Made by a program: the position numbers and the translations under genes
DNA from: a virus
Reading direction: 5' to 3' (one strand)
Virus record (IMG/VR): IMGVR_UViG_3300045988_155525
DNA: 64,000 bases
In this document: in pieces, positions 1 to 64,000 of the stretch
Layout: the number at the start of each line of letters is the position of its first letter
Position numbering within the stretch: the first letter of the stretch is position 1
Notes under the pieces: model-generated
The model's input: the letters and a program-made list of their open reading frames with translations, nothing else
Told to the model about the DNA's origin: nothing
Database searches by the model: none

Positions 1-57
1 AAATGGTAGTATTGATATATCTAATGAATAATTAACTACGTAAAAACATTAATAAAG

Positions 58-525
58 ATGGCTACTGCAAAAGTAAAGAACCCACGAAAAAGATTTCTGT
101 GGCAAATAGTATTTGTAAAGCACCCTATAAATGCTTATTTATTTCAGAGTGTAACTATTCCTGAGATTACCATAGAACAAGTATCTCATGGTGATATAAA
201 CAGGGATGTAAAAACTGGTGGTAGGATTTCAGTTGGTAATTTAACAGCTACTAAATTGGAAACTACATCTGGTTCCGATACTTGGTTATGGGATTGGTTA
301 ATGTCAGTACAAGATTTATTATTAGGTGGAGGATTAACTCCTTCAGAATATTGGGAAACTGTATTGATAAATGAATTAGCTGAAGATGGGGTATCAATTC
401 TAAACAGTTGGACTTGTACCGAAGTTTGGCCTACTAGAGTAAATGGTCAGGAATTAGATAGGATGAGTTCTGATAATACTATAGAAGAGATAGAGTTCTC
501 CGTAGGTACTTGCGAAAAACTGTAA
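58..525 (+). CDS. Contractile-tail tube protein (T4 gp19-like family), probable
   Basis: 155-aa ORF immediately upstream of the chaperone/frameshift/tape-measure trio. Its size and N-terminal beta pattern (FLWQIVF..LFQSVTIPEITIEQV) resemble myovirus tube proteins, and a strong hairpin terminator follows. Family call by eye only. Confidence 0.5.
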   Translation: MATAKVKNPRKRFLWQIVFVKHPINAYLFQSVTIPEITIEQVSHGDINRDVKTGGRISVGNLTATKLETTSGSDTWLWDWLMSVQDLLLGGGLTPSEYWETVLINELAEDGVSILNSWTCTEVWPTRVNGQELDRMSSDNTIEEIEFSVGTCEKL

Positions 526-537
526 TTATACTATTTC

Positions 538-573
538 AAAAGGGAGAGCTCAATTAAGAACTCTCCCTTTTTT
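538..573 (+). terminator. Rho-independent terminator after tube gene
   Basis: AAAAGGGAGAG (538-548) pairs with CTCTCCCTTTT (561-571) around a 12-nt loop and runs into a T tract. Confidence 0.7.
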
Positions 574-608
574 ACTTTAAAAAATCAACTCAACAAAAGG
601 TTAACATT

Positions 609-1394
609 ATGGACGCTATTTTAGAAGGACACAAATTAGAATTTACTGCTCCCTCTGGTTATAAATATACAATAAGGGAGCAAAATGGTGCAGATGATGA
701 TATATTATCTAACCCAGTGGAAGCTCAGCAATTAATGAATATTTCTAGATTTATTGCTGGTATAGTAGTATCTACTGATTTTATGGGTAAAACAAATGGG
801 CGACTTACCCCAGAAGAAGTTCATAATCTCATGCCTGCTTTGGATAGGTACTGCATATTGATGCAATCTAGGATATTTTCTATTGGGAAAGAATTAGATT
901 TTGAGCATGATTGGGGCAAAAATAATGGGGGAATAGTGAATTATTCTCAGGATTTAGAAGAATTCCTTTTTGATTATTCTAAAATGCCCACTAATGAAGA
1001 ATTGGAAGCTAAGCCTAATGCTATTCCATACTACCCCCAACAAAAAATAACCAAAGATATAACCTTTACAATAGGTTCTGGTAAAGAATTGATGTTTGAT
1101 TTACTTACTGCACAAGGGGAATCTTATGTAGTTAATCTACCATTAGAAAAAGGTACAAAGAACCAAAATCTGGTAGCTAGAAATCTTAGGGTAAAGGTAG
1201 ATGGTAAATGGGAAAAAGTAACCTCTTTTCATATTTTTTCTGTAAAAGATATGATAGAGATAAGGTCTAATGTATTAGGCTTAGACCCTATATTCAATGG
1301 TATAACTACTATTGAAAACCCCAATGTACCAGGTATGAGTGAACAAATAAGTGTAGTAGCTATAAAAGGTTTTTTCTATCCGGGGGAGATTTAG
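609..1394 (+). CDS. Tail assembly chaperone, 0-frame product (G-like)
   Basis: 261-aa ORF directly before the tape measure gene, carrying a canonical slippery heptamer near its 3' end. Confidence 0.6.
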   Translation: MDAILEGHKLEFTAPSGYKYTIREQNGADDDILSNPVEAQQLMNISRFIAGIVVSTDFMGKTNGRLTPEEVHNLMPALDRYCILMQSRIFSIGKELDFEHDWGKNNGGIVNYSQDLEEFLFDYSKMPTNEELEAKPNAIPYYPQQKITKDITFTIGSGKELMFDLLTAQGESYVVNLPLEKGTKNQNLVARNLRVKVDGKWEKVTSFHIFSVKDMIEIRSNVLGLDPIFNGITTIENPNVPGMSEQISVVAIKGFFYPGEI

Positions 1395-1537
1395 AGGATG
1401 ATTTTGTATATCTACAACATGCTGAGATATATATAGATTATATTACTCTAGCTAATTTACCAATTAGGCGCCGACTTAAGTTACTTGAGTCGGCTTCTGA
1501 GTATTATAAAGCTCTAAAATCTAAACTCCCCAAATAA
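609..1537 (+). CDS. Tail assembly chaperone, -1 frameshift fusion product (GT-like)
   Basis: A slip at 1370-1376 joins the 0 frame to a 54-codon extension (LSGGDLEDDFVYLQHAEIY...KSKLPK) that ends 11 nt before the tape measure ATG. Confidence 0.5.
1370..1376 (+). promoter_or_regulatory. -1 programmed ribosomal frameshift slippery site T_TTT_TTC
   Basis: 0-frame codons GGT TTT TTC (1368-1376) give the X_XXY_YYZ heptamer. The -1 frame is open from 1343 to the TAA at 1535-1537. Confidence 0.6.
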
Positions 1538-1548
1538 ATATATAGGTT

Positions 1549-3618
1549 ATGGCAAGTTATACAAGTGGTAGTCCAGGTGCTGGACAATTAGAAATAGGCA
1601 TAGCATTAGTTTTACAAGATAGGTTTTCTAACCAAGCTAGAGAAGCATCTGGTGTAATAAAGAAGTTACATAATGATGCTAAAATGGCAGTGAATGCTAA
1701 TGCTATTGCTTTACAAGGTATTGCAAATGGAGTTAGTAGTTTTGCAATAGGTATGGCTGGTACACTCTCGGATGTTGTAATTGAGGGTGCAGAATTTGTT
1801 GATACCATGACCACTGTATCAGCCATAACTGAAGCTACTGATGCTCAATTAAAGAAGCTAAGTGATACAGCTCAAACATTAGGTTTACAAACTATGTTTG
1901 ACTCAAAGGAAATAGCTTCTGGTATGAAATATCTAGCCATGGCAGGTAACTCTGCCAAGGAGATAGATGATATGATTAAAGGGGCTGCTTTTGTGGCTGG
2001 TGCTACTGGTATGGAACTTGGTGGTAAAGGAGGTACTGCTGACTTAATCACCAATATTATGAGAACCTTTAAAATAGAAGCTTCAGAAGCTGCAGGTGTT
2101 GTAGGAGACCAACTTACAAAAGCAGCCTTATCTTCTAACATATCAATGATGGATTTAGCTGAATCCATTAAATATGCTGCAGCAGATATGGTAACTTTAA
2201 AACAAGAGTTACCACAAGTAGCTGCTATGATTGGTACTTTAGGTAATGCTGGTATACAAGGTTCTATGGCTGGTACTGCATTATCTAATATGGTTAGGTA
2301 TTTAAATAAGTCTATATCTCAACCTTCATTTAAAGGGGGTGAAGCTTTAGCTAGATTAGGTTTATCTAAACAGGATTTTGTTGATGCTAAAGGTGATTTA
2401 TTGGATTTTTCAATAATATTAGAAAAATTACAAAAAGCCACGGCTAATTTAACCTCTACTGAACAAAATGCTGTATTCTTGGATATCTTTGGTGTAAGGG
2501 GTAATAGAGCAGCAGTAGCTCTTATGAGAGACCTGGATGGTTATAGAGAACTTCTAGGTAAAATAGTAAATGATTCTCAAGGTTTTGCTGAAAGTGTAGT
2601 TGAGAAAAGGATGAATACCATAGCTGGTTCTCTGGATATTATGAGGTCTAGTTTGGAAAACCTAAGAACTACATTTACAGAAGCTGTAGAACCATTTCTA
2701 TCACCCATATTTAAAGGTATAGGTATAGTAGTTGGATGGTTAAGGGATATATTGGCTACACCAGTATTAGGTACTTTGATATCATCCGTAATTACTATAG
2801 GTACTGCATTATTAACTGTAGGCTCTGCTTTAACTATCATAAGGACTAAATGGGTATTATTGAAAAATGATTCTCAGATTACTAGTAGAGGAATGTTTTC
2901 AGTACTTATAGGTGGTTGGAATGGAGCTACTTTAAGTGCTAAACGATACCTTGATATGGAGAGAGCAATTATTGCTCAAAGGAAAGCTGGTATATTATCC
3001 AATACAACTGCTAGTGTAATGCAAGCTACTGGTGTACCGATTGGAGGGATAAGGTATAATAAAGCTGGTATACCAATAGATGCTAAAACTGGTAGATTTG
3101 TTAATAGGAAAGTGGCTAGTGATACTATAAGAAATACTAGTGCTAGTACCTTAACTAGAAGTATTATGGGTGGTACCATAGCAGCTACAGCTGGTAGAGG
3201 TTTAGTTAGAAATATTGCTGCTAATGGTCTTGGTAAAGTATTACTTGGTTTTGGTTCTAAATTATTAGGCTTTTTAGGAGGTCCTATTGGAATAGCCATT
3301 ATGGGGGTATCTACTATACTACCAATGATTTTGAGTGGGTTAAGGAAAAATTCTGAATCCTTAGAAGAAAATACTACTTCAGCCTATACCTTAGCTGATA
3401 GATATAAATCAGAATCTGATAAACAGAAAAATGGTAAAGATTTAACACTTACTCAAGAGGTAAGGATGTTATATAATGCTATGATGTATTGGGCTGAACA
3501 ATTACCAAAAATAAAGCCAACTTCTCATGTTACTATAAATGTAGATGGTAAAAAAGGAGTAAGGGAGATAATTACTGAAGATAATGAGGATATAAACCTT
3601 AGTTTAGCTACCAAATAA
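1549..3618 (+). CDS. Tail tape measure protein
   Basis: 689 aa with a helical Ala/Gly-rich N-half carrying a tape-measure core-like motif (GNAGIQGSMAGTALSNMVRYL). The C-half has Gly-rich hydrophobic segments. It sits after the frameshifted chaperone. Confidence 0.85.
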   Translation: MASYTSGSPGAGQLEIGIALVLQDRFSNQAREASGVIKKLHNDAKMAVNANAIALQGIANGVSSFAIGMAGTLSDVVIEGAEFVDTMTTVSAITEATDAQLKKLSDTAQTLGLQTMFDSKEIASGMKYLAMAGNSAKEIDDMIKGAAFVAGATGMELGGKGGTADLITNIMRTFKIEASEAAGVVGDQLTKAALSSNISMMDLAESIKYAAADMVTLKQELPQVAAMIGTLGNAGIQGSMAGTALSNMVRYLNKSISQPSFKGGEALARLGLSKQDFVDAKGDLLDFSIILEKLQKATANLTSTEQNAVFLDIFGVRGNRAAVALMRDLDGYRELLGKIVNDSQGFAESVVEKRMNTIAGSLDIMRSSLENLRTTFTEAVEPFLSPIFKGIGIVVGWLRDILATPVLGTLISSVITIGTALLTVGSALTIIRTKWVLLKNDSQITSRGMFSVLIGGWNGATLSAKRYLDMERAIIAQRKAGILSNTTASVMQATGVPIGGIRYNKAGIPIDAKTGRFVNRKVASDTIRNTSASTLTRSIMGGTIAATAGRGLVRNIAANGLGKVLLGFGSKLLGFLGGPIGIAIMGVSTILPMILSGLRKNSESLEENTTSAYTLADRYKSESDKQKNGKDLTLTQEVRMLYNAMMYWAEQLPKIKPTSHVTINVDGKKGVREIITEDNEDINLSLATK

Positions 3619-3628
3619 TTAACTAATC

Positions 3629-4555
3629 ATGGCAAGTATCATAGGTAAAGGCATAGGGTCCATAACTAATAAATTAGTGGATTTAGAGTCGGGGAGGGTA
3701 TTTACCTCCCCTCTAAATAAACTTTGGAGGACTAAGATTTTATTAAATAGGGCTACTTCTCCGATGCCCAAGGATAATTCTATTTCAACGTCTGGTGATT
3801 TTATAAACCATCATTATGCTAGAGAAAATTCTTTATCTATAGCTGAATCTTCAAACAAATGGTCTTCTAGTAGGAGGGTAGCTATGTCTACTGGTAAGAG
3901 CCCAATTATATCTACTGATTACACAAAAATCAACCATTCAAATTCTCAAGAAATAAATAATCAGATTATAATTATAAATAAGAATGTATCCCCCCCTATA
4001 TCTATTGTAATACAGAATAGACCAAATGAATTATCAGTAAACCCACAATCATATTGGGTAAGTGTTAAATCGATGGGTAGAAATAACCCATTCATGATGT
4101 ATACTGGGGGTGAGGATACAATATCTTTTGATATTTCTTGGTATGTAAGTGACCCTAATAACCGAGAAGAGGTAATTGCAAAATGTAAATTATTAGAGTC
4201 TTGGACTAAAGCCAATGGTTATTTATATGCACCACCAACTTTAAATATTCTTTGGGGTACTTCTGGTTTATTTGATAACGATTTATTTATATTAGAGTCA
4301 GCCCCTTATACACTAACACATTTTCAAAATGCTGTTAAAACATCTCCTTATAAACACACCCAATATGGTCAAAGGGTGTCGGATGCAGATTATAGTGTTA
4401 CTGATTTAAAACTATTACCTAATTTTGCTACTCAAAGTTTAACCTTTAAAAGGGTAAGTTCTAGTAATAGGACTCATTTAGATATTATACCAGAAGAATT
4501 ATTAAAGAAAACCAAAGGTATCAGTTTTCAAACTGATACTGGTAATAATATTTAA
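3629..4555 (+). CDS. Tail/baseplate-proximal protein, function unassigned
   Basis: 308-aa ORF between the tape measure and the LysM protein, tightly spaced in the tail module. No family recognised with confidence. Confidence 0.6.
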   Translation: MASIIGKGIGSITNKLVDLESGRVFTSPLNKLWRTKILLNRATSPMPKDNSISTSGDFINHHYARENSLSIAESSNKWSSSRRVAMSTGKSPIISTDYTKINHSNSQEINNQIIIINKNVSPPISIVIQNRPNELSVNPQSYWVSVKSMGRNNPFMMYTGGEDTISFDISWYVSDPNNREEVIAKCKLLESWTKANGYLYAPPTLNILWGTSGLFDNDLFILESAPYTLTHFQNAVKTSPYKHTQYGQRVSDADYSVTDLKLLPNFATQSLTFKRVSSSNRTHLDIIPEELLKKTKGISFQTDTGNNI

Positions 4556-4558
4556 ATC

Positions 4559-4822
4559 ATGGCTTCAAATAATATAAGTCCATATAGTAATGCTCGAGTT
4601 ATCAAATATGATAATGGAGACATTACTTTAGAAAGAATTCCATATGATATAACTTTAGGCCCAGATACTAGAGTACATACAGTATTAGAAGGGGAAACAA
4701 TTCAAAACATAGCCTATAAATACTATGGTGATTCTGGTTTATGGGGTAAGATAGCTGATGCAAATTCTATATATAATCCATTCACTGAATTAGAAGCAGG
4801 GATGGAAATTATAATTCCTTGA
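4559..4822 (+). CDS. LysM-domain tail protein (P2 gpX-like)
   Basis: 87 aa. HTVLEGETIQNIAYKYYGDSGLWGKIADANSIYNPFTELEAGMEIIIP matches the LysM pattern, and the position between tape measure and baseplate hub fits. Confidence 0.65.
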   Translation: MASNNISPYSNARVIKYDNGDITLERIPYDITLGPDTRVHTVLEGETIQNIAYKYYGDSGLWGKIADANSIYNPFTELEAGMEIIIP

Positions 4823-4825
4823 TAT

Positions 4826-5398
4826 ATGGCTTCAGAAATACAACAAGATAGTAAACCAATATTACAGGATGGTACGGGTACTCCCTATTTGGCCATATTT
4901 GATGGTAGTGGTAATGCTATTATTGACCCATTGAGTAATTTACCCATTGGAGTTTTTTGTACTGATTTCGAATATTCTTATGATGAAGATAAAGAGGATA
5001 CTGGGTATATTATATTAGAAACTAATAACCCAGATTTAATCTCAATCCCACAACTAAGGTATCAGATGCCCATTAAATTACAGTGGGGATGGATATATCC
5101 TTCAGAAAAACCTAAATGTGGTCAAGTAAGAACGGTAATAATAATAGGTCATGAGGTAGAATTTCAACAAGAAGGTACTCATATTACTATAAACTTTGCT
5201 GATTCTTCAATTTTATTGAAGAATACTCCATCATCTTATTACCCTCAATCAGATGGGTTTTTTGATTATGTAAAAAACTTGTTAAATGGTAGTCCAGTTG
5301 GTGTGCAATTAGTAGATTATAATCCTTCTGCTACTGTTGCTGAAAAGGTTATTGCAAAAAGAGTGATAAAAAGTGAGGATTTGCAAAGATTAAAATAA
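4826..5398 (+). CDS. Hypothetical baseplate-module protein
   Basis: 190-aa ORF, 3-nt spacing from neighbours in the baseplate block. Confidence 0.6.
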   Translation: MASEIQQDSKPILQDGTGTPYLAIFDGSGNAIIDPLSNLPIGVFCTDFEYSYDEDKEDTGYIILETNNPDLISIPQLRYQMPIKLQWGWIYPSEKPKCGQVRTVIIIGHEVEFQQEGTHITINFADSSILLKNTPSSYYPQSDGFFDYVKNLLNGSPVGVQLVDYNPSATVAEKVIAKRVIKSEDLQRLK

Positions 5399-5405
5399 TT
5401 TTGTT

Positions 5406-7178
5406 ATGTCATCTCCAAAAATAGATGTAGAAGCTCTAAGGAGTAGTAATTTTAACCCCTATGAGGTACTTCAAGAGCCAGATAAAAATGACCCAGATTG
5501 TGTGGGTATAAAAATTCTAGAATATACCCCTGAGAATCAAGAGTTAACTGAAAGGTTCCCAAATGATTTTAAAGAGATTATACATAAGCATGATAGAGCC
5601 ACTAATATAATAATAAGTGGTTGTTCTAAGAATTTACGTGGGCAATTAGAACAAATAGCCAGGAATATACCTGGTGGTCCATGGAGTCTAGATGGTAGAG
5701 ATGGTACATTAAATATCCATAATCAGAAAAAATTAAGACCTATTACTAAAGTATATACTTATGCTGGTGGTAATGGTGAATTACTAAGGTTTCAAGTAAA
5801 ATCTAAATTTGTAAAGTCTTCTGTTGAAATATCTAAAGCAGCTGATATAGACCCAGATACTAAAGATTTAGATGTAACCACCGCTCAAACTTTAGTAGAT
5901 ATAAATGGTGATAATGTAGATGGATTTATACATTGGTCAGGTAGACAATGGTTAGATACAAGCCCTGACTTTGGCAATAATCCAGACCCCAATGCAGGGG
6001 ACCCAAGGACCAGGTTATCTAATAGACCTTTGTATGATGAGTATGCTATCTGGGACCCACAGGTATTAGAGAATACTAGAAAAAGGCAAGAAGTATCTAG
6101 GCAAGAGATACAAAGAGCTAAAGAAGAATATGATAGTTTACCTGAATTTTCTAGTATATCAGATGCTCAAAAAGCTATATCAGCAGACCCACAATTAACT
6201 TCAGAAGAAGTTAATGCTTTTATGGAACAACTGAGGGGTAGGTTCGAATCTTTAAAAGACCCACAAACTTATTCCACTCTAGATAAGGCTATTCATGATA
6301 CCAATGTATTGGGTAACTTTACTATAGAACGTAAAATTAAATTAAGAGAAACTATAGACCCTACTAGATATGACCCTAACCCACCTAATTCTTTAAGTAA
6401 TGCTGGTATGGGTAGAGCTTATATACACCCAAGTCAAGTATATGCTGAAAGACAAAGTTCTTGGGATAGGGGTTACAACCATTTAAAAAAGCAAGGTAAT
6501 ATAGAAATTATATCCAGAAATCAATCTGGATTAAAAACTGATTATGGTACACCAATAGGTTGTTATGATACCATCACCATAGTTAGGGAAGCTACAGTTA
6601 CTGTACCAATAAATGGTGCCAGAGTTTTAAGTTCTGATGTGACACCTAATTCTGGAGTTTCTATGGGTAATGATATAGAAGAAGTGGTTAAAAATCAGGT
6701 TACTGCTACTGCTTTGGTTGTAGGGGACCCAAGTATAGAATCATCTATGAATATACAAATACAAAATGTATCTTCTAAGTATTCAGGTTCTTGGTATACT
6801 AAAAAGGTAACCCATAAATTCAATAGTGGTAGTGGATATACTTGTGATATAGAATTTATACAAAGAGATATTCCAGTATCTAAGAATGTAATAAAGGCAA
6901 ATTTAGTGGTTCAAAAGGCTATGGCAGATATTAATGGTATAGCTAAAGAGTCATTAAAAACTGGTGCTTATGATAGAATACCAGTATTACAGAATACTCT
7001 TTTGGAATATAAAGAAAAGTTCCCTGGTTATTCATTTTTAGCCATAGAAGAAGGTCCAGGTACATATGCTATATATAAAGCAGATAAGGACTTTAATGTA
7101 GACTATATTGAACAAGGAGGTAAAATTGATTATTCCAATATAGTTAGAGTAGATACAGTTACTTTTGAGAAAAATTAA
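5406..7178 (+). CDS. Baseplate hub / late control gene D-like tail protein
   Basis: 590 aa. The C-terminal segment YSGSWYTKKVTHKFNSGSGYTCDIEF resembles the conserved gpD/Mu gp44 C-terminus. It lies upstream of the V-type spike. Confidence 0.5.
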   Translation: MSSPKIDVEALRSSNFNPYEVLQEPDKNDPDCVGIKILEYTPENQELTERFPNDFKEIIHKHDRATNIIISGCSKNLRGQLEQIARNIPGGPWSLDGRDGTLNIHNQKKLRPITKVYTYAGGNGELLRFQVKSKFVKSSVEISKAADIDPDTKDLDVTTAQTLVDINGDNVDGFIHWSGRQWLDTSPDFGNNPDPNAGDPRTRLSNRPLYDEYAIWDPQVLENTRKRQEVSRQEIQRAKEEYDSLPEFSSISDAQKAISADPQLTSEEVNAFMEQLRGRFESLKDPQTYSTLDKAIHDTNVLGNFTIERKIKLRETIDPTRYDPNPPNSLSNAGMGRAYIHPSQVYAERQSSWDRGYNHLKKQGNIEIISRNQSGLKTDYGTPIGCYDTITIVREATVTVPINGARVLSSDVTPNSGVSMGNDIEEVVKNQVTATALVVGDPSIESSMNIQIQNVSSKYSGSWYTKKVTHKFNSGSGYTCDIEFIQRDIPVSKNVIKANLVVQKAMADINGIAKESLKTGAYDRIPVLQNTLLEYKEKFPGYSFLAIEEGPGTYAIYKADKDFNVDYIEQGGKIDYSNIVRVDTVTFEKN

Positions 7179-7182
7179 TACC

Positions 7183-7857
7183 ATGACAGTAGGTGAATTA
7201 ATTCAAAAATATGGTATAGAATACATCGGTAGATTTTATTCAATATATCGTGGAGTAGTATTGGATAATCAGGATTCTGATAATATTGGTAAATTACTTA
7301 TTATAATACCTTCTATACATGATGGTGTTAAAGTATGGGCAAGACCATATAATAATCCAGGTAGTATAAATTCAGGGGTAAAGTGGTTAATCCCTAGAGT
7401 TGGAGATATAGTTTGGGTACAATTTGAAATGGGTGACCCAATGAGACCAATATGGTCTTATCATAGTTGGGGAATAGGAGAGGTACCAGAAGAATTACAA
7501 AGTAATGATACAGTTGGTTTAGTGACTCCAACTGGTAATAAGATTTATATAAGTGAAGTGGATGGTTCCTTAACCATTATATTAAATCAAAAAGTAACCA
7601 TACAAGTAATTGATGGTAGTTCGATAACTATTGATGGTAGTTCGATAACTATTGATGGTGGAGATAAATTGACCATCAATTCTAGTGATACAATTTTAAA
7701 TGGGGGTAGTAATGGAGGGTTGGTTAATGTGGATTCTCTAAGAAATTTAGTCACCTCCATACAAACTGATTTGGCTACTGTTGGTTCCGGTACTCAGGTA
7801 ACAGCTTGGATGGTAGATGGGATGGTTAATATTGAAGATACTAAAGTAAAACATTAA
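7183..7857 (+). CDS. Baseplate spike, gpV / gp5 OB-fold family
   Basis: YRGVVLDNQDSDNIGKLLIIIPS...PRVGDIVWVQFEMGDPMRPIW fits the gpV/VgrG OB-fold motif, and the C-terminal IDGSSIT repeats are beta-helix-like. ATG 7183 is preferred over the track start 7165, which overlaps the preceding gene. Confidence 0.7.
   Translation: MTVGELIQKYGIEYIGRFYSIYRGVVLDNQDSDNIGKLLIIIPSIHDGVKVWARPYNNPGSINSGVKWLIPRVGDIVWVQFEMGDPMRPIWSYHSWGIGEVPEELQSNDTVGLVTPTGNKIYISEVDGSLTIILNQKVTIQVIDGSSITIDGSSITIDGGDKLTINSSDTILNGGSNGGLVNVDSLRNLVTSIQTDLATVGSGTQVTAWMVDGMVNIEDTKVKH
7609..7650 (+). repeat. Perfect 21-bp tandem duplication (IDGSSIT x2, partial third copy) inside spike gene
   Basis: ATTGATGGTAGTTCGATAACT occurs at 7609-7629 and again at 7630-7650, followed by ATTGATGGTGGA. 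Confidence 0.95.
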
Positions 7858-7868
7858 AAAATATAGCC

Positions 7869-8342
7869 ATGAACTTAAAACAACTCAACTCAATTGGTTC
7901 TGGTGCATATTTTCCCATAGAATTAACTACTATAATGGGGGAAGATGGTAAACCAGAGAAAGTAACATTACCAGATGGTACTCAAGTAAATAAAGTCTCA
8001 TGGAGAGTAATATCTGGGGATGTAAGGTTAATAAATCAGAATATAAAAGCCATCTTAACCTTTCAACTAGGTCAAAGATTTAGACAAGAAAACTTTGGTT
8101 CTAGAACTTGGGAATGTATAGAAGAACCCAACACCCAAGCTTTATCGTTCCTAGTAAGGGATTTTATAAAGGATGGTATATCAGCTTGGGAACCAAGAGT
8201 AAAGGCTATAGATGTACAAACAACCAGAGATAACGAAAAGATACATATATATTTAAGATATATGGTAAACAACTCTCAATCAGTGGAAGAACTTAATTTT
8301 GAATATAACCCTTTAAATAACACTACTACTTATGGCAACTAA
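7869..8342 (+). CDS. Baseplate wedge protein, GPW/gp25 family
   Basis: 157 aa. FQLGQRFRQENFGSRTWECIEEPNTQALSFLVRDFIKDGISAWEPRV fits the gp25-like pattern. It is positioned between V and J. Confidence 0.7.
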   Translation: MNLKQLNSIGSGAYFPIELTTIMGEDGKPEKVTLPDGTQVNKVSWRVISGDVRLINQNIKAILTFQLGQRFRQENFGSRTWECIEEPNTQALSFLVRDFIKDGISAWEPRVKAIDVQTTRDNEKIHIYLRYMVNNSQSVEELNFEYNPLNNTTTYGN

Positions 8343-10053
8343 TAATCCTTGGTTAACACCATATCAAAGGTCTTATAATGATATTAAGGCTAAACTGATT
8401 AGTGAATTAAGAAATAGAGTACCAGAAATAACTGATTTTAGTGAAGGTAATATATTTATATTAATAATTTCTATTTTTGCTGCTATAGCAGAAGTTATCC
8501 ATTACTATATTGATAATATGGCAAGGGAAACTTTTTTCCCTACTGCTAGGAGATATTCTTCTCTATATAAGCATAGTAAATTGGTAGATTACCATATAAA
8601 GAGTGCTATCCCAGCTTCAGTGGATTTGACTTTATATAAGAGTAATAATAAACCCACTTCTACTGATATAACCATACCAGTAAATACAGTATTCAATTCC
8701 ATTGATGGTAAACAATGGTTAGTATCCAAAACAGTACTTTGGGAAAAAGGTACTTATTCTATAAAAGTACCAGTAGTACAAAAAGAGAAAGTAGGTGACC
8801 CCAATAGGATTCAATTAGGGAATATTACTTCTAATAACCCTATTATATATTTAGGCGATTTACCAGCTGATAAAAAATACATGGAAGGTTCAATGGTTTT
8901 ATATATAGATAATGAACCTTGGATTTTAGTGGACACCTTTGCATATTCCTCTTCAATTGATAAAACTTATAAAGTGGAGTTAGACCAAAATTTAAAACCT
9001 TATATAATTTTTGGGGATGGTTCTTTTGGTATGAAACCCAATTTAAACGGTAAAGTAGAGGGAGTATATTATTTGACTTATGGTTCTTTGGGCAATATAG
9101 AAGAAAATTCTTTTAATACTGTACCAAGTAGCATATTGGATATAGAGTCAGATATTAAAGTGATAAATACTAATCCTGCATCTGGAGGTTCTGATTACGA
9201 AGATTTTGATATGTTGAAGCACCATGTACCCCTTTCTATAAAAACTTTGGGAGTAGCTATAACTAAGGAGGATTTTGAGGCTATAACTAAGATGGCTCCC
9301 GGAGTAGATAAAGCCTACGTAAATTATATATGTGGGAAATATGTTGATATATACATTACACCAGATGGTGGTGGAGAAGCTTCTTTGGCTTTAAGAGAGA
9401 GTACTTTAGATTATGTATCCAAGTCAAAAATTATAACTACAAATCTATCTGTATCATCAACACATAGAGCATTGATATATATTGATGCTGATATATATGG
9501 TAGAAGGTCATTTACAAAAACTGATATAAGTGACCAGGTAAAGAAAGCTTTAATAGAAGCCTATAGTTATAATACTTCAGATATAAATAAAGTAGTTAGG
9601 CTATCTGATATATATGCTTTAATTGATAATCAAAGCATGGTGGATTATTTAAATCTGAATAAATTGTATTTATTAGGGTACCCAACTCCTATAGATAATC
9701 CAAATACTTCACCAGAATTAAATATTAGTAGTTTTGTTCAGAATTACTTTAATGGTGTGGGGGGTTCCATTAGTGAAACCATGGTTATTACTATATTAGA
9801 GAATGGTTACAAGATAACTGATACCAGTCAAAAAACCCACAATGGTCAATTTGGTCAGAATCTAACAGTAAACAATGACAATGTGGGATTTACAATTACT
9901 ATTGGGGATAGTACTAGTGGTTTAAGGTACAATGTAGGGGATAGGTATAACCTATTTATCCAGAAGATGAACATGGATTTGGTACCTATGAATTATAATA
10001 TCCCAATATTTAAATCAGAAACCATAAACCTTACTATTCATGAAGTCGTTTAA
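8332..10053 (+). CDS. Baseplate J-like protein (gp6/gpJ family)
   Basis: 573 aa directly after the gp25-like gene with an 11-nt overlap. Size and order V-W-J are typical. Family call by synteny plus general pattern. Confidence 0.65.
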   Translation: MATNNPWLTPYQRSYNDIKAKLISELRNRVPEITDFSEGNIFILIISIFAAIAEVIHYYIDNMARETFFPTARRYSSLYKHSKLVDYHIKSAIPASVDLTLYKSNNKPTSTDITIPVNTVFNSIDGKQWLVSKTVLWEKGTYSIKVPVVQKEKVGDPNRIQLGNITSNNPIIYLGDLPADKKYMEGSMVLYIDNEPWILVDTFAYSSSIDKTYKVELDQNLKPYIIFGDGSFGMKPNLNGKVEGVYYLTYGSLGNIEENSFNTVPSSILDIESDIKVINTNPASGGSDYEDFDMLKHHVPLSIKTLGVAITKEDFEAITKMAPGVDKAYVNYICGKYVDIYITPDGGGEASLALRESTLDYVSKSKIITTNLSVSSTHRALIYIDADIYGRRSFTKTDISDQVKKALIEAYSYNTSDINKVVRLSDIYALIDNQSMVDYLNLNKLYLLGYPTPIDNPNTSPELNISSFVQNYFNGVGGSISETMVITILENGYKITDTSQKTHNGQFGQNLTVNNDNVGFTITIGDSTSGLRYNVGDRYNLFIQKMNMDLVPMNYNIPIFKSETINLTIHEVV

Positions 10054-11266
10054 AAGTTTCAAAGATTATATCTTTACTCACCTTTTCCCATATGAATATA
10101 AGGTAGAAGATACTTATAAAGATATAAATGGGAAAGGTATATTAGAGAGATTTATAGATATATGTTCTGAGTATTTTGATAAAGAAGTTATACCAGAGAT
10201 AGATAATTTCACAGACATAATTGATATAGATAAAACACCCGGTATATTTCTAAACTATATTTGGGAATATTTTGGGTATATCCCATATGCTTATGGCGTA
10301 TTGGTAGGTGATTCAAGTTATTCTAAAGAAAATGTTTATAAATGGTTAAATGACCCAAGGAGTTTTCCTAAGGCTGATACTAGAAGAATATTAAAATATG
10401 CCATATCATTATATAAGATAAGGTGTACAGAGGATTTCTATACAGTATTGGGAAGATTCTATGGAGTAAGATTTGAATTAAAAGAAGTAGGTAGTTCTTC
10501 TGGTAATGGAGATGTAAGTACCATAGATTTGATTATAGCTAGTTATAATAATGTATACAGTACTTACGATGAAATAAAAGCTGGTTGGAGATATGGAGAT
10601 TGTTGGTCATGTATACATATGATAGCCAATATCTATATTCCTAAAGGAATGTATGATTTATTGGTGGAAATGGGTACACTAGATGATGCTAAAAAAGCTC
10701 TTATTGAGATATTGAATAAGTATTTACCTATACATGTAAAGTTTTTTGAGGATGAAGATGTTACTTTGATACCTGATATTCCTACTATATTGATTAGTGC
10801 ACCTCCTGAAATACCCTTAAACTTAACTTCAGCTACTATTAGGATATCTGGCCAAGGTGAGGATAATCCAGATGAGCCAGGAGATATTGATTTATCTCAA
10901 TTTAAATTGGAAGTACAAAATACTTCTCCTTATTTAAATACTGAATATGTATATAACATTTTTATACATGATTGGGATGGGTCATATAGTGATATAGTAG
11001 TACTGGAAATAGGACCTTCAGTTACTTGTGATTGTATTTCTATAACCAGACCAGAAGCTGGACAAACTAGGTTACATGGGTTATATGAATTTAGTGATTA
11101 TCCCAGTAGTGGTAGTTTATATTTAACTGCTTTGTTAGAAGTAGAAGGTAAGGAGTACAGAGTAAATTCAGCTTTAATGACCCCAATAGATAGACCTTCA
11201 GAATTGGTAGTTAGTATATATGATGATATTTATAGTAGTTATGAAGAAATAAAGTCTGGATATTAA
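10040..11266 (+). CDS. Baseplate/tail fibre-proximal protein (P2 gpI-like position), possible receptor-binding protein
   Basis: 408 aa, overlaps the J-like gene by 14 nt and is the last gene of the baseplate block. It contains a repeated YS(T/S)Y(D/E)EIK(A/S)G(W/Y) motif. Confidence 0.4.
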   Translation: MKSFKSFKDYIFTHLFPYEYKVEDTYKDINGKGILERFIDICSEYFDKEVIPEIDNFTDIIDIDKTPGIFLNYIWEYFGYIPYAYGVLVGDSSYSKENVYKWLNDPRSFPKADTRRILKYAISLYKIRCTEDFYTVLGRFYGVRFELKEVGSSSGNGDVSTIDLIIASYNNVYSTYDEIKAGWRYGDCWSCIHMIANIYIPKGMYDLLVEMGTLDDAKKALIEILNKYLPIHVKFFEDEDVTLIPDIPTILISAPPEIPLNLTSATIRISGQGEDNPDEPGDIDLSQFKLEVQNTSPYLNTEYVYNIFIHDWDGSYSDIVVLEIGPSVTCDCISITRPEAGQTRLHGLYEFSDYPSSGSLYLTALLEVEGKEYRVNSALMTPIDRPSELVVSIYDDIYSSYEEIKSGY

Positions 11267-11279
11267 GTAGAGTAAAGAT

Positions 11280-11915
11280 ATGATAATGTTCCTAAAACCA
11301 TTGGTAATCCAACAAGAAAATAAAATGTTAGATGAAGCAGTAGACCAAATTACAGAGTCATCCATTAAGTTAGCTGAAGCTACTGCTAATTATGGTGCTC
11401 TAAAGATTGTATTTAGCATCTTTATAGTGTTTATGATTTTGATAGTTATATTATTCATCTATCAAATTATAACATTTACTAAGAAAATAGATACAATACA
11501 TACTGCTGCAACTAGAACTCAAGAATATTTTGAAGGAGTATCAGATAGTAGTATAGGTGATAATGAAGCTCAGGTTATAATTAGACGTAGTATGAATAGC
11601 CTATGTCAAAGTATAAAATATTATATACTAAGGATAAGGCTAGAAAACCATATAGAAAATAAAATTTTAATCGAAGATAAGGTTGATAGAGTAGTAAAAA
11701 ATGAATTTTCAGAATTAACTAATTTCTTAGGTAATTTTATAAATAATGAAAAACAACTTTCTGGAGTTGTAAATACAGAAGATATAGATGTTATAAAACA
11801 GTTTGTATTAGAACAAGTATATATACCTAAATCAGAGTTTACTATCTCTAATATGGACCAATCCACCTCTATATTGATAAATGGTTTAAAATTGAATTAT
11901 ATAAAGAATCTGTAG
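11280..11915 (+). CDS. Single-pass membrane protein adjacent to endolysin (holin-like role possible)
   Basis: 211 aa with a hydrophobic segment LKIVFSIFIVFMILIVILFIYQIITF. It ends 1 nt before the amidase gene. Confidence 0.55.
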   Translation: MIMFLKPLVIQQENKMLDEAVDQITESSIKLAEATANYGALKIVFSIFIVFMILIVILFIYQIITFTKKIDTIHTAATRTQEYFEGVSDSSIGDNEAQVIIRRSMNSLCQSIKYYILRIRLENHIENKILIEDKVDRVVKNEFSELTNFLGNFINNEKQLSGVVNTEDIDVIKQFVLEQVYIPKSEFTISNMDQSTSILINGLKLNYIKNL

Positions 11916-11916
11916 T

Positions 11917-12507
11917 ATGAGGAATTTAGTTATAATATTAGACCCAGCCCATGGTTCAGATGTAGCTGGTAAATCCTCCCCTGATGGTACACATAAAGAA
12001 TATATGTGGAGTAGAAATATATGTAATTCATTAGCTAAACAGTTGGAAGATTTAGATTTCAGAGTGGAATTTACAAATACTTCTGAATTAGAGATAGGAT
12101 TATCTAAGAGGAAGCAAATAGCTAACAATATAAAGATAGAACCTAACCAAAGTAAATTATTACTAACTCTACACAATAATGCAGCAGGTATGGGTAATAA
12201 TTGGTGTAATGCTAGGGGCTATGAAGTATTTACATCCTGGGGTAATACCAATACCAAATCCAATGTATTTGGGAAAATTCTTGTAGATAATTTAAAATCT
12301 TCATTCCCCACCTATAAGTATAGAGGTCTTAAAGAATCCAATTTTACAGTACTTATGGGTGATTACTATGCTTTATACATCGAGTGGTTATTTCAGGATA
12401 ACAAAGAAGATGTACGATTATTAAAAAATGATTTAGTAAATGATAGGTTGGTAGTTACTCTGGTAAAAGCTATAGTAGAAATGGATAATATTAATAACCA
12501 ATCATAG
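11917..12507 (+). CDS. N-acetylmuramoyl-L-alanine amidase (Amidase_3-type endolysin)
   Basis: VIILDPAHGSDVAGKSSPDG...EYMWSRNICNSL...LLLTLHNNA matches the Amidase_3 zinc-amidase pattern. Confidence 0.7.
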   Translation: MRNLVIILDPAHGSDVAGKSSPDGTHKEYMWSRNICNSLAKQLEDLDFRVEFTNTSELEIGLSKRKQIANNIKIEPNQSKLLLTLHNNAAGMGNNWCNARGYEVFTSWGNTNTKSNVFGKILVDNLKSSFPTYKYRGLKESNFTVLMGDYYALYIEWLFQDNKEDVRLLKNDLVNDRLVVTLVKAIVEMDNINNQS

Positions 12508-12533
12508 TAACCATAGTTGAGTTGGTTAATGTG

Positions 12534-12581
12534 GGGAGTATAGGGAAGACATTATATATGTCCAACTATACTCCCTTTTTT
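12534..12581 (+). terminator. Terminator between convergent genes
   Basis: GGGAGTATAG (12534-12543) pairs with CTATACTCCC (12566-12575), followed by TTTTTT. The loop holds a nested GACAT/ATGTC hairpin. Confidence 0.7.
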
Positions 12582-12582
12582 G

Positions 12583-13236
12583 TTAAAAATGAAAATCATC
12601 TTTAGCATTTATTAATACTGCCTTTATATGTTTTCTCATCTGTGAAATTAAGTCATGTGATTTTTTATCCTTAGGTAATTCAAAAAATTCTATCAAATGT
12701 TCAATGGATAGTTTACCATGAGCTTTTTCTACCCTTTTTTGAAAAAATATAGGTGGGTCTAACTGTGTTACAAATAATAGATATTCATCTGGAGATAGGT
12801 GTTCTTTCATATATTCATGAAATTTTAGTGATTTATTTTCTTTATTCAATACCTCCTCTGAATCATCTAGTAATTCTTTATTATTATCAAACAAAGTTTC
12901 AAGAGAAACTAATTCTTGATTAAATTCTGAAGATTTAGAATAAGCATTTCTTAAAAGTTTATTTTTATAAGTCATTAGAGAACTTAATAGGGTAGCTTTT
13001 AATCTCTCATCTTCATAATCATCCTGGTATTTGTTATATACATATAAAAATTTATCCCAAAAGTAAGATTGAATAATGTCTGGTGATACATTATATCTTC
13101 TGTAATCTATACCCTTAGTAAGGTTTCTAATCAAAGGTTTACAGAGTTTATAAAATTTTTCAAACCTATCTTTATCATAATGTGTAAATTCTTTTATCCT
13201 ATGAATTTCACACCCATAATTAACATTGTTGGCCAT
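12583..13236 (-). CDS. Putative phage sigma factor-like transcription regulator
   Basis: 217 aa and the only sizeable minus-strand gene in the first 50 kb. The N-half FEKFYKLCKPLIRNL..DIIQSYFWDKFLYVYNKY resembles sigma region 2. The C-half LSPDEYLLFVTQL...LSIEHLIEFFELPKDK resembles a region-4 HTH. It is driven by a copy of the conserved promoter. Confidence 0.4.
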   Translation of the reverse strand: MANNVNYGCEIHRIKEFTHYDKDRFEKFYKLCKPLIRNLTKGIDYRRYNVSPDIIQSYFWDKFLYVYNKYQDDYEDERLKATLLSSLMTYKNKLLRNAYSKSSEFNQELVSLETLFDNNKELLDDSEEVLNKENKSLKFHEYMKEHLSPDEYLLFVTQLDPPIFFQKRVEKAHGKLSIEHLIEFFELPKDKKSHDLISQMRKHIKAVLINAKDDFHF

Positions 13237-13260
13237 ACCATAATATTTTTTAAAGTAATT

Positions 13261-13290
13261 TTTGTTTATGCAAATATATAAATATTATCT
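13261..13290 (-). promoter_or_regulatory. Conserved phage promoter copy (minus strand)
   Basis: The reverse complement reads AGATAATATTTATATATTTGCATAAACAAA. The -7 box TATATTTG lies at 13271-13278, about 35 nt upstream of the minus-strand ATG. Confidence 0.6.
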
Positions 13291-13426
13291 ATTCTTGAGA
13301 AAAATTTATTTAATAATTTCACTCTGTATGTAAATACTGTTTATGAAGTGTGTTATATGAGAACTAACTTCTGATATGAGAAGTTCTATTATTAACTATA
13401 ATTTATTATAATTTTTTTACTTAAAA

Positions 13427-14875
13427 ATGAAAAAGAAGACAGGGTCTTTGGATAAGTTTAGTTTTTCCATAGAGTTTCAATTAGAAGTATTAAGATTTTT
13501 TATACAAAGTAAAGAATCTTTAATGGTTATATCAAAAATAAAACCTGGATATTTTACCCTTATAGAACATGCCCTTATAATGGAAGGTTTGTTGAGATTT
13601 TATAAGAAATATCATAAAATACCGGGAGAACCATTATTGATAGAATCTTGTAAAAACTTATTAGAAGGTAAGGATTATGTTAATTTAATTACCAAGGATG
13701 ATATACCTAATCTAAATAAGATTATTAAGAACTTATATGAATTCCCCTTGAAAGATGAGTCAATTATCCAAGAGAATATTTATAAGTTTTCTGCTTATAT
13801 AGAGATGAAGTCCCTTAATGAAACCATGGATTTTTCAGATTTTAATCTCTATGAAGCTTATCAAAATAAAGTAGCTAAGATTATCCATAATTCAAAACCC
13901 ATAAAAGATGAAGAACCATTGATGATGGTTAATGGTACAGTTAGAAGGCAATTAATGAGAAAAATTGACCCAGATATAGTACCTACTCCATATTGGCAAT
14001 TAAATAAATTATCTAATGCTAATGGTTATTCTAGAGGTAGTATATTCGTATTATTGGATAAACCGAAGGCTAAGAAAACCTTTGCTTTAATAAATATAGC
14101 AAGGGGATATCTTGCTATGAAAAAGAATGTACTGTATATAGATACAGAAAATGGTAAAAACCAGATAATGGAGAGGATGATTCAATCCACTCTAAATAAA
14201 ACCAAAAAGGATATAATGTCTGGGGAGTTTGATAAGATGGAACAGAAACATATGAGAAAATATAAGAGGTTGGGAGTAGAATTTATAGTAGAAAGATTAC
14301 CAGCCTTAGTATCAGATGCAAATTCCATTAAGTTTTTGGTACAAAAATTAGAGAGTGAATTAGGTATAAAGGTAAATATATTAGTTATAGATTATGCAGC
14401 TAAATTGGCTTCAATAGCCAAGGATAAGGAAGATATATCCCGTATAAATAATGTATATATAGAATTGGATAACTTGGGTTCAGAATTAAAATTAGATGCT
14501 ATATGGACAGCCCAACATATAACTAGAGAGGGGGCAAGACATAAACCTACTAAGTATGAAGATAATGATATAGCTTCCTCCATATCCATAGTTAGGAATG
14601 CTCAATGTATATTAGGTTTGAATTCTACAGAAGAAGAGGAAGAACATAATATACAAAGATTAGAGGTAGTTGTTCAGAGGGATGGTAGACCAAGTGGTAG
14701 GTGTTTATTTAACATAGATGCAGATAGGCAAAGATGGAAAGAATTTTCTAAAGAAGCCAGAAGTAAGTATGATGAAACTCAAGGTAAAGTAGTTGATAGT
14801 TTAATTAAGAAGCATAGTAAATCTAACCCAGTTGCTGATAAGAGTAAAGCTGGGAATAAAAGTGGTGATATATAA
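13427..14875 (+). CDS. Replicative DNA helicase, DnaB/T7 gp4 C-terminal family
   Basis: 482 aa with a RecA-like core: degenerate P-loop LLDKPKAKKTF, Walker B ILVIDYAAKL, then WTAQHITREG. A primase gene follows. Confidence 0.65.
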   Translation: MKKKTGSLDKFSFSIEFQLEVLRFFIQSKESLMVISKIKPGYFTLIEHALIMEGLLRFYKKYHKIPGEPLLIESCKNLLEGKDYVNLITKDDIPNLNKIIKNLYEFPLKDESIIQENIYKFSAYIEMKSLNETMDFSDFNLYEAYQNKVAKIIHNSKPIKDEEPLMMVNGTVRRQLMRKIDPDIVPTPYWQLNKLSNANGYSRGSIFVLLDKPKAKKTFALINIARGYLAMKKNVLYIDTENGKNQIMERMIQSTLNKTKKDIMSGEFDKMEQKHMRKYKRLGVEFIVERLPALVSDANSIKFLVQKLESELGIKVNILVIDYAAKLASIAKDKEDISRINNVYIELDNLGSELKLDAIWTAQHITREGARHKPTKYEDNDIASSISIVRNAQCILGLNSTEEEEEHNIQRLEVVVQRDGRPSGRCLFNIDADRQRWKEFSKEARSKYDETQGKVVDSLIKKHSKSNPVADKSKAGNKSGDI

Positions 14876-14878
14876 CAT

Positions 14879-15838
14879 ATGGCTACAAAATTAACTAATA
14901 ACTTCAAAGGTAAGTTACATCAATATTTCATTCTAAAGATAAAGGCTTATGATTATAGGAATGGGTGGATGAAGTCTAAATGCCCATATTGTGGTAGAGA
15001 AGGTAAATTTGGTATAAATTTGTTCATGAATAGAACTAATTGTTTTGTGTGTGGTAATCACCCATCCCCTATGCAATTAGTTATGTATTTAGAAAATGTT
15101 GACACATATAATGAAGTAATAAATATACTAAATTCTTCTAAATATGAGGGCTTTATATTTAAAGAAGAGAAAATAGAGTTACATGAACAAAAAGAGATAT
15201 TCTTACCAGATGGTTTCAAATCTTTATTGGTAGGTAATTCTATATTAGCAAAATCAGCCAGAAATTATGTTAAGAATAGAGGTTTTGATATAAGTAAAGT
15301 TGCTATGGCTGGTTGGGGGTATGGAACTAAAGGTAAATATTTTGGCTACTTAATTATACCTTTTTATGAACATGGAAAACTTATATATTACAATGCTAGA
15401 TTATTTATAGGTAATGGTCCAAAATATAATAATCCAGAAGTTTCTAATACCGGGTTAGGAAAATCCTTTATTATATATAATAAAGACGCTCTTTATATTT
15501 ACAGGACAGTTTATATATGTGAAGGAGCTATAAATGCTGAAACTATAGGAGAGAGAGGGATAGCTTCTGGAGGTAAAGCTATATCTAGGTATCAGATTAA
15601 TGAAATCATAAAATCCCCAGTTGAGAGAGTTATAATTCTATTTGACCCAGATGCTAAAGATAGGGCTATAGATTTAGCTTTTAAACTCATTAATTTCAAA
15701 AAAGTAAAGGTTATATTTTTACCAGAGGGTAAAGATGTAAATGATATTGGTAGAAAAGAAACCATGAAATTAGTATATAATTCACATTATCTCACCTATT
15801 CACAACTATTAAAATTAAAGACAGATTTGAAATTGTAA
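14879..15838 (+). CDS. DNA primase (zinc ribbon + TOPRIM)
   Basis: CPYCGREGKFG...CFVCGNH forms a zinc ribbon. ICEGAINAETI and ILFDPDAKD are TOPRIM acidic motifs. Confidence 0.75.
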   Translation: MATKLTNNFKGKLHQYFILKIKAYDYRNGWMKSKCPYCGREGKFGINLFMNRTNCFVCGNHPSPMQLVMYLENVDTYNEVINILNSSKYEGFIFKEEKIELHEQKEIFLPDGFKSLLVGNSILAKSARNYVKNRGFDISKVAMAGWGYGTKGKYFGYLIIPFYEHGKLIYYNARLFIGNGPKYNNPEVSNTGLGKSFIIYNKDALYIYRTVYICEGAINAETIGERGIASGGKAISRYQINEIIKSPVERVIILFDPDAKDRAIDLAFKLINFKKVKVIFLPEGKDVNDIGRKETMKLVYNSHYLTYSQLLKLKTDLKL

Positions 15839-15839
15839 G

Positions 15840-16682
15840 ATGAGATTACCAGGGATACATATAAGTATAGATACTTTTAAAGAGATAATTAATAAATTGG
15901 ATATCAATATATCTGATAAACAGATTATGGATATATTTAAGATGGCTAGGGGGTATTCCTTTGACCATCGTTCTGTTATAATTAATCAAAATAAGAAACT
16001 TACTAACCAGGTAGTAAGTAGGGTAAAATCTTCTACTAGAGATGCTAACCTATTAGCTGATATAATATATTCAGTTAGGACAAAAATGAAACATGTGGGG
16101 GTATTTAAAATAAAACAAACAGATACACAGTGGACTCATATAAAAGAGTTGGTACCCATTATAAATGATTTTTGTAATAAATATGATTTGAATAAACGGG
16201 AGGGGTATATATGTTTTGTTGAAACTGGTCTAAAACTTTTAGCTTCTACCAAAAGAGCTAATTTTAATTTTTGTGTTAGTTGGATGTTACAAAAGGTGGA
16301 TTGGATTTTAAAGGTGTATGACATAGAAAATTTAATAGCTAAGGATAAATATCCTCAAGAAACTAGGGAGGTACATGATATATATGTAAATAGGATATTA
16401 GAAATGACTGGTATCCCTAATAATTATATTAATAATTCTTCGGATTATTTTAATTTCCTGAAGGCTAGAGAATTGGCAGATAAATTAGGTGTGGATTATG
16501 AAACTTTTATAGAATCTCAATTTGAAGCCTTAGCTTTTTGTAATGGAATCCCTAATATATCTGATTTATGGGGAGATAAGGCATCCCAAAGATTGTCTCA
16601 ATATGTATTTAAAAATGGTTTAACTTTGACACCTGAATCCAAGAAGGTAACTAAGGATATTTGGGAAGATTTTAAAAAGTAG
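15840..16682 (+). CDS. Hypothetical protein (replication module)
   Basis: 280-aa ORF, 1-nt spacing from the primase gene. Confidence 0.65.
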   Translation: MRLPGIHISIDTFKEIINKLDINISDKQIMDIFKMARGYSFDHRSVIINQNKKLTNQVVSRVKSSTRDANLLADIIYSVRTKMKHVGVFKIKQTDTQWTHIKELVPIINDFCNKYDLNKREGYICFVETGLKLLASTKRANFNFCVSWMLQKVDWILKVYDIENLIAKDKYPQETREVHDIYVNRILEMTGIPNNYINNSSDYFNFLKARELADKLGVDYETFIESQFEALAFCNGIPNISDLWGDKASQRLSQYVFKNGLTLTPESKKVTKDIWEDFKK

Positions 16683-16687
16683 AAAAA

Positions 16688-16864
16688 ATGATTACCCTAT
16701 CAAAAAAAGAATTAATAGGTTTACTTGAAGATTTTCTAGTTGAGAATAATTTGTGGGATGAATTTTATGATTTTTGTGTATACAGAAAGAATATTGATTT
16801 TGATTCCACAGGGTTGGTTGAACCCATAAAAATTAGTTTACCATATGATGATAATAACAATTAA
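16688..16864 (+). CDS. Small hypothetical protein (58 aa)
   Basis: ATG at 16688 opens MITLSKKELIGLLEDFLVENNLWDEFYDF...YDDNNN. It fills the gap and overlaps the next gene's start. It is below the ORF-track length cutoff. Confidence 0.3.
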   Translation: MITLSKKELIGLLEDFLVENNLWDEFYDFCVYRKNIDFDSTGLVEPIKISLPYDDNNN

Positions 16865-18341
16865 GAATGCTAATCAATGTGAAGTTGATGGGCCATTAAA
16901 AGTAGTCCATAAACTGTATAATGAGTTTAAGATAAAACATCCAAATGCTTGGCATATACAAATGTATCAAAGGGGTAATAATAAATGGGATGGTTATATA
17001 AAGTACATAAATGATTATGGTATATTTAGGATTGGATTATTACCTAAAGTATATGAAACTTTAATATCCTGGGGTGAAGAAGTTAAAATAATTGATAGAA
17101 GACCTAAATTGAGTATAGAGCCAAATATACCTAAATCTCTTGGTTCTATAGATTTATACCCAAGACAGATTGAAGCCTTGAATAATTTATTGAATAATAA
17201 AGTTGGAGGTACCCCATTTTTAATATGTGTAGGAGATTACGCAGTAGGTTTTGGTAAATCTTTACTATTCTGTGCTATCCATGAATCATTTCATAGACAA
17301 ATTCCAACTATATTGTTATTAAACGATTCTGATTTATTTGACCAGTTTAAAAGAGAGATTCCACCATTACTACCCAATGAGAATATTGCTTTCATAAGAG
17401 GAGGTAAAGTATCTAGTTGGGGTAATTTTAATGTAGCTATGGTTCAATCTGTATCTCAGAATTTAAATAAGTATGCCTATGAGTTAAGTAAAATTGGTAT
17501 AGTTTTAATTGATGAAGCCGATATTATAGATAATAAAACTTATAAATCAGTAATAGAACACTTATATAATACCAAGGTAAGAATAGGATTAAGTGGTACC
17601 ATATATATGGATAATTCCAAGAAAAATATGGTACATAATATGAATATAATGCAGTTTATAGGCAATAAAGTAGACCAAGTAAAGTTATCAGACCAGATAA
17701 AAAATAAGAAAGCTACCCCTGTAGTAGTAAAGATGGTTGTTTCTCATATAGAACCTAAAAAGAAAGTAACTACATATTTAGAAGAATATGAGAGTATTAT
17801 TAGTAATAATATTGAAGCGTATAAGATTAGTTTTACTAGGACACAATATAATATTAAGTATGGTAGACTTCCAGCATTAATTGTTACTAAGCATATAAAT
17901 CATTGTGAAAACCTTTATAAATATTATAAAGAAAGGAGTGATGAATTGGGACTGGGATTTAGTATAGCTTATGTACATCATAAAACACCTAATAGAGAAA
18001 AAATATTAAATGATTTTAGAAATGGTAATATAGATATACTTATATCCACAACCATAATTTCTAGAGGGAAGAATTTCCCAGATTTAAGATATCTACAAAA
18101 TACTGCTTGTATGGATTCCAATGAAAAATCTATACAAATATTGGGTAGGTTAGTAAGACAATCTTCATCTAAAAACAAAGCTTATCTTGACGATATAGTA
18201 TTCCCAGGTCACTATTTATTAAGACATAGCAAACATAGAAAGATATACTATCAAAGAGAGAATCTAAAGGTTATTTTAGTTGATGGTATAAAGAATAGGA
18301 AAACTAAGTCATTTAATAAAGTAGAAAGCCATGAAAAATAA
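16845..18341 (+). CDS. Superfamily 2 DNA helicase (DEAD/DEAH-like, ResIII + helicase C)
   Basis: Walker A GFGKSLL, Walker B LIDEAD, LSGT motif III, and the C-terminal ISRGKNFPD...ILGRLVRQ helicase motifs. Confidence 0.75.
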   Translation: MMIITIKNANQCEVDGPLKVVHKLYNEFKIKHPNAWHIQMYQRGNNKWDGYIKYINDYGIFRIGLLPKVYETLISWGEEVKIIDRRPKLSIEPNIPKSLGSIDLYPRQIEALNNLLNNKVGGTPFLICVGDYAVGFGKSLLFCAIHESFHRQIPTILLLNDSDLFDQFKREIPPLLPNENIAFIRGGKVSSWGNFNVAMVQSVSQNLNKYAYELSKIGIVLIDEADIIDNKTYKSVIEHLYNTKVRIGLSGTIYMDNSKKNMVHNMNIMQFIGNKVDQVKLSDQIKNKKATPVVVKMVVSHIEPKKKVTTYLEEYESIISNNIEAYKISFTRTQYNIKYGRLPALIVTKHINHCENLYKYYKERSDELGLGFSIAYVHHKTPNREKILNDFRNGNIDILISTTIISRGKNFPDLRYLQNTACMDSNEKSIQILGRLVRQSSSKNKAYLDDIVFPGHYLLRHSKHRKIYYQRENLKVILVDGIKNRKTKSFNKVESHEK

Positions 18342-18498
18342 AAGGGTTAAAAAATCAGACAATAAGGAGAAGATGTTTAAACAAGGGAAATCTAATGCTT
18401 GGCATTATACCGATAGGTACTTTGACCCAGAAGATTATAAAGAATTTGAGGAAAAGTATGGGGTACTAAGTCATTTCTCACTTCCTTTAAAAAAGTAA
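18331..18498 (+). CDS. Small hypothetical protein (55 aa)
   Basis: The ATG overlaps the helicase stop (ATGAAAAATAA). Sequence MKNKRVKKSDNKEKMFKQGK...SLPLKK. It is below the ORF-track cutoff. Confidence 0.25.
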   Translation: MKNKRVKKSDNKEKMFKQGKSNAWHYTDRYFDPEDYKEFEEKYGVLSHFSLPLKK

Positions 18499-18566
18499 GT
18501 TTAGAGTGATTAATGTACATAATAAATAAAGAATATACAATTTATTATCAATAAATTGAAGTTGAT

Positions 18567-18965
18567 ATGCCTCGTAAAAAACAAGAATTACCTGATTTAA
18601 GTAAAACTAATATACTTAAACCAATTACATTAGATATGATAGGTTCTAATGGTGACCCATGTTTTGGTAAGAATTATGATTTATCTACCGAAGAATGTAA
18701 AATATGTGGAGATTCAGAATTATGTTGTATTAAGTTTTCTAATTCTCTTGGTAAAACTAGAAAGGAGTTAGAGAAAGAGAATATCTATAAAGATTTAGAT
18801 ATCTTAATAGATAAAACTGCAGCTAAAAAAATGTTTAGAACTTTAAAACGTAAAGGTGAGGATAAAAAATCTATAATAGATAAATTACAAAAGAAATTTG
18901 AGTTAACCAGACAAGAAACTAGGCTTTTATATAAAGAATTTTCAAATAAAAGTACCACTAAATAA
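18567..18965 (+). CDS. Hypothetical Cys-rich/basic protein
   Basis: 132 aa with DPCFG...CKICGDSELCC as a possible zinc-binding cluster and a basic helical C-half. Confidence 0.6.
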   Translation: MPRKKQELPDLSKTNILKPITLDMIGSNGDPCFGKNYDLSTEECKICGDSELCCIKFSNSLGKTRKELEKENIYKDLDILIDKTAAKKMFRTLKRKGEDKKSIIDKLQKKFELTRQETRLLYKEFSNKSTTK

Positions 18966-18975
18966 TATATCCATT

Positions 18976-19497
18976 ATGTCAAATTTATTATTTACAAAAG
19001 TAAGGAATGTTAAGGCTCCAGAAAGAGCCCATATAGAGGATGCTGGTATAGATTTTTTTGTACCAGAATTTGATTATAACTTTCTTAAGGATTTTGAAAA
19101 TAAGAACAGATTAACTACTAAATCGGGTATTATAAATTCTACTGAGATTTTGGTAGCTCCCCATGATAGAGTATTGATACCTAGTGGTATAAGGGTAATA
19201 CTACATCCAGGTTCGGCTTTAGTTGCCTTAAATAAATCTGGGGTAGCCACTAAAAAGGGTTTGTTGGTAACTGCACAGTTAATAGACCCACAATATACTG
19301 GGGAAGTACATATAGGGGTATATAACTCAGGTGATGATAGTCAGATTATAAATTGTGGAGAAAAATTAGTACAGTTTATCCATATACCAATTTTTAGTTC
19401 AATACCCGAAGAGTTAGGTTTTGAAATATATGAACAATATATTTCAAAAATGGGTTCGGATAGAGGAGATAATGGGTTTGGTTCAACTAATAAATAA
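18976..19497 (+). CDS. dut: Trimeric dUTP diphosphatase
   Basis: AGIDFFVP, SGIRV, LIDPQYTGEVHIGVYN and the C-terminal RGDNGFGSTNK match dUTPase motifs 1-5. Confidence 0.85.
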   Translation: MSNLLFTKVRNVKAPERAHIEDAGIDFFVPEFDYNFLKDFENKNRLTTKSGIINSTEILVAPHDRVLIPSGIRVILHPGSALVALNKSGVATKKGLLVTAQLIDPQYTGEVHIGVYNSGDDSQIINCGEKLVQFIHIPIFSSIPEELGFEIYEQYISKMGSDRGDNGFGSTNK

Positions 19498-19507
19498 AGT
19501 ATAACAT

Positions 19508-20446
19508 ATGGATTCTAGAGATATAAAAGAGGAACCTAAACCAATTGCTGATTCCAAATATTTAGAAACTTTATATGGTTTACAAAAAGAACTTTTGGAT
19601 AATTATATAAAGATTGAGGGGTTACCCATGTATCCATTGGATATAAATACCAAAAAGTCTCAAATAATATTAAAGGATTTTGTGGGTAGGGTAATTGAGG
19701 AATTAGCTGAAGGTTATGAATCCCTATTAGCCGTAGATGAGTTAACTCAAAAAAATGAGTTATGGGTAAATGAGATAAATGAAGTAGATTATATACAGAC
19801 TTTAAATCATTTACAGAATGCAGGTGAAGAGATTGCTGATTCTCTTCATTTTATGTTAGAGTTACTGATATACTCTAATATCCAACCTAAGGACATAGAT
19901 GATTTCATAGAAAAATACATTAAATATCAACACCACCCTATTACTACTAATGGTAGTGAAGTAAAAGAGTATTGGTATCAACTTTCAGAACAAAATATCT
20001 TAAGGAAGGCTATAGTAGTTGGTACCAATATGATGTATGATAAGTTACCCATAGACTTAGAAAGTAACTTAAAGAAAACAGTAGATTTGGTACAAGATAT
20101 AATTGATGATTATGAGGATTCCTATGAATTTATACATAAGCATGTATTAGATATAAGGTATCTAAGTTGCGGTAGATATTATAGTCATGAGTTATATTAC
20201 TCCTATAAGTATATGTTATGGGAAGTAACATATTGGTTGAATATAGCTAGGAACTTCTTAAAAAATAAGCCATGGAAACAATCTCAAATGATGACTAATG
20301 AATCTGGATATCAAGAAGCTATAATTATGGCCTTCTTAAGTATGATGGGATTATTCTTTAATTTAGGCTTAGTAGATTCTGATATATATTTCTTGTATTG
20401 GAAGAAAAATAAGGTAAATCAGTTCAGGATAAAATCTAATTATTAA
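19508..20446 (+). CDS. All-alpha NTP pyrophosphohydrolase-like protein (MazG / dimeric dUTPase-dCTPase superfamily), putative
   Basis: 312 aa. VIEELAEGYE and NAGEEIADSLHFMLELLIYS resemble the metal-binding EExxE / ExxD helices of this superfamily. The C-terminal KKNKVNQFRIKSNY resembles dimeric dUTPase C-termini. Confidence 0.4.
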   Translation: MDSRDIKEEPKPIADSKYLETLYGLQKELLDNYIKIEGLPMYPLDINTKKSQIILKDFVGRVIEELAEGYESLLAVDELTQKNELWVNEINEVDYIQTLNHLQNAGEEIADSLHFMLELLIYSNIQPKDIDDFIEKYIKYQHHPITTNGSEVKEYWYQLSEQNILRKAIVVGTNMMYDKLPIDLESNLKKTVDLVQDIIDDYEDSYEFIHKHVLDIRYLSCGRYYSHELYYSYKYMLWEVTYWLNIARNFLKNKPWKQSQMMTNESGYQEAIIMAFLSMMGLFFNLGLVDSDIYFLYWKKNKVNQFRIKSNY

Positions 20447-20452
20447 TAGGTG

Positions 20453-21418
20453 ATGGAGCAGTATTTAAATTTATTAGATAAGGTAACTAACCATGGTTAT
20501 TATAAACCTTCTGCCAGGAAAGGTATGCCAGGTACTTATGAAGTATTTGGTGAAATGTTAAGGTTTGATTTAACTGAAAATTTCCCCATATTAACAACTA
20601 AAAAAGTATACTTTAAAGGAGTAGTAGCTGAGTTACTTTGGTTTTTAAAGGGTAAAACTAATATCCATTACCTTTTAAAAAATAATGTACACATATGGGA
20701 TGATGATGCCTATAAATATTATCTAAGGTTATGTAAATACCGAGGTATAGAAGAAGAATATTCTAAAGAAAGGTTTATTAAGATGATAGAATCCTGTGAT
20801 ATTTGTATAACAGGATTAACAGGATTAGAAACTAATATACCATTAATTGATGGTTCTTTTTACCATTATGGGGATTTAGGTTTTTCATATGGGCATCAAT
20901 GGACTTATTGGGAACATAGCTTAAATCAGTTAGAACAGTTAATAGATGGTCTTATCGAAAGACCTAATTCTAGGTATCATGTAGTAACAGCTTGGAACCC
21001 TAATCAAATATTTCCCCTAGAAGTAGCAGTACCCCCATGTCATATACTATTCCAATGTAATGTACGTAATAATAAGTATTTGGACTTAATAGTAACTCAA
21101 CGTTCCTGTGATATATTTTTAGGGCTTCCATTTAATATATCCTCTTATGCTTTATTAAACCATCTTATTTGTAGGCTTACTGGATATGAGCCAGGGGAAT
21201 TAATATGGGTGGGTAACTCCATACATTTATATGAGAATCATATAGAGGCTGCAAAAGAGCAACTAAAAAGGAAACCACTTAATAATACGGCTATAGTTAA
21301 ACTTAAAGAAGAAACCTGTAAATACAAAAATTTATGGGATTTTGAAGTAAGTGATATCATACTAGAAGGATACCAATCCTTAGAATCAATTAAAGCTCCT
21401 TTATCGGTGGGTATTTAA
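20453..21418 (+). CDS. thyA: Thymidylate synthase ThyA (with a ~45-aa insert after the WDDDA segment)
   Basis: Co-linear with E. coli ThyA: [45 protein letters not shown], the catalytic PPCH, [21 protein letters not shown] and NSIHLYENH. The Asn equivalent to E. coli N177 is retained. Confidence 0.85.
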   Translation: [321 protein letters not shown]

Positions 21419-21424
21419 TAAGGT

Positions 21425-22186
21425 ATGAGAAAGAAGATTTTTAATGATTCCTTAGAAGCCTGGGAGAAAATAAATGAGGCTTTTATAAAAGGAGAAAAAG
21501 GTTGGGATATTATTATAAAAAATAAGGCTCTGTATTTATATGATTTAGTAATTGAGGTAGCTAATCCAAGGCTACCTCAAAATTTTGATTTTGGAAGACA
21601 TTTTAACTATACCATATCCAAATGGAATAATCTAATAGGTAATTATATTAATAAACCAGATTTACAAAAAGTAAAATCCTGGGTATCTAAAGAAGAAGAG
21701 AAAAATAATAAGGTATATAATATACCATTATCATTTGATAATAAACATGGTCATGGTAAGAGTTGTTTATTATCTATGGTATTTTCTAGAAGAATGGGTG
21801 ATGTATTACCTTCAGTAGTGGTATTTTTGAGAGCTTCTGAAATTACTAAAAGATTGATATGTGACTTATTATTATTTCAAAGGGTAGGTGAATATATTTA
21901 TGGAGAAGATGATTTTAAATTAGTTATCCATTTCAACCAGGTATTTAATGATGATACTGTATTATTAATGTATGATGTACATCGTGATATCAAGAGTATA
22001 TTGGGTTCAGTAACTAACAGTGATAGAAAAAGGTATCTATTAGAAAGGTTAGAATATTTAAAGAGTTGTAATCCAGATGATATTAAGTATAAGGTACATA
22101 AAAGAGCTCTTAAAGTATTGAGACCAGATTTATTTAAATACCCAAAGACACTAGTTAGAGATTGTAAGTTACATATTACAGAATAG
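21425..22186 (+). CDS. Hypothetical protein, possibly a highly divergent ThyA-fold paralog
   Basis: 253 aa. GKSCLLSMVF...VVVFLRASEITKRLICDLLLF keeps the ThyA spacing Cys-x22-R-[AS]-S-[DE]-x7-D. Weak, by-eye alignment only. Confidence 0.3.
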   Translation: MRKKIFNDSLEAWEKINEAFIKGEKGWDIIIKNKALYLYDLVIEVANPRLPQNFDFGRHFNYTISKWNNLIGNYINKPDLQKVKSWVSKEEEKNNKVYNIPLSFDNKHGHGKSCLLSMVFSRRMGDVLPSVVVFLRASEITKRLICDLLLFQRVGEYIYGEDDFKLVIHFNQVFNDDTVLLMYDVHRDIKSILGSVTNSDRKRYLLERLEYLKSCNPDDIKYKVHKRALKVLRPDLFKYPKTLVRDCKLHITE

Positions 22187-22234
22187 ATAAATATACTAAC
22201 TTTTTTTTATTAAAACCATTAAACATTTAAAAAC

Positions 22235-23023
22235 ATGAGGATTTATTCAAATGGGTATGAGTTAATATCCGAAACTGGTCGTAATTTATGGGAAATGGGT
22301 TCCGAAGTAAAGCCAAAAACTTATCAAAATAAAGTTATAGCTGGTAATGATGATTTTATTACTAAAGAACTTATTTGTGAACAATATTGTTTAACAAAAT
22401 TGGAAGATGAAGATATCTTATTTGTATTTACAAATTGTAAAGATTGGGCTATAGCTGAATTTAAAGAAAGGATTGATTCCAGGAGAATTAACCCTGGTGA
22501 GGCTTATAAATTGAGGTGGGAAATTTGGAATGATTTTTTGACCAATATAGATACTCATGAAATAGGTAGTGATGTATATAGTGTACCTAAATTTGATTAT
22601 ACATATTCCGAAAGGATTAATACAGAAGTAGATTACAAGGGATTAAAGTATCCTAAATTAGAAGCTATAATTAGGTTGTTAGAAGAAGACCCAGATACTA
22701 GGAAAGCAGTATTGAATATATTTGGAACTATAGATTCTAACTATTATGATGGTTATCATAGGATACCATGTTCTATGTATTATGATTTTCTAATCAGAGA
22801 GAACCCAAGAGGAGAAAAGCAATTGAACTTATGTTATCATCAAAGGAGTTCTGATTTTATAACTCATTTTGGAAATGATGTATGGTTAGCTTGGCAATTA
22901 AAGGATTATGTTGCAAATAGGTTAGGAATTAAGCCTGGGTACTTATACCATACTATTGATTCTTTACATGTGTACAAAAAGGATTGGGTGAAATTAAAAA
23001 CTTCCCTCAATAGTATGGTATAA
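22235..23023 (+). CDS. ThyA-family pyrimidine nucleotide C5-transferase paralog (dCMP hydroxymethylase/methylase-like)
   Basis: DPDTRKAVLNIF (cf. DSRRIIVSAWN), RIPCSMYYDF (catalytic Cys), HQRSSDFITHFGNDVWLAWQL (cf. [20 protein letters not shown]) and DSLHVYKKD (cf. DTHLYSNH). Asp replaces the uracil-reading Asn. Confidence 0.55.
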   Translation: MRIYSNGYELISETGRNLWEMGSEVKPKTYQNKVIAGNDDFITKELICEQYCLTKLEDEDILFVFTNCKDWAIAEFKERIDSRRINPGEAYKLRWEIWNDFLTNIDTHEIGSDVYSVPKFDYTYSERINTEVDYKGLKYPKLEAIIRLLEEDPDTRKAVLNIFGTIDSNYYDGYHRIPCSMYYDFLIRENPRGEKQLNLCYHQRSSDFITHFGNDVWLAWQLKDYVANRLGIKPGYLYHTIDSLHVYKKDWVKLKTSLNSMV

Positions 23024-23103
23024 ACACGATTGATAATAATAACAAGGAAATCTATAAATAAATGTGCATTCCATAATATATTAGAGGTTAATTAATGAAG
23101 GAT

Positions 23104-23178
23104 TGAGCTATAGTATAATGGTTAGTACAGGGGATTTTGATTCCTCTAGTCCTGGTTCAACTCCAGGTAGCTCAACCA
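23104..23178 (+). tRNA. tRNA-Gln (anticodon UUG), CCA encoded
   Basis: Manual cloverleaf. The acceptor TGAGCTA/TAGCTCA has 7 perfect bp. The D stem is GTAT/GTAC. The anticodon stem GGGGA/TCCTC closes the loop TT-TTG-AT. The T arm is CCTGG-TTCAACT-CCAGG, with discriminator A followed by CCA. Confidence 0.85.
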
Positions 23179-23183
23179 AAAAT

Positions 23184-23269
23184 GCTCGGATGGTGGAATA
23201 GGTAGACACGTGGGACTTAAAATCCCATGGACAGCGATGTTCGTACGGGTTCGATTCCCGTTCCGAGTA
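23184..23269 (+). tRNA. tRNA-Leu (anticodon UAA), type II with long variable arm
   Basis: The acceptor is GCTCGGA/TCCGAGT with a G1-U72 pair. The anticodon stem TGGGA/TCCCA closes the loop CT-TAA-AA. There is a long variable arm, and the T arm is ACGGG-TTCGATT-CCCGT. Confidence 0.85.
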
Positions 23270-23292
23270 CTACAATTTAAATAATTATTATA

Positions 23293-25560
23293 ATGGTAAC
23301 CAGATATCATATAATAAGAACCTTTAGTGAATTAAAACAATTAATAGAAGCATGCTCAAAAACTGGGTATGCTTCTGTTGACTTTGAAACTAATGCTAAA
23401 GGTATCTATACAGATGAATTTAAACCAACCATATTATCAGTATCCTTTCAAGTTGGTTCAGGTGTAAGTATCCCATTACAACATTTTGATGAATCAGTTT
23501 CTTTTTTACAAAAAAATGATTTATGGTTATCATGGTTACAATATTTCGGTAGGAAAGTAATAGAAAATCCAAACATAGTAAAGGTAGGTTGGAATTGGAA
23601 ATTTGATAATCAGATATTTGTAAAGTATGGTATATATGCTAGGGGTACTGTAATTGACGGTATGTTAGCAAAATATCTCTTAAATGAAGAAAGACCTAAT
23701 GGTCTGAAAGATATGGTTAGGAGATATTTGCCAGAATTTGGTGATTATGAAAAGTATGATAAATTCGATAATATACCATGGGATAAAAAACCATTAGAAC
23801 CATTATGTAGATACGGTTGCATGGATGTAGATTTTACCCTACGTTTATCTATATTTTTGGAGGCTAAATTAATAGAGAAAGGTTTTTATAGTTTATATAG
23901 GCATCTAATAATGCCTGCAAGTAAAGTATTGCAATCAGCTGAATGTCATGGTTTACCTCTAGATAAAGAGTTGAATGAATCTTTGCAGGTAAAATATAAT
24001 AACTTAATAGAAACCTTTACTAATAAGCTTTATTCAATTCCACAAGTAATAAAATATGAAAAATATACTAAAAAGGAGAGAAAAGATAAGTATATTAATA
24101 AACTAAGGGAAGAAATTGAAGAATTAAGTAGTCAAACTGGGAAAGAGAGGCAAATAAAAACCAGAGAACAAAAAATATCCCGGGTTTTGGTTGGGGAATA
24201 TGTTACTAAAGAAGAAAAAGCCTTAGATAATCCAGTAAACTTTAAATCAACCAAACAGATGATTGATTTATTGTTTATATCTCCCAAAGGGTTCAAATTT
24301 CCAATATTAGCTTATACCAAAGATGAGAAGACCAAAAGGGATACTTCCAACCCTAGTACTTCAGAGGATGTTTTGGTCAAGCTAAAGGCTTATGATAAAT
24401 CTAGTTTTATAGATACTTTATTGGAATTGAGGGGTGTATCAACTATAAATTCCACTTTTATAGTAGGATTAGGTAACCTTATTCAAAGTGATGGTTGTGT
24501 ACACCCAACATTTCTAATACATGGTACAACTTCTGGAAGGTTATCATCTAGGGAACCCAATGGTCAAAATATACCCAAGACTATGGTTAACCCCGATGTA
24601 AAACTTCAATTTATAACTCCCCCAAATAAGTTATTTTTAACTTATGACTACTCTCAAGCAGAATTACGAATATTAGCCCATTTGGCTAAAGAAGATACCA
24701 TGCTAGAGTGGTTTAGAACTGGTAAGGATATTCACTTAGCATCCGCTTGTAAAAAATATCATGAAGATTACGATAAGATAATAAAAATCTATGAAGATGA
24801 ACAACATCCAGAACATAAACTTTGGAAAAAAAGAAGGAAACAAGCTAAAACCATAAACTTCGGTATAGTATATGAACAGTCTGCTCCTAAATTAGCAGAA
24901 TCTCTTTCAACTCCAGAAGAAGTAGTATCAGCAGAAGAAGGTCAAGAATTTCTGGATGATTATTTTTGTACTTTTCCAAAGATTAAGAAATTCATGGAAA
25001 AGCAACATAAATTTATGGAGAAAAATGGATATTGTGTATCTTTATTTGGTAGGAGGAGAAGATGTCCACAAGTGTACTCTGAAAAGTATGGGGAATATTT
25101 AGAGGCTTTGAGACAGAGCACAAACATGCCATGCCAATCTGCAGCATCAGATATGGCTTTATTTGCATCTGTTATAGTTTATGAAAAGGTAAAAAAAGGA
25201 GAATTACCCCCAATGGATGAAGTAGATACTGTACATGACTCAGTATATCAATTCATTGAACCCAAGTATTTAACTCCAGATACTATATATGGTATATGGG
25301 ATATTTGTCGTAATCCATCTACTAAAAAGTATTTTGGATTTAGTATAGATGATGTTGATATGTCCATGGATTTTACTGTGGGTAGGAATATGGCGGAAGA
25401 GTTACCCTATATACCAGGTTATGATTATTCAAAACTTTTAAGAGAAGATTTTGATATAAATGAATATTATGAGGAACATAAAAAGACCCGGGATATAGCC
25501 ATTAAAGAGTATCCTAATATATTTAAAGAAGACTTTTCTATGTCATGGAGAAAAAGATAA
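23293..25560 (+). CDS. DNA polymerase, family A, with 3'-5' exonuclease domain
   Basis: Exo motifs SVDFETN, NWKFDNQ and YGCMDVDF. Polymerase motif A DYSQAELRILAHLA, motif B RRKQAKTINFGIVYEQS and motif C VHDSVY. Confidence 0.9.
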   Translation: MVTRYHIIRTFSELKQLIEACSKTGYASVDFETNAKGIYTDEFKPTILSVSFQVGSGVSIPLQHFDESVSFLQKNDLWLSWLQYFGRKVIENPNIVKVGWNWKFDNQIFVKYGIYARGTVIDGMLAKYLLNEERPNGLKDMVRRYLPEFGDYEKYDKFDNIPWDKKPLEPLCRYGCMDVDFTLRLSIFLEAKLIEKGFYSLYRHLIMPASKVLQSAECHGLPLDKELNESLQVKYNNLIETFTNKLYSIPQVIKYEKYTKKERKDKYINKLREEIEELSSQTGKERQIKTREQKISRVLVGEYVTKEEKALDNPVNFKSTKQMIDLLFISPKGFKFPILAYTKDEKTKRDTSNPSTSEDVLVKLKAYDKSSFIDTLLELRGVSTINSTFIVGLGNLIQSDGCVHPTFLIHGTTSGRLSSREPNGQNIPKTMVNPDVKLQFITPPNKLFLTYDYSQAELRILAHLAKEDTMLEWFRTGKDIHLASACKKYHEDYDKIIKIYEDEQHPEHKLWKKRRKQAKTINFGIVYEQSAPKLAESLSTPEEVVSAEEGQEFLDDYFCTFPKIKKFMEKQHKFMEKNGYCVSLFGRRRRCPQVYSEKYGEYLEALRQSTNMPCQSAASDMALFASVIVYEKVKKGELPPMDEVDTVHDSVYQFIEPKYLTPDTIYGIWDICRNPSTKKYFGFSIDDVDMSMDFTVGRNMAEELPYIPGYDYSKLLREDFDINEYYEEHKKTRDIAIKEYPNIFKEDFSMSWRKR

Positions 25561-25979
25561 GTGAAATAAAAGATGATTGCATATCCATAAGATATCAAGG
25601 TAAAATATATACTATAAATATATCAGAAGAACTTTCTATAAATGAGAATATATTAAATACTCAATTAAAAAACCATCCTTCTAATTATGCTTTCCTTTGT
25701 TTAATCAGGGATAAATATATTAGAAAAAGGGATAGGTTGGAAAAAGAGAAAGACATTGCATACAGTAAAGCTTGGCTATTTTATAAAGAGTCAGATAGTA
25801 GGTTAAACAATGATACCGTATCCCACAAAGCATTAACTAATAATAAATATATAACTTTAGAGAAACAGTTTTTAAAGATATCAGATAAAGCAAATAGGTT
25901 AATAAGTATATGTAAGGCATATGAAGCCAGGGAAAGGATATTACAAACATTAGCAGCTAACTTAAGAAAACAACAATAA
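25545..25979 (+). CDS. Hypothetical protein
   Basis: 144-aa ORF overlapping the polymerase 3' end by 16 nt. Helical and basic. Confidence 0.6.
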   Translation: MEKKISEIKDDCISIRYQGKIYTINISEELSINENILNTQLKNHPSNYAFLCLIRDKYIRKRDRLEKEKDIAYSKAWLFYKESDSRLNNDTVSHKALTNNKYITLEKQFLKISDKANRLISICKAYEARERILQTLAANLRKQQ

Positions 25980-25993
25980 AAGTTTACAAAAAA

Positions 25994-26377
25994 ATGATTA
26001 AAGGTATAAACATCCCATTACCCACTAAAGACATTGCTATAAAATTAAATCTTTCAGTATTGGGTGAACCCACTGAAAATAGGGTATTGATAATCCATCC
26101 AAATGATAATGAATATACCACAAAAAGTGGATTATACGTATCGAACCCAGATTCTAATGAGTTGCCTAAAAAAGGTGTAATAATAAAATTGGGACCTATT
26201 ACTGAGGGGTATAAGACTTATATTAACCAATTGATGGTAGGTAGTATAGTTACTTATGGTATGTATGCTGGTAAAGAAATTGAACCTAATTTTACTGATT
26301 CAGAATTAAATTTAGGTAATGATTATAAATATACTGTTCTTTCATTAAATGAGCTTATTTACATTGAAAATCAATAA
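25994..26377 (+). CDS. GroES-like co-chaperonin (Cpn10 / T4 gp31 analogue), putative
   Basis: NRVLIIHPNDNEYTTKSGLYV...PKKGVIIKLGP...MVGSIVTYGMYAGKEIE...YTVLSLNELIYI follows the Cpn10 pattern: RVLV..E.kT.gGi...G.V.a.G...vGD.V.f..y.g.e...y.il...di. Confidence 0.5.
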   Translation: MIKGINIPLPTKDIAIKLNLSVLGEPTENRVLIIHPNDNEYTTKSGLYVSNPDSNELPKKGVIIKLGPITEGYKTYINQLMVGSIVTYGMYAGKEIEPNFTDSELNLGNDYKYTVLSLNELIYIENQ

Positions 26378-26382
26378 ATATT

Positions 26383-27171
26383 ATGGAAAAGAATCCGAAA
26401 AAAACTAAATCAGTCAAAAAATCCACTGAGGGTAGTGGTAAAAAAGTAATAATGAGTACCAGAGAGAGGATGATTCAACGTAAAAAGGAACTCTTGGAAA
26501 GAGGTAGTGGTAGTGGATTACTCTTTCCCAAAGATGGTACTATGAGAGTAAGGTTAATGAACCAAGGTCCTGATAAAGAATTGGGGATGGAGATTATTCA
26601 ATTCTACTTAGGACAAAAGATGGGAGCTATAATTTCTCCTGCTACTTTTGATGAACCCTGTCCATTTATGGAGAAATATCAAGAATTGAAAGATTCTAAT
26701 GATGAGGATGACCAGGAATTGGCAGGTAAAATAGCACCTCGTAGAAGGTATATTGTTGGTGGTACTGTATACAAGGATGAGAAAGGTAAAGAAGTAGACC
26801 CCGATAAGGTTTGTAAACCCATCCTTATCCCCCGCTCTGTATACCAGGATATTATAGACTTATACCTTGATGAGGATGATTGGGGAGATATGACTGATAC
26901 TGATGAGGGTTATGATATAAAGATAAATCGTACTGGGAAAGGAATGACTGATACTAATTATACAGTAACAGCTTGTCCTGGTAGGAAACCTCTAAATCCT
27001 AAATATGTAAAAGAGATGGATTTAGAAGAGGTTGTAAGGAATATTATAAAACCTTATGATGAACTAGAAACCCTCCTTTCAAAATACTTAAATTCAACAG
27101 AAGAAGAGGAAGAAGAGGAAACTCCCAAAAAGAAAAAGGTAGTAAAGAAAAAGAGAAATGGGGATATTTAA
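26383..27171 (+). CDS. Putative ssDNA-binding protein
   Basis: 262 aa inside the replication block with an acidic tract EEEEEEE near the C-terminus. Its position between polymerase and RecA fits. No firm motif match. Confidence 0.35.
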   Translation: MEKNPKKTKSVKKSTEGSGKKVIMSTRERMIQRKKELLERGSGSGLLFPKDGTMRVRLMNQGPDKELGMEIIQFYLGQKMGAIISPATFDEPCPFMEKYQELKDSNDEDDQELAGKIAPRRRYIVGGTVYKDEKGKEVDPDKVCKPILIPRSVYQDIIDLYLDEDDWGDMTDTDEGYDIKINRTGKGMTDTNYTVTACPGRKPLNPKYVKEMDLEEVVRNIIKPYDELETLLSKYLNSTEEEEEEETPKKKKVVKKKRNGDI

Positions 27172-27209
27172 TTAAACATCTGGGTAAATAAACATATCAT
27201 CAAGAATTA

Positions 27210-27240
27210 AACCTTAGTTATTATAACTAAGGTTTTCTTA
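27210..27240 (+). terminator. Rho-independent terminator
   Basis: AACCTTAGTT (27210-27219) pairs with AACTAAGGTT (27225-27234) around the loop ATTAT, followed by TTCTTATT. Confidence 0.6.
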
Positions 27241-27257
27241 TTAATACAGAGAAAATT

Positions 27258-27611
27258 ATGGATAATATTAAGGTAGATAACAATCAGATAGAAGAAGATA
27301 TTTCTATAAATGAGATAATTAATAATGATTATTTTAAAAAATCTCTGGAAAATAAAATTTTTCAATATAATATTAGACCTTTACTTGAATCAGGGTATAA
27401 ATATAAGAGAACACCATATGATAATCTAAAAGATAAGGGATTATTCAATGTATTTGACCTAACTAGGTTATTTGTTCATATAGTGAATAATGATAAGGTG
27501 GATAATTCCAAATCTGAGAGAGATGCTATTGTAAGTTTATGTTTGAAATGTGCTGGTTATACCTATAAATACTTAAAGGGTCATGGCAAAGAAAAAGAAA
27601 GTAGGAGTTAA
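27258..27611 (+). CDS. Hypothetical protein
   Basis: 117-aa ORF overlapping the RecA-like gene start by 29 nt. Confidence 0.55.
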   Translation: MDNIKVDNNQIEEDISINEIINNDYFKKSLENKIFQYNIRPLLESGYKYKRTPYDNLKDKGLFNVFDLTRLFVHIVNNDKVDNSKSERDAIVSLCLKCAGYTYKYLKGHGKEKESRS

Positions 27612-28740
27612 AGTACCCACTATAAATGAAATAACCAAAAGATATGGTTCTTCTTTAAAGATATCAGCATCAGAAGAAGAAGATTTAGGTTTATGGATAC
27701 CTTCTACATTTTTTTCTTTAAACCATTTAATGGGTGGAGGATGTCCATGGGGTAGGATTATTGAAATGATGGGTATGGAGAGTTCAGGTAAAACTCTATG
27801 TGCTTTGAATTTTGCTTATGCTACCCAACAATTAGGAGGTCATGTAATATGGGTAGATGCTGAACAAGCTTGGACTAATGATTGGGCTATCCAAAATGGG
27901 GTAAATCCTGATAATGTAACCATATTGAATGATACCCAGGTAGAAGTAATATCAGATGCCATAGCTGATTTAGCTATATATTATAGGTCAAAGTTAACTA
28001 ATAATGAACCTATATTAGTAGTGGTGGATTCTATGGCAGCTTTGGATTGTGCAGAGAATATAAACTCTAAAATGATTGATTCTAAAGCTGACATGGGGAA
28101 TAGAGCTAAGGCAATTTATAAAATGTTCAGGATACGTAATGAATTGTTATATAAACTAGGAGTTACCCAAATTTATATAAACCAATTACGTAAGAAATTA
28201 AATGCGGGCTTTGGTCAAGATGATAATACTACACCTGGGGGACAAGCTTTACAATTTTATGCTTCGATAAGATTAGCTTTCTTTGGAGGTAAAACCATAA
28301 CCATAAAATCTAAGGGTAAGGAGAGGAAGGTAGGTAGATATGTAACCATAAGAGTTATAAAAAATAAAGTAGCTCCTCCAAGGTCTACTATATCTAAAGC
28401 CCCTCTATACTTCAACCCAGATTATCATACTGTAGGTTTTGATAGGTACTTTGGTTTGGAAGATGTATTCTTTGAAAATTCAGTGATAGATAAGAATAGT
28501 GCCGGTACTTATTCATTTAATGGTTCCAATTTATGTAGAGGAGAAGAGAAATTTAGAACTCTATTAGAAAGTGATGATGGTTTAAGAAGAAAATTATTGA
28601 GATTAGCCAATATCAATACCATCAGTACAACTAAAAAGAAGTTGAAAAAGCTAGAAAATAACCTATTCCCAGTAGATGGAGATATAGAATATGAATCTCA
28701 ACAAGATATAGAAGAGGAGGAAGAAGATAATGAGTACTGA
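27583..28740 (+). CDS. RecA/UvsX-family recombinase
   Basis: Walker A GMESSGKTLCAL, Walker B LVVVDSMAAL, plus INQLRKK and PGGQALQFYASIRL. The C-tail is acidic. Confidence 0.85.
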   Translation: MAKKKKVGVKVPTINEITKRYGSSLKISASEEEDLGLWIPSTFFSLNHLMGGGCPWGRIIEMMGMESSGKTLCALNFAYATQQLGGHVIWVDAEQAWTNDWAIQNGVNPDNVTILNDTQVEVISDAIADLAIYYRSKLTNNEPILVVVDSMAALDCAENINSKMIDSKADMGNRAKAIYKMFRIRNELLYKLGVTQIYINQLRKKLNAGFGQDDNTTPGGQALQFYASIRLAFFGGKTITIKSKGKERKVGRYVTIRVIKNKVAPPRSTISKAPLYFNPDYHTVGFDRYFGLEDVFFENSVIDKNSAGTYSFNGSNLCRGEEKFRTLLESDDGLRRKLLRLANINTISTTKKKLKKLENNLFPVDGDIEYESQQDIEEEEEDNEY

Positions 28741-29644
28741 TAAGTTATTATTATTGATAGATGGTTCTAATCTAGCATATAGGGCTTTTCAAAAATTTGA
28801 ATTGTTGAAGGCTAGGGATGGTAGAAAAACCGGGTTAATATATGGATTTATGAGATTACTTAATTCATATATTACTAGGTTCAGACCTACTTATGTTATA
28901 GTGACTTTTGATACCAAGAAAAGTAAATCATCAAATTTTAGAAACGGTTTACTTGGAGGTTATAAAATACACCGAAAAAATAACCTGTCTATGGATTATG
29001 AAGAATTCAATAGACAGGTTAGGTCGGTTAAAAAAATGTTAAAATACCTTAATATCCCTGTAGTATGGGATTCAAAGGGGTTAGGTCATGAGTCCGATGA
29101 TTATATAGGTTACTATGCTTTAAAACACAAAGGTAAAGTAATTATAATATCTTCAGATAAAGACTTTTGTCAGTTAATCAGTAAGAATATAAAGATATAT
29201 AACCCTTTCAAGGAAACCATAATTCAGGAAAAGACTTGTATGGATGTAATGGGGTATAACCCCAATGAGTGTGTGGATTACCTATGTTTAATTGGTGATA
29301 AATCTGATGATATACCTGGATATATAGGGATGGGTCCAGTAAAAACTAGGTCATTTTTAAATGAATTTGGTTCCATAGAAAATTTCCTTAGTGATGATAC
29401 TAAAGAATTTAAGGGAATAGATAGAGAAGGACTAAAAGACCTTTATGAAAGGAATAAGACTCTTATAGATATAAGAATAGCTTTAGAAAAATACCCATTG
29501 AAAAATATACCTATAATATATTCAAAGGTAAACAAAATTCAGAGAGGTAAATTAAGAGAAGAATTTAAGAAATACACTTTAAGTTCTTTTATGACAGACA
29601 GCTTTTTAAAACCCTTTTTAAAATTAAGACCATGGAGAAAATAA
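28730..29644 (+). CDS. 5'-3' exonuclease / flap endonuclease (T4 RNase H-like, PIN + H3TH)
   Basis: LLLIDGSNLAYRAF, VTFDTKKS, ISSDKDFCQL, GDKSDDIPG and GMGPVKT. Confidence 0.85.
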   Translation: MSTDKLLLLIDGSNLAYRAFQKFELLKARDGRKTGLIYGFMRLLNSYITRFRPTYVIVTFDTKKSKSSNFRNGLLGGYKIHRKNNLSMDYEEFNRQVRSVKKMLKYLNIPVVWDSKGLGHESDDYIGYYALKHKGKVIIISSDKDFCQLISKNIKIYNPFKETIIQEKTCMDVMGYNPNECVDYLCLIGDKSDDIPGYIGMGPVKTRSFLNEFGSIENFLSDDTKEFKGIDREGLKDLYERNKTLIDIRIALEKYPLKNIPIIYSKVNKIQRGKLREEFKKYTLSSFMTDSFLKPFLKLRPWRK

Positions 29645-30288
29645 AAGTAACCTTAACTGGACCTAGTGGAGTAGGTAAAACCACTTTAGCAAAAGAAATA
29701 TCTAATATGTTTACCATACCTTTTATATCTGGTTCTTATTCTGATTTAGTACCAGAAACTAGAAATGAAAGGCATGAGGATATGATTAATAAAGAACCTA
29801 AAATTATCTTTGAGCAAGATATGCAGGTTCTTTGTAAAAGGAGGAATGCTTTTAATGTTACGGATACATTCGTATCTGATAGGAGTTATATCGATTCTGC
29901 AGCCTACATTATAAATAAATTATCTCATAGATACCCAGAGTGTGAAATAGATAGTTTTTGTAATTTATGTAAAGCATTAACTAAACAAACCACTCATATT
30001 ATATTTATCCCATTTTCCAAAAACTTTATGAACCATTGGGAGATGGAGGATAATAATAAAAGGGTATTGAATAGGTATTATCAATTTGAGGTATCTCAAG
30101 TTATATTTGGGTTACTTGATTTATGGGGATACCGTAATAAATGGTCATATTGTACCAATACTGTATCAGATGCTGGGATAATAACTATAGAAGATAAGGA
30201 AATACCTATATTAATTCTTGATGAATTAGACTTCAATAATAGAGTTTCTATTGTTAGAAGGTTCTTAAAATCTACAGAAAATTTATGA
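29632..30288 (+). CDS. P-loop deoxynucleoside/deoxynucleotide kinase-like protein
   Basis: P-loop LTGPSGVGKTTLA and a dNK-like (E/D)RS motif SDRSYIDSAAY. Confidence 0.5.
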   Translation: MEKIKVTLTGPSGVGKTTLAKEISNMFTIPFISGSYSDLVPETRNERHEDMINKEPKIIFEQDMQVLCKRRNAFNVTDTFVSDRSYIDSAAYIINKLSHRYPECEIDSFCNLCKALTKQTTHIIFIPFSKNFMNHWEMEDNNKRVLNRYYQFEVSQVIFGLLDLWGYRNKWSYCTNTVSDAGIITIEDKEIPILILDELDFNNRVSIVRRFLKSTENL

Positions 30289-31247
30289 AGAAAGTCTTAG
30301 CTATAGCTTTTTCTGACTTACACATAAATGATTTTACCAAATTTAATAAAAATAATGAAAGAACCCTAAATCATTTTAGGGTTCTTTTTTTAATTAAGGG
30401 TTTGTGTAAAAAGTATAAGTGCCCAGCAATATTTTGTGGAGATTTATTTCATAAGCCAGAAATAATTTCAAATGATTTGTTAAATACAACTATAGATAAC
30501 TTTTCCAAACTAGATAGTGATTTCAAGATATATGCAATATCTGGTAACCATGATATGAATAAATCTAATACCTTTGACAATAAATCATCAAGTTGGTTAA
30601 AAACTTTGTCAAAGGTATATAAATTCCTGGAGTGTATTGATTATACTTCTATATCACTAAAAGGGTTTACTATTCATGGGGTACCGTATATAGACCACAA
30701 TATAGGTTTAAATACATACTTAAAAAAATTAAAATTGAGTAATGATAAACCTAATATATTAGTATTACATACAGATTATCCAGGTGCTAAGGATACCGAT
30801 GGTACTGAAGTAAATACAGTAGAGAATCTAAATACCAATATACTTAGTAGATTTGATTTGGTATTAATGGGCCATATACACAAACCTCAAAGGTTATCTA
30901 AAAAAGTGTATATGATTGGGGCTCCATTACAACAACGTAGGACTGATAGGGATTGTAAATTGGGTTATTGGATAATATATGAAGATTTAACCTTAAAATT
31001 TATACCATTTGACAACTTCCCTAGATTTATAGATGTAAGTAGTGAGAATGAAATAGTAGAAGATGGTAATTATTACACAGTGATTCAAAATTATACACCA
31101 TCTAATAATGCCACTGAAGTGAATAAAATCACTAGAAATATATCCAAAAAAAGGGTAGTAAGGAGATACCTAAAAGAAAAGGGTATCAATGATGTTAAAA
31201 AAAGAGATTTGCTTTATAGTATAATAAAAGAAGTAGACAATGATTGA
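30285..31247 (+). CDS. Mre11/SbcD-like nuclease (calcineurin-like phosphoesterase)
   Basis: AFSDLHIND, CGDLFH, ISGNHD and MGHIHKP phosphoesterase motifs. It is paired with a Rad50-like gene. Confidence 0.8.
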   Translation: MKKVLAIAFSDLHINDFTKFNKNNERTLNHFRVLFLIKGLCKKYKCPAIFCGDLFHKPEIISNDLLNTTIDNFSKLDSDFKIYAISGNHDMNKSNTFDNKSSSWLKTLSKVYKFLECIDYTSISLKGFTIHGVPYIDHNIGLNTYLKKLKLSNDKPNILVLHTDYPGAKDTDGTEVNTVENLNTNILSRFDLVLMGHIHKPQRLSKKVYMIGAPLQQRRTDRDCKLGYWIIYEDLTLKFIPFDNFPRFIDVSSENEIVEDGNYYTVIQNYTPSNNATEVNKITRNISKKRVVRRYLKEKGINDVKKRDLLYSIIKEVDND

Positions 31248-32955
31248 ATTCACAAAAATTGATATAGAAGGTTTTTGTAGTATTCCTAATCTAGAATTAT
31301 CACTCAATGAAAAAAGGGTTATAATTTTAAGAGGTCCTAATGGCTTTGGGAAAACCAATGTATTTTCTGCTATAGTATGGGCCATATATGGTAAAAATAT
31401 AAAAGGTATATCAGATGTTAATACCTGGAATAAAATAAGACCTAAGGGTTATAAAGGTACTAAAGTATCTCTTTTTTTTAAAAAAGACCAACATATATAT
31501 CAGATAATAAGATGTCAGAATTATACTGATGTAGTAGAAGGTGCTAAGGGGGGTAATAGGTTAATTTACCTTATAGATGCTGAAGTGGTAAAAGAAAAAG
31601 GTAAGTTACAAATACAATCCCTTATAGAGCGTGATATTGAGATGTCCTATAACCTTTTTATAAATTCTATAATGTTTGGTCAAGGTATGAAAAGGTTAAT
31701 CCAGGAATCAGGTGTTGATAAGAAAAATCTTTTTGAGGAGATTTTTGATTTAAAATACCTTACAGAAGCTAGGAAGTTTTCTCAGGAAAGATATAATGAA
31801 TATGATTCAGAAGTATTTAAAATAAGTCAGGAATTAAATTCAGTAAAGGCTAATTTGGATATAATAAAAACTACTGTAGAAGAGGTAAAATTAGAGAAAA
31901 CCTCTTTCAAAGAAAAACTTATATCTGAAATTAAGTCTTTAGAAGATGATAAAAACCTAGCTACTAAGGAAGTAAATAAATTAGCCCTTATAGCTAATCA
32001 AAATTCCTATGATTCATATAATGATACCATTAAAGATATTAAATCAAAGATTTCTTTGATTAAAACTAAGTTAACTAACTCCAAAAATAATATAAATAAT
32101 ATCACTATTGAGGAATTAGTAAATAATTTGGTGATATTATTACAAGAGGGTAAATACAAGGAATCTTTGAATACCCTCTTGTCCATAAAAGATGATATAG
32201 TTAATATAGATAAGTATACAAATAATATATCTAAATATACAGAAAGGTTAAACAAGGTAATTCAAGAAAGGGATAAAATTAAGAGTATATTAAATAAGGT
32301 AGAACAACTTAAACATAGGATAAGTTCTCTGGATAGGCAGATTAAATCCTTGGAAAAACAAAGTCCTGATTTTGAACATATACTAAAATCCAACAAACAC
32401 AAAATAAAAACATATACAGAAAAACTAAATAGGTTATCCAAAGAGTTAAATATCAATACCGAAAAAAGGGATTTATATAAATGGGCATACCAAGACCCAT
32501 TTGGTAACAATGGGATAAAGAACTACTTATTTGAATCATCACTAACTTACCTAAATGATACTCTAAAATCCTATTCTGAAACCTTAGGTTTTCATATTCA
32601 ATTTAGAGTAGACTTAGATTCTACCAAAAAGGATTTTGTTACCCTTATAAATATGGGTGGTATAGATGTTTTTTATGAAGAGTTATCAGGGGGTCAAAAA
32701 CAATTGGTAAACTTAGCCATGGCTTTTGCTATGAATGAGGTAATGACTGAATCTAAAGGAGTAAATATAGCTTTTTTGGATGAGATATTTGAATCTTTGA
32801 GTTCAGATAATATTGAGGTAGTAATAAATCTGATTAAAAAGATATATAATAATAGGACATTATTCTTAATAACCCACCAGGAGTCATTACCTATATCAAA
32901 TGCTAAAACTCTTTTGGTACGAAAAAATAATGGGCTATCCTCCTATACTTTTTGA
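31240..32955 (+). CDS. Rad50/SbcC-like ATPase
   Basis: Walker A LRGPNGFGKTN, a long central coiled coil, signature LSGGQKQ and Walker B AFLDEIF. Confidence 0.8.
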   Translation: MIEFTKIDIEGFCSIPNLELSLNEKRVIILRGPNGFGKTNVFSAIVWAIYGKNIKGISDVNTWNKIRPKGYKGTKVSLFFKKDQHIYQIIRCQNYTDVVEGAKGGNRLIYLIDAEVVKEKGKLQIQSLIERDIEMSYNLFINSIMFGQGMKRLIQESGVDKKNLFEEIFDLKYLTEARKFSQERYNEYDSEVFKISQELNSVKANLDIIKTTVEEVKLEKTSFKEKLISEIKSLEDDKNLATKEVNKLALIANQNSYDSYNDTIKDIKSKISLIKTKLTNSKNNINNITIEELVNNLVILLQEGKYKESLNTLLSIKDDIVNIDKYTNNISKYTERLNKVIQERDKIKSILNKVEQLKHRISSLDRQIKSLEKQSPDFEHILKSNKHKIKTYTEKLNRLSKELNINTEKRDLYKWAYQDPFGNNGIKNYLFESSLTYLNDTLKSYSETLGFHIQFRVDLDSTKKDFVTLINMGGIDVFYEELSGGQKQLVNLAMAFAMNEVMTESKGVNIAFLDEIFESLSSDNIEVVINLIKKIYNNRTLFLITHQESLPISNAKTLLVRKNNGLSSYTF

Positions 32956-32987
32956 TAACTATACTATATTGTATAAATTATTTAACC

Positions 32988-33524
32988 ATGGCTAAGAACA
33001 GTAAAAATAAAGGTAGTAGATTTGAGAGAGTTGTTGCTAAGTTTTGGCAGGATTGGACTGGTTATACTTTTTCTAGGACTCCTGGTTCTGGTGGTTGGGC
33101 TAAAGCCAAGGATTCTTTTGGTGATTTAGTATGTACGGATTCACGACACTCAAGAAGGTTTCCTTTTAGTATAGAATGTAAATCATACCAAGATATTAGA
33201 TTTGAACACTTACTGTTAGGTAACAAATCATGTAAGATATTATCATTCTGGGAACAGGCTACCTATGATGCCAAAAGGGCTAATAAAATACCAATCCTGA
33301 TTATGAAATATAATAATATGCCCAAAGAAGAAGCCTTTTTCCTCATAGAAAGTAATATTTCAAATATCATATTTGAAACACAAGAACAACTTTTAAAAAA
33401 ACCTAATATGGTTTTAAATATCAATAAGGATATACATTTATCAGTATATATGCTCTCGGATATAAAAAATCTATCCTATCAAGGTATATATAAATTAGCC
33501 AAGAAAGTATTAAAAAACCAATAA
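32988..33524 (+). CDS. PD-(D/E)xK nuclease, Holliday junction resolvase-like, putative
   Basis: KGSRFERVVAKFW...FGDLVC...SIECKSY fits the Hjc-type G..fE / D / ExK arrangement. ATG 32988 is preferred over the TTG at 32952. Confidence 0.45.
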   Translation: MAKNSKNKGSRFERVVAKFWQDWTGYTFSRTPGSGGWAKAKDSFGDLVCTDSRHSRRFPFSIECKSYQDIRFEHLLLGNKSCKILSFWEQATYDAKRANKIPILIMKYNNMPKEEAFFLIESNISNIIFETQEQLLKKPNMVLNINKDIHLSVYMLSDIKNLSYQGIYKLAKKVLKNQ

Positions 33525-33539
33525 TACATCATACAGATT

Positions 33540-34223
33540 ATGAAAGATACCTCCTATGTATATTGTATATGTAGAATAGATAGAAAAAATTGGAAATATA
33601 TAAACCAAGATTTGTTGAGTAGGGGGTATAATGATATTAAGGCTTATATACCCACTGTAAAAATTCTAAAAAAGGTAAAAGGTAACACTAATGTATTTGA
33701 AGAAATACCATTATTATTTAATTATGGTTTTATAAAGATGAGAACTGATAAGGCTTTTGATAGGCAATTTCTATTGAAGTTAAAAAAAGAAATACCTGGG
33801 ATAATGAATTGGCTTAAATCATTAGAAACCATATTTCCTAAAAAGAAAAAAGCCAGGATAGATAACTATGAAGATTTTGATGATTTTTCTATAGTTGCTA
33901 CAGTATCCAAGAAAGAATATTTATACTACAAAAAGTTATCAAAAAGAAATACCATATATTCTTCTAATGATATTGTAAACTTAACTGTAGGTTCTTATGT
34001 TATATTAAGGGGGTACCCTTTTGAGGGTATACCAGCTAAGGTTTTGGAAGTAAACCTTTTATCAAAAAAAGTAAATGTTGCTCTATACCCAGATAGAGGT
34101 TCATTAGAAATACAAATATCCTTTGACAATATTCTATATTCTATATATAATGATTATGATGAAGATAATCTACTATGTTCAGATACTGAAGTGGATTTTT
34201 CAAAAATATCAGATAATACTTAG
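33540..34223 (+). CDS. NusG/UpxY-like transcription antitermination factor, putative
   Basis: The NGN-like N-terminus reads YVYCICRIDRKNWKYINQDLLSRGYNDIKAYIPT...IPLLFNYGFIKM. A KOW-like segment reads VGSYVILRGYPFEGIPAKVLEVN. Confidence 0.5.
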   Translation: MKDTSYVYCICRIDRKNWKYINQDLLSRGYNDIKAYIPTVKILKKVKGNTNVFEEIPLLFNYGFIKMRTDKAFDRQFLLKLKKEIPGIMNWLKSLETIFPKKKKARIDNYEDFDDFSIVATVSKKEYLYYKKLSKRNTIYSSNDIVNLTVGSYVILRGYPFEGIPAKVLEVNLLSKKVNVALYPDRGSLEIQISFDNILYSIYNDYDEDNLLCSDTEVDFSKISDNT

Positions 34224-34231
34224 AAAAGAGT

Positions 34232-35182
34232 ATGGAAAGGTATCAAGAAATAGCTTGGGATTGTTTAACTGAACAGGAACAGGAATGTCTGTTTTTAAGT
34301 ATTTCAAATGGTTTATCTGGATGGAAGACTGGAGAAATATTAGGTATTACTCATTATAAACTTTTAGAACTTAAAGCTAGGTCCGAGAAATTTTTTAAAC
34401 TTTTCTCGGATTATTTTCAGTTATACCCAACCTTAATAAGACCAAAGGCCCCCTTAGATAGTAGGTTTAGAGATTACATTTATGGTTCAATTGTAAAAAG
34501 GTTACCTAAAGAAGAGGCTATTGTATATGCAGGGGATTCCTCTTGGTTATTAGTTCCTATAAGGAACCCTCGGATTATAAAAAATATGGAACGATTAAGA
34601 GAATCTGAGGATAAGTGGGATAAAGATTTATATGCTTTAATTATGGAGTTTGATAGGTGGAATAATTGGCGTATATTACCTCGTATATTACAAGCTCCTT
34701 CAGCCTATAAAAGAAGAACCACAAAAAAAGATAAGGTTTATCTCAGATATTTACATAGGATACCTGATTTTAAGATACGGGCAATGGTTGATATGTATTG
34801 GAGAGCAGGTAAACCAGGTTATAGGTATTTTGTAGCATTTATAAGTACTACTTTTCCAGAGGGGTATGTAGTAGTACCCATAAAAAAAGACAAGGCTACA
34901 GTTGATGCTATAACCAAGATGAAGATATACATTTTTGAGAATCAGATTGATGCAGATGAGTGGGGTCTAATGGTAAAAAACTTCTTTGTAAATACCTGTA
35001 ATCCTAGAGCAGGATTAAATTTTTGGAAAAGGTATAGAGAATTAACTGAAACTGCTATAAACTACAAATATATCAGTAATATGGATTTTACCTGTAATAA
35101 CTTAGATATGGCTTACAATTTAAAGAAAAAATCCATATATCAGATAACTCAAGAAAGAAAACAAAAGAATACTAATAAATGA
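34232..35182 (+). CDS. Hypothetical protein with N-terminal sigma region-4/LuxR-like HTH
   Basis: LTEQEQECLFLSISNGLSGWKTGEILGITHYKLLELKARSEKFFK resembles a region-4-type HTH. The remaining ~250 aa are unassigned. Confidence 0.35.
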   Translation: MERYQEIAWDCLTEQEQECLFLSISNGLSGWKTGEILGITHYKLLELKARSEKFFKLFSDYFQLYPTLIRPKAPLDSRFRDYIYGSIVKRLPKEEAIVYAGDSSWLLVPIRNPRIIKNMERLRESEDKWDKDLYALIMEFDRWNNWRILPRILQAPSAYKRRTTKKDKVYLRYLHRIPDFKIRAMVDMYWRAGKPGYRYFVAFISTTFPEGYVVVPIKKDKATVDAITKMKIYIFENQIDADEWGLMVKNFFVNTCNPRAGLNFWKRYRELTETAINYKYISNMDFTCNNLDMAYNLKKKSIYQITQERKQKNTNK

Positions 35183-35221
35183 ACCTCTGGAATTTAAAAG
35201 AAAATTTCTAGAAACTTTCAA

Positions 35222-35250
35222 GAATTATTAATATATTTGCAATGTAAACA
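35222..35250 (+). promoter_or_regulatory. Conserved phage promoter copy, variant B
   Basis: GAATTATTAATATATTTGCAATGTAAACA with the -7 box TATATTTG at 35232-35239. A (TA)n tract follows before the ATG at 35287. Confidence 0.6.
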
Positions 35251-35286
35251 AAAAGGAATTTAATATTAATTATATATATATATATT

Positions 35287-35925
35287 ATGGCAAAGAAGAA
35301 AATAAACCGAGACCACCATATAAAAGGAGGCAAAGAAAAAAACCAGATTCTATCTGGTGGTTTGGAAAATATGACTTACAGGGATTGTAAAAGGAGAGCA
35401 GTAGCCCTTGGTATGCCTTTCCCAGATGCTTGTTCAGCAGATTTTAATAAGTTACATTCATGGATAGTTAATAGTGATGGTAAACCAGATACATCCCTCA
35501 TAGATAAATATGATGACTGGATGGATAAGATTTTAGAAGAAAGGGGGTATGAAAAAGATGACCCAATGAGGTCTTATCAGTTAAGGTTAGGATATATAGG
35601 GGAAGATAACGTAACTAAACAACGAAAACCAAAAAGAGTAAAGGGTTTACCAAAGGTTAAGGAGAAAAAACCTAAAAAAGAGAAAGATAGTAATGGTTTA
35701 TGGAAAGGAACAAAAAAATCCTACACTTTTGAATTAACAGATAAAGGGTATTCATTAGAACGTATTACTAGAAGAGTTATTAAAAAATTTCCAGATGCTA
35801 ATCCCAAATCTATTCAACAGTGGTATAGGATATCCTTAAGGAATAAAGGTATAGATTATAAAACTTTAGAAAAAGATGGGCATAAAGAAAACAAGAACAA
35901 GAGCACAGATAATAAAGGAATATAA
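35287..35925 (+). CDS. Hypothetical basic protein
   Basis: 212-aa ORF, the first gene after a promoter copy. Lys-rich. Confidence 0.65.
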   Translation: MAKKKINRDHHIKGGKEKNQILSGGLENMTYRDCKRRAVALGMPFPDACSADFNKLHSWIVNSDGKPDTSLIDKYDDWMDKILEERGYEKDDPMRSYQLRLGYIGEDNVTKQRKPKRVKGLPKVKEKKPKKEKDSNGLWKGTKKSYTFELTDKGYSLERITRRVIKKFPDANPKSIQQWYRISLRNKGIDYKTLEKDGHKENKNKSTDNKGI

Positions 35926-36547
35926 GGCTGCAGTTAAAAAGAATCCCAAATATGGGGGTCATATAGTTATTGACCTTTTACCAGAACATTTAAGGGATTA
36001 TGCCAAAGAAGTATTAAAAAAACGTAAAGAACAATATAGAAAGACTAGGGTAATAGGAAAACTTGATAAAAAGGTATATCTATATAAATATTATCCCTGG
36101 TGTTATAGAGATTATAAACCTACACTGGTCTTACAAGGTTGGTATAGTGTAAAAGCAGCAAAAGAGAAATACCTCCAATTCTATGGACCTCATGCTCTCA
36201 AATATGTCAAATTTATAAGAGGTAAGGATGCTGTAGAAAAAGAATTTAGTATAGGTAAAACATTATATATAAATGGCATGTGGGTTCATGTTAGAAATAG
36301 GGTATTTGCTCCCAAAGCCATAATATATAACCGTAATAAAGAAAGTTATAAAGCTGAACTTAAAAAAGAAATACTAAAATCCAAAGCCAGAACTTCTCCT
36401 CAGAAAGATGAAAAAATGGTAAAGGAATTACAATATAAGCACTATGAATACCAATATGTACCAACTCTTAAACCAAAAGAGAGACTTAGGGTACAGAACG
36501 TACAACAGATTAAAGCCGAACGAAAAAAAGATTTATATGAAGAGTGA
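35876..36547 (+). CDS. Hypothetical basic protein
   Basis: 223-aa ORF that overlaps the upstream gene by 50 nt in another frame. Confidence 0.6.
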   Translation: MGIKKTRTRAQIIKEYKAAVKKNPKYGGHIVIDLLPEHLRDYAKEVLKKRKEQYRKTRVIGKLDKKVYLYKYYPWCYRDYKPTLVLQGWYSVKAAKEKYLQFYGPHALKYVKFIRGKDAVEKEFSIGKTLYINGMWVHVRNRVFAPKAIIYNRNKESYKAELKKEILKSKARTSPQKDEKMVKELQYKHYEYQYVPTLKPKERLRVQNVQQIKAERKKDLYEE

Positions 36548-36968
36548 CCTATATCCTAATGTAAAAGGATTAGCTTTAAAATATAAATCCATAACTAAGA
36601 AACCTATAGAAAAATGTCTTAGGTGGGCAAAAAGAAATTATAAAAAATATATACATTATCTAAATTATGAAGACCATTATAGAAAGTATGAAACCGAGGA
36701 TAAATATATTTTTAAGGAACTCATTTTCCAAGGTTTTGTATTAGAAGAAGATTTTAAAAGATTACCAGGATTTCACTATATTGTAATCAATAGAAGGATT
36801 TTAGGTAAGAAACTAATATACCCATTACATTGTGCCTATGATTCAAAAAAGTTAAATAAGGGTTACCCTTGGATATATGAGATATTAGGTTATGTTGGAT
36901 TGCCTGGGTATACAATGGTAGATATAAAGAATACCATATTACCTGGACCTAGAAATAAAAAACGATGA
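36537..36968 (+). CDS. Hypothetical protein
   Basis: The track ORF starts at 36444, but the internal ATG at 36537 gives an 11-nt overlap with the upstream stop and is more plausible. Confidence 0.55.
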   Translation: MKSDLYPNVKGLALKYKSITKKPIEKCLRWAKRNYKKYIHYLNYEDHYRKYETEDKYIFKELIFQGFVLEEDFKRLPGFHYIVINRRILGKKLIYPLHCAYDSKKLNKGYPWIYEILGYVGLPGYTMVDIKNTILPGPRNKKR

Positions 36969-37225
36969 TTAGTGATAATATCTTTAGGAGAGAAGAAAAT
37001 CTTTCTTGGAAGGACAAAAATAAAGAATTCGCAATACAATCTCAAACTATAAATAGGTATAGTGGAGAAATTATAGAAACTACTACTCAAAATATAGGTA
37101 TTGAGGATGTTTTTGAATTTCAAAAAATCTCCTCAGAGATTTATAAAAGTAATGAAAAAAGTAGAAGACTATCAGAAGAACTTGAATTACCATTTTTTAC
37201 GGAAAAGAAATTGATTAGTCTATAA
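36965..37225 (+). CDS. Hypothetical protein
   Basis: 86-aa ORF with an ATGA start/stop overlap with the upstream gene. Confidence 0.55.
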   Translation: MISDNIFRREENLSWKDKNKEFAIQSQTINRYSGEIIETTTQNIGIEDVFEFQKISSEIYKSNEKSRRLSEELELPFFTEKKLISL

Positions 37226-37276
37226 TCAACCAAAACAAATTTTAATTTTTTCACAACCTTTAAAAAACACAAAATT

Positions 37277-37747
37277 ATGGCAACTAAGAAAGCAAACAAG
37301 AAAGTTGAGAAAAAGGAAGTATCTCGTAAAACTCTTAGCAATGGGTTTACTGTAATAACCTATGATGATGGTTCTATGGAATTCCTTTTCCCCTCGGTTA
37401 TCCTCAATGCAGAAGAAGTGAATGAACTTTTTGGTAAGGAAGAAGAGGAGGAAGAAGAAGAGGAAGAAGAGGAAGAAGAAGAGGAAGAAGAGGAAGAAGA
37501 AGAGGAAGAAGAGGAAGAAGAGGAAGAAGAAGAGGAAGAAGAAGAAGAGCTCACAGGGGAAGCCCTTGCTGAAATGGATTTCGAAGAATTGGAGGATGTA
37601 TGCGATGACAAAGATTTGGATACAGACCCCGATGATTATGAAGAGGAGGATATTGAAAAATTCCGTAAATCCATAGCTAAAGAATTGGGCATTACTTTGC
37701 CTAAAGCCAAAGAAACTAAGAAAGCTGGTAAAGGTAAGAAAAAGTAA
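37277..37747 (+). CDS. Basic-N / poly-Glu protein (paralog 1)
   Basis: MATKKANKK N-terminus, 37 consecutive Glu codons, an acidic middle and a basic C-tail. It shares its 5' region with the gene at 37925. Confidence 0.65.
   Translation: MATKKANKKVEKKEVSRKTLSNGFTVITYDDGSMEFLFPSVILNAEEVNELFGKEEEEEEEEEEEEEEEEEEEEEEEEEEEEEEEEEEEEELTGEALAEMDFEELEDVCDDKDLDTDPDDYEEEDIEKFRKSIAKELGITLPKAKETKKAGKGKKK
37439..37549 (+). repeat. (GAA/GAG)37 trinucleotide tract encoding poly-Glu
   Basis: An uninterrupted run of GAA/GAG codons in frame with ORF 37277-37747. Confidence 0.95.
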
Positions 37748-37768
37748 AAAATAACTATTAAGAAAAGT

Positions 37769-37882
37769 AAGGAAAGGGAAGTGAAGAGTAAATCATCATA
37801 TTATATCCTCAATATTAATACGGAGGAAGTCTTTATCCATTGCCTTTGAGAAGGTATTACTTAGTAACTCCCTTTCCTTTTC
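37769..37882 (+). other. Long compound hairpin between the two MATKKANKK paralogs (complex terminator or structured RNA)
   Basis: The outer stem AAGGAAAGGGA (37769-37779) pairs with TCCCTTTCCTT (37869-37879). The inner stem AGTAA (37787-37791) pairs with TTACT (37857-37861). Further small hairpins lie inside, and the element ends in TTTTC. Confidence 0.4.
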
Positions 37883-37924
37883 AAACTAGAAAGAATATAA
37901 ACTTTCCAATAAAAACACAAAATT

Positions 37925-38350
37925 ATGGCAACTAAGAAAGCAAACAAGAAAGAAGAAACCAAGGCTAAAGACAACAAGAAAGCCAAGAAACAACTTACTC
38001 CTGAGGAACGTAAGGCTAAGGCAGAAGCTCGTAAAGAAAGACTCCGTAACCTTCCCGAAGGTCAGAGGACTAATTCCAAACAAGTAGATGTAATTGAATT
38101 AGACAATGGTAAGGTAGTTACCTATGCTAATGTAGTAAGGAAGTTTGGGGTAGTTCTCCAAAACATTGCCCTGGATAAGAATGGTAATGTAGTATCTACT
38201 TCTATCACTACTCTCCCTGGTTTTAGGGTTAAAGTAAAGAAAGGTCATGGAATTCTGGTTCCTGGAACCCCTGGAGTAGGTAAAAAAGGTAGGGGTAACG
38301 ATGATGATATTCCTGAATCTGTAGAAGAAGAGGAGGAAGAGGAAGATTAA
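37925..38350 (+). CDS. Basic-N / acidic-C protein (paralog 2)
   Basis: Identical first 9 residues MATKKANKK and identical ~18 nt of upstream leader as the gene at 37277. It ends in EEEEEEED. Confidence 0.65.
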   Translation: MATKKANKKEETKAKDNKKAKKQLTPEERKAKAEARKERLRNLPEGQRTNSKQVDVIELDNGKVVTYANVVRKFGVVLQNIALDKNGNVVSTSITTLPGFRVKVKKGHGILVPGTPGVGKKGRGNDDDIPESVEEEEEEED

Positions 38351-38385
38351 TCCTTCATGGTTTTTTACGATAATTTTTATGGTAG

Positions 38386-38421
38386 CCAGTATATAATCTA
38401 ATTTATATACTGGTTTTTTTT
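38386..38421 (+). terminator. Rho-independent terminator
   Basis: CCAGTATATAA (38386-38396) pairs with TTATATACTGG (38403-38413), followed by T8. Confidence 0.8.
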
Positions 38422-38436
38422 GTCTTAAGACAAAAA

Positions 38437-38583
38437 ATGGAAGAAGTAGATATTCTATTATCAGCAATATGTAATACTTTAGAAAATGAAAAAGATAATG
38501 GGGGAGTGTACCTATATATTAGATATTTCATTAGAAGAGGAAGACTAATTAACAATAGGTGGAAAATAAAGAAAAACCAATAA
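38437..38583 (+). CDS. Small hypothetical protein (48 aa)
   Basis: ATG at 38437 opens MEEVDILLSAICNTLENEKDNGGVYLYIRYF...KKNQ. It fills the gap between a terminator and the next gene and is below the ORF-track cutoff. Confidence 0.3.
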   Translation: MEEVDILLSAICNTLENEKDNGGVYLYIRYFIRRGRLINNRWKIKKNQ

Positions 38584-38595
38584 TACTAGACTTTT

Positions 38596-38961
38596 ATGAA
38601 AAGAAATATAAAACCATATTTCATAAGATTTCAAGATACTTTAAAATATATAGAAGACCTAGATAACAAAATAGCCTTAACTAACTCTCCTGGAAAAAAA
38701 GCCTCATATCTAAAGTTAAAGGCTATGAAGGTTTCAGAGATTAAATCCATAACTAATAAAGTTAATCAAATCATCAATGGTAGTATATTAAAGGTAACAT
38801 TCAAAAATTCTAAAAATGAGATTTGGCAAAGATTGTATACTAATATAACTACTATGGATGTAGTAGACCATTTGGAAATTTTAGGTTTAATTAATCAAGA
38901 AAAATATATCATCCTAGAAATTGAAGAGGTAAATGCCAAGGATAGTTTAATTAAACTATAG
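38596..38961 (+). CDS. Hypothetical protein
   Basis: 121-aa ORF in the early cassette region. Confidence 0.6.
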   Translation: MKRNIKPYFIRFQDTLKYIEDLDNKIALTNSPGKKASYLKLKAMKVSEIKSITNKVNQIINGSILKVTFKNSKNEIWQRLYTNITTMDVVDHLEILGLINQEKYIILEIEEVNAKDSLIKL

Positions 38962-38997
38962 AAACATATAATCATCAACTTTAAAAAAAGAAAAACT

Positions 38998-39564
38998 ATG
39001 GTTACTATTAAAAACACCAAAAGAGAATCCATTAAAAAAGGGATTCAAGCAAACAAAGAATTGGTCAAATATCTTAAGGACAATAACCTTGACCCTACTA
39101 AGGATTGGACTAAGGATAAAAAACATGGTAAAAAAATATCCGAGTTAGTTAGGTTATCTAATTTAGCCGAAAAAAAGGCTGCTGATAAGACTGGTAGTAA
39201 ACCTGATAAACCCAAGAAATTAAAAAAACCCGAAACTAAGCCCAGTGTAAAAAAGGTTACTAAGGCCCCCAACATCTATGATTATCCAGAGGTAGATGGT
39301 CAACCCATGTCCCCTGAACTTAAAAAGAAGTTTAGAACCAAAATGAGGAGCCTTCTTAAATCCAATATGGAACCTAAAACTGCTTCCAAAAAGGCTCTAG
39401 AATTCATTATGGAGGGTATGGATAAGGTAGTTTCTAAAGAGACTACAACTAAAGATAAGGTTAAAGATAAGAAGGAAGTTAAATCTACTAAATCTACAGA
39501 AAAATCCAAAGTGGAAAAGAAAGTAGATAAAAAGATTGGAGATAAGAAGAAGAAAAAGAAATAG
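38998..39564 (+). CDS. Hypothetical Lys-rich protein
   Basis: 188-aa, strongly basic ORF followed by a terminator. Confidence 0.6.
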   Translation: MVTIKNTKRESIKKGIQANKELVKYLKDNNLDPTKDWTKDKKHGKKISELVRLSNLAEKKAADKTGSKPDKPKKLKKPETKPSVKKVTKAPNIYDYPEVDGQPMSPELKKKFRTKMRSLLKSNMEPKTASKKALEFIMEGMDKVVSKETTTKDKVKDKKEVKSTKSTEKSKVEKKVDKKIGDKKKKKK

Positions 39565-39588
39565 ATTATATATTTTCACAGATGATTG

Positions 39589-39635
39589 AGAAGGTATTGG
39601 GGTTTTTAAAAAGACTTTAATACCTTCTTTTTTTA
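39589..39635 (+). terminator. Rho-independent terminator
   Basis: AGAAGGTATT (39589-39598) pairs with AATACCTTCT (39619-39628), followed by TTTTTTT. Confidence 0.75.
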
Positions 39636-39690
39636 TTCCTATCTCAAGTACGTACAGAAAAGACTTAAGAAAAACATATTATTATTTAAA

Positions 39691-39725
39691 GAAAAATTAT
39701 TTATATATTTGCATAAACAAAAAGA
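39691..39725 (+). promoter_or_regulatory. Conserved phage promoter copy, variant A
   Basis: GAAAAATTATTTATATATTTGCATAAACAAAAAG with the -7 box at 39704-39711. The ATG at 39727 follows closely, giving a very short leader. Confidence 0.6.
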
Positions 39726-39726
39726 A

Positions 39727-40191
39727 ATGGGAGAATTGGGATTTATAACCAAAGTTAACTACATCAAAAAACCACTCTCTATGTATGAAATATTAGATAT
39801 GGTTTTATCAGTTAATATAGAAGCTATTGAGGAAACTTTAAGAGAAGGTTCAGTAGATAAATGGGGTTTTCTTTTAGAAAATTATCAAAGTTCTATTGAT
39901 GAAGTAAAGAATAATGCCAATAGGATTAAAGGGGTTTATATGGATATAAGGGATGATATTCAAGGTAATAATTATTTAAATATTACTAAAGCTTTGAGTA
40001 ACATCCCTTTAAAATGGTTAAACACTTTAAAATACACCTTATATCTAATAGAACCAGACCTTTTGTTTCAAAAATCTCATTCAGGAGTTTGGGATTTGTG
40101 GGATTTGTTCTTTTCTGTAGAAGAGAATTCAGGTATGAATTATGTTAAACCTTTAAATATCAAAAAAGTATGGGCAACGAGATTAAAATAG
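39727..40191 (+). CDS. Hypothetical protein
   Basis: The track start TTG 39709 lies inside the promoter core, so ATG 39727 (MGELGFITK) is preferred. Confidence 0.6.
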   Translation: MGELGFITKVNYIKKPLSMYEILDMVLSVNIEAIEETLREGSVDKWGFLLENYQSSIDEVKNNANRIKGVYMDIRDDIQGNNYLNITKALSNIPLKWLNTLKYTLYLIEPDLLFQKSHSGVWDLWDLFFSVEENSGMNYVKPLNIKKVWATRLK

Positions 40192-40424
40192 AAGGTGACC
40201 TCCAGACTATCGATATCGATAATTCTAGTAGGATTAACAGGATAGGGTATTTAGCAAAGAAACAGGAATTGTATATAACTTTTTCAAAAGGAACCATATA
40301 TAAATACTTTGATGTACCAGTTGAAGTATTTATGGATTTTGTAGAAACATATAAAAAAGGAGAATCTGTAGGAAAATATTTTGAAAAACATATAAGGTTT
40401 GAATATGATTTTCAGAAAATATAA
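40170..40424 (+). CDS. KTSC-domain protein
   Basis: SSRINRIGYLAKKQELYITFSKGTIYKYFDVPVEVFMDFVETYKKGESVGKYFEKHIR fits the KTSC pattern: S..i..vgY......L.v.F..G..Y.Y.dVP..v...l....S.G.yf...Ir. Confidence 0.6.
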   Translation: MGNEIKIEGDLQTIDIDNSSRINRIGYLAKKQELYITFSKGTIYKYFDVPVEVFMDFVETYKKGESVGKYFEKHIRFEYDFQKI

Positions 40425-40438
40425 ATACAATTAATGGT

Positions 40439-40822
40439 ATGATAAAAGAAGTATTTAGAATAGCCACAAAAATTTTATATGCCATAGTTGGCACTTGGCT
40501 TTTTTTCTTTATACTAACACAAATTAGTGATTGTACTAACCAAAAAGAAAAACCAGTAGGTTCCTATTGGACCAATATTGATGAAGATAGGCCATTAACA
40601 GATATAAAGCATTTTAATATCCAAGAAAAGACGGTAGAATATAGGGAACCTAACCTTCATAGAAATATTCCAAGTTATATGGGTAGTAATAATGAGGGTG
40701 GGGTAATTATAACCTCTGGAAACGTAACTATAAAAACTGATTTAAGTGCTGAAGAAATCATAGAACAATTGGATATAGAGTATGAAGATATCATGGATTA
40801 TATGGGTTCAGAATTAAGGTAA
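40439..40822 (+). CDS. Hypothetical membrane-anchored protein
   Basis: 127 aa with the N-terminal hydrophobic helix ILYAIVGTWLFFFILTQI. Confidence 0.6.
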   Translation: MIKEVFRIATKILYAIVGTWLFFFILTQISDCTNQKEKPVGSYWTNIDEDRPLTDIKHFNIQEKTVEYREPNLHRNIPSYMGSNNEGGVIITSGNVTIKTDLSAEEIIEQLDIEYEDIMDYMGSELR

Positions 40823-40828
40823 TTAGAT

Positions 40829-41239
40829 ATGAGTAAAGATATAAACAGTATAGAATTTTCTGACAGAGAGCAATTAATTACTAACCTTATCTTCAGATTA
40901 GCCGATGTATTATATATAATACTGGATGATAATTTGAAAGAGATGCACAAAAAAGGCTTGGATTTAAGACATGAAGCAAAATACAGATTTAAAAAGGTTA
41001 TAGAAACTTCTGAGGCTTCTAAAAAAGCTTATCTTACATTCACTAAAGATATCCAAGGATTAAACGATTCTCAAATAGAACAATTTATCATAGATTCCAA
41101 CATACTGAGGCAATTTATATTGCTACTATCTGATAGGATAGTAGGTAATAAAAAAAATATACAATTAGCTTGGGACTACCTTTTTTCTTTACCTTCCAAT
41201 AATATTCTAAACATTAATAAAGACGACATAGAGTTATGA
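40829..41239 (+). CDS. Hypothetical protein
   Basis: 136-aa ORF with a 4-nt overlap with the next gene. Confidence 0.6.
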   Translation: MSKDINSIEFSDREQLITNLIFRLADVLYIILDDNLKEMHKKGLDLRHEAKYRFKKVIETSEASKKAYLTFTKDIQGLNDSQIEQFIIDSNILRQFILLLSDRIVGNKKNIQLAWDYLFSLPSNNILNINKDDIEL

Positions 41240-41574
41240 AAATCATATATAATAAATGGTTTCCTTTTAATGGTTATTCCACTATCAATTTATTTGGTAT
41301 TATAATTACTAAAGAGAAAAAACCTATTAACAGAATTACCTTAAACCACGAATTAATCCATACCGCTCAAATGAAAGAAATGCTATACATCTTCTTTTAT
41401 CTATGGTATGGGGTAGAATATATTATTGTTAGATTTTTTCATAAAAAACAAGTAGATGCTTATAGAGATGTAAGCTTTGAAGAAGAGGCTGCTAAAAACG
41501 AAGATAATTTGGATTATCTTACCAATAGAAAACACTATTCATGGTTCAAATTTACCAAAATAAACAAATTATGA
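41236..41574 (+). CDS. Hypothetical protein with HExxH motif (possible small metallopeptidase)
   Basis: 112 aa containing LNHELIHTAQ. The motif is the only evidence. Confidence 0.3.
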   Translation: MKIIYNKWFPFNGYSTINLFGIIITKEKKPINRITLNHELIHTAQMKEMLYIFFYLWYGVEYIIVRFFHKKQVDAYRDVSFEEEAAKNEDNLDYLTNRKHYSWFKFTKINKL

Positions 41575-41993
41575 AAAAGGTTATATTATTTGTGATGCTA
41601 TTATTGATGAGTCAAAACATCACACCTAATAACAGGTATCAGGATTTTAACAAATACCTAGAGGATTACAAAACCCAGCTACAAAATGAAAATTGGGAAA
41701 GGTTCCTTAAAGCCTTAATATTAGTAGAATCAAATGGTAACCCAAAAGCTATAGGTAAAACAAATGATGTGGGTATATTACAAATAACCCCCATATATGT
41801 AAAAGAAGCCAACAGACTATCTGGAAAAAATTTCACTTTGGATGATAGGTATTCTGTAGAAAAATCTTTAGAAATGTTCTCTATCATCCAAAACCATTAC
41901 AATCCAGATAAGGATATATATATGGCTATAAAATTACATAACCCAAAAGCTGGGGATTGGTATAAGAATAGGATACTTTCATTTATGAAATAG
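41571..41993 (+). CDS. Secreted lytic transglycosylase (SLT domain)
   Basis: Signal-peptide-like MKKVILFVMLLLMS, then LILVESNGNPKAIGKTNDVGILQITPIY, which matches the SLT catalytic Glu-Ser and GLMQ-like motifs. ATG 41571 overlaps the upstream stop. Confidence 0.7.
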   Translation: MKKVILFVMLLLMSQNITPNNRYQDFNKYLEDYKTQLQNENWERFLKALILVESNGNPKAIGKTNDVGILQITPIYVKEANRLSGKNFTLDDRYSVEKSLEMFSIIQNHYNPDKDIYMAIKLHNPKAGDWYKNRILSFMK

Positions 41994-41995
41994 GT

Positions 41996-42178
41996 ATGAG
42001 TATTATAGAATTTAAGGATGCTTGTAAAATCCATAGAGAACTTTGCCCTTATAAATCTACTCCAATGACTACTTGTGGTAAAGGTATAAGAATACAAGAT
42101 GGAAAATGCCCCAAGGATGAAGAAGAATGTTATTATATGAAGGCTTTTAAAGAAGCTTTAAGGAAGGTGGCCAAATAA
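41996..42178 (+). CDS. Small Cys-containing hypothetical protein
   Basis: 60-aa ORF, 2-nt spacing from the upstream gene. Confidence 0.5.
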   Translation: MSIIEFKDACKIHRELCPYKSTPMTTCGKGIRIQDGKCPKDEEECYYMKAFKEALRKVAK

Positions 42179-42198
42179 AAATAACCTTACCTCAGTGA

Positions 42199-42326
42199 TT
42201 ACACTAGAAACAAATTATAAAACTTCCTTTTTGTAAGAAAAATTATTAATATATTTGCAATGTAAACCAAAAAGGAAATTTAATATTAATCACTAAACCT
42301 CTTTAAAAATCTTTTTATTATGGAAA
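42199..42326 (+). repeat. Direct repeat, left copy (gene 3' fragment-like + promoter variant B + leader + ATGGAAA)
   Basis: Positions 42199-42247 are identical over 49 nt to 42748-42796. The remainder is homologous to the right copy, with promoter-variant differences and a 9-nt leader insertion. Confidence 0.9.
42240..42270 (+). promoter_or_regulatory. Conserved phage promoter copy, variant B
   Basis: AAATTATTAATATATTTGCAATGTAAACCAA with the -7 box at 42250-42257. Confidence 0.6.
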
Positions 42327-42769
42327 CGAATGCAACCAAGTTAAATGTATCCTTACCCAAAGTTAAATACATGGATATGGCAATGAATGCTCTTTTCACG
42401 GGACAATCCTTTGCCTTCTGTTTAATAGAAGATTTACTGGATTATGGAGAAATGAAATTGGAGGAGTTAAGAGGTAAACTATCTGTTACCCAGATATTTA
42501 CAGATACTTCAGATAGAGAAGTATTTTTGCAATGGTCTGACTATAAGTTTAGATTTTCTAGAAGTGGTGGTATAGATGATAATTTGGTACATTCCATGGA
42601 AGACGTAATTCTTGCTTCATTATCTGAATATGAAGAGGGTATAAATGAAGTATTATCGCTCAAGGTGCCACTTAGTATACCTCTTAACCCTAATATTCAT
42701 TACCACAACAGTAATGAGATATCATTCACCATACTTCTCCCTAATAGTTACACTAGAAACAAATTATAA
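42320..42769 (+). CDS. Hypothetical acidic protein flanked by direct repeats
   Basis: 149-aa ORF whose last 8 codons lie inside the right-hand repeat copy. Confidence 0.6.
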   Translation: METNATKLNVSLPKVKYMDMAMNALFTGQSFAFCLIEDLLDYGEMKLEELRGKLSVTQIFTDTSDREVFLQWSDYKFRFSRSGGIDDNLVHSMEDVILASLSEYEEGINEVLSLKVPLSIPLNPNIHYHNSNEISFTILLPNSYTRNKL

Positions 42770-42859
42770 AACTTCCTTTTTGTAAGAAAAATTATTTATA
42801 TATTTGCATAAACAAAAGGGAATTTAATTAATCACTAAACCTCTTTAAAATTATGGAAA
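42748..42859 (+). repeat. Direct repeat, right copy (promoter variant A + leader + ATGGAAA)
   Basis: See the left copy. Positions 42786-42859 are also near-identical to 45834-45907. Confidence 0.9.
42786..42820 (+). promoter_or_regulatory. Conserved phage promoter copy, variant A
   Basis: GAAAAATTATTTATATATTTGCATAAACAAAAGGG with the -7 box at 42799-42806. Confidence 0.65.
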
Positions 42860-43239
42860 ATGCAAATGTAAAGGCAAATGAAACTAAGGTAGTTAAGGTT
42901 GCCAAGGTAAAAAAACAGAGTAAACCTATTACCAAGGGTAATGAATCTAAAAAGGTAATTCCTAATAAAGAAAAAGTAGTTGCCAAGGTAAAAAAACAGG
43001 CCGAAGTAAATCTTATCCAGGAAGTAATAACCAAAAGGGAAGTTAAATACATATATCCTGAAGGATGTGATAACACCTTGGATAGGAAAAAACATAGGCA
43101 GTCAGTAAGAAATACCCTCCACCGATTGGAGTTGGAAATGCACAGAATAGAAGATAAGTCTTCTAAGGAGTTTAAAGCAAAAGAAAAAGAATATAAGGCC
43201 TTTAGAGCCAAGAATCTTAAGGAGGGGGCCGTTGCATAA
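42853..43239 (+). CDS. Hypothetical basic protein
   Basis: 128-aa Lys-rich ORF bracketed by a promoter copy and a hairpin. Confidence 0.65.
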   Translation: MENANVKANETKVVKVAKVKKQSKPITKGNESKKVIPNKEKVVAKVKKQAEVNLIQEVITKREVKYIYPEGCDNTLDRKKHRQSVRNTLHRLELEMHRIEDKSSKEFKAKEKEYKAFRAKNLKEGAVA

Positions 43240-43252
43240 TTATAGGTAGAAG

Positions 43253-43300
43253 AGGAAAAAGGGATAATATGGTAAATCTTTATACCACTCCCTTTTTCCT
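43253..43300 (+). terminator. Hairpin, putative terminator
   Basis: AGGAAAAAGGGA (43253-43264) pairs with TCCCTTTTTCCT (43289-43300). There is no separate downstream T tract. Confidence 0.5.
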
Positions 43301-43333
43301 TAATTAATCATTTATTTAATAACCAAATGGATT

Positions 43334-43591
43334 ATGTATGGCTTACCAAAGAGTGTAATTATAAAAACCAAGAAAGAGTTATTAGAGTTACACAAAAGAT
43401 GTATAGTAAGTTATTTAACCTCAAGAGGTTTAAAGCATAGTAAACAAAAACAATTCTTTAAGGTATATGATGTATATGTTTCTTATAAAAACATAGATAA
43501 TTACTTTCATAGACCTATAAAATTGTTTGTATATGCTTTAATTACTGATAGGTTAAAAGAGATAACTTATTATGTTACAAAAAAAAAATAA
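43334..43591 (+). CDS. Hypothetical protein
   Basis: 85-aa ORF. Confidence 0.55.
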   Translation: MYGLPKSVIIKTKKELLELHKRCIVSYLTSRGLKHSKQKQFFKVYDVYVSYKNIDNYFHRPIKLFVYALITDRLKEITYYVTKKK

Positions 43592-43598
43592 ATAATAT

Positions 43599-44033
43599 AT
43601 GTATCCAGAATTAGTTAAAAATCTACCCATTAAAAAAGATATCCTAAGTATGAACCTATATCAAGTTGATGAAACCTTTGATATAGTAAATACACGTTCA
43701 TTAGAGGAAGAGGATGTTTTAGTAGAAGATATATTTGAACCATTATCTAATACTCATGCACCATATTTACCAGATTATGCTGTTTTAGGATATTTTAAAC
43801 ATGAGAATAGGTATATGGAAAGGTCATTTTATATAGACCAGGGTGGGGATAGTATATTATATATCACTGGGGTACCAAAAAGAACAGTAAAAAAGGATTT
43901 GACATCAAATGTAGATAAGAAATTTAGGTTTTCCGAAAATATCCTAAAATGGGTATCATATTGGGAAGATAATAAAGTAGGGTATTTATTTCAAGTAATT
44001 TCAAAAAAAATTAAAGGTTATGAAAACTTCTGA
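43599..44033 (+). CDS. Hypothetical protein
   Basis: 144-aa ORF. Confidence 0.6.
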   Translation: MYPELVKNLPIKKDILSMNLYQVDETFDIVNTRSLEEEDVLVEDIFEPLSNTHAPYLPDYAVLGYFKHENRYMERSFYIDQGGDSILYITGVPKRTVKKDLTSNVDKKFRFSENILKWVSYWEDNKVGYLFQVISKKIKGYENF

Positions 44034-44451
44034 TTACATTAAGAAATTTAATTTGGACCAAGAGGATGGGAATTTCAATAAAGAAGAATTCCTTAAAGAT
44101 TTAGAAAAAGAATTTCTAGAGAGAATCCAAATTACCAAAATTGCTAGAGAATCTACTGCCTATAATTTTAGGTACCATGACTTTCAAATTTTGGTAAAGG
44201 AATTGCAGGATAAATTCTGGGCTATTTCTAATAAGAAAAAAGGTAAACCTTTTTCTGATGGCTTTTTCTCAGCAATGTATGCTATAGTTATAGTTAAGGC
44301 CAGAGAAAAGTATTTCCCTGAAGAACAGGAAAGAATTACTCAGAATAGAATAAAAAAACAGATGATAGAAGCAAAGAAAAAGGAAATTATGGAATGTACT
44401 GGCCATTCCCATCCATTTATGGGAAGGTTCCCATATGAGGAAGAATTTTAA
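44020..44451 (+). CDS. Hypothetical protein
   Basis: 143-aa ORF overlapping the upstream gene by 14 nt. Confidence 0.6.
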   Translation: MKTSDYIKKFNLDQEDGNFNKEEFLKDLEKEFLERIQITKIARESTAYNFRYHDFQILVKELQDKFWAISNKKKGKPFSDGFFSAMYAIVIVKAREKYFPEEQERITQNRIKKQMIEAKKKEIMECTGHSHPFMGRFPYEEEF

Positions 44452-44482
44452 TCTGCTTAAAAAAAATTCAGGGGTTAAACTA

Positions 44483-44518
44483 AGGTACCTTAAAAAACGA
44501 GACTCTTTTAAGGTACCT
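44483..44518. promoter_or_regulatory. GGTACC-core hairpin a
   Basis: AGGTACCTTAAAA (44483-44495) pairs with TTTTAAGGTACCT (44506-44518), a 13-bp stem with a 10-nt loop. Each arm contains the palindrome AGGTACCT. Confidence 0.6.
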
Positions 44519-44534
44519 ATAAATTAATAAAGGT

Positions 44535-44777
44535 ATGTTAGAATTAATTGATTTTCTAAGGTCATATGATAAAAGTAGTGGTAAACTATCCATTACATAT
44601 AATACTAAGAAGATTGAAATTAGGTGGGATTTTGAAGAACCAGACCAAATATCTACAATTAAAGAAGATATTGATTCCCTTATAGAAGGCCTTCAAGAAC
44701 AAGTAGAAAATGAGGATATAGATAATTATAAAGTTCTAGAAAATAATGGGTATGTTTATATTGTAGTATACCTTTAG
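44535..44777 (+). CDS. Hypothetical acidic protein
   Basis: 80-aa ORF followed by a terminator. Confidence 0.55.
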   Translation: MLELIDFLRSYDKSSGKLSITYNTKKIEIRWDFEEPDQISTIKEDIDSLIEGLQEQVENEDIDNYKVLENNGYVYIVVYL

Positions 44778-44820
44778 GGTAATAAACTTATAACTCATTA
44801 TAATTTAGGACTAAAAAAGA

Positions 44821-44850
44821 AAAAGGGGAGGAGACATCTTCCCCTTTTTT
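44821..44850 (+). terminator. Rho-independent terminator
   Basis: AAAAGGGGA (44821-44829) pairs with TCCCCTTTT (44840-44848) and runs into a T tract. Confidence 0.7.
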
Positions 44851-44897
44851 AAAGTTAAATGAATTCATCTAACTATATAACTTCAAAGTATGATTAA

Positions 44898-45749
44898 ATG
44901 AATAATTCTATGGATAATAAAATTAGGTTTCCAAGACCACTCGGTATAACTCAATTAATGGTAGAATATCATGGTAATAACGATATATCATTATTAGATA
45001 AGGTAAAAACATACATAATACAACAGTGGTTAATATCTAATGGAACTATTTGTGGTAAAAGTTATTCTATATTAGAGTTGAGTTCTTTTATAGGCTGTGA
45101 CCCAGAACTTATAAGGACCCATATGAAAGAACAGGTTTTATCCACTAAGATTTGGGATAAGGAAAATCAAGAAGAGTTAGTTAATTCAATGGTGGGTCAA
45201 ATGGTAGTCTGGGCCTTAGAAGATAGGATGGAAGTTAATCAACAAGTAAATGTTCTAAGGAACTCACAAGGTAATAGCTATAGACCATATATAAGTGCAG
45301 AATTAAATAAAGCCTTAGACTTAAAACTAAAATCCTCTTCTAGTTTACAATCCATAGTATCTAAACTAAGTGGTAGTGGCTCAGTAAATATATTTAATCA
45401 ATACAACCAACAAAATAACCAAATCAATCAGGGGGTAAATGTAGAAGAAGCCATACAAATAATCCAACAAGAGAACTCTAAACTTATAGATACTACTAAA
45501 GAGGTAATGTATATAGAAGCCAATTATCCTACTGAAGAATTCCCTGAAGTAGTAGCAACTAAACAAACTGGAATAGATACATCTAAAGAGGGTCTTACTA
45601 TAAGTAAAGGTGAATTAAACAGTATAGTAGATAACTATACTTTCACTAAAAATGAATTTGAAAAAGAGCATCACAATATAAGAAGAGAAATAGAATTGGG
45701 GATAGATATGGAGGAAGAAGACCCAGAATTATCCATCTATCCTTCTTAA
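44898..45749 (+). CDS. Hypothetical protein (Gln/Asn-rich centre)
   Basis: 283-aa ORF followed by a terminator. Confidence 0.65.
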   Translation: MNNSMDNKIRFPRPLGITQLMVEYHGNNDISLLDKVKTYIIQQWLISNGTICGKSYSILELSSFIGCDPELIRTHMKEQVLSTKIWDKENQEELVNSMVGQMVVWALEDRMEVNQQVNVLRNSQGNSYRPYISAELNKALDLKLKSSSSLQSIVSKLSGSGSVNIFNQYNQQNNQINQGVNVEEAIQIIQQENSKLIDTTKEVMYIEANYPTEEFPEVVATKQTGIDTSKEGLTISKGELNSIVDNYTFTKNEFEKEHHNIRREIELGIDMEEEDPELSIYPS

Positions 45750-45774
45750 ATCTTTCCCCTAATTCAATAATAAC

Positions 45775-45812
45775 AGAGGTCTAACATAGTTACAGACCTC
45801 TTATTTTTTTTT
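45775..45812 (+). terminator. Rho-independent terminator
   Basis: AGAGGTCT (45775-45782) pairs with AGACCTCT (45794-45801), followed by TATTTTTTTTT. Confidence 0.75.
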
Positions 45813-45833
45813 GTGTTATCTCATAAAAAGAAA

Positions 45834-45868
45834 GAAAAATTATTTATATATTTGCATAAACAAAAGGG
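45834..45868 (+). promoter_or_regulatory. Conserved phage promoter copy, variant A
   Basis: Identical to the 42786 copy, with the -7 box at 45847-45854. The identical leader continues to ATGGAAA at 45901. Confidence 0.65.
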
Positions 45869-45900
45869 AATTTAATTAATCACTAAACCTCTTTAAAATT

Positions 45901-46623
45901 ATGGAAACTGTATTCACTCAAACACATTCTCTCATCCAATATGATGGTAATACCTACATTGCAGAAAGAGGATTATATAATCTGATAAGTAAACTCTCTT
46001 CAGATTTTTATATACCAAATTACAAATTATTTAGCAAAGTTCATAGTATATACATAAAAGAACCTTGGTTGTATGACAATAAAACAGGGTATTATATATT
46101 GTATGCTAAAACAATATATGAAGCATTAGAAATGGCACCCAACACCAATAGTAGGGTGGAAATCAACGAGGGTTCCATTTTGGAAATCCCAGGACGTGTA
46201 TACAATATATGGGATGTATATCATGAATATATATCTCCATTATGTGAACCACTTGATACTCTAGAATTTGAAGATTATACATCATACCACCAGTATGTTG
46301 AATCTCAAGTATGGGATTATGTTGTATCTAAAGTATTACCTCTGTTTCCAAATAGAGAGGATATACTGAAAGATACCAATAAGATACTCACTACCTATAT
46401 GAGATTTCTATGGGCAGGGAAATTCTTTTCATCAAACATGTTCATAGAAAGAGGTAGGGATAATTTGGATATACAGAGATTCTATTATGAGACATTTGAA
46501 AATGAATACTATGGATTAGTAGATGAATTTCTAGTTAGCATATTGCTCGGAAAAGACCTCATACCCCAGGTAGAAATCTCAAAATTAAAAGAGATAGTAG
46601 AAGATATAGAATTTGATATGTAA
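45901..46623 (+). CDS. Hypothetical protein
   Basis: 240-aa ORF downstream of a promoter copy. Confidence 0.65.
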   Translation: METVFTQTHSLIQYDGNTYIAERGLYNLISKLSSDFYIPNYKLFSKVHSIYIKEPWLYDNKTGYYILYAKTIYEALEMAPNTNSRVEINEGSILEIPGRVYNIWDVYHEYISPLCEPLDTLEFEDYTSYHQYVESQVWDYVVSKVLPLFPNREDILKDTNKILTTYMRFLWAGKFFSSNMFIERGRDNLDIQRFYYETFENEYYGLVDEFLVSILLGKDLIPQVEISKLKEIVEDIEFDM

Positions 46624-46626
46624 AAG

Positions 46627-46965
46627 ATGAGAATATATAACAAAGGGGAAATACCCCCTACTACCTACAAAAGTTTAAAGAACCTTATAACTGACTTTAA
46701 ACCATGGTTCAATCAAATATCTAACAGAATATGTGTACCTATTACTCAAATAAGAGTAATAGGTACTTCACAATTCGAATTAGTATTTGCTATGTTAGAT
46801 TTTAATGCTTACCAAAAAAGATTAGAATCTGATATCCCTCTAAATAAGATATCTAGTTTCATTGAACAAGAATTGGATGAACTATCAGAACATACCATTA
46901 AAATGGTTAAATTCTATTCCCCAAATATAAACCAATTTATTGTAACATGTAACATAACCATATAG
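46627..46965 (+). CDS. Hypothetical protein
   Basis: 112-aa ORF with 3-nt spacing. Confidence 0.6.
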   Translation: MRIYNKGEIPPTTYKSLKNLITDFKPWFNQISNRICVPITQIRVIGTSQFELVFAMLDFNAYQKRLESDIPLNKISSFIEQELDELSEHTIKMVKFYSPNINQFIVTCNITI

Positions 46966-47010
46966 AGCACCATAAAAACCAATATTAATCATTAGAGTAA
47001 ATATAATCAT

Positions 47011-47040
47011 TAATAATTATATTTGCATAAACAAAAAGGA
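47011..47040 (+). promoter_or_regulatory. Conserved phage promoter copy (shorter)
   Basis: TAATAATTATATTTGCATAAACAAAAAGGA with the -7 box at 47018-47025. Confidence 0.55.
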
Positions 47041-47107
47041 AAGAAAAAATGAGATTAAATAAGAGGGTGTATCTAACAACAAACAAACATTAAAAAAATT
47101 CAGTACT

Positions 47108-47443
47108 ATGGAACAAAATCAAGAAAACAAAAGGGAATTTCAAAAGTGGGTACTTAAATGTATCCTAATAATAGTGGGAACAATTACCCTTGGTATATTA
47201 ATCACTATGCCAGATAAGAAACCCATTAGAACTCCACCAGCAAGTTTTGATGAAAGACCTCCTAAGTGGGACCCAGTAAAGGATGGACCATTCATATTCA
47301 ATGGTATGATTATTACTGATACCACTTTGATAGAGGAAATCAGGTCTATCCAAAGAACCTTTGAAAACCTCGACAAATATCAAAGAGTAGGTACTCTAGA
47401 GTTTGATGAAGAGGGTAACTCTACCTTCACACCAAGTAAGTAA
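47108..47443 (+). CDS. Hypothetical single-pass membrane protein
   Basis: 111 aa with the hydrophobic helix VLKCILIIVGTITLGILITM. It is bracketed by a 13-bp long-range inverted repeat. Confidence 0.6.
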   Translation: MEQNQENKREFQKWVLKCILIIVGTITLGILITMPDKKPIRTPPASFDERPPKWDPVKDGPFIFNGMIITDTTLIEEIRSIQRTFENLDKYQRVGTLEFDEEGNSTFTPSK

Positions 47444-47484
47444 CCAATAAAAGGATACACCCTCTTCTTATCCTTAAAATTTAA

Positions 47485-47778
47485 ACCATAACTAAGTTAG
47501 AATCAGAACAGAAGATAAAGGAACTCTATAGGGAAATAAAGAACCTTAAAAATCAAAAAGAATCCATAAACCAAATTATCCAGAATGAAATCCAAAATAC
47601 CTTCTACACCCAATGGTTAAAACTAAACCGACAACTCCTAGAAAAGTATTTATCACAAAACCTAAGGATAGAAATAAATACTGGATATCAGGGATACTTT
47701 GAAATCAACCCATACCTGGGTGAAAATATCCTAACTTGGGCTGATGGTTATATTGACCAAGAACCCAATCTCTTATAA
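47485..47778 (+). pseudogene. 97-codon stop-free frame with no ATG/GTG/TTG (start-disabled gene or non-canonical ATA start)
   Basis: The frame is open from the TAA at 47482-47484 to the TAA at 47776-47778. The translation is protein-like (TITKLESEQKIKELYREIKNLKNQKES...GYQGYFEINPYLGENILTWADGYIDQEPNLL). An ATA at 47488 sits where a start would be expected. Confidence 0.35.
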
Positions 47779-47823
47779 TCTTAAAGAACCACCAAACATA
47801 AAAAAACCAAATAAAAAATAATA

Positions 47824-47853
47824 AAGGTACCTAATATACTAAATAGGTACCTT
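47824..47853. promoter_or_regulatory. GGTACC-core hairpin b (terminator-like when read on the minus strand)
   Basis: AAGGTACCTA (47824-47833) pairs with TAGGTACCTT (47844-47853) around a 10-nt loop. An A/T-rich tract on the left becomes a U-rich tail for minus-strand transcripts. Confidence 0.55.
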
Positions 47854-48059
47854 AAATTTGTGATAATAAATATAAAGTATATAAATATAGGATTAATATA
47901 AAGAGGGGATAAAGGATAGGATATTATATAATAAGGATAAAAGGTAAAAAATCAGTTTTTTATATTTCATTCATTTTTAAGACCTTGATACCTAAAAATT
48001 AGGGGTTGCAATTTTGATAAATTCTTGTTTTTTACAAGGTTTTTATATTGTTTTTATAT

Positions 48060-48235
48060 TGAAGTTAGATGTCAGAGCCTCCGGAAAAACACCGGGGAGG
48101 TTTCGGATTAATAGGGGGGTAACTATGTTCGTACACTATAGCCACATAGCTAGAAAGCTCATCTGTTGACTTTTTAAGGCCCTCCATCCGACAGCCTTTT
48201 TGGCCATCCTGGCTCAATAAAATCTTCTAGGATTA
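48060..48235. ncRNA. GC-rich island, candidate structured RNA or protein-binding locus (strand unresolved)
   Basis: A patch of locally much higher G+C inside ORF-free AT-rich DNA. It shows hairpin CCTCCGG/CCGGGGAGG, long-range TCGGAT/ATCCGA plus GGGGGG/CCCTCC, and CTATG/CATAG. No ORF longer than 17 codons. Confidence 0.3.
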
Positions 48236-48466
48236 TACTTATCAAATTTTAAAAAGTATCAACAAACCATATATAACATATATCTAACTTATACTTTTCT
48301 CATTTCCTAGAGATTACTAAGTTATCGCCCCTCTTAATTATACTAAAACTTAAAAATAATCTCTAGAAGGCATATTTAAATAACCCAATTTTTAGGCCTA
48401 TTTTAATCAAAAAACCTAAAAATAAACCTAAAGAAAAAAGATAGGAAAAAATCCTCGGTACCTAAA

Positions 48467-49312
48467 CCTTACTTTATATTTATTATATATATATATAAGT
48501 AATATATTGAAAAAATTTAGGTATTCAAATATACTCATTTGTTGGGTGGTTTTTCAAAATAGGAGTATTTTTCTTATAGTATATATTATATATAATATAA
48601 ATGAAATTTTTGAAGGTATGGTTTTATTAGTAGTTTTGAGTATGTTTTACATTTTGGGTATTTTTGTTTTAGTATATATTATATAAGAATTGGGAGAATT
48701 TTTGAAACTTGAGTGACTTTAAGTATATTTTTAAGAGTTGGCTTTTTATAGATTTTAGTATTCCCTATATATTATATATAATAGGGTAGGTTGGCTTTTG
48801 GGGTTGGTATATTAGGTACCTTTATTATTTTAGGTTTCATGTTCCTTGGTTATTTTTTGTTTTTAGTAAATACCTAAGCCTTAGTACATTAGTACTCTAT
48901 ATCAATTATTATAAAGGCCTAAAGTCCTAAAGACCGATTAGGCTTAATATCTCCAAGGCCTATTAGGATATTCCTACCTTACCTTTACTTTATATTTATT
49001 ATATATATATAATAAGGACTAAAAAAATTCTAAACTCTAAAAACCCAGCTACAATTGGAGTTTTCAAAAATGGCCTTATATAGGCCTATATAGAATATAT
49101 TATATATAGGTATATAATTTATCTTACCTTTAATTCTACTCTCTTATATAAATACCCATATATTAATCTTTATATACCTTTATACCCATATCCTTATATT
49201 ATTATATTTAGTGAATATCCCATACTTCAAGGATTATCAAAAAAAACCTGGCTACAATATGAGTTGGTTTTTTGAGCCTTATGTAGGCCGATATGGAATA
49301 TATTATAAAGGG
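48467..49312. repeat. Degenerate ~92-bp periodic repeat array with AT-palindrome cores
   Basis: TATATATTATATA-like cores lie near 48490, 48585, 48678, 48772, 49008, 49100 and 49300. Units 48511-48600 and 48601-48690 share GTATTTTT(C/G)TT(A/T)TAGTATATATTATATA. A ~31-nt repeat CCTT(T)ACTTTATATTTATTATATATATATA occurs at 48467-48497 and 48982-49012. A ~70-nt repeat occurs at ~49045-49112 and ~49245-49312. Confidence 0.75.
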
Positions 49313-49410
49313 GTATGTAATAAAAACTCTATAAATTTAATTTATCCGAACCTTTATGGTTTATAAAAAAATGCAATATCGAAAATCTCAAAAAAATTTG
49401 CAGGGGAGCA

Positions 49411-49443
49411 ATATTATTTATATATTTGCATAAACAAAAGGGA
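49411..49443 (+). promoter_or_regulatory. Conserved phage promoter copy, variant A
   Basis: ATATTATTTATATATTTGCATAAACAAAAGGG with the -7 box at 49421-49428. The shared leader runs to ATGGAAA at 49472. Confidence 0.65.
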
Positions 49444-49471
49444 ATTTAATTAATCACTAAAAATTATCACT

Positions 49472-49690
49472 ATGGAAAACAAAAACATTTTTAAAAAACT
49501 TTTTGATTACATATATATGGGAAAGGACAATATTTTTAAAAAAATATGTCGCTATATATATTGGATTGGTCTTTGTATAAAACATTACACAAAGAAATTC
49601 TTTATTTATTGGATACCAAATATTTTTCATTTAAAAAGGGCATGGAAAAATAATTGGATATTTGATGCCGAAAATGATTTTATTCGGTAA
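49472..49690 (+). CDS. Hypothetical small protein
   Basis: 72-aa ORF bracketed by a promoter copy and a terminator. Confidence 0.6.
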   Translation: MENKNIFKKLFDYIYMGKDNIFKKICRYIYWIGLCIKHYTKKFFIYWIPNIFHLKRAWKNNWIFDAENDFIR

Positions 49691-49700
49691 AAAAACTATG

Positions 49701-49731
49701 GGGGAGATTCAAAAAAATCTCCCCATTTATT
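49701..49731 (+). terminator. Hairpin terminator
   Basis: GGGGAGATT (49701-49709) pairs with AATCTCCCC (49716-49724), followed by ATTTATTT. Confidence 0.6.
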
Positions 49732-49744
49732 TGCAAATAACTCA

Positions 49745-49775
49745 AATCTCCCTTATATTTGCATAACAAACAAAA
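49745..49775 (+). promoter_or_regulatory. Conserved phage promoter copy (divergent)
   Basis: AATCTCCCTTATATTTGCATAACAAACAAAA with the -7 box at 49754-49761. Confidence 0.5.
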
Positions 49776-49852
49776 AGGAAATAGAAAGGGTTAAAGAAAT
49801 CCATAAAAATCTCCTTCCTATATTCCCTCCTAATAAATAATAAAGGATTTTT

Positions 49853-50299
49853 ATGGTATATGCTATGGAAGAAATGGTTAAGGAAATGGTAAAAACCAAT
49901 GAAGAGGTAAAAACCAATGCAAATGCCAAAAAGGCAAGGACAACTACCAAAAAAACCAATGCCAAACCTTCAGTATCGGATATCCTTAAAATAGGGAATA
50001 CCATTTTAACATCCGAAAAGAATTCCAAACAAGGTATATATAAAAGGGAATTATTCTTGGATTGCAAGGATGATAAAGAAAAGAAAAGTTTACGTATCAA
50101 ACTTAGACGTAAATTGAAAAACTTTTTGGGTGCATTCCTTCAAAATGAAAAGAATCCTGAAAAAATATCCGAAATCAAAAAGGAATGGCAAAACTATGCC
50201 AAACAGGTATATAATAATGTAGAAATTATTATGGATGGTAATACAAGCAATGATAATGCAGAACTTTGCAAAAGGTTTTTGAAGGCAATGAGTAAATAG
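49853..50299 (+). CDS. Hypothetical basic protein
   Basis: 148-aa ORF downstream of a promoter copy and followed by a terminator. The exact start (49853 or 49865) is uncertain. Confidence 0.6.
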   Translation: MVYAMEEMVKEMVKTNEEVKTNANAKKARTTTKKTNAKPSVSDILKIGNTILTSEKNSKQGIYKRELFLDCKDDKEKKSLRIKLRRKLKNFLGAFLQNEKNPEKISEIKKEWQNYAKQVYNNVEIIMDGNTSNDNAELCKRFLKAMSK

Positions 50300-50317
50300 G
50301 TAAGTAAAAGTTAAATA

Positions 50318-50364
50318 ATAGGGGATAGGTCTAGGTTTTAGATTTGTCCCCTATTTTTATTTTG
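50318..50364 (+). terminator. Rho-independent terminator
   Basis: ATAGGGGA (50318-50325) pairs with TCCCCTAT (50347-50354), followed by TTTTTATTTT. Confidence 0.65.
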
Positions 50365-50703
50365 AAAGGTTAAATAAAAGGGGATACCGTTCCCCCCTTT
50401 AAATACGTAGCCTTTTTTATCCCTAAGGGAGCCCCCTTTTTTTCCTTATATATCCTTTTTTTATAATTCCTATTAATCCTATCCTTATCTTTTTTAGTTC
50501 CCTTATTAAAAATCCTTCTTCTTATCATTGGGTAGTGATTTTTTTTAATTTATAGGATTAACCTATTGAAGAGTATATTATAATAATCCTTATCCTTTTT
50601 TTATAAGGTAATTTATATTGTACTTTTATTATTGAATAAATACCTCTTTTTATATATTTATTTTATTTGGTTTTTTTTGTGTTTGGGGTGGGTATGGGTA
50701 TAC

Positions 50704-50743
50704 ACAAAAAAATAGGTACCGAATTTCTCAATCAGGTACCTAT
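50704..50743 (-). terminator. GGTACC-core hairpin c, minus-strand rho-independent terminator
   Basis: ATAGGTACC (50712-50720) pairs with GGTACCTAT (50735-50743). On the minus strand a T7 run follows directly (plus-strand A7 at 50705-50711), downstream of the minus-strand gene cassette. Confidence 0.7.
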
Positions 50744-50822
50744 CCAAACTCATAAATTTTAAATCACTAATGCTATGGAACAAAGGATTGTTGTTACATA
50801 TCCAAAGTAAAATAGTTGAATA

Positions 50823-51020
50823 TTATTTTTTTCTATTTACTAAAGCTAGGATGGCAGTTATTATTAATCCCAATATACCTATTGGAGATATTACCCATAT
50901 ACCAAACATAGTCATAGCATATCTGGTTTTATTTAGGGCTGAATCTTTCCTAACTACACTACTTACCCATAGAGTAAATAAAAAACCCAAAGAATATATT
51001 ATTAGTAATGTTAAATACAT
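50823..51020 (-). CDS. Small two-TMD membrane protein (class II holin-like)
   Basis: 65 aa with two hydrophobic helices (LTLLIIYSLGFLFTLWV and GIWVISPIGILGLIITAILAL) and a charged C-end NRKK. It is the last gene of the minus-strand cassette. Confidence 0.45.
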   Translation of the reverse strand: MYLTLLIIYSLGFLFTLWVSSVVRKDSALNKTRYAMTMFGIWVISPIGILGLIITAILALVNRKK

Positions 51021-51199
51021 AATAAAGTTATTATGAAGGTTAATATTAATAATTTTACTAGAAATTTACTAGACTCCTTTTTATATTGCTCTTTATCTTC
51101 TTCTTTTAATAAGTTATGAAGGCAAAATAAATCACCAACACAATTTATTATTTTAGTCCAAAAGGCTGTATTTATTAAAAATCCCAATTTACCCCACAT
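51011..51199 (-). CDS. Small C-terminally anchored membrane protein
   Basis: 62 aa with the C-terminal hydrophobic segment LVKLLILTFIITLLCI. It overlaps the next minus-strand gene by 10 nt. Confidence 0.45.
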   Translation of the reverse strand: MWGKLGFLINTAFWTKIINCVGDLFCLHNLLKEEDKEQYKKESSKFLVKLLILTFIITLLCI

Positions 51200-51200
51200 A

Positions 51201-51515
51201 TCATGATATCTTTTTGATTAGTTTATCTAATTTATGGTAAATAAGTAAGGTACTTTCTTTAGAACAAATCTTATACATGTTCTGGATTTTATTTAAAAGT
51301 TTGGGTATATTGGACTTGGCTAATAAAAAATCATATAATTCCTGTGAAAATGGGGTTATGGTTACTGAATTACTGTTAATTGGTTTCAAATCTCTGTTCA
51401 TTTTGATTTGGTTATCCAAATAATATACTTTATTTTCTACCTTAGTTATCTTACACCTTTCAAAATGGGCATAACCTGTTACAATAAATTCATCACCTAC
51501 GTTTAATTTAGCCAT
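51201..51515 (-). CDS. Hypothetical protein
   Basis: 104-aa ORF, first gene of the minus-strand cassette, divergent from the methyltransferase-like gene. Confidence 0.55.
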   Translation of the reverse strand: MAKLNVGDEFIVTGYAHFERCKITKVENKVYYLDNQIKMNRDLKPINSNSVTITPFSQELYDFLLAKSNIPKLLNKIQNMYKICSKESTLLIYHKLDKLIKKIS

Positions 51516-51601
51516 ATTTCTGTTGATTTATATTAAAATTATCATAAGAATATAGAACTTTGCAATACCAGTTTGTATATTAATATATAAATTCTTATTC
51601 T

Positions 51602-52612
51602 ATGAAGACAAAATTGAGTGTATTAGGAGTATGTGGAGCTCAAGGAGCTTTATTATTCCCCTTTAGGAAACAATTGTTGGCTAATATTGAGCCAAGACCC
51701 ATTTTTCATACTAAAAATGAAGAACAATGGAAGCTTAATTTTAAAGATATTCCATTTTTAAGGAGTTTAGAACAGTATAATGGTCCTAATCCTGACATAA
51801 TTTTGGGTTCTCCCTCCTGTGGACATAGTAGTGTATTCAGTTATTCAAGGAAAAAGAGGTTAGGAAACCCAAAAGAAGATAAAACCCTGAATTTGTTTGT
51901 GGAATCCATCCTAAAATTTAAGCCCAAAGTGTTTTTATTAGAGAATTTACCCAAATTAATGGATGTTATACCTCAAAAAGATTGGGAAAAAACCTTACCT
52001 GGTTATAATATAATTACACATTGCCATTCGGTAATAGATTTTGGTAACTCCCAAAAATCAAGAAAAAGATTAATTTTAATAGGGGCCAGAATTAATTCTA
52101 GAATATCAATAGAGAATTTTTTAAATATATTCCAAGTAACTACTCCACGATTAGTTTCTGAAATTCTAGAAAAGGTTAGAAATGATTATAATTTTAGAGA
52201 AGAACCAAATAAAGTTCTTAGTATGTATCATTATGCTGATAAAAGTAAGACTAACTTATCAGTTGAACAAGTTCAAAATTTATGGAATACAGAATTTAAA
52301 AATGAGTATAGGTGGCCAATGAAAAATCATAAGATGGTAACCTTACCAGGAGTATATAGAAATCAACTTAATAGTTACCCTTTAACCATAAGACCTGCTA
52401 ATAGGCAATTTAATCCAGATGGTTCAATCATAGGTTTAGAGGACACTAGAATTATAATGGGTTTCCCTAAAAAATTTAAAGTGTATTTTGACCCAAATAA
52501 TAGGACCTATTGGTTAAATAAAGGAAGAAATACTTTGGCAAAAGGTTCGGTATATGAGGTAGGGGTTTGGTTTAAAAAATGCCTTAGGATGGCAACCAAA
52601 ACTAGGGCCTAG
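51602..52612 (+). CDS. DNA cytosine-C5 methyltransferase-like protein (divergent motif IV)
   Basis: Motif I-like LGVCGAQG, motif IV-like GSPSCGHSS (canonical GPPCQ), motif VI FLLENLPKL and motif VIII-like NSQKSRKRLILIG. Confidence 0.55.
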   Translation: MKTKLSVLGVCGAQGALLFPFRKQLLANIEPRPIFHTKNEEQWKLNFKDIPFLRSLEQYNGPNPDIILGSPSCGHSSVFSYSRKKRLGNPKEDKTLNLFVESILKFKPKVFLLENLPKLMDVIPQKDWEKTLPGYNIITHCHSVIDFGNSQKSRKRLILIGARINSRISIENFLNIFQVTTPRLVSEILEKVRNDYNFREEPNKVLSMYHYADKSKTNLSVEQVQNLWNTEFKNEYRWPMKNHKMVTLPGVYRNQLNSYPLTIRPANRQFNPDGSIIGLEDTRIIMGFPKKFKVYFDPNNRTYWLNKGRNTLAKGSVYEVGVWFKKCLRMATKTRA

Positions 52613-52712
52613 AATCAATAAAAATACATAGTTATATATATTATAATATATATAAAAAAAATTCACCAAATCCTAATCAAGTATATATACTATGTATATA
52701 TAAAAAGTTCCC

Positions 52713-52724
52713 CGCGTATACGCG
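52713..52724. other. GC-rich perfect palindrome CGCGTATACGCG within alternating Pu/Py tract
   Basis: A 12-bp perfect palindrome. With the flanking CG it forms 14 nt of strictly alternating pyrimidine-purine. AT palindromes precede it, for example the 22-nt TATATATATTATAATATATATA near 52634-52657. Confidence 0.9.
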
Positions 52725-52728
52725 CGCC

Positions 52729-52781
52729 AAATTACTTATTTCCCCATAAAGGAAAAATAAGTAATTTCCTTTTATGGGAGG
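52729..52781. other. Interleaved inverted repeats A-B-A'-B'
   Basis: A = AAATTACTTATTT (52729-52741) pairs perfectly with A' = AAATAAGTAATTT (52755-52767). B = CCCATAAAGG (52743-52752) pairs with B' = CCTTTTATGGG (52768-52778) with one bulge. Confidence 0.85.
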
Positions 52782-52813
52782 AAAATAATAACAAATAAAG
52801 AAAGAAAAAAACT

Positions 52814-53497
52814 ATGAAAAACCAAATTAAAAATTTTTTAATAATCGGTACCTTAGCAATCTTAGGTATCCTAGTTTTTTTGTTAATAACTCAATCCAAA
52901 AAAATTGAGGATTTAAAAACCAAAAACAAATACCTTTCAAATACTACCGATACTGTGTATATTGAAAAACCTTTAAAGGTAGAACCTGAATATGTGTATA
53001 TTGAAAAACCGAAATATATAACCAAATACCTAGAATCAGAACCAAAAGAAATAAAAGAAATTCAAATCATACATGATACTGTTAGAGTGTATACTGATAA
53101 GTTTACTTCATTTGATATATCTTCAGAATTCTTAACTAGATACCCAAATACCGATAGGTTAATACAATTACTATTTACTGATGATAATCTACAATTAAGC
53201 TTGTTAGATGTCAAAGGTAATGTATTCTCTAAAACTTATGATATAAACACTGAACTATATTCATACAACTATGTTAACAATCAATTAAGTTGGAAAAGAA
53301 AACCATTCATTAAAAGATTTTCTCCAACATTGGGAATAACCTATAGACCTATCAACAGTATGTATGATTTAAGTTTAGGCTTAAAATACAATACTAGAAA
53401 AATTAATTATGAAGTAGGTTTGAATTCCTTCTATTACCCAAAATTTAAATCAGAATTAGGACTTGATGTATATTTGAGAATTAGTTACAACTTTTAG
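52814..53497 (+). CDS. Hypothetical membrane-anchored beta-rich protein with OMP-like C-terminus
   Basis: 227 aa with the N-terminal helix FLIIGTLAILGILVFLLI. The C-terminal third has an alternating aromatic/polar pattern and ends in LRISYNF with a terminal Phe. Confidence 0.55.
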   Translation: MKNQIKNFLIIGTLAILGILVFLLITQSKKIEDLKTKNKYLSNTTDTVYIEKPLKVEPEYVYIEKPKYITKYLESEPKEIKEIQIIHDTVRVYTDKFTSFDISSEFLTRYPNTDRLIQLLFTDDNLQLSLLDVKGNVFSKTYDINTELYSYNYVNNQLSWKRKPFIKRFSPTLGITYRPINSMYDLSLGLKYNTRKINYEVGLNSFYYPKFKSELGLDVYLRISYNF

Positions 53498-53503
53498 TAA
53501 GCC

Positions 53504-55999
53504 ATGCCAAGAAAGGATAAGATAAAAGAACAGAAATATCTTAATCAGGAACAACTAAAGACTTTAGCAAAGGTAAGTAAAGATGTATTTTTCTTTTCTA
53601 CCTTTTGTTATGTTGTAAATCCTGTAACTGGTATGGTTAAATTTGATTTATACCCATATCAAAAATCAGTATTGTATCAGTTTTTGAAAGAGAGGTTCAA
53701 TATAATCCTTAAGTTCAGACAAGCTGGTATAACTGAATTGATTGCTATGTATTGTTTATGGTTAACCATGTATCACCCAAATAAAAAGGTTAACATTATT
53801 TCAATCAAGGATACAGTAGCAAAGAAAGTTCTTAAAAAAATCAAGTTCATGTATAAAAATCTACCTTGGTATTTACAAACACCAATTACCAATGGTAGAT
53901 TTGGAGAATATGGTTCAGCATCTACAATTGAATTTTCAAATGGGTCAATAATAGAATCCATACCTACCTCTGACCAAGCTGGTCGTTCTGAATCTCTTTC
54001 TTTATTGGTTATTGATGAAGCAGCTATAGTTAGGTGGGCTTCTACTATATGGGCTTCTGCATTCCCAACCCTTTCAACTGGTGGTTCAGCTATTGTAAAT
54101 TCTTGTATCACTGGAGATACTCAGATAATCGGCAAAGATGGTTCCTTTAGGGTTGATTCTATATGTCCAAAGACTTTTGGTAAGATGGACATATCTCATC
54201 TTGGGCTAAAAGTATTATCACATACAGGTAAGTGGCAGAGAGTACTTGGTTCCGTAAATAAAGGTGTACTGAAAACTTGGGAAGTTCATAATGAACAAGG
54301 TAAAGTTATTAAGTGTACTCCAAAACATAAGCTATATACCATAGAGGGTTGGTTACCTGTTTCAGAAATAATCAAACGAGATATACCAGCTATATTTTAT
54401 CATACTGGTATAGGTGACCTGGAGCAGAATCCAGTAACTATAAAACCCAAGAAAGAAATATGTAAACCTATACCAGGCTATCCAAACTATGAAGTATCCA
54501 ACTGGGGGAGAATATTCATTATAAAAAATGGGACAAGGATAGAGAAGCTACCAAGACCATGTTCAGGTAGGGAACGATATCTTAATATTCAGCTTTGGAA
54601 TCAAGGTCAAAAGAAAAAGATATGTGTCCACAATTTGGTGGCTAAAGTATTCTTAGGAGAAATTCCAGAAGGGTATGTAGTTGACCACATTAACAACAAT
54701 CCTTCTGATAACTATGTAACCAACTTACAGATAGTTACAGTAGCTGAGAATGGTAAAAAAGCTGCAAAACATTCTTATGGAATGAGGCTTGGGTCTAAAT
54801 TGAAAGGTGGATTCAACTACGATTTAAGAGTGGTAGCTTACATAAGATATCGTTATCAGGAACTTGGTTACTATTATGGAGTATTAGAGAAGATATCCCA
54901 GGAGGTTGAGAATAAGTTCGGAGTTAAGCTGAGTAAACCTTATATTCAATGTGTTGTATCTGGTAAACGTGGTACTAGTATATACCTTTCTAAGCTAAAA
55001 GTAGTTAGGGAGTATTATGATACCATTTATGATATTTGTGTTGAAAATGATGAATCTTACCTCATAAATGAAGACTATGTGTCTCATAACACGCCTTACG
55101 GTATAGGTAATTTCTTTCATGGTACTTGGGTAGATGCTTTATCTGGTGGTAACCCATTTAACCCAATAAGGTTATATTGGCAAATGCACCCAGAAAGAGA
55201 TGAAAAATGGTATCTAGAAATGTCAAGTGCTCTTGGTCCTAAAAGAACTGCACAAGAAATAGATGGTGACTTTTTATCTTCAGGTAATACAGTATTTGAT
55301 TTAGTTGATATAAAAGCCATAGAAGATACTCTTAGTGAATATACTCCAATTAAAACTAGGTTAGGAGGACAATACCGAGAATTTAACGAACCAATAGATG
55401 GTACAGATTACTATATAGGAGCAGACTGTGCAACTGGTAGAGGTACAGACTACTCCTCTTTTACTTGTATGGATTCCAAAGGAGAAGAACAAGTAATATA
55501 CAAAGGTAAGATACCACTAAACCAGTATGCTAAACTTCTAGGAGATACTGGAGAAAAGTTTAATTTTGCCAAAATTGCTCCAGAAACCAATGATATTGGT
55601 ATGGCAGTAACTTTACAACTTCAAGATGAAGGTTATCCTAACTTATACTTCTCTACAAAACTTCTGAAAAATAAAAAAGGAGGTAGACCAGAAGAAGAAA
55701 AAGTACCTGGATGGTTAACTACTCAGAAAAATAGGAGCCTAATTATTGAAAGCTTAGAGAAAGACATAAGAGAAGATTTGTTAATAATCAAAGACCCATT
55801 TTTTGTACAAGAAGCCTATACATTCATATATGATGGTTTAGGTAGACCAGTTGCTAGGGGTAAACATAAGTCATTAAATTCTTCAATTGATATAGATTTA
55901 GAAGCTCAGGCTTATTCTGATGATGATATATTTGGCAAAGCTATATGTAACCATATAAGAAAATCCCCCAGAAATGATACCATTGTTTTACCTCTGTAA
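53504..55999 (+). CDS. Terminase large subunit, interrupted by an intein
   Basis: The N-extein has KFRQAGITE and a Walker B LLVIDEAA. The junction SAIVNS|C...HN|TPYGIGNFFHG restores a conserved terminase S-TP-G-N-F segment. The C-extein is nuclease-like. The mature protein would be ~502 aa. Confidence 0.8.
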   Translation: MPRKDKIKEQKYLNQEQLKTLAKVSKDVFFFSTFCYVVNPVTGMVKFDLYPYQKSVLYQFLKERFNIILKFRQAGITELIAMYCLWLTMYHPNKKVNIISIKDTVAKKVLKKIKFMYKNLPWYLQTPITNGRFGEYGSASTIEFSNGSIIESIPTSDQAGRSESLSLLVIDEAAIVRWASTIWASAFPTLSTGGSAIVNSCITGDTQIIGKDGSFRVDSICPKTFGKMDISHLGLKVLSHTGKWQRVLGSVNKGVLKTWEVHNEQGKVIKCTPKHKLYTIEGWLPVSEIIKRDIPAIFYHTGIGDLEQNPVTIKPKKEICKPIPGYPNYEVSNWGRIFIIKNGTRIEKLPRPCSGRERYLNIQLWNQGQKKKICVHNLVAKVFLGEIPEGYVVDHINNNPSDNYVTNLQIVTVAENGKKAAKHSYGMRLGSKLKGGFNYDLRVVAYIRYRYQELGYYYGVLEKISQEVENKFGVKLSKPYIQCVVSGKRGTSIYLSKLKVVREYYDTIYDICVENDESYLINEDYVSHNTPYGIGNFFHGTWVDALSGGNPFNPIRLYWQMHPERDEKWYLEMSSALGPKRTAQEIDGDFLSSGNTVFDLVDIKAIEDTLSEYTPIKTRLGGQYREFNEPIDGTDYYIGADCATGRGTDYSSFTCMDSKGEEQVIYKGKIPLNQYAKLLGDTGEKFNFAKIAPETNDIGMAVTLQLQDEGYPNLYFSTKLLKNKKGGRPEEEKVPGWLTTQKNRSLIIESLEKDIREDLLIIKDPFFVQEAYTFIYDGLGRPVARGKHKSLNSSIDIDLEAQAYSDDDIFGKAICNHIRKSPRNDTIVLPL
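54104..55090 (+). mobile_element. Intein (329 aa) carrying an HNH-type (NUMOD4 + HNH_3-like) homing endonuclease
   Basis: Block A CITGDTQIIGKDG (Cys1 at 54104), block B CTPKHKLYT, and blocks F/G IYDICVENDESYLINEDYVSHN followed by Thr+1 (55091). The insert has YPNYEVSNWGRIF and HNLVAKVFLGEIPEGYVVDHINNNPSDNYVTNLQ. Confidence 0.8.
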
Positions 56000-56017
56000 A
56001 TCAAATTTCAAAATCAT

Positions 56018-57499
56018 ATGCCTAAATTAAATTGGAAAATTTTTAGTAGGAAACCAGTTGAGAAGGATATCCCTACTAAAATCAGTCAGAAAGAAGATGA
56101 GAAAAGTGATGGTACTATTTCCCCCGGTAGAGTATCAGTTCCTGATAATAGTGGTATAATCTCTACTTTAAAAAATCTTACCAATCTGGTAGAACCATCC
56201 TTTAGGAAAGAGTTAATACCATTAATAAGAGACCTTTATAAGGTAAATCCAGATGTAAGTATATCTTTACAGGATATGTTTAAATTGGCTAATACTGGCC
56301 ATACTATATCATTTCCAAAAGATACCTCAGAGAACTCTGAACGTATGTTAAATCATCTACAAGAAGTTTCTAAAAAATGGAGTAGATATACTGCTGGGGT
56401 AGATGGTTTAGTAAATAAATTTATTGTACAATGTTTGATTAGTGGAGCAATATCCATAGAAGCTATACCCAATGAAAATTTAGATGGTTTATCTACAATT
56501 GTTTTCCTTAACCCAGAAAATATCATTTTTAGACGTTTGAATAATGGAGTATATCAACCATACCAAATAAATCAAAATATGATTACTAACGGTAAGCCTC
56601 AGTATATAAAGTTAAATACTGAGACTTATTTGTATGTTAGTATGTATAATGATATAGATGAACCATATGGAGTACCTCCTTTTATAGCAGCCTTAGATTC
56701 CCTAAAAGGTCAACATGATATGAGGTTGAATTTTAAACATATCATGGAGTTGATGGGTATGGTAGGTTTTCTAGAGGCAAAAATGGAAAAACCTGCTAGA
56801 AAACCCTCGGAATCAGAAACTGAATATAGTGCTAGGCTGTCTGGTTTACTAAGGAAGTTGAAAACTAACTTAATGGGTGGTTTAAGTGATGGTGTAGTAA
56901 CAGGTTTTAAAGAAGACCATGAATTCAAATTAAATTCAACTACACAATCACTTCAAAATATAGAACAACCATGGAGGATGAATCAACAATCTGTAGCCAA
57001 TGGTTTAGGAGTAAACAGTAGTTTGATAGGAGTACAAACTAATAATACTGAAGGTGGGGCTGGTATTTCCTTATCTAAGATGATATCCCAGTTGAGAAAT
57101 ATACAAATGCTAGTAAAATATGTACTAGAATTTATCTACTCTCTAGAATTAAGGTTAGCGGGATTTAACAACAAAGGAGTAAAAGTTACCTTTGGTACTT
57201 CAACTATCTCAGATGAATTAAAAGTACAACAGGGACTTGAGTACAAGATAAGGAATTTATCAGCCTTATATGATAGGGGTATTATAAGTCAGGAACAATT
57301 TGCTTGGGAGATGGGTTATGATAAACCTGATATGTTAGAACCCAGAGTAAATAAAGAAGGTAGTGATACTATAAGTACCCCTGAAGAAAATGCTAAAAAA
57401 CAAAAAAGAGAAGCAGATAAAGATACATCGGATAGGAGGGTTAGAGATAAAAAGAATCCTAATCCCAAAAGAGGTGACCAAGATACTCGTACTAGATAA
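56018..57499 (+). CDS. Portal protein
   Basis: 493 aa directly after the terminase. The size and charged C-tail are typical. The call rests mainly on synteny. Confidence 0.65.
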   Translation: MPKLNWKIFSRKPVEKDIPTKISQKEDEKSDGTISPGRVSVPDNSGIISTLKNLTNLVEPSFRKELIPLIRDLYKVNPDVSISLQDMFKLANTGHTISFPKDTSENSERMLNHLQEVSKKWSRYTAGVDGLVNKFIVQCLISGAISIEAIPNENLDGLSTIVFLNPENIIFRRLNNGVYQPYQINQNMITNGKPQYIKLNTETYLYVSMYNDIDEPYGVPPFIAALDSLKGQHDMRLNFKHIMELMGMVGFLEAKMEKPARKPSESETEYSARLSGLLRKLKTNLMGGLSDGVVTGFKEDHEFKLNSTTQSLQNIEQPWRMNQQSVANGLGVNSSLIGVQTNNTEGGAGISLSKMISQLRNIQMLVKYVLEFIYSLELRLAGFNNKGVKVTFGTSTISDELKVQQGLEYKIRNLSALYDRGIISQEQFAWEMGYDKPDMLEPRVNKEGSDTISTPEENAKKQKREADKDTSDRRVRDKKNPNPKRGDQDTRTR

Positions 57500-57531
57500 C
57501 AGTCAATATTAAATTTCAAATATCCAAAAAT

Positions 57532-58995
57532 ATGAAAGAAAAAATTTATAGTGATACTATGATACTTGGTTCAGGTCATAGTATGTTAGTATCTCATGTA
57601 CCTGGTATAAAATTAGAACCAGGTATTATATCAGATAAGTTTTATGAGGTATCTAAAAAGGACCAAGAGAGTGTAGATAAGTTTGGGTTATTTGGTAGTA
57701 ATTCAAATTATAATACTTACTATCCCGATGTTAAACCAGAACAGTTTAATCCCAGGGAAGAGGAGTTCATAGAACCTATGTTCAGGATGTTATCGGCATG
57801 TATAGTAGCTAAAAATTACATGCCAACTGAATTTACTGAAAAGGTTCTTAAAGAGTCCATGAGTTTATTGGTTGGTCAAACTGTTAATTGTGACCATGAG
57901 ACAGATGTAGCTAATGCTATAGGTTCCATAAAATCAGTAGTATGGCAAAATAAATATACTGATAATGGTATAGAGATTCCTGGTGGTATAAATGCTGTAT
58001 TAAAAATAGATGGAATTTCTAATCCTCGTATAGTTAGAGGTATATACATGGACCCTCCTTCTATACACTCTAATTCAGTAACTGTAAAATTTGAATGGAA
58101 ACCCTCTCATAATTTTGAGAAAGAGTGGGAATTCTATGATAATTTGGGTAAGTACATGGATGATGGTACTATGGTACGTAGGATAGTTACTAAAATTATA
58201 TCCTATAAAGAAACTTCCTTGGTATCCCATGGTGCAGACCCATTTGCCCAATTAATAAAGGATGGCAAGATAAATAATCCTCAATATGCAGGGGCTGAGT
58301 ATTATTCTTTCTCGGATATGCAACCAATGAGTATCGATGAATTGAAAAGTAAGCTATCATTCTTCGACTTTAAGGGATGCAAAGAGGTAGATATAATGTA
58401 CAATACCAGTAAAATAAATAATAAAGGGAATATTTTTAACCAAAACAAAAATGAAAATATGAATGAAGAATTAAGTAAATTTCTTGATGAGGTATTCAAG
58501 GAAGGTACATTAAGTTTAATTGATGGTGAGAATCCTAACTTGGACTTAGTACTTAACAAAGTAAAAGAGTTGGTATCTGAAACTACTTCTTTAAAAGAGA
58601 ATTTAGCTAATGCTGAAAAAAATGTAAATGAATTAAAGGAACAAGTAGTTAAAGCTACTAATACAAATAAAGATTTAGTAGAAATTGGTACTGCTCATTT
58701 AAAGGAAGTAAAGGAGTCTGTAGTAGTTTCTTACAAGAAATTAGAAGGTGAAAAAGTAGATGAAAATATTTTAAACCTGATTGAAAGTACCAATAATTTA
58801 GAAACTCTCTTAGCTTTAAAGGATTCATATGATAGGTCCCTTAATGAGAAATTCCCTTTACATTGTGATGATTGTGGTTCACATAATGTAAGTAGGGGTT
58901 CTAGTATAAGTGTTGATAGCAATAAAGAAGAGTATGAAGATAGTAATCCCTACCAGACTTTAAGAAGCATTGCTGATTCTAAACTCAGGAAGTAA
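57532..58995 (+). CDS. Prohead protease with C-terminal scaffold-like coiled coil, putative
   Basis: 487 aa between portal and capsid genes. ETSLVSHGADPFAQ resembles the conserved E.SlV..pA.p.A segment of caudoviral prohead proteases. The C-terminal ~170 aa are coiled-coil-like. Confidence 0.45.
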   Translation: MKEKIYSDTMILGSGHSMLVSHVPGIKLEPGIISDKFYEVSKKDQESVDKFGLFGSNSNYNTYYPDVKPEQFNPREEEFIEPMFRMLSACIVAKNYMPTEFTEKVLKESMSLLVGQTVNCDHETDVANAIGSIKSVVWQNKYTDNGIEIPGGINAVLKIDGISNPRIVRGIYMDPPSIHSNSVTVKFEWKPSHNFEKEWEFYDNLGKYMDDGTMVRRIVTKIISYKETSLVSHGADPFAQLIKDGKINNPQYAGAEYYSFSDMQPMSIDELKSKLSFFDFKGCKEVDIMYNTSKINNKGNIFNQNKNENMNEELSKFLDEVFKEGTLSLIDGENPNLDLVLNKVKELVSETTSLKENLANAEKNVNELKEQVVKATNTNKDLVEIGTAHLKEVKESVVVSYKKLEGEKVDENILNLIESTNNLETLLALKDSYDRSLNEKFPLHCDDCGSHNVSRGSSISVDSNKEEYEDSNPYQTLRSIADSKLRK

Positions 58996-59036
58996 TTAAA
59001 ATCCAATAATTTAATAACTTTAATATTTTAATCAAA

Positions 59037-59495
59037 ATGAAATTTAACAATCTTCAGACTATGGCTAAGGTGGGTACTCCTACCCCCAAAGCTGTGATTC
59101 ATAAAAGTGAATCTTATAAGCTTCATCAAGCTTTCCCAGTAAAATCTGGACAAACCATTATTCAAGGGCAGCCTGTTGCTCTTAATACCGATGGTACTAT
59201 CCAACCTTATTATGGTACTGGAGTATTTCTTGGTATTGCGGTAACTAATAGTGAATATCCTGCATATCCTGCAACAGCTTTAGGTGTAGAAGTAACTGTA
59301 ATGGTACAAGCTTATGCTATTGTATATGGTTTGGCCCAAGCTGCTTTGGATGCTGGTCCTGTTGTTCCTGTAAGTCTTAGTGAAGATTCTATTTATGTAA
59401 CCTATAAAAGGGATGAAGCAGAGGGACATCCCACATTTATTTCCATAAACCCCGCAACTGAAGCTAATGAGCTTATCCAAATTTTAGTACGTTAA
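59037..59495 (+). CDS. Head decoration/cement-like protein, putative
   Basis: 152-aa Gly/Ala/Val-rich ORF immediately upstream of the major capsid gene. Confidence 0.3.
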   Translation: MKFNNLQTMAKVGTPTPKAVIHKSESYKLHQAFPVKSGQTIIQGQPVALNTDGTIQPYYGTGVFLGIAVTNSEYPAYPATALGVEVTVMVQAYAIVYGLAQAALDAGPVVPVSLSEDSIYVTYKRDEAEGHPTFISINPATEANELIQILVR

Positions 59496-59534
59496 AAAAC
59501 AATCATTGAAAATAAATTTTTTATATCTTAAATC

Positions 59535-60647
59535 ATGGTAGATATTAGTAAGTACAAATCCGAGGATTTTGTTAGGGAATTACCTAACACGATTCAGCAA
59601 TTGGACGCTTTTCGTTCTGGTTCCAATAACAGTAGGCCTGTAGATATATCCTTAGAGGATTTTGTAAAGAGTAGGTATGCTATTTCCATGGATGATTATA
59701 TGGAAAAGCTTGGTATTAATCCCAAAGTTGATACCATGTATAATATCTTTACAATGCCCGACCCCTCTATTAGGTGGATAGTACCTGAAATTATACGTAA
59801 TGCTATCTATCTGGGGATGAAAGAAGCACCTTTCTACCCCAATATCATTTCTTCTGACCAGGCAATCAATGGGTTATCAGCTATTATGCCCTTTGTTAAT
59901 CCTTCCGATGCTGCTCCCAATAAGGTTAATGAGGCCGAAACTATTCCCTTGGGGGATGTTAGCTTTGGGCAGAAGACTGTAAAACTTTTCAAAGTAGGTA
60001 AAGGTTTTAAGATTACTGATGAGGTAAGGAATTATGTATCTCTTGATGTAATGGGTATCTTTATAAGGGATTTTGGAGTACAACTCGGTTATGCTCTTGA
60101 TACCTTAGCAATGGATATTCTTATCAATGGTAACCAACCTGATGGTTCTGAATCTGCTCCTGTAATTGGTGTAGATAACACTACTAACGGTATTCAGTAC
60201 AAAGATATCTTAAGGGTATGGATTCGTGCATCTAGGTTGGGTAGGAATTTCCGTACTATGATTGGTGGGGAGGATGTAGCTCTCCAAGTATTAGACCTTT
60301 CTGAGTTTAAGAATAGGCAGTCTGGTACTCCTATGACTACACTTAATCTTAAGACACCTGTACCTACGGATGCAGATTTCTATATCCATCCTGGAGTACC
60401 TGATAATGAGTTGATGCTTATTGACCCTCGTGCTGCTCTTATTAAACTTACTGCAAGGCAGTTAATGCTTGAGTCTGAACGAATTGTATCTAATCAAACT
60501 GAAGCAATCTATGCTACTATTACTACTGGCTTCTCCAAGATGTATCAGGATGCTAGTGTATTGCTTGATGGTAGCAAAGAGTTCACTGATAGTGGGTTTC
60601 CCGATTACATGGATGTAGACCCCTACTTATCCATTAATATTCAGTAA
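59535..60647 (+). CDS. Major capsid protein
   Basis: 370 aa. It follows the protease/scaffold and small decoration-like genes, and the strongest GC hairpin terminator of the module follows it. Confidence 0.65.
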   Translation: MVDISKYKSEDFVRELPNTIQQLDAFRSGSNNSRPVDISLEDFVKSRYAISMDDYMEKLGINPKVDTMYNIFTMPDPSIRWIVPEIIRNAIYLGMKEAPFYPNIISSDQAINGLSAIMPFVNPSDAAPNKVNEAETIPLGDVSFGQKTVKLFKVGKGFKITDEVRNYVSLDVMGIFIRDFGVQLGYALDTLAMDILINGNQPDGSESAPVIGVDNTTNGIQYKDILRVWIRASRLGRNFRTMIGGEDVALQVLDLSEFKNRQSGTPMTTLNLKTPVPTDADFYIHPGVPDNELMLIDPRAALIKLTARQLMLESERIVSNQTEAIYATITTGFSKMYQDASVLLDGSKEFTDSGFPDYMDVDPYLSINIQ

Positions 60648-60658
60648 AAACAGGTTTG

Positions 60659-60691
60659 GTGGTGGAGAAATAAATACTCCACCACTTTTTT
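60659..60691 (+). terminator. Rho-independent terminator after capsid gene
   Basis: GTGGTGGAG (60659-60667) pairs with CTCCACCAC (60677-60685), followed by TTTTTT. Confidence 0.8.
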
Positions 60692-60720
60692 CAGTTTAAT
60701 AATCAAAAGAAAACTCAACT

Positions 60721-61104
60721 ATGTCATATAAAGTAACAACAGGAAAGAATGCTGGTATATTTCATGACCAATCTACTGGCATAACTGTAAAAAAAGGAGA
60801 AGTAGTAACTTTAACTAATGCTCAGTATCAATCCAGGAGAGTAAAGGCTGCTTTAAATGGAGGTCATCTGGTTATTGCAGTAGATGGTATTACTAATACT
60901 GAGCCTAAATATAGTGTTGAAGAACGTACCAATACCATAAAAGATATGGTAAAAAATGGTATTGATGTAAAAAAGATTAAGAAAGCTTTTACTATGCAAG
61001 AATTATCTGATATTGCTTCTTCTATGGATATTGAAGTAGAGAGTGGTGATACTAAAGATACCTTAGTACAAGCTATTGTTGAAGAATTTACTTCTGAATC
61101 CTAG
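60721..61104 (+). CDS. Hypothetical structural-module protein with C-terminal SAP/Rho_N-like helix pair
   Basis: 127 aa. FTMQELSDIASSMDIEVESGDTKDTLVQAIVEEF resembles Rho N-terminal/SAP-type motifs. Confidence 0.4.
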   Translation: MSYKVTTGKNAGIFHDQSTGITVKKGEVVTLTNAQYQSRRVKAALNGGHLVIAVDGITNTEPKYSVEERTNTIKDMVKNGIDVKKIKKAFTMQELSDIASSMDIEVESGDTKDTLVQAIVEEFTSES

Positions 61105-61125
61105 AATATTAATCAGTAATTTGAT

Positions 61126-61977
61126 ATGGTAGTAGATTATAATTTTACTACTGTAGGTTTAGAAGTAAGTTTTGATAATTTATCTGAAGGAGTCCCAGTT
61201 GGTTATTTATACCGCTGGGACTTTGGAGATAATAGTAACTCAGAAGAGGAAAATCCAATACATGTATATGGTAAATCCAAATTCTACAAAGTTATATTAT
61301 CAGTATTGAATAATGACCTACAAGTAGTTGGACAATGTACCCAAAAAGTAGCTGTATCAAATGTAGTAAAAACTACCTTATCAGATACTATCTATAAACT
61401 TATAGATACCTACATTCCAACTAACATATTTGGGTACATTCCTATAAATGTTAAGAAACAATTCATTGAAAAATGGCAGTTGTATATACAACCACTAGTA
61501 AATCATAAAATCCCAATAGAAGAATATAATAATGAATTATATTATGAAGCTCTAGAAAATCAACTAATAATGGAATTAGCTGCCTATGATTATATGGTAG
61601 TAGGAATATCCAATATGTTAAAAGCTACATACAATATTGTATTATCAAATAATTCCAGTCAAGATAATATTTCAGATGTAGAAGATGGTGATAGTAATGG
61701 CAATATAAAAGCCATAAAAACTGGTCCTACTGAAGTAGAGTATTTTAATGCTTCAGAAATGGATTCTGAATATACATCTAACCTAATTAAAGCAATGCAA
61801 CCAGGTGGAGTAGTAGATTTGATTAGGCAAAATTTATGTATGTTAGCTGATAGGTTAGATATATTACTCCCTATATGTAACAATCCTATGAGTAAAGTAG
61901 TTGTACCAAGAGTTGTTAATAGGAGAGATTCTAATGGGTTAAAAGGACCAGACCCCTTTATAGTTGTAAATAAGTAA
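61126..61977 (+). CDS. PKD-domain-containing structural protein
   Basis: The N-terminal FTTVGLEVSFDNLSEGVPVGYLYRWDFGDNSNSEEENPIHVYGKSKFYKVILSV fits the PKD pattern (WDFGDG...HtY...G.Y.V.L.v). Confidence 0.55.
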   Translation: MVVDYNFTTVGLEVSFDNLSEGVPVGYLYRWDFGDNSNSEEENPIHVYGKSKFYKVILSVLNNDLQVVGQCTQKVAVSNVVKTTLSDTIYKLIDTYIPTNIFGYIPINVKKQFIEKWQLYIQPLVNHKIPIEEYNNELYYEALENQLIMELAAYDYMVVGISNMLKATYNIVLSNNSSQDNISDVEDGDSNGNIKAIKTGPTEVEYFNASEMDSEYTSNLIKAMQPGGVVDLIRQNLCMLADRLDILLPICNNPMSKVVVPRVVNRRDSNGLKGPDPFIVVNK

Positions 61978-61982
61978 GTAGT

Positions 61983-62615
61983 ATGGCAAGAGGTATAAAA
62001 AGAGTTTCTGAAAAACAATGGGAAAGGTATAAAAAAATCATTACTGATTTTATAGATGTTGATGCTGGTAAACAACCATTTCTATGGCTCAATAAGATTG
62101 CTCAACCTCTTGCTTATGGTGAAGATAGTGGTGCAAAATATATACCCACTCAATTGGATGGTTTGTTCCAATACAATTATATAAGGACCTGGCCTACAAA
62201 TAAACCCACAATTTCAGGTGAAACTGATAATTCCAATACTATACTATATATTTCGGCTAATCTCTTAAGAAAGAATAGGTTTCTAGATATTTATGGATAT
62301 TGGGACTTTAATTGGTCAGAGGATAGATTTATATTAAATGGTAAAGTTTATAAACCAGATGGAGATACTCAAGTAGCTCAAGCTAGTAATGAAGCCTTAT
62401 TATTTTTTATAATACTATCCAGAGAAGATGAGGAAGAGTCTAGAAGGATATTAGAAACCTATGCTAATCAAATAAGGGTAGTAAATAATGATGGTATTTG
62501 GTTAATAGATTCAGAAGGTAATAAGATAAAAGATATATGTAACTTACCAATAAAAGTTACTGGGGAGCCCAATATACCATGTGTATGTACTAAAGATGGT
62601 GTAATAATATATTAA
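61983..62615 (+). CDS. Hypothetical structural-module protein
   Basis: 210-aa ORF in the head-tail joining region. Confidence 0.6.
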   Translation: MARGIKRVSEKQWERYKKIITDFIDVDAGKQPFLWLNKIAQPLAYGEDSGAKYIPTQLDGLFQYNYIRTWPTNKPTISGETDNSNTILYISANLLRKNRFLDIYGYWDFNWSEDRFILNGKVYKPDGDTQVAQASNEALLFFIILSREDEEESRRILETYANQIRVVNNDGIWLIDSEGNKIKDICNLPIKVTGEPNIPCVCTKDGVIIY

Positions 62616-62629
62616 TTTATATAAGAGAT

Positions 62630-63754
62630 ATGGCTGAATGTAATTGTACAGAACCATCACTTAATTATACAGTAGATGAGTTAAATAAAATATTAGCTGA
62701 TGGTTTAATAAATTGTTCCATACGATATCTAAACCCATGTTGTGATAACAATTTATTGAAATTAACTTTAAGTGATGCTATAGTATTAGTACCAGAAAAA
62801 GAACGTACTCCAGGTAGATTGATTACTTTTTTAAATAAAAGTGATAAACCTGAGTTATGGATATTTGGGGGTAAATCTGCAGTTAATTGGCTTGATATTG
62901 GTAGTTGGATAAGTATTCCAACTTCTTCTACTTATGATGATATCTATAGTAGATTAACTTTATTAGAAAAAGGGTTAGGTGATGAATCAACCAATAGAGT
63001 AAATGCAGATAATGCTCTACAATCTCAAATAAATTCTATAATTGATAATCCTAATATAAGTGTAGAAGCTTTAAATCAAGCTTTGAACAAGGAAATTCAG
63101 GATAGGATTAATGGAGATAGTGGTCTTAGGATATACTTAACACAACTAATTCAAGATACTTCAACTACCTTTCAAGGTAAGTTAGATGAAGAAAAAGCTG
63201 AGAGGGTAAAAGAAGATGATAGGCTTGAATCCTACATTAAAAAATTAAATCCTCCAGGAGATAACCAAGTATTTATATCATCTTCCACTATAAGAGGTAT
63301 AGAGGTAGTTACAGAAATCCCATTAGTAGAGGATAACATAATGTATTGTCAATATGAACCGTTACCAGATAAAGCTACCTATAATTTTTATGTAGAGTTT
63401 GAAAGTGTACCAGTTAATAATAAACCCATAAATGGTAATGTAACTTTATATACCATTTTGATAGGTAAAGAGGGTGTAAATAGAGTAAGAGTTTTGTTTG
63501 GTACTACTAACAAACCAGATGATTCTCAGGTTACCGGGTATGCTTATGATTCTACTGGTACAAAATATGATTTTATAGACCAAGGTTATTGGGGTCCTCC
63601 CAATGGTTTTAATATCCCAGTAGAGTATAATGAAACTACTCCATTTGTTATGAATTTTAGCAAACCAGGTAAATATTCATTATATTTTAAATTGATAGAA
63701 ATAGATACAGGTAAACCTATAAGTGAAAAGATTATGGATGTAGATGTGAGTTAA
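62630..63754 (+). CDS. Hypothetical structural-module protein
   Basis: 374-aa ORF with a central coiled-coil-like segment (NRVNADNALQSQINSIIDN...). Confidence 0.6.
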   Translation: MAECNCTEPSLNYTVDELNKILADGLINCSIRYLNPCCDNNLLKLTLSDAIVLVPEKERTPGRLITFLNKSDKPELWIFGGKSAVNWLDIGSWISIPTSSTYDDIYSRLTLLEKGLGDESTNRVNADNALQSQINSIIDNPNISVEALNQALNKEIQDRINGDSGLRIYLTQLIQDTSTTFQGKLDEEKAERVKEDDRLESYIKKLNPPGDNQVFISSSTIRGIEVVTEIPLVEDNIMYCQYEPLPDKATYNFYVEFESVPVNNKPINGNVTLYTILIGKEGVNRVRVLFGTTNKPDDSQVTGYAYDSTGTKYDFIDQGYWGPPNGFNIPVEYNETTPFVMNFSKPGKYSLYFKLIEIDTGKPISEKIMDVDVS

Positions 63755-63765
63755 ATCTTAATAAT

Positions 63766-63990
63766 ATGGCAAACCCTTTAAACCACATAGTAGTAGGTAA
63801 GAGGAAAGTAGCATTATTTATTTTAAATAAAAGATATGTTTCTAGAATATATATGAATAAGATTTGTATATATGAAAAAGGAGATATATCTAAGCTTTCA
63901 TTGGAAAAGGAGATTATTTTTCTTAACAAAGAAAATGATTTTCAAGACACAAATCAAGTATTTACTAATACAGAATTTTCTGTAAAATAA
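63766..63990 (+). CDS. Hypothetical protein
   Basis: 74-aa ORF at the window edge. Confidence 0.45.
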   Translation: MANPLNHIVVGKRKVALFILNKRYVSRIYMNKICIYEKGDISKLSLEKEIIFLNKENDFQDTNQVFTNTEFSVK

Positions 63991-64000
63991 AAAAAAAAAT

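Follow-up and report, generated by a model that had tools for sequence, protein, structure and literature searches.

A conserved pair of ThyA-fold genes in a phage pyrimidine locus and its possible part in cytosine C5 substitution

Five consecutive genes concerned with pyrimidine deoxynucleotides, three of them encoding ThyA-fold proteins, raise the question of whether this phage locus only supplies thymidylate or also makes a C5-modified pyrimidine. The window, which is the whole 64-kb stretch of DNA that we analysed, belongs to the ~72-kb genome of a gut phage. All five ORFs were located on the + strand at the coordinates given in the first-pass annotation, apart from the start of the ThyA ORF, which is GTG 20450, with ATG 20453 as its second codon. 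The family and fold assignments made there for the five genes were all borne out by profiles, motifs and predicted structure. The genes discussed here are as follows:

18976..19497, + strand: trimeric dUTPase (dUTP to dUMP and PPi); PF00692, phrog_135, TIGR00576 and five motifs
19508..20446, + strand: all-alpha NTP pyrophosphatase of the dUTPase_2/MazG type; PF08761, phrog_12184, phrog_173 and metal motifs
20450..21418, + strand: thymidylate synthase of the canonical ThyA type, making dTMP from dUMP, in the long form resembling that of L. casei; PF00303
21425..22186, + strand: ORF4, a very divergent protein with the ThyA fold, conserved together with ORF5; AlphaFold2, Foldseek and hhalign
22235..23023, + strand: ORF5, a distinct clade of the ThyA superfamily; PF00303, residue mapping and AlphaFold2
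23293..25560, + strand: family A DNA polymerase (PolA); every related locus has a match to the PolA query
29632..30288, + strand: P-loop kinase-like protein, the sole candidate dNMP kinase of the window; PF13521, phrog_2107 and the cassette-kinase HMM

Our favoured, though tentative, reading is that the locus serves a T4-like pre-replicative route to C5-substituted deoxycytidine through an ORF4/ORF5 cassette, with an ordinary dTMP supply alongside. It would then be a pyrimidine module of the pre-replicative nucleotide pool with two layers.

Thymidylate supply and the pyrophosphatase

In the first layer, the dUTPase would provide dUMP and the canonical ThyA would convert it to dTMP. The product of 18976-19497, previously called a canonical trimeric dUTPase, does match PF00692 (44.8 bits, cut-off 22, E = 1.4e-11), TIGR00576 (6.7e-19) and the dUTPase family phrog_135 (7.4e-26), and carries 5/5 motifs of trimeric dUTPases (DAGIDF, NKSG, LIDPQYTGE, KLVQF and RGDNGFGST). 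The gene is kept at the same position in 79 of the 81 related loci. The ORF at 20450-21418 covers the whole PF00303 profile (6.5e-86) and has equivalents of R21, E58, W80, Y94, C146, H147, R166, S167, D169, N177, H207 and Y209. Its motifs PPCH, QRSCD and GLPFN, the last of which holds the Asn at position 177, and its intact C-terminal tail (ending ...KAPLSVGI) agree with its description as a bona fide ThyA. Among the relatives this slot is variable: some have ThyA or ThyX there, but the commonest occupant is a further ORF4 paralog, as in most close relatives of the phage. Most close relatives are also without any canonical thymidylate synthase.

The product of 19508-20446 was expected to be an all-alpha NTP pyrophosphatase, and it matches PF08761 dUTPase_2 (29.6 bits, cut-off 22.9, E = 1e-6) as well as phrog_12184 and phrog_173, both annotated in PHROGs as nucleotide pyrophosphohydrolase, with metal motifs EELAE (residue 64) and EEIAD (residue 107). 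A PDB sequence search gave no match. Its homologs in Clostridium phage P21 (9.5e-21), Serratia Opt-155 (3.3e-13) and Muddy (gp48, 2.5e-9) are encoded directly upstream of a ThyA-like pair. The protein is probably a dCTPase, or a dCTPase/dUTPase, that would supply dCMP.

A recurrent ORF4/ORF5 cassette

Both ORF4-like and ORF5-like genes were found in 80 of the 81 related metagenomic loci, and the sole locus without the full pair is cut by the contig end. Adjacent ORF4-like and ORF5-like genes were also identified in cultured phages of Clostridium, Serratia, Yersinia, Pseudomonas, Brevundimonas, Streptomyces, Gordonia, Microbacterium and Mycobacterium; in the Mycobacterium phage Muddy they are gp47 and gp46, respectively. 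In all 8 of the cassettes examined in cultured phages, which cover phages of Firmicutes, Proteobacteria and Actinobacteria, an ORF4-family gene directly precedes the ORF5-like gene, and in several cultured phages the two genes overlap by 1-4 nt and are thus translationally coupled. The genes usually run kinase, pyrophosphatase, ORF4-like, ORF5-like and PolA, and a dCMP deaminase often stands between the last two. Every related locus has PolA downstream of the pair, and PolA follows it in P21, Opt-155, KimJongPhill, P744, Muddy, Margaret, Triscuit and Strzyga, that is, in all lineages examined.

The pair is therefore a recurrent, widely spread, mobile cassette of many unrelated phages. It had been thought unusual that one small phage should carry several C5-transferases, counted as two or three separate enzymes. 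The first point needs correction in one respect, since the pair recurs widely and is not peculiar to this phage; as to the second, ORF4 and ORF5 are conserved as a single unit and do not look like independent transferases.

The ThyA-fold proteins ORF5 and ORF4

ORF5 matches PF00303 at 5e-16, and its AlphaFold2 model (pLDDT 92.3) has MilA (3.3e-14, TM 0.71) and AfhB as its best structural matches, above the thymidylate synthases; it is thus a ThyA paralog, as had been proposed. In a gap-free HMMER alignment with a thymidylate synthase of known structure, the Asp that was predicted at the position of Asn177, 11 residues after the conserved Arg, is D215, and the Arg is R204. In 41 relatives, C179, R204, S205, D207, D215, H245 and Y247 are invariant, and these correspond to ThyA C146, R166, S167, D169, N177, H207 and Y209. 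The clade is marked by N177D, L143R, H147S and a short C-terminus. Its N-terminal half does not align with ThyA, so the equivalents of Glu58, Trp80 and Tyr94 are uncertain.

Thymidylate synthase was ruled out as the identity of ORF5, which scores far under all NCBIfam thymidylate synthase cut-offs and has Asp at position 177. It is not a 5-hydroxy-dCMP synthase either, as the diagnostic D169N is absent and Asp207 is kept, nor an Xp12-type dCMP methylase, the C-terminal lid and other features of that enzyme being missing. We would rather see in ORF5 a folate-dependent dCMP C5-transferase. Its sequence makes a hydroxymethyl-type group more likely than methyl as the product, because the C-terminal lid is absent, a polar Arg stands at the Leu143 position and the folate-type Asp169 is kept. 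In ThyA, Leu143 is the water-excluding residue. The Arg of ORF5 is neither acidic, as in known hydroxymethylases, nor hydrophobic, as in methylases, and the product call is therefore weak. In published comparisons, Asp177 confers dCMP specificity on ThyA homologs, residue 143 correlates with a methyl versus hydroxymethyl product and D169N marks the flavin-dependent 5-hydroxylases (PMC13326640). Positions 177 and 147 separate best the ThyA homologs of modified- and unmodified-cytosine contigs, with Asp177 and a residue other than His at 147 marking the modified-cytosine phage contigs (PMC8670742).

ORF4, suspected by eye to be a third and very divergent copy, gave no match in Pfam, NCBIfam or PDB sequence searches. 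All significant Foldseek matches of its AlphaFold2 model (mean pLDDT 93.2) in the PDB are nevertheless members of the ThyA superfamily, with MilA first (3.8e-7) and with AfhB of phage HY126, T4 dCMP hydroxymethylase and thymidylate synthases among them, at TM-scores of only 0.45-0.53; BFVD matches were also obtained. The Foldseek comparison of AlphaFold models that had been suggested, run against the PDB, thus places both ORF4 and ORF5 in the ThyA fold. Comparison of the 78-member ORF4 family with the ORF5 family by hhalign (E = 5.8e-4) reproduced the by-eye register, in which C114, R136, E139, D147 and Y183 of ORF4 correspond to C146, R166, D169, N177 and Y209 of ThyA, and the ORF4 HMM weakly matches ORF5-like proteins. 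Among the 78 diverse members, K66, W67, L70, Y74, C114, R136 and D147 are invariant, and C114, R136 and D147 remain so down to 16% identity. The family is small, with only 232 clusters among 1.84 billion representatives. ORF4 keeps the Cys/Arg/Asp core but not the folate-pocket residues; sequence and model together suggest a cytosine-nucleotide enzyme or a second subunit.

A possible route to C5-substituted deoxycytidine and its alternatives

From the observed folds, residue identities and conserved gene pairing, we infer the substrates, the product, an ORF4-ORF5 complex and incorporation into DNA as follows. The second layer of the locus would have as its core the pyrophosphatase and the cytosine-type paralogs ORF4 and ORF5, just upstream of PolA. 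The pyrophosphatase would convert dCTP to dCMP, also clearing the canonical triphosphate from the pool. Cys179 of ORF5 would attack C6 of dCMP while Asp215 reads the cytosine face, and a one-carbon unit would be moved from methylene-tetrahydrofolate to C5. ORF4 may cooperate with ORF5 as the second subunit of a heterodimer, the enzymes of the ThyA family being obligatorily dimeric and sharing their active sites between subunits, or in a consecutive step on the same nucleotide. The P-loop kinase would then phosphorylate the modified product and the phage PolA would incorporate it.

The gene at 29632-30288 had been regarded as a dNK-like P-loop kinase in the role of T4 gp1. The P-loop is present, with matches of the NMP-kinase type that are weak: PF13521 AAA_28 at 1.1e-9, phrog_2107 'thymidylate kinase' at 1e-8, and PF01712 dNK at only 0.0054, below its cut-off. 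No significant match to PDB kinases and no significant similarity to T4 gp1 were found. It is the only ORF of the window matched by the cassette-kinase HMM (E = 3.9e-5), although its relationship to those kinases is weak, and its sequence hints weakly at a dNMP kinase.

The T4-like logic that had been proposed (gp56 dCTPase/dUTPase, gp42 dCMP hydroxymethylase and gp1 dNMP kinase, beside the td thymidylate synthase) is consistent with the gene content, in which an NTP pyrophosphatase, a ThyA homolog of the cytosine type and a kinase are all represented, and with PMC8670742; the kinase is unrelated to gp1 by sequence. The parts list is shared: in both phages the replication gene block includes an all-alpha NTP pyrophosphatase, a P-loop kinase and, as a gene of its own, a canonical ThyA, and gp42 and ORF5 share the ThyA fold, Asp at the base-reading position and a short C-terminus. 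However, gp42 and ORF5 have no significant sequence similarity, and gp42 is absent from the best 60 PDB sequence matches and the best 50 structural matches; ORF5 has Arg rather than an acidic residue at the Leu143 position, and has the far more divergent ORF4 as an obligatory neighbour. As noted before, there is also no glycosyltransferase here, arabinosyl or other, among the ~60 window ORFs scanned.

The flavin-dependent 5-hydroxy-dCMP synthases (RB69 gp48, DLP3 gp80 and HY126 AfhB; PDB 9iqu, 9iqc) share the short ThyA fold and Asp177 with ORF5, and AfhB is among its best matches (sequence 6.3e-8, structure TM 0.66-0.78) and matches the ORF4 model too. They have D169N and Glu at 143, whereas ORF5 has Asp207 and Arg, and ORF4 has Glu139; the glycosyl transferase genes of those systems, arabinosyl or other, are lacking here. 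MilA, the CMP 5-hydroxymethylase of mildiomycin biosynthesis (PDB 5b6d, 5jnh), is a cytosine-specific ThyA homolog with Asp177. Unlike ORF5, it belongs to bacterial secondary metabolism, acts on a ribonucleotide, has 318 residues and Asp at 143, and has no second ThyA-fold protein as a partner. The Xp12 5-methylcytosine system (dCMP methylase, 5mC-selective deaminase, pyrophosphatase and PolA) likewise has an Asp177 ThyA homolog beside an NTP pyrophosphatase and PolA, and shares with the distant ORF4/ORF5 carriers a dCMP-deaminase-family gene in the same place. Its enzyme, in contrast to ORF5, is a full-length ThyA with Arg21 and Glu58 equivalents, a C-terminal tail and Asn at 143; beside it lie genes for a HAD hydrolase, a deaminase and DHFR. 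Xp12 has no ORF4-family member, and tblastn found no overlap between the two ThyA clades.

A C5 DNA methyltransferase-like gene is present in the window and conserved in relatives, including at least 2 contigs that also carry the pair, and full C5 substitution of cytosine would leave such an enzyme without substrate. GATC is entirely missing from the window (0 sites against ~156 expected), which suggests that the DNA has not escaped sequence-specific attack. Both observations count, at the level of sequence, against complete cytosine replacement. A literature search for virion-DNA data on cultured phages with the pair found none.

The methyltransferase-like gene and the missing GATC are also compatible with ordinary cytosine in a thymidylate bypass, as proposed for Xp12-like phages, in which dCMP would pass through 5-methyl-dCMP to a thymine nucleotide and the DNA would be canonical or nearly so. 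Deaminases linked to Asp177 ThyA homologs do convert 5-methyl-dC nucleotides to dT nucleotides (bioRxiv 10.1101/2024.12.05.627091), most cultured carriers (Muddy and the Gordonia, Streptomyces, Serratia and Yersinia phages) have a gene of the dCMP-deaminase family after the pair, and the lack of canonical thymidylate synthase in most close relatives would fit. We still consider such a bypass quite unlikely. No dCMP deaminase was found in the 64-kb window or in the sequence seen of the 80 relatives, and C5-substituted dCMP is therefore not convertible to a thymine nucleotide here. P21 and CPAS-15, phages of Clostridium perfringens and close cultured carriers, are likewise without a deaminase. 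In addition, the phage has its own ThyA, ORF5 lacks the lid and other Xp12-methylase features, and the same logic in Xp12-type phages still gives DNA fully substituted with 5mC.

It is unlikely, though a little less so, that ORF4 and ORF5 are independent enzymes making two different C5-modified pyrimidines, with more than one non-canonical base in virion DNA. Each has a complete Cys/Arg/Asp core, as does the third paralog of close relatives, and their pockets differ at folate-site positions (K142 and R143 in ORF4, T210 and H211 in ORF5). On the other hand, Asp at the base-reading position of both would make them rivals for one substrate, and single occurrence would be expected at least sometimes, yet the genes are never apart in the 80 related loci or the 8 distant cassettes and are often translationally coupled. 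A function outside DNA synthesis, such as action on ribonucleotides, nucleotide sequestering or sensing, or interference with the dimeric host ThyA, seems to us improbable. It would suit the CMP enzyme MilA as best structural match of both proteins, and an ORF4 with neither recognisable folate-pocket residues nor a sequence-profile match. Against it, the pair always lies among replication genes, immediately upstream of PolA and beside a dNTP pyrophosphatase and kinase, and ORF5 retains the equivalents of His207 and Tyr209, which in ThyA are in contact with the 3'-OH of the deoxyribose; that the catalytic Cys and the phosphate-binding Arg are strictly conserved also speaks against a purely structural role.

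What is new here is the recognition of the ORF4-like and ORF5-like genes as a conserved pair. Since the pair stays constant while the thymidylate synthase slot holds ThyA or ThyX or is empty, its role would be other than dTMP synthesis.

The pyrimidine nucleotide genes and their surroundings

The window comes from a tailed phage of low GC content (about 30%) and holds baseplate, tail and capsid genes together with a large replication block. Five ORFs are arranged head to tail on the + strand, with an SNF2-type helicase gene (16845) on one side and the gene for a family A DNA polymerase (PolA, 23293) on the other. Here we refer to the last two of the five as ORF4 and ORF5.

The five consecutive ORFs upstream of PolA
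18976-19497, +, trimeric dUTPase (PF00692, 44.8 bits against a cut-off of 22; TIGR00576; all five motifs)
19508-20446, +, all-alpha pyrophosphatase of the dUTPase_2/MazG superfamily (PF08761, 29.6 bits against a cut-off of 22.9; metal motifs)
20450-21418, +, canonical full-length ThyA (PF00303, 6.5e-86, 288 bits, profile positions 1-266)
21425-22186, +, ORF4, divergent ThyA-fold protein
22235-23023, +, ORF5, ThyA paralog

The first-pass annotation, made from the sequence alone, had described a canonical trimeric dUTPase, an all-alpha NTP-pyrophosphatase-like protein, a bona fide ThyA, a ThyA paralog and perhaps a third, very divergent copy, and this observation was confirmed in every structural particular by profile, motif, alignment and model evidence. 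The dUTPase was assigned to the trimeric class by its PF00692 score and the five conserved motifs. The second ORF belongs by its profile match to the all-alpha NTP pyrophosphohydrolases, the superfamily of dimeric dUTPase, MazG and HisE; its paired acidic motifs for metal binding are EELAE (residue 64) and EEIAD (residue 107), and no sequence relative at all was found for it in the PDB. The third ORF, previously placed at 20453-21418 and starting at 20450, matches PF00303 over its full length above the gathering score and has PPCH, QRSCD, GLPFN, Asn177, the Arg166/Ser167/Asp169 triad and the tail at the C-terminus that closes over the folate, as in thymidylate synthase ThyA (EC 2.1.1.45); it also carries an insert of roughly 50 residues typical of L. 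casei-type enzymes. As noted earlier, no glycosyltransferase was recognised in the scanned ORFs of the window, which covers 64 kb of the roughly 72-kb genome.

Several other features of the region were recorded. The ORF at 18567-18965 (+) codes for 132 residues rich in Cys (CFGKNYDLSTEECKICGDSELCC) that match no Pfam profile, and this gene is kept directly upstream of the dUTPase gene in 80 of 81 related loci. Between ORF5 and the polymerase gene lie tRNA-Gln(TTG) and tRNA-Leu(TAA) (23104-23270, +); in relatives, this gap holds small inserted ORFs of differing length (e.g. HNH, DUF3310). A GroES-like co-chaperonin gene (25994-26377, +; PF00166 Cpn10 at 6.3e-7) is located inside the replication block, between PolA and a gp32-like ssDNA-binding protein, and is also present in the related locus L001. 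Just upstream of the structural genes, an 831-residue ORF (53504-55999, +) has an inserted intein splicing domain, an HNH_3 endonuclease and a NUMOD4 motif. About 3.7 kb (about 47500-51200) is nearly devoid of ORFs above 100 codons on both strands, with a GC content of 27-28% and a flat GC skew, in contrast to the remaining window.

Residues and folds of ORF5 and ORF4

ORF5 matched PF00303 at 5e-16 (59.1 bits, cut-off 24.3), and together with its ThyA fold this places it in the ThyA / pyrimidine hydroxymethylase superfamily, while its best scores fell far below every NCBIfam thymidylate synthase equivalog cut-off (51.7 bits vs 174.55 for TIGR03283 and 41.5 vs 327 for NF002495). Its AlphaFold model (pLDDT 92.3) gave 396 PDB matches at E <= 0.001, the best 50 of which all belong to the ThyA superfamily; the closest were MilA, a CMP hydroxymethylase (TM 0.71), and AfhB, the dCMP 5-hydroxylase of phage HY126, followed by thymidylate synthases. 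The residues were mapped onto ThyA by three alignments: an ungapped HMMER alignment with solved thymidylate synthases, an hhalign comparison with the ThyA encoded in the window, and a MAFFT alignment that included E. coli ThyA and was cross-checked by the other two mappings. All three placed D215 at the N177 position, as the by-eye reading had done.

Residues of ORF5 and their equivalents (ThyA numbering)
ORF5 R176: ThyA L143
ORF5 C179: ThyA C146
ORF5 S180: ThyA H147
ORF5 R204-S205: ThyA R166-S167
ORF5 D207: ThyA D169
ORF5 D215: ThyA N177
ORF5 H245, Y247: ThyA H207, Y209

C179, R204, S205, D207, D215, H245 and Y247 are invariant in 41 relatives. Ser180, at the His147 position, is invariant in the ORF5 family, and so is Arg176, at the Leu143 position, which is also found in all six distant ORF5-like proteins aligned. 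The N-terminal ~125 residues fail to align with ThyA. ORF5 ends only 15 residues past Tyr247, the Tyr209 equivalent, and the folate-closing C-terminal segment, about 50 residues in ThyA, is missing. N177D, L143R, H147S/T, a retained D169 and a short C-terminus are common to all ORF5-like proteins aligned.

Positions 177 and 147 were reported to distinguish best the ThyA homologs of modified-cytosine phage contigs (PMC8670742). Asp at 177 denotes dCMP specificity, residue 143 correlates with a methyl or hydroxymethyl product, and D169N marks the flavin-dependent 5-hydroxy-dCMP synthases (PMC13326640). By these published position rules, ORF5 is predicted to be cytosine-directed and of the folate type, and a hydroxylase is excluded; the Arg at position 143 is unusual and unprecedented. 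That ORF5 is a second thymidylate synthase was rejected on Asp177, the Ser at 147, scores below every equivalog cut-off and the absence of the C-terminal lid, and its identification as a 5-hydroxy-dCMP synthase on the retained, invariant Asp207 (Asp169).

ORF4, both as a single sequence and as a 61-sequence profile, had no match in Pfam, NCBIfam or the PDB, and its sole PHROG match is a family of unknown function. Its AlphaFold model is confident (pLDDT 93.2, pTM 0.91), and all 12 PDB matches found by Foldseek at E <= 0.001 are ThyA-superfamily enzymes, namely MilA (3.8e-7), AfhB, T4 dCMP hydroxymethylase and thymidylate synthases; a BFVD search agreed. The TM-scores of these matches are only 0.45-0.53, which indicates a shared core with much else different. 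The ThyA / pyrimidine hydroxymethylase fold is therefore recognised in ORF4 from structure, and neither PF00303 nor a PDB thymidylate synthase HMM detected it. Among 1.84 billion cluster representatives, only 232 related clusters were found and none bridged the family to ThyA. No informative domain fusions were seen among the longer family members.

Seven residues (K66, W67, L70, Y74, C114, R136 and D147) are invariant in 78 diverse ORF4 members, down to 16% identity. The hhalign comparison of the close ORF4 family with the ORF5 family was at first insignificant (probability 0.3%); only when the ORF4 alignment was made more diverse did it reach E = 5.8e-4 and a probability of 29%. It pairs C114 with the catalytic Cys (ORF5 C179), R136 with R166 (ORF5 R204), E139 with D169, D147 with N177 and Y183 with Y209, so that a catalytic Cys and a phosphate-binding Arg stand at equivalent positions; the register of Cys, Arg and Asp drawn by eye was reproduced exactly. 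The ORF4 HMM also weakly matches ORF5-like proteins of Gordonia and Mycobacterium phages. A chance by-eye resemblance is refuted by the structure and the invariant-residue pattern, and ORF4 stands, as first proposed, as a third, very divergent ThyA-fold protein; the suggested Foldseek comparison returned the ThyA superfamily for ORF5 as well. The ORF4 family thus escapes Pfam, NCBIfam and PDB sequence searches yet keeps the covalent-catalysis core. In the same register, K142, R143 and C146 occupy positions which we take to line the folate pocket in ThyA, and the cofactor of ORF4 may therefore differ from that of ThyA.

Distribution of the ORF4-ORF5 pair among phages

We collected 81 related loci, 80 from IMG/VR and one Logan contig. 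ORF4-like and ORF5-like genes, in that order, are present in 80 of them, the lone exception ending at a contig edge. The gene order in relatives is dUTPase, pyrophosphatase, an extra protein of 329-360 residues where present, an optional ThyA or ThyX, ORF4, ORF5 and PolA. The extra protein (e.g. L001:7349-8335) is an ORF4 paralog that shares the invariant core of Cys, Arg and Asp and is found in 76/81 loci between the pyrophosphatase and ORF4, which it usually overlaps by 8 nt; the window lacks it, and ThyA fills that slot. Some relatives also carry ThyX (PF02511) and a DUF3310 gene. A canonical thymidylate synthase is missing altogether from most relatives, which argues that the job of the pair is something besides dTMP synthesis.

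The pair was also found in cultured phages, including Clostridium perfringens phages, Serratia phage Serbin, Pseudomonas phage PMBT14, Gordonia phages and the mycobacteriophage Muddy. Distant carriers are Clostridium perfringens P21, Serratia Opt-155, Yersinia P744, Brevundimonas Strzyga, Streptomyces KimJongPhill, Gordonia Margaret, Microbacterium Triscuit and Muddy (gp49-gp44). In all eight distant phages, the gene upstream of the ORF5-like gene matches the ORF4-family HMM (E 7e-52 to 2.5e-6). The order in each of these eight is a P-loop kinase (annotated as thymidylate or polynucleotide kinase), a dUTPase_2-type pyrophosphatase, the ORF4-family gene, the ORF5-like gene, usually a dCMP-deaminase-family gene, and PolA. 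Of the cultured carriers, the C. perfringens phages P21, CPAS-15 and CPD4 resemble the window most closely and, like it, have no deaminase gene, which Muddy, Serbin and PMBT14 do have. The pyrophosphatases are homologous from cassette to cassette, and the pair genes overlap by 1-4 nt in several cultured phages. Two GenBank records label the ORF4-like gene 'pyrimidine hmase synthase'. A scan of genome contigs returned only metagenome-binned phage-like contigs, in Clostridium, Dysosmobacter and Romboutsia bins.

Across phages of Firmicutes, Proteobacteria and Actinobacteria, the ORF4 family goes hand in hand, gene for gene, with a separate ThyA clade that bears Asp177. Several putative C5-transferases in one small phage were first regarded as unusual, but the pair is a widespread unit. 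Our literature search found no experimental work on the pair, on DNA modification in the cassette-bearing phages, or on paired or heterodimeric ThyA homologs.

Two arrangements in cultured carriers were recorded separately. PolA of Clostridium phage P21 (L082:8333-10771) has a fused N-terminal domain of the uracil-DNA-glycosylase superfamily (PF03167 at 1.9e-10), a feature of the C. perfringens phages with the pair. In Microbacterium phage Triscuit, an extra gene annotated as thymidylate synthase (L089:4280-5077) directly follows the ORF5-like gene, and three consecutive ThyA-related genes hence recur beyond the gut phage lineage.

Relation to known cytosine modification systems and a putative pathway

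ORF5 resembles T4 gp42 in its Asp at the 177/179 position (D215) and its catalytic Cys (C179). On the other hand, gp42-type dCMP hydroxymethylases have an acidic residue at the Leu143 position (PMC13326640), where ORF5 has Arg176; the T4 chains (1b5d, 6a9a) fall outside the 60 best of its 80 PDB sequence matches (thus E > 0.15) and are likewise missing from its 50 best structural matches. The D169N of RB69 gp48 and AfhB is absent from both proteins, as Asp207 is invariant in ORF5 and ORF4 has Glu139. The enzyme of Xp12, the model 5mC phage, is a full-length ThyA with Arg21 and Glu58 equivalents and a C-terminal tail, whereas ORF5 has none of these, and tblastn put the two in separate clades. 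Genes for a HAD hydrolase, a deaminase and DHFR neighbour the Xp12 ThyA, and Xp12 has no ORF4-family gene. An Xp12-type methylase was rejected for ORF5 on this architecture, the separate clade and the missing ORF4 partner. The Xp12-type scheme also yields a thymine nucleotide from the product, in contrast to the window, in which neither a dCMP deaminase nor DHFR was found, so the product would not be convertible to a thymine nucleotide here. The enzymes of the pair fall in none of the characterised clades.

Two other properties of the window bear on full substitution of cytosine and speak against it. One is the presence of the following gene:

51602-52612, +, C5 cytosine DNA methyltransferase-like gene (PF00145 2.5e-12; TIGR00675 below cut-off)

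Its motifs are GSPSCG, a non-standard catalytic motif in place of PPCQ, along with ENL and QKSRKR. It is kept in 58 IMG/VR phage contigs (40-150 kb) at 48-72% identity, at least 2 of which also bear the pair. The other property is the complete absence of GATC from the 64 kb, where shuffles that keep the dinucleotide counts give 156 +/- 12 sites and a Markov model predicts about 183 (z = -13.5); this absence suggests continuing selection by something recognising GATC. Zero GATC was counted in 17/80 of the related 16-kb loci, with an overall observed/expected ratio of 0.30 and some loci normal; GATC is avoided in the cassette loci of Serratia Opt-155 and Yersinia P744 and not in Muddy, P21 or Xp12. 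Since the avoidance varies among pair-bearing relatives, we take it to be host-driven and only weakly informative. GATC avoidance is also known in phages of Dam-positive hosts. For both reasons, we rejected it as a decisive case against modification.

The kinase at 29632-30288, proposed earlier as the counterpart of T4 gp1, matched phrog_2107 'thymidylate kinase' at 1e-8 across residues 1-165 and an HMM of the cassette kinases at 3.9e-5, and its PF01712 match (0.0054) is below the cut-off of that profile. Its significant PDB matches include no kinase, and phmmer against individual cassette kinases found nothing. A gp1 homolog was rejected, as no such similarity was seen; the protein is the only candidate, thinly supported by these profiles, for phosphorylating a modified nucleotide. 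The T4-like logic of the first-pass annotation finds partial support: taken together, the genes are compatible with a putative cytosine modification of that kind, while the enzymes lie outside the characterised clades and no similarity of the kinase to gp1 was seen.

In the pathway we propose, the pyrophosphatase would convert dCTP to dCMP, on which ORF5 would form a Cys179-C6 adduct before transferring a one-carbon unit from methylene-THF to C5. A hydroxymethyl-type product is tentatively favoured over methyl because the C-terminal lid is missing and residue 143 is polar; the call is weak because an Arg there is unprecedented. The kinase at 29632 would then phosphorylate the product. ORF4 would act together with ORF5, since ThyA enzymes work only as dimers, each active site taking arginines from the other subunit, and for conserved, often translationally coupled paralogs the simplest reading is a heterodimer or two consecutive steps. 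In a bolder reading, which we consider rather unlikely, the ORF4-like and ORF5-like proteins, joined in most gut relatives by the third paralog, assemble into a heteromeric enzyme of the ThyA fold. Its two active sites would differ from each other, and it would make a C5-substituted deoxycytidine other than 5mC, 5hmC and 5hoC. A possible route in that case is capture of an exocyclic-methylene intermediate by a nucleophile besides water or hydride.

To our knowledge, the pre-replicative pyrimidine modifications of phage DNA known to date (5hmC, 5hmU, 5mC, 5hoC) all begin with ThyA homologs, and each new clade of these that we know of has meant new chemistry. Perhaps the region encodes one more such modification, with a genuine possibility that its chemistry is new or that the enzymes assemble in a new heteromeric form. 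Should the two proteins be subunits of one enzyme or catalyse successive steps, this would be a new architecture for the enzyme class and could account for the inactivity of some metagenomic ThyA homologs when produced on their own. Pyrimidine modifications affect restriction, CRISPR targeting and sequencing. As the cassette is widespread, hundreds of phages, among them the therapeutic mycobacteriophage Muddy, would carry in their DNA a novel base made by a heteromeric enzyme. Whether such phages have modified DNA also bears on the engineering and sequencing of therapy phages.

Follow-up and report, generated by a model that had tools for sequence, protein, structure and literature searches.

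The only large non-coding stretch of the window (the 64,000 nucleotides analysed from IMG/VR virus record IMGVR_UViG_3300045988_155525) is a block of 1.6 kb. As the initial annotation had stated, no ORF of at least 60 residues lies in 47444/47779–49471, and this holds under every stop-codon reassignment: with TAG, TGA or TAA read as sense there is still no long ORF, and each frame contains 18–34 TAA codons (47779–49471). Hidden coding capacity was considered and rejected, the small ORFs being unconvincing and one candidate peptide gaining a stop codon in three strains. To the right lie ORF72 (49472–49690) and the family-conserved ORF148 (49853–50299), each served by an early cassette promoter of perfect consensus on the plus strand (49397–49428 and 49730–49761, respectively), with a strong terminator after ORF148 (50317–50355). 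The AlphaFold model of ORF148 (pLDDT ∼90, residues 60–148) has a confident three-helix C-terminal half, for which Foldseek returned no PDB match. The early promoter cassette, TATATTTGCAWWR, is present in nine copies, at 13.3, 35.2, 39.7, 42.3, 42.8, 45.8, 47.0, 49.4 and 49.8 kb. This spread means that the ORF-free region sits within the early block, so that its earlier placement between the early cassettes and the packaging genes was only roughly right. The term “early” is used here on the strength of the host-type promoters and the small ORFs of no known function, from which this timing is presumed.

Judged from its sequence, the source phage is an uncultured 71.7-kb Flandersviridae-like gut myovirus of Bacteroidota, of the Bacteroides type. 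The assignment to a Bacteroidota host is based on the rarity of SD-like motifs (upstream of only two of 62 genes), a gene order that agrees with Flandersviridae, and the exact host-type promoters described below. According to CRISPR spacers, the hosts of Flandersviridae are Bacteroides and Parabacteroides, and Flandersviridae-like phages are reported to be detected in human guts about as frequently as crAss-like phages. A host search in bacterial genomes returned mis-binned MAG contigs only, DNA similarity to GenBank phages was restricted to the methyltransferase region, and no close relative was found in IMG/VR by DNA similarity. The replisome is T4-like (DnaB, primase, gp32-like SSB, UvsX/RecA, FEN, SbcCD and PolA) and includes no recognisable initiator. 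We know of no cultured Flandersviridae-like phage, and to our knowledge nothing is known about how such phages start an infection.

The core of the block is an array of four tandem units of ∼93–96 bp (48497–48874, plus strand), each of which closes with GGGTATTTTTGTTTTAGTA plus an AT core. The exact 13-nt core, TATATATTATATA, occurs at 48580, 48673 and 48766, with a spacing of 93 + 93 bp, and related cores are found at 48477–48497, 48993–49014, 49094–49108 and 49297–49308. A spacing of ∼92 bp or its multiples, as initially described, thus fits the central array (93 bp) but not the cores further right, which are out of phase (227, 101 and 203 bp). Self-alignment against shuffled sequence gave a similar picture: the periodicity is above that of the shuffles in 48440–48800 (lag-93 autocorrelation z = 4.92, compared to a maximum of 3.97 in 500 dinucleotide shuffles) but marginal across the whole of 47780–49470 (z = 3.65, compared to a 95% threshold of 3.48), and is confined to the four units rather than extending over the entire 1.6 kb. 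When aligned, the units have a mean column identity of 66%, with conservation mostly in the final ∼30 nt; adjacent units are recognisably homologous (41 nt at 80%), as had been noted. The plus strand of the array is G+T-rich, with a GC skew of up to +0.77. A CRISPR or CRISPR-mimic array was considered and rejected (repeats 80% alike, period 93 bp, three to four units only).

Several other repeats surround the array. A block first described as 31 nt at 48467 and 48982 is a 37-nt repeat on the plus strand (48459–48495 and 48975–49011) with 92% identity between copies. Two further modules on the plus strand (49039–49118 and 49242–49321), spaced by 203 bp, consist of GCTACAAT, ∼20 nt, a GGCC(T)...(A)GGCC hairpin and an AT core; the ∼70-nt block reported earlier at ∼49045 and ∼49245 was recovered here as a 24-nt (49039/49242) and a 46-nt (49073/49276) repeat, 83–85% identical and 203 bp apart. 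An 8-bp tandem repeat, TAAAGNCC (48912–48932, plus strand, 2.6 copies), carries AGGCCTA words. Among all 40-bp duplexes of the window, an imperfect (TA)12 tract (48475–48497), whose length differs among strains, has the lowest stability. Of the 15 duplex windows with the lowest stability, five to six fall in the ORF-free block, which represents 2.6% of the 64 kb, and similarly unstable AT tracts are found at 35.25 kb and 52.6 kb.

In the left part of the block, a terminator-like GGTACC hairpin, AGGTACCTA-N10-TAGGTACCT (47824–47853), folds with −13.0 kcal/mol on the plus strand and −13.4 kcal/mol on the minus strand (z −3.4 and −3.7). Its minus-strand tail is UUUAUUAUUUUUUAUUU, with the T-run at 47823–47808, and its plus-strand tail is U-poor. 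This hairpin would thus be a weak end for the upstream plus-strand operon and a strong one for leftward transcription, a reading based on the minus-strand T-run, which resembles that of a sister hairpin (50714–50741) ending a real minus-strand operon; this and a second sister (44483–44518) are both intergenic. A GC-rich island (48069–48218; 48% GC in a region of 27% GC) is strongly self-complementary and lineage-specific (fold z −2.7 on the plus and −1.4 on the minus strand), and six of its seven strain substitutions fit the plus-strand fold. It was rejected as a family-wide structured RNA, since a covariance model built from five strain variants matched nothing but itself when run against 49 relatives. 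The left block folds strongly, and equally so, on both strands (z −3.7 and −4.5), and dyad symmetry at the DNA level fits as well as RNA. At gathering score, Rfam (15) identified only two tRNAs in the window, and 47780–48900 had no match even at E ≤ 5; no tRNA or tmRNA was found in the region. Weak GibS and FopS matches (25 and 22 bits, far below gathering) fall on a terminator hairpin at 50.6–50.8 kb.

The published sigma-A motif of Bacteroides consists of a −33 TTTG and a −7 TAnnTTTG (PMC12068327). A promoter of this kind would start its transcript ∼6–8 nt beyond the −7 box. Scanning for TTTG-N18–21-TAnnTTTG, in which the spacer is AT-rich, gave six perfect matches to the full consensus in 64 kb, five of them in 48526–49761, beginning at 48558 (minus) and at 48609, 48635, 49397 and 49730 (plus). 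Shuffled sequences lead to an expectation of 0.04 in 47780–49800, and likewise of 0.04 in 48440–48900, where three are observed. These three are orphans, with no gene to read, and lie in the repeat array: TTTG-N21-TATATTTG on the minus strand (48526–48558), with a predicted start near 48519 and reading leftwards into the (TA)12 tract just downstream, and two on the plus strand in unit 2, TTTG-N18-TAGTTTTG (48609–48638) and TTTG-N20-TATTTTTG (48635–48666), the latter with a predicted start in the AT core at 48673–48685. Unit 3 carries a near-consensus promoter (48701–48731, plus strand, 9/10). The orphan promoters are thus arranged back to back and adjoin the least stable DNA of the window. They are kept in all strains and are identical in the most divergent one (L091). 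Together with the cassette promoters, four plus-strand promoters stand upstream of ORF72 and ORF148, giving several host-type promoters co-oriented with the early genes. A scan with an E. coli-type sigma-70 motif was uninformative (34 sites, compared to 31 expected).

Although the block itself aligns poorly between phages, its promoters recur. In 38 IMG/VR relatives, the consensus clusters on the plus strand 7–10 kb upstream of the portal gene, usually with three promoters per phage, two of them ∼102 bp apart, and otherwise occurs once only, before the packaging genes. The relative L092 also has a back-to-back pair (minus at 5158, plus at 5212), with minus-strand terminators within its ORF-free block and at the left edge.

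The orphan promoters are flanked by a 28-nt inverted repeat, the left arm of which (47815–47842) is complementary at 27/28 positions to the right arm (48804–48831), with 961 nt between them. On the plus strand, the right arm forms a weak hairpin (−4.3 kcal/mol, z 0.27) followed by a T-run. Neither this repeat nor the promoter content figured in the initial annotation. Recombination between the arms would flip the 961-bp segment together with the three orphan promoters, as in an inverton. In L085, the variant of the right arm is found in the left arm, which suggests that the arms have exchanged sequence, and L097 starts 8 nt beyond the repeat, where these 8 nt match the interior end on the right (6/8) fused to the flank outside the left arm. 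However, the L097 evidence is limited to 8 nt in a divergent strain, whereas fifteen other contigs covering one or both arms share the orientation of the window; the three contigs checked in follow-up of L097 were all forward. The 64 kb yielded no recombinase, and the right arm can also be interpreted as a further copy of the terminator module in inverted orientation. We consider an inverton highly improbable.

Comparison of strains revealed an uneven distribution of constraint. The density of segregating sites is 6.7% in the region and 1.5–3.3% in the flanking genes, a twofold difference which indicates that much of the region is weakly constrained, but none of the 150 nt of 48250–48400 varies in 11 strains, and conservation in 47950–48430 equals that of coding sequence. 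None of the contigs that span the left and core part of the region lacks it. Further right, the module comprising a promoter and ORF72 is missing in eight of the 15 related contigs covering that point (L081–L084, L087, L090, L091 and L099), and one of the 203-bp-spaced modules is deleted in L082, L084 and L089, the 203-bp modules being dispensable in nature. Whole modules are thus present or absent among strains, with breakpoints within repeats, and strains lose them via recombination between repeats, a process that bears on metagenomic reconstruction of genomes of Flandersviridae-like phages. At a larger distance, the sequence itself is not kept: in a blastn search of the region against more than 80 relatives, only ORF148 and its terminator aligned. 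The relatives have nevertheless an ORF-free, GGCC-enriched block with clustered consensus promoters at the same place.

This mixture of change and retention bears on whether the block is mostly functionless debris, that is, promoter cassettes that were duplicated and are now decaying, together with what is left of lost early genes, all tolerated in an accessory region that evolves rapidly. The doubled diversity, the coming and going of modules, a start-codon polymorphism (ATA/ATG/ACG) in the last ORF before the region and the loss of sequence conservation between genera are all compatible with decay. Decay would not be expected to spare all three perfect orphan promoters in every strain, the invariant 150 nt, the coding-like conservation of 47950–48430 or the left and core part in every contig spanning it, nor to leave an ORF-free block of the same compositional signature at this position family-wide. 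Thus, debris is an improbable account, in agreement with the earlier opinion that the region is not junk: it is real and organised, and very unlikely to be junk.

The short GC-containing words of the block were counted. All four AGGCCTA words of the window fall in the region, as reported, and the palindrome TAGGCCTA is located at 48393 and 49081; TACCTAA and TTAGGTA, of which at least six had been claimed, number 4 + 2 here, out of 14 + 16 in the window. GGCC shows a 10-fold and GGTACCT[AT] a 27-fold excess over the remainder of the window. The homologous blocks of L017, L050, L005 and L092, which do not align, are also rich in GGCC (4–12-fold enrichment), but not in CCGG or GCGC. No longer motif is shared by the GGCC contexts. 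A search by sequence for PDB relatives of the phage C5-methyltransferase (51602–52612), which might indicate a GGCC specificity, gave none. The GGTACC words would partly be terminator stems, and the GGCC/AGGCCTA words are probably small hairpins or short binding sites.

A protein-binding array, as initially proposed, is plausible, but the protein indicated by the sequence is host RNA polymerase with sigma-A, given five perfect Bacteroides-type promoters where 0.04 are expected. The words could alternatively be sites for a sequence-specific phage or host DNA-binding protein, in an iteron-type origin, an early-to-late operator or silencer array, or a nucleoprotein scaffold, with AGGCCTA/GGCC, GGTACCTAA and the AT 13-mer as candidate sites. 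The restriction of AGGCCTA to the region, the GGCC enrichment in the four related blocks, the GGTACCTA words common to the region and the L017 clade, and a CTACAAT-hairpin element of the 203-bp-spaced modules retained in three lineages (it recurs in L005–L007 and L093) are what such a cluster might leave behind, as words kept without their order would be typical of binding sites. Yet no candidate binding protein was found (ORF148 has no PDB match), the GGCC words have no common longer context, and three of the GGTACC pairs are simply hairpin stems. The suggestion of an iteron origin, in particular, is not supported. The units are 93 bp long and 65–80% alike, and apart from the 13-nt AT core no word recurs exactly, instead of the three or more near-identical direct repeats of 17–22 bp expected of iterons. 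The flanking genes and the replication genes were scanned with Pfam and PHROG, which identified no initiator (Rep/O-like) gene; the neighbours are small ORFs of no known function, any of which might be a novel initiator. Similarly, no DnaA box (TTATCCACA within one mismatch) is present in 47780–49470, and the window total of 30 is close to the 28.3 expected. We regard this family of explanations as unlikely.

A genome-end, terminal-repeat or packaging function had also been suggested for the block. A terminus or packaging recognition region (DTR, cos or pac) would suit a non-coding, repeat-rich stretch ∼3.3–5 kb upstream of a putative small terminase gene, and the contigs of some relatives end within a few kb of it. 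These ends are scattered, however, and six circular-looking contigs of the same phage (∼71.3–71.7 kb) break at 37–43 or 66 kb in window coordinates, near repeated early cassettes, and never here. The TerL ATPase has T4 gp17, a headful packaging enzyme, as its nearest match (E 1.7e-15). In published TerL trees, Flandersviridae cluster beside Ackermannviridae, and read coverage is even. A terminus at this site is disfavoured and appears very unlikely.

Taken together, the block is most likely a non-coding transcription-control region within the early genes. More specifically, we give roughly even chances to a group of early promoters that attract host RNA polymerase, with transcripts that encode no protein as the product. 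The ∼93-bp units would be tandem host sigma-A promoter modules, each with a −33 TTTG, a −7 TAnnTTTG and an easily melted AT core at or after the start; two copies would be perfect, one near-perfect and the rest decayed, and the array would stand back to back with the perfect opposite-strand promoter and its (TA)12 tract. After injection of the DNA, the cluster would be where host RNA polymerase loads. In the leftward direction, transcription would produce a G/U-rich non-coding RNA of ∼670 nt through the conserved GC-rich island, ending at the GGTACC hairpin before it turns antisense to the upstream genes. Rightward transcription, meeting no good terminator, would cross the other repeat modules and continue into the cassettes of ORF72 and ORF148, supplementing their own promoters. 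Strand composition switches at ∼48480 (GC skew −0.3 to −0.5 on the left and +0.4 to +0.77 on the right), which would make the two divergent transcripts rich in G and U. Several observations do not favour this model. Units 1 and 4 have no recognisable promoter, the predicted rightward transcript is without unusual structure (z 0.05 and +1.27), the GC island is unconserved beyond the species, and two conserved signatures, the CTACAAT-hairpin element and the family-wide GGCC enrichment, are left unexplained.

Compatible with the promoter cluster is a tentative further role as a transcription-activated (R-loop) origin, in which the divergent orphan promoters would fire into the unstable AT tracts, and the G-rich, C-poor transcripts would stay hybridised and prime leading strands both ways. 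Initiation in T4 oriF and oriG, the T7 primary origin and ColE1 is transcription-primed. Here, a T4-like replisome lacks a recognisable initiator, the orphan promoters have no gene to serve, and each is followed within a few tens of nucleotides by an AT core, these tracts being among the least stable duplexes of the window: the −7 box at 48659–48666 precedes the core at 48673–48685, and the minus-strand promoter precedes (TA)12. The GC skew also changes sign at 48480, in the one large non-coding block. On the other hand, the cumulative GC skew levels off here but does not turn, all genes are co-oriented, the sequence of the block is unconserved between genera, the tracts at 35.25 kb and 52.6 kb are comparable, and T4-like phages can replicate largely by recombination. 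An origin, if present, would be of the promoter-plus-unwinding-element kind. With similar reserve, we put forward a bidirectional transcription-primed origin or, alternatively or additionally, a new early ncRNA of ∼670 nt read leftwards, with a promoter segment that could be flipped at the 28-nt repeats, as a possible function. If true, the origin would be the first to be defined in Flandersviridae-like gut phages, an abundant group. If the orphan promoters are active, the strongest polymerase-capturing sequences of a gut phage are devoted to DNA that encodes no protein, which would indicate an RNA-based or origin function. The promoters, the predicted early ncRNA with defined ends, the candidate unwinding site and the two conserved signatures (GGCC enrichment and the CTACAAT-hairpin element) provide concrete handles for testing.

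The block resembles several known systems in part. It shares direct repeats beside AT-rich DNA with iteron origins (lambda ori, P1 oriR, plasmids RK2 and pSC101), whose iterons are, however, 17–22 bp, nearly identical, helically phased and located in or beside the initiator gene, compared to units of 93 bp and 65–80% identity here. Bacteroides invertons likewise have a near-perfect inverted repeat around sigma-A consensus promoters, but their segments measure a few hundred bp, compared to 961 bp here, no recombinase is nearby, and the reverse orientation is represented by only 8 nt at one contig end. With Bacteroides sRNA genes (GibS, FopS), the locus has in common an orphan sigma-A promoter and an intrinsic terminator enclosing a minus-strand non-coding unit; the predicted RNA is ∼670 nt and the region matches no Rfam family. 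As in T4 oriF (uvsY) and oriG (34) and in the T7 primary origin, promoters are directly followed by exceptionally unstable AT-rich DNA in a phage with a T4-like replisome, for which no dedicated initiator was found. The promoters here are divergent and of the host (early) type, instead of being middle-mode promoters or promoters of a phage polymerase, the sequences show no similarity, and the origin role is putative.

The early promoters of T7 (A1/A2/A3) and T5 offer a further parallel: several consensus host-sigma promoters in a non-coding stretch at the head of the early genes, all in the same direction. In T7 and T5, these tandem promoters are ∼100 bp apart and capture host RNA polymerase on entry. 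Here, the plus-strand promoters begin at 48609, 48635, 49397 and 49730, and the pairs of the relatives are ∼102 bp apart. In contrast to T7 and T5, two plus-strand and one minus-strand promoter have no downstream gene for 0.7–0.8 kb, the cluster lies inside the early block and not at a genome end, and its consensus is of the Bacteroidota −33/−7 type, embedded in 93-bp repeat units.

The stretch from 47779 to 49471 is free of ORFs reaching 60 aa, as the initial annotation had stated, and this holds when any one stop codon is read as sense. The last upstream ORF (47485–47775/47778, 97 codons) lacks an ATG, GTG or TTG as its start codon in the window. Its start position is occupied by ATA in the window and most strains of the same species, by ATG in strain L083, and by ACG in L084 and L087. 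Because ATA stands where L083 has ATG, the coding sequence left of the region may already end at 47443; the 47485 ORF either uses a non-canonical start or is a gene in the course of loss.

The region is real and non-random, and the initial annotation described it largely correctly. The ~92-bp periodicity it proposed is found in 48440–48800, where the lag-93 autocorrelation (z = 4.9) exceeds that of all 500 dinucleotide shuffles, but is borderline across the entire region. Four tandem units of ~93 bp (48497–48874) can be aligned, with conservation focused on GGGTATTTTTGTTTTAGTA and an AT core, the 13-mer TATATATTATATA, present exactly at 48580, 48673 and 48766. The AT cores farther right are spaced by 227, 101 and 203 bp and are thus out of phase, so that the periodicity had been drawn too broadly in extending to them. 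Two longer blocks noted as repeated were recovered as a 37-nt repeat at 48459 and 48975 and as a 203-bp-spaced module at 49039 and 49242. The counts of short words also stood, with all four AGGCCTA of the window inside the region, where GGCC is 10-fold enriched.

The published Bacteroides promoter motif consists of TTG(TTTG), an AT-rich spacer of 19–21 nt, and TAnnTTTG (motif as cited in PMC12068327). Its full form has six matches in 64 kb, five of them within 48526–49761, compared to shuffle expectations of 2.25 for the whole window and 0.04 for this interval. The perfect plus-strand motifs at 49397 and 49730 belong to the early cassette TATATTTGCAWWR, which occurs in nine exact copies (13266 on the minus strand, 35232, 39704, 42250, 42799, 45847, 47018, 49421 and 49754). 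These copies stand before small ORFs, several with a conserved 40–60-nt leader (CATAAACAAAAGGGAATTTAATTAATCACTAAA). Several contigs of the same phage break inside the block bearing these cassette repeats. As cassettes lie on both sides (35.2–47.0 and 49.4–49.8 kb), the region is inside the early block, not between early cassettes and packaging genes as had been thought. The other three perfect motifs of that interval are orphans, with no gene to read: two on the plus strand, both in unit 2 (starts 48609 and 48635), and one in the opposite direction (start 48558); unit 3 carries a near-match (9/10). The −7 box at 48659–48666 places an inferred start inside the AT core at 48673–48685.

The best-supported reading, to which we give an even chance, is that the region is a host-polymerase promoter cluster of tandem ~93-bp modules and one divergent partner. 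The cluster would drive non-coding early RNA and add to the output of the downstream ORF72 (49472–49690) and ORF148 (49853–50299) cassettes, and the divergent minus-strand promoter would fire into an imperfect (TA)12 tract (48475–48497), toward a hairpin at 47.8 kb. This tract, downstream of the predicted minus-strand promoter, is part of the 40-bp duplex with the lowest stability in the window; 5–6 of the 15 least stable segments fall in the region, which makes up 2.6% of the sequence. Base composition flips at ~48480, the plus strand being C/A-rich leftward and G/T-rich rightward (GC skew to +0.77), so that the two transcripts, diverging from here, would each be rich in G and U and poor in C. 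A transcription-primed origin, compatible with the promoter cluster, is a tentative possibility: the region combines a promoter with an unwinding element and with non-template strands rich in G, the phage has a T4-like replisome, and the gene searches turned up no initiator. The iteron origin of the initial annotation is not supported.

Hairpins of 10–13 bp formed by AGGTACCT pairs occur at 44483–44518, 47824–47853 and 50714–50741, all intergenic (−13 to −16.6 kcal/mol). The last terminates a real minus-strand operon and carries the U-run on that strand. The 47824–47853 hairpin shares this polarity: its minus-strand tail reads UUUAUUAUUUUUUAUUU, its plus-strand tail is poor, and by analogy it would stop a leftward transcript of ~670 nt starting near 48519. 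This predicted transcript spans a GC-rich island (48069–48218) and a 150-nt block invariant in 11 strains. On either strand, the left block is more strongly folded than its shuffled versions (z −3.7 and −4.5), which points to dyad symmetry at the DNA level. Rightward transcripts probably continue toward ORF72 and ORF148; their RNA folds no better than shuffles (z 0.05 and +1.27).

Another 470 bp without ORFs (50300–50770) contain a very strong terminator of ORF148 (50317–50355, −23.5 kcal/mol) and, at 50425, a further hairpin resembling a terminator. The convergent minus-strand operon ends in the same stretch at its GGTACC terminator (50714–50741), on which weak, sub-threshold Rfam matches to the Bacteroides sRNAs GibS and FopS fall. 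The vocabulary of the region is also found in the intergenic segment 52613–52813, 5′ of a putative small terminase gene: DNA that ranks second in instability within the window (TATATATATTATAATATATATA), the palindrome CGCGTATACGCGCG and a long hairpin, with a GGCC word just upstream at the methyltransferase gene end. This may be a control site of the late or packaging operon.

The left arm of the 47.8-kb terminator has an inverted 28-nt copy at 48804–48831 (27/28 matches), which itself forms only a weak hairpin. Such an inverted repeat could bound an inverton. Strain contig L097 (ENA UBIJ01001155, 1–36) begins 8 nt past the repeat, at a junction that looks as if the interior's right end had been fused to the outer flank on the left; the 961-bp segment could be present there as its inverted isomer. 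However, 15 other contigs are in the forward orientation and no recombinase was found in the 64 kb, making an inverton quite improbable.

Within the species, the repeats undergo recombination. L082, L084 and L089 lack one 203-bp module, the module of promoter and ORF72 is missing from eight of the 15 related contigs covering that point, and (TA)n tract lengths differ among strains. Segregating sites reach a density of 6.7%, versus 1.5–3.3% in flanking genes, with conserved sub-blocks at 47950–48430 and 48500–48700. The retention of perfect promoters and the presence of an invariant block make it unlikely that the region is nothing but debris.

Long ORFs of the window all lie on the plus strand. 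Their order is tail tube, tape measure, baseplate, DnaB helicase, primase, helicase, dUTPase and thymidylate-synthase-like enzymes, PolA, gp32-like SSB, RecA/UvsX-like protein, FEN, SbcCD, and ~30 small ORFs without assigned function (35–47.8 kb), directly followed by the ORF-free stretch. Two small ORFs, three minus-strand ORFs, a C5-methyltransferase, a 227-aa ORF, TerL with an intein/HNH insert, portal, protease and major capsid protein come 3′ of it. TerL (53504–55999, 831 aa) is interrupted at ~residues 250–500 by this HNH endonuclease- or intein-like insert, which matches HNH families of PHROG and the Pfam families HNH_3, NUMOD4 and Intein_splicing. The segment 18976–23023 encodes two dUTPase-like/dCTP-deaminase-like proteins and two of the thymidylate-synthase family (one match strong, the other weak and possibly a hydroxymethylase), a set suggesting that the phage DNA may contain modified pyrimidines. 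GATC is absent from the 64 kb, against ~175 copies expected from base composition (GCGC has 3 and TCGA 22); it is nearly absent in relatives L017, L020 and L050 but occurs 55 times in L005 and 114 times in L009, as would be expected if certain lineages strongly avoided a restriction site. A Shine-Dalgarno-like motif precedes only 2 of 62 genes and leaders are A-rich, a typical Bacteroidota pattern.

Near-identical strains are present in many ENA and Logan assemblies, and six contigs of the same phage (~71.3–71.7 kb) differ in their break points. These break points, the T4 gp17-like TerL and the even published read coverage (PMC8008677) argue against the genome terminus or packaging site that the initial annotation had proposed among other functions, which we regard as very improbable.

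IMG/VR contains 364 portal-relative loci (62–71% identity) from genomes of ~85–88 kb. Outside the species, the region (47.8–49.4 kb) aligns to no relative. The architecture recurs and the sequence does not: relatives have ORF-free blocks of 0.7–1.8 kb directly 5′ of the ORF148 homologue, with clustered perfect promoters often paired ~102 bp apart, and L092 has a back-to-back promoter pair with minus-strand terminators. GGCC is 4–12-fold enriched in these blocks, CCGG and GCGC are not, and an element made up of CTACAAT, ~20 nt and a short GC hairpin occurs twice in the window and also in L005–L007 and L093. An array of sites for a DNA-binding protein would account for the GGCC and CTACAAT signatures, but no candidate binder was found, ORF148 being a confident three-helix model without structural match, and we consider such an array improbable. 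Most of the 85–88-kb relatives (L012–L080) have two more ORF-free gaps of ~0.8–1.2 kb inside the structural module, ~7.5 and 9 kb 3′ of the portal gene (locus coordinates ~17514–18366 and 19018–20207), with no counterpart in the window before its end.

The gene order of the window is that published for the candidate family Flandersviridae, for which CRISPR spacers give Bacteroides and Parabacteroides as hosts and whose TerL branch adjoins the Ackermannviridae (PMC8008677). The region is best read as an early promoter/control region in a phage of this kind, from which the origin and ncRNA hypotheses follow.
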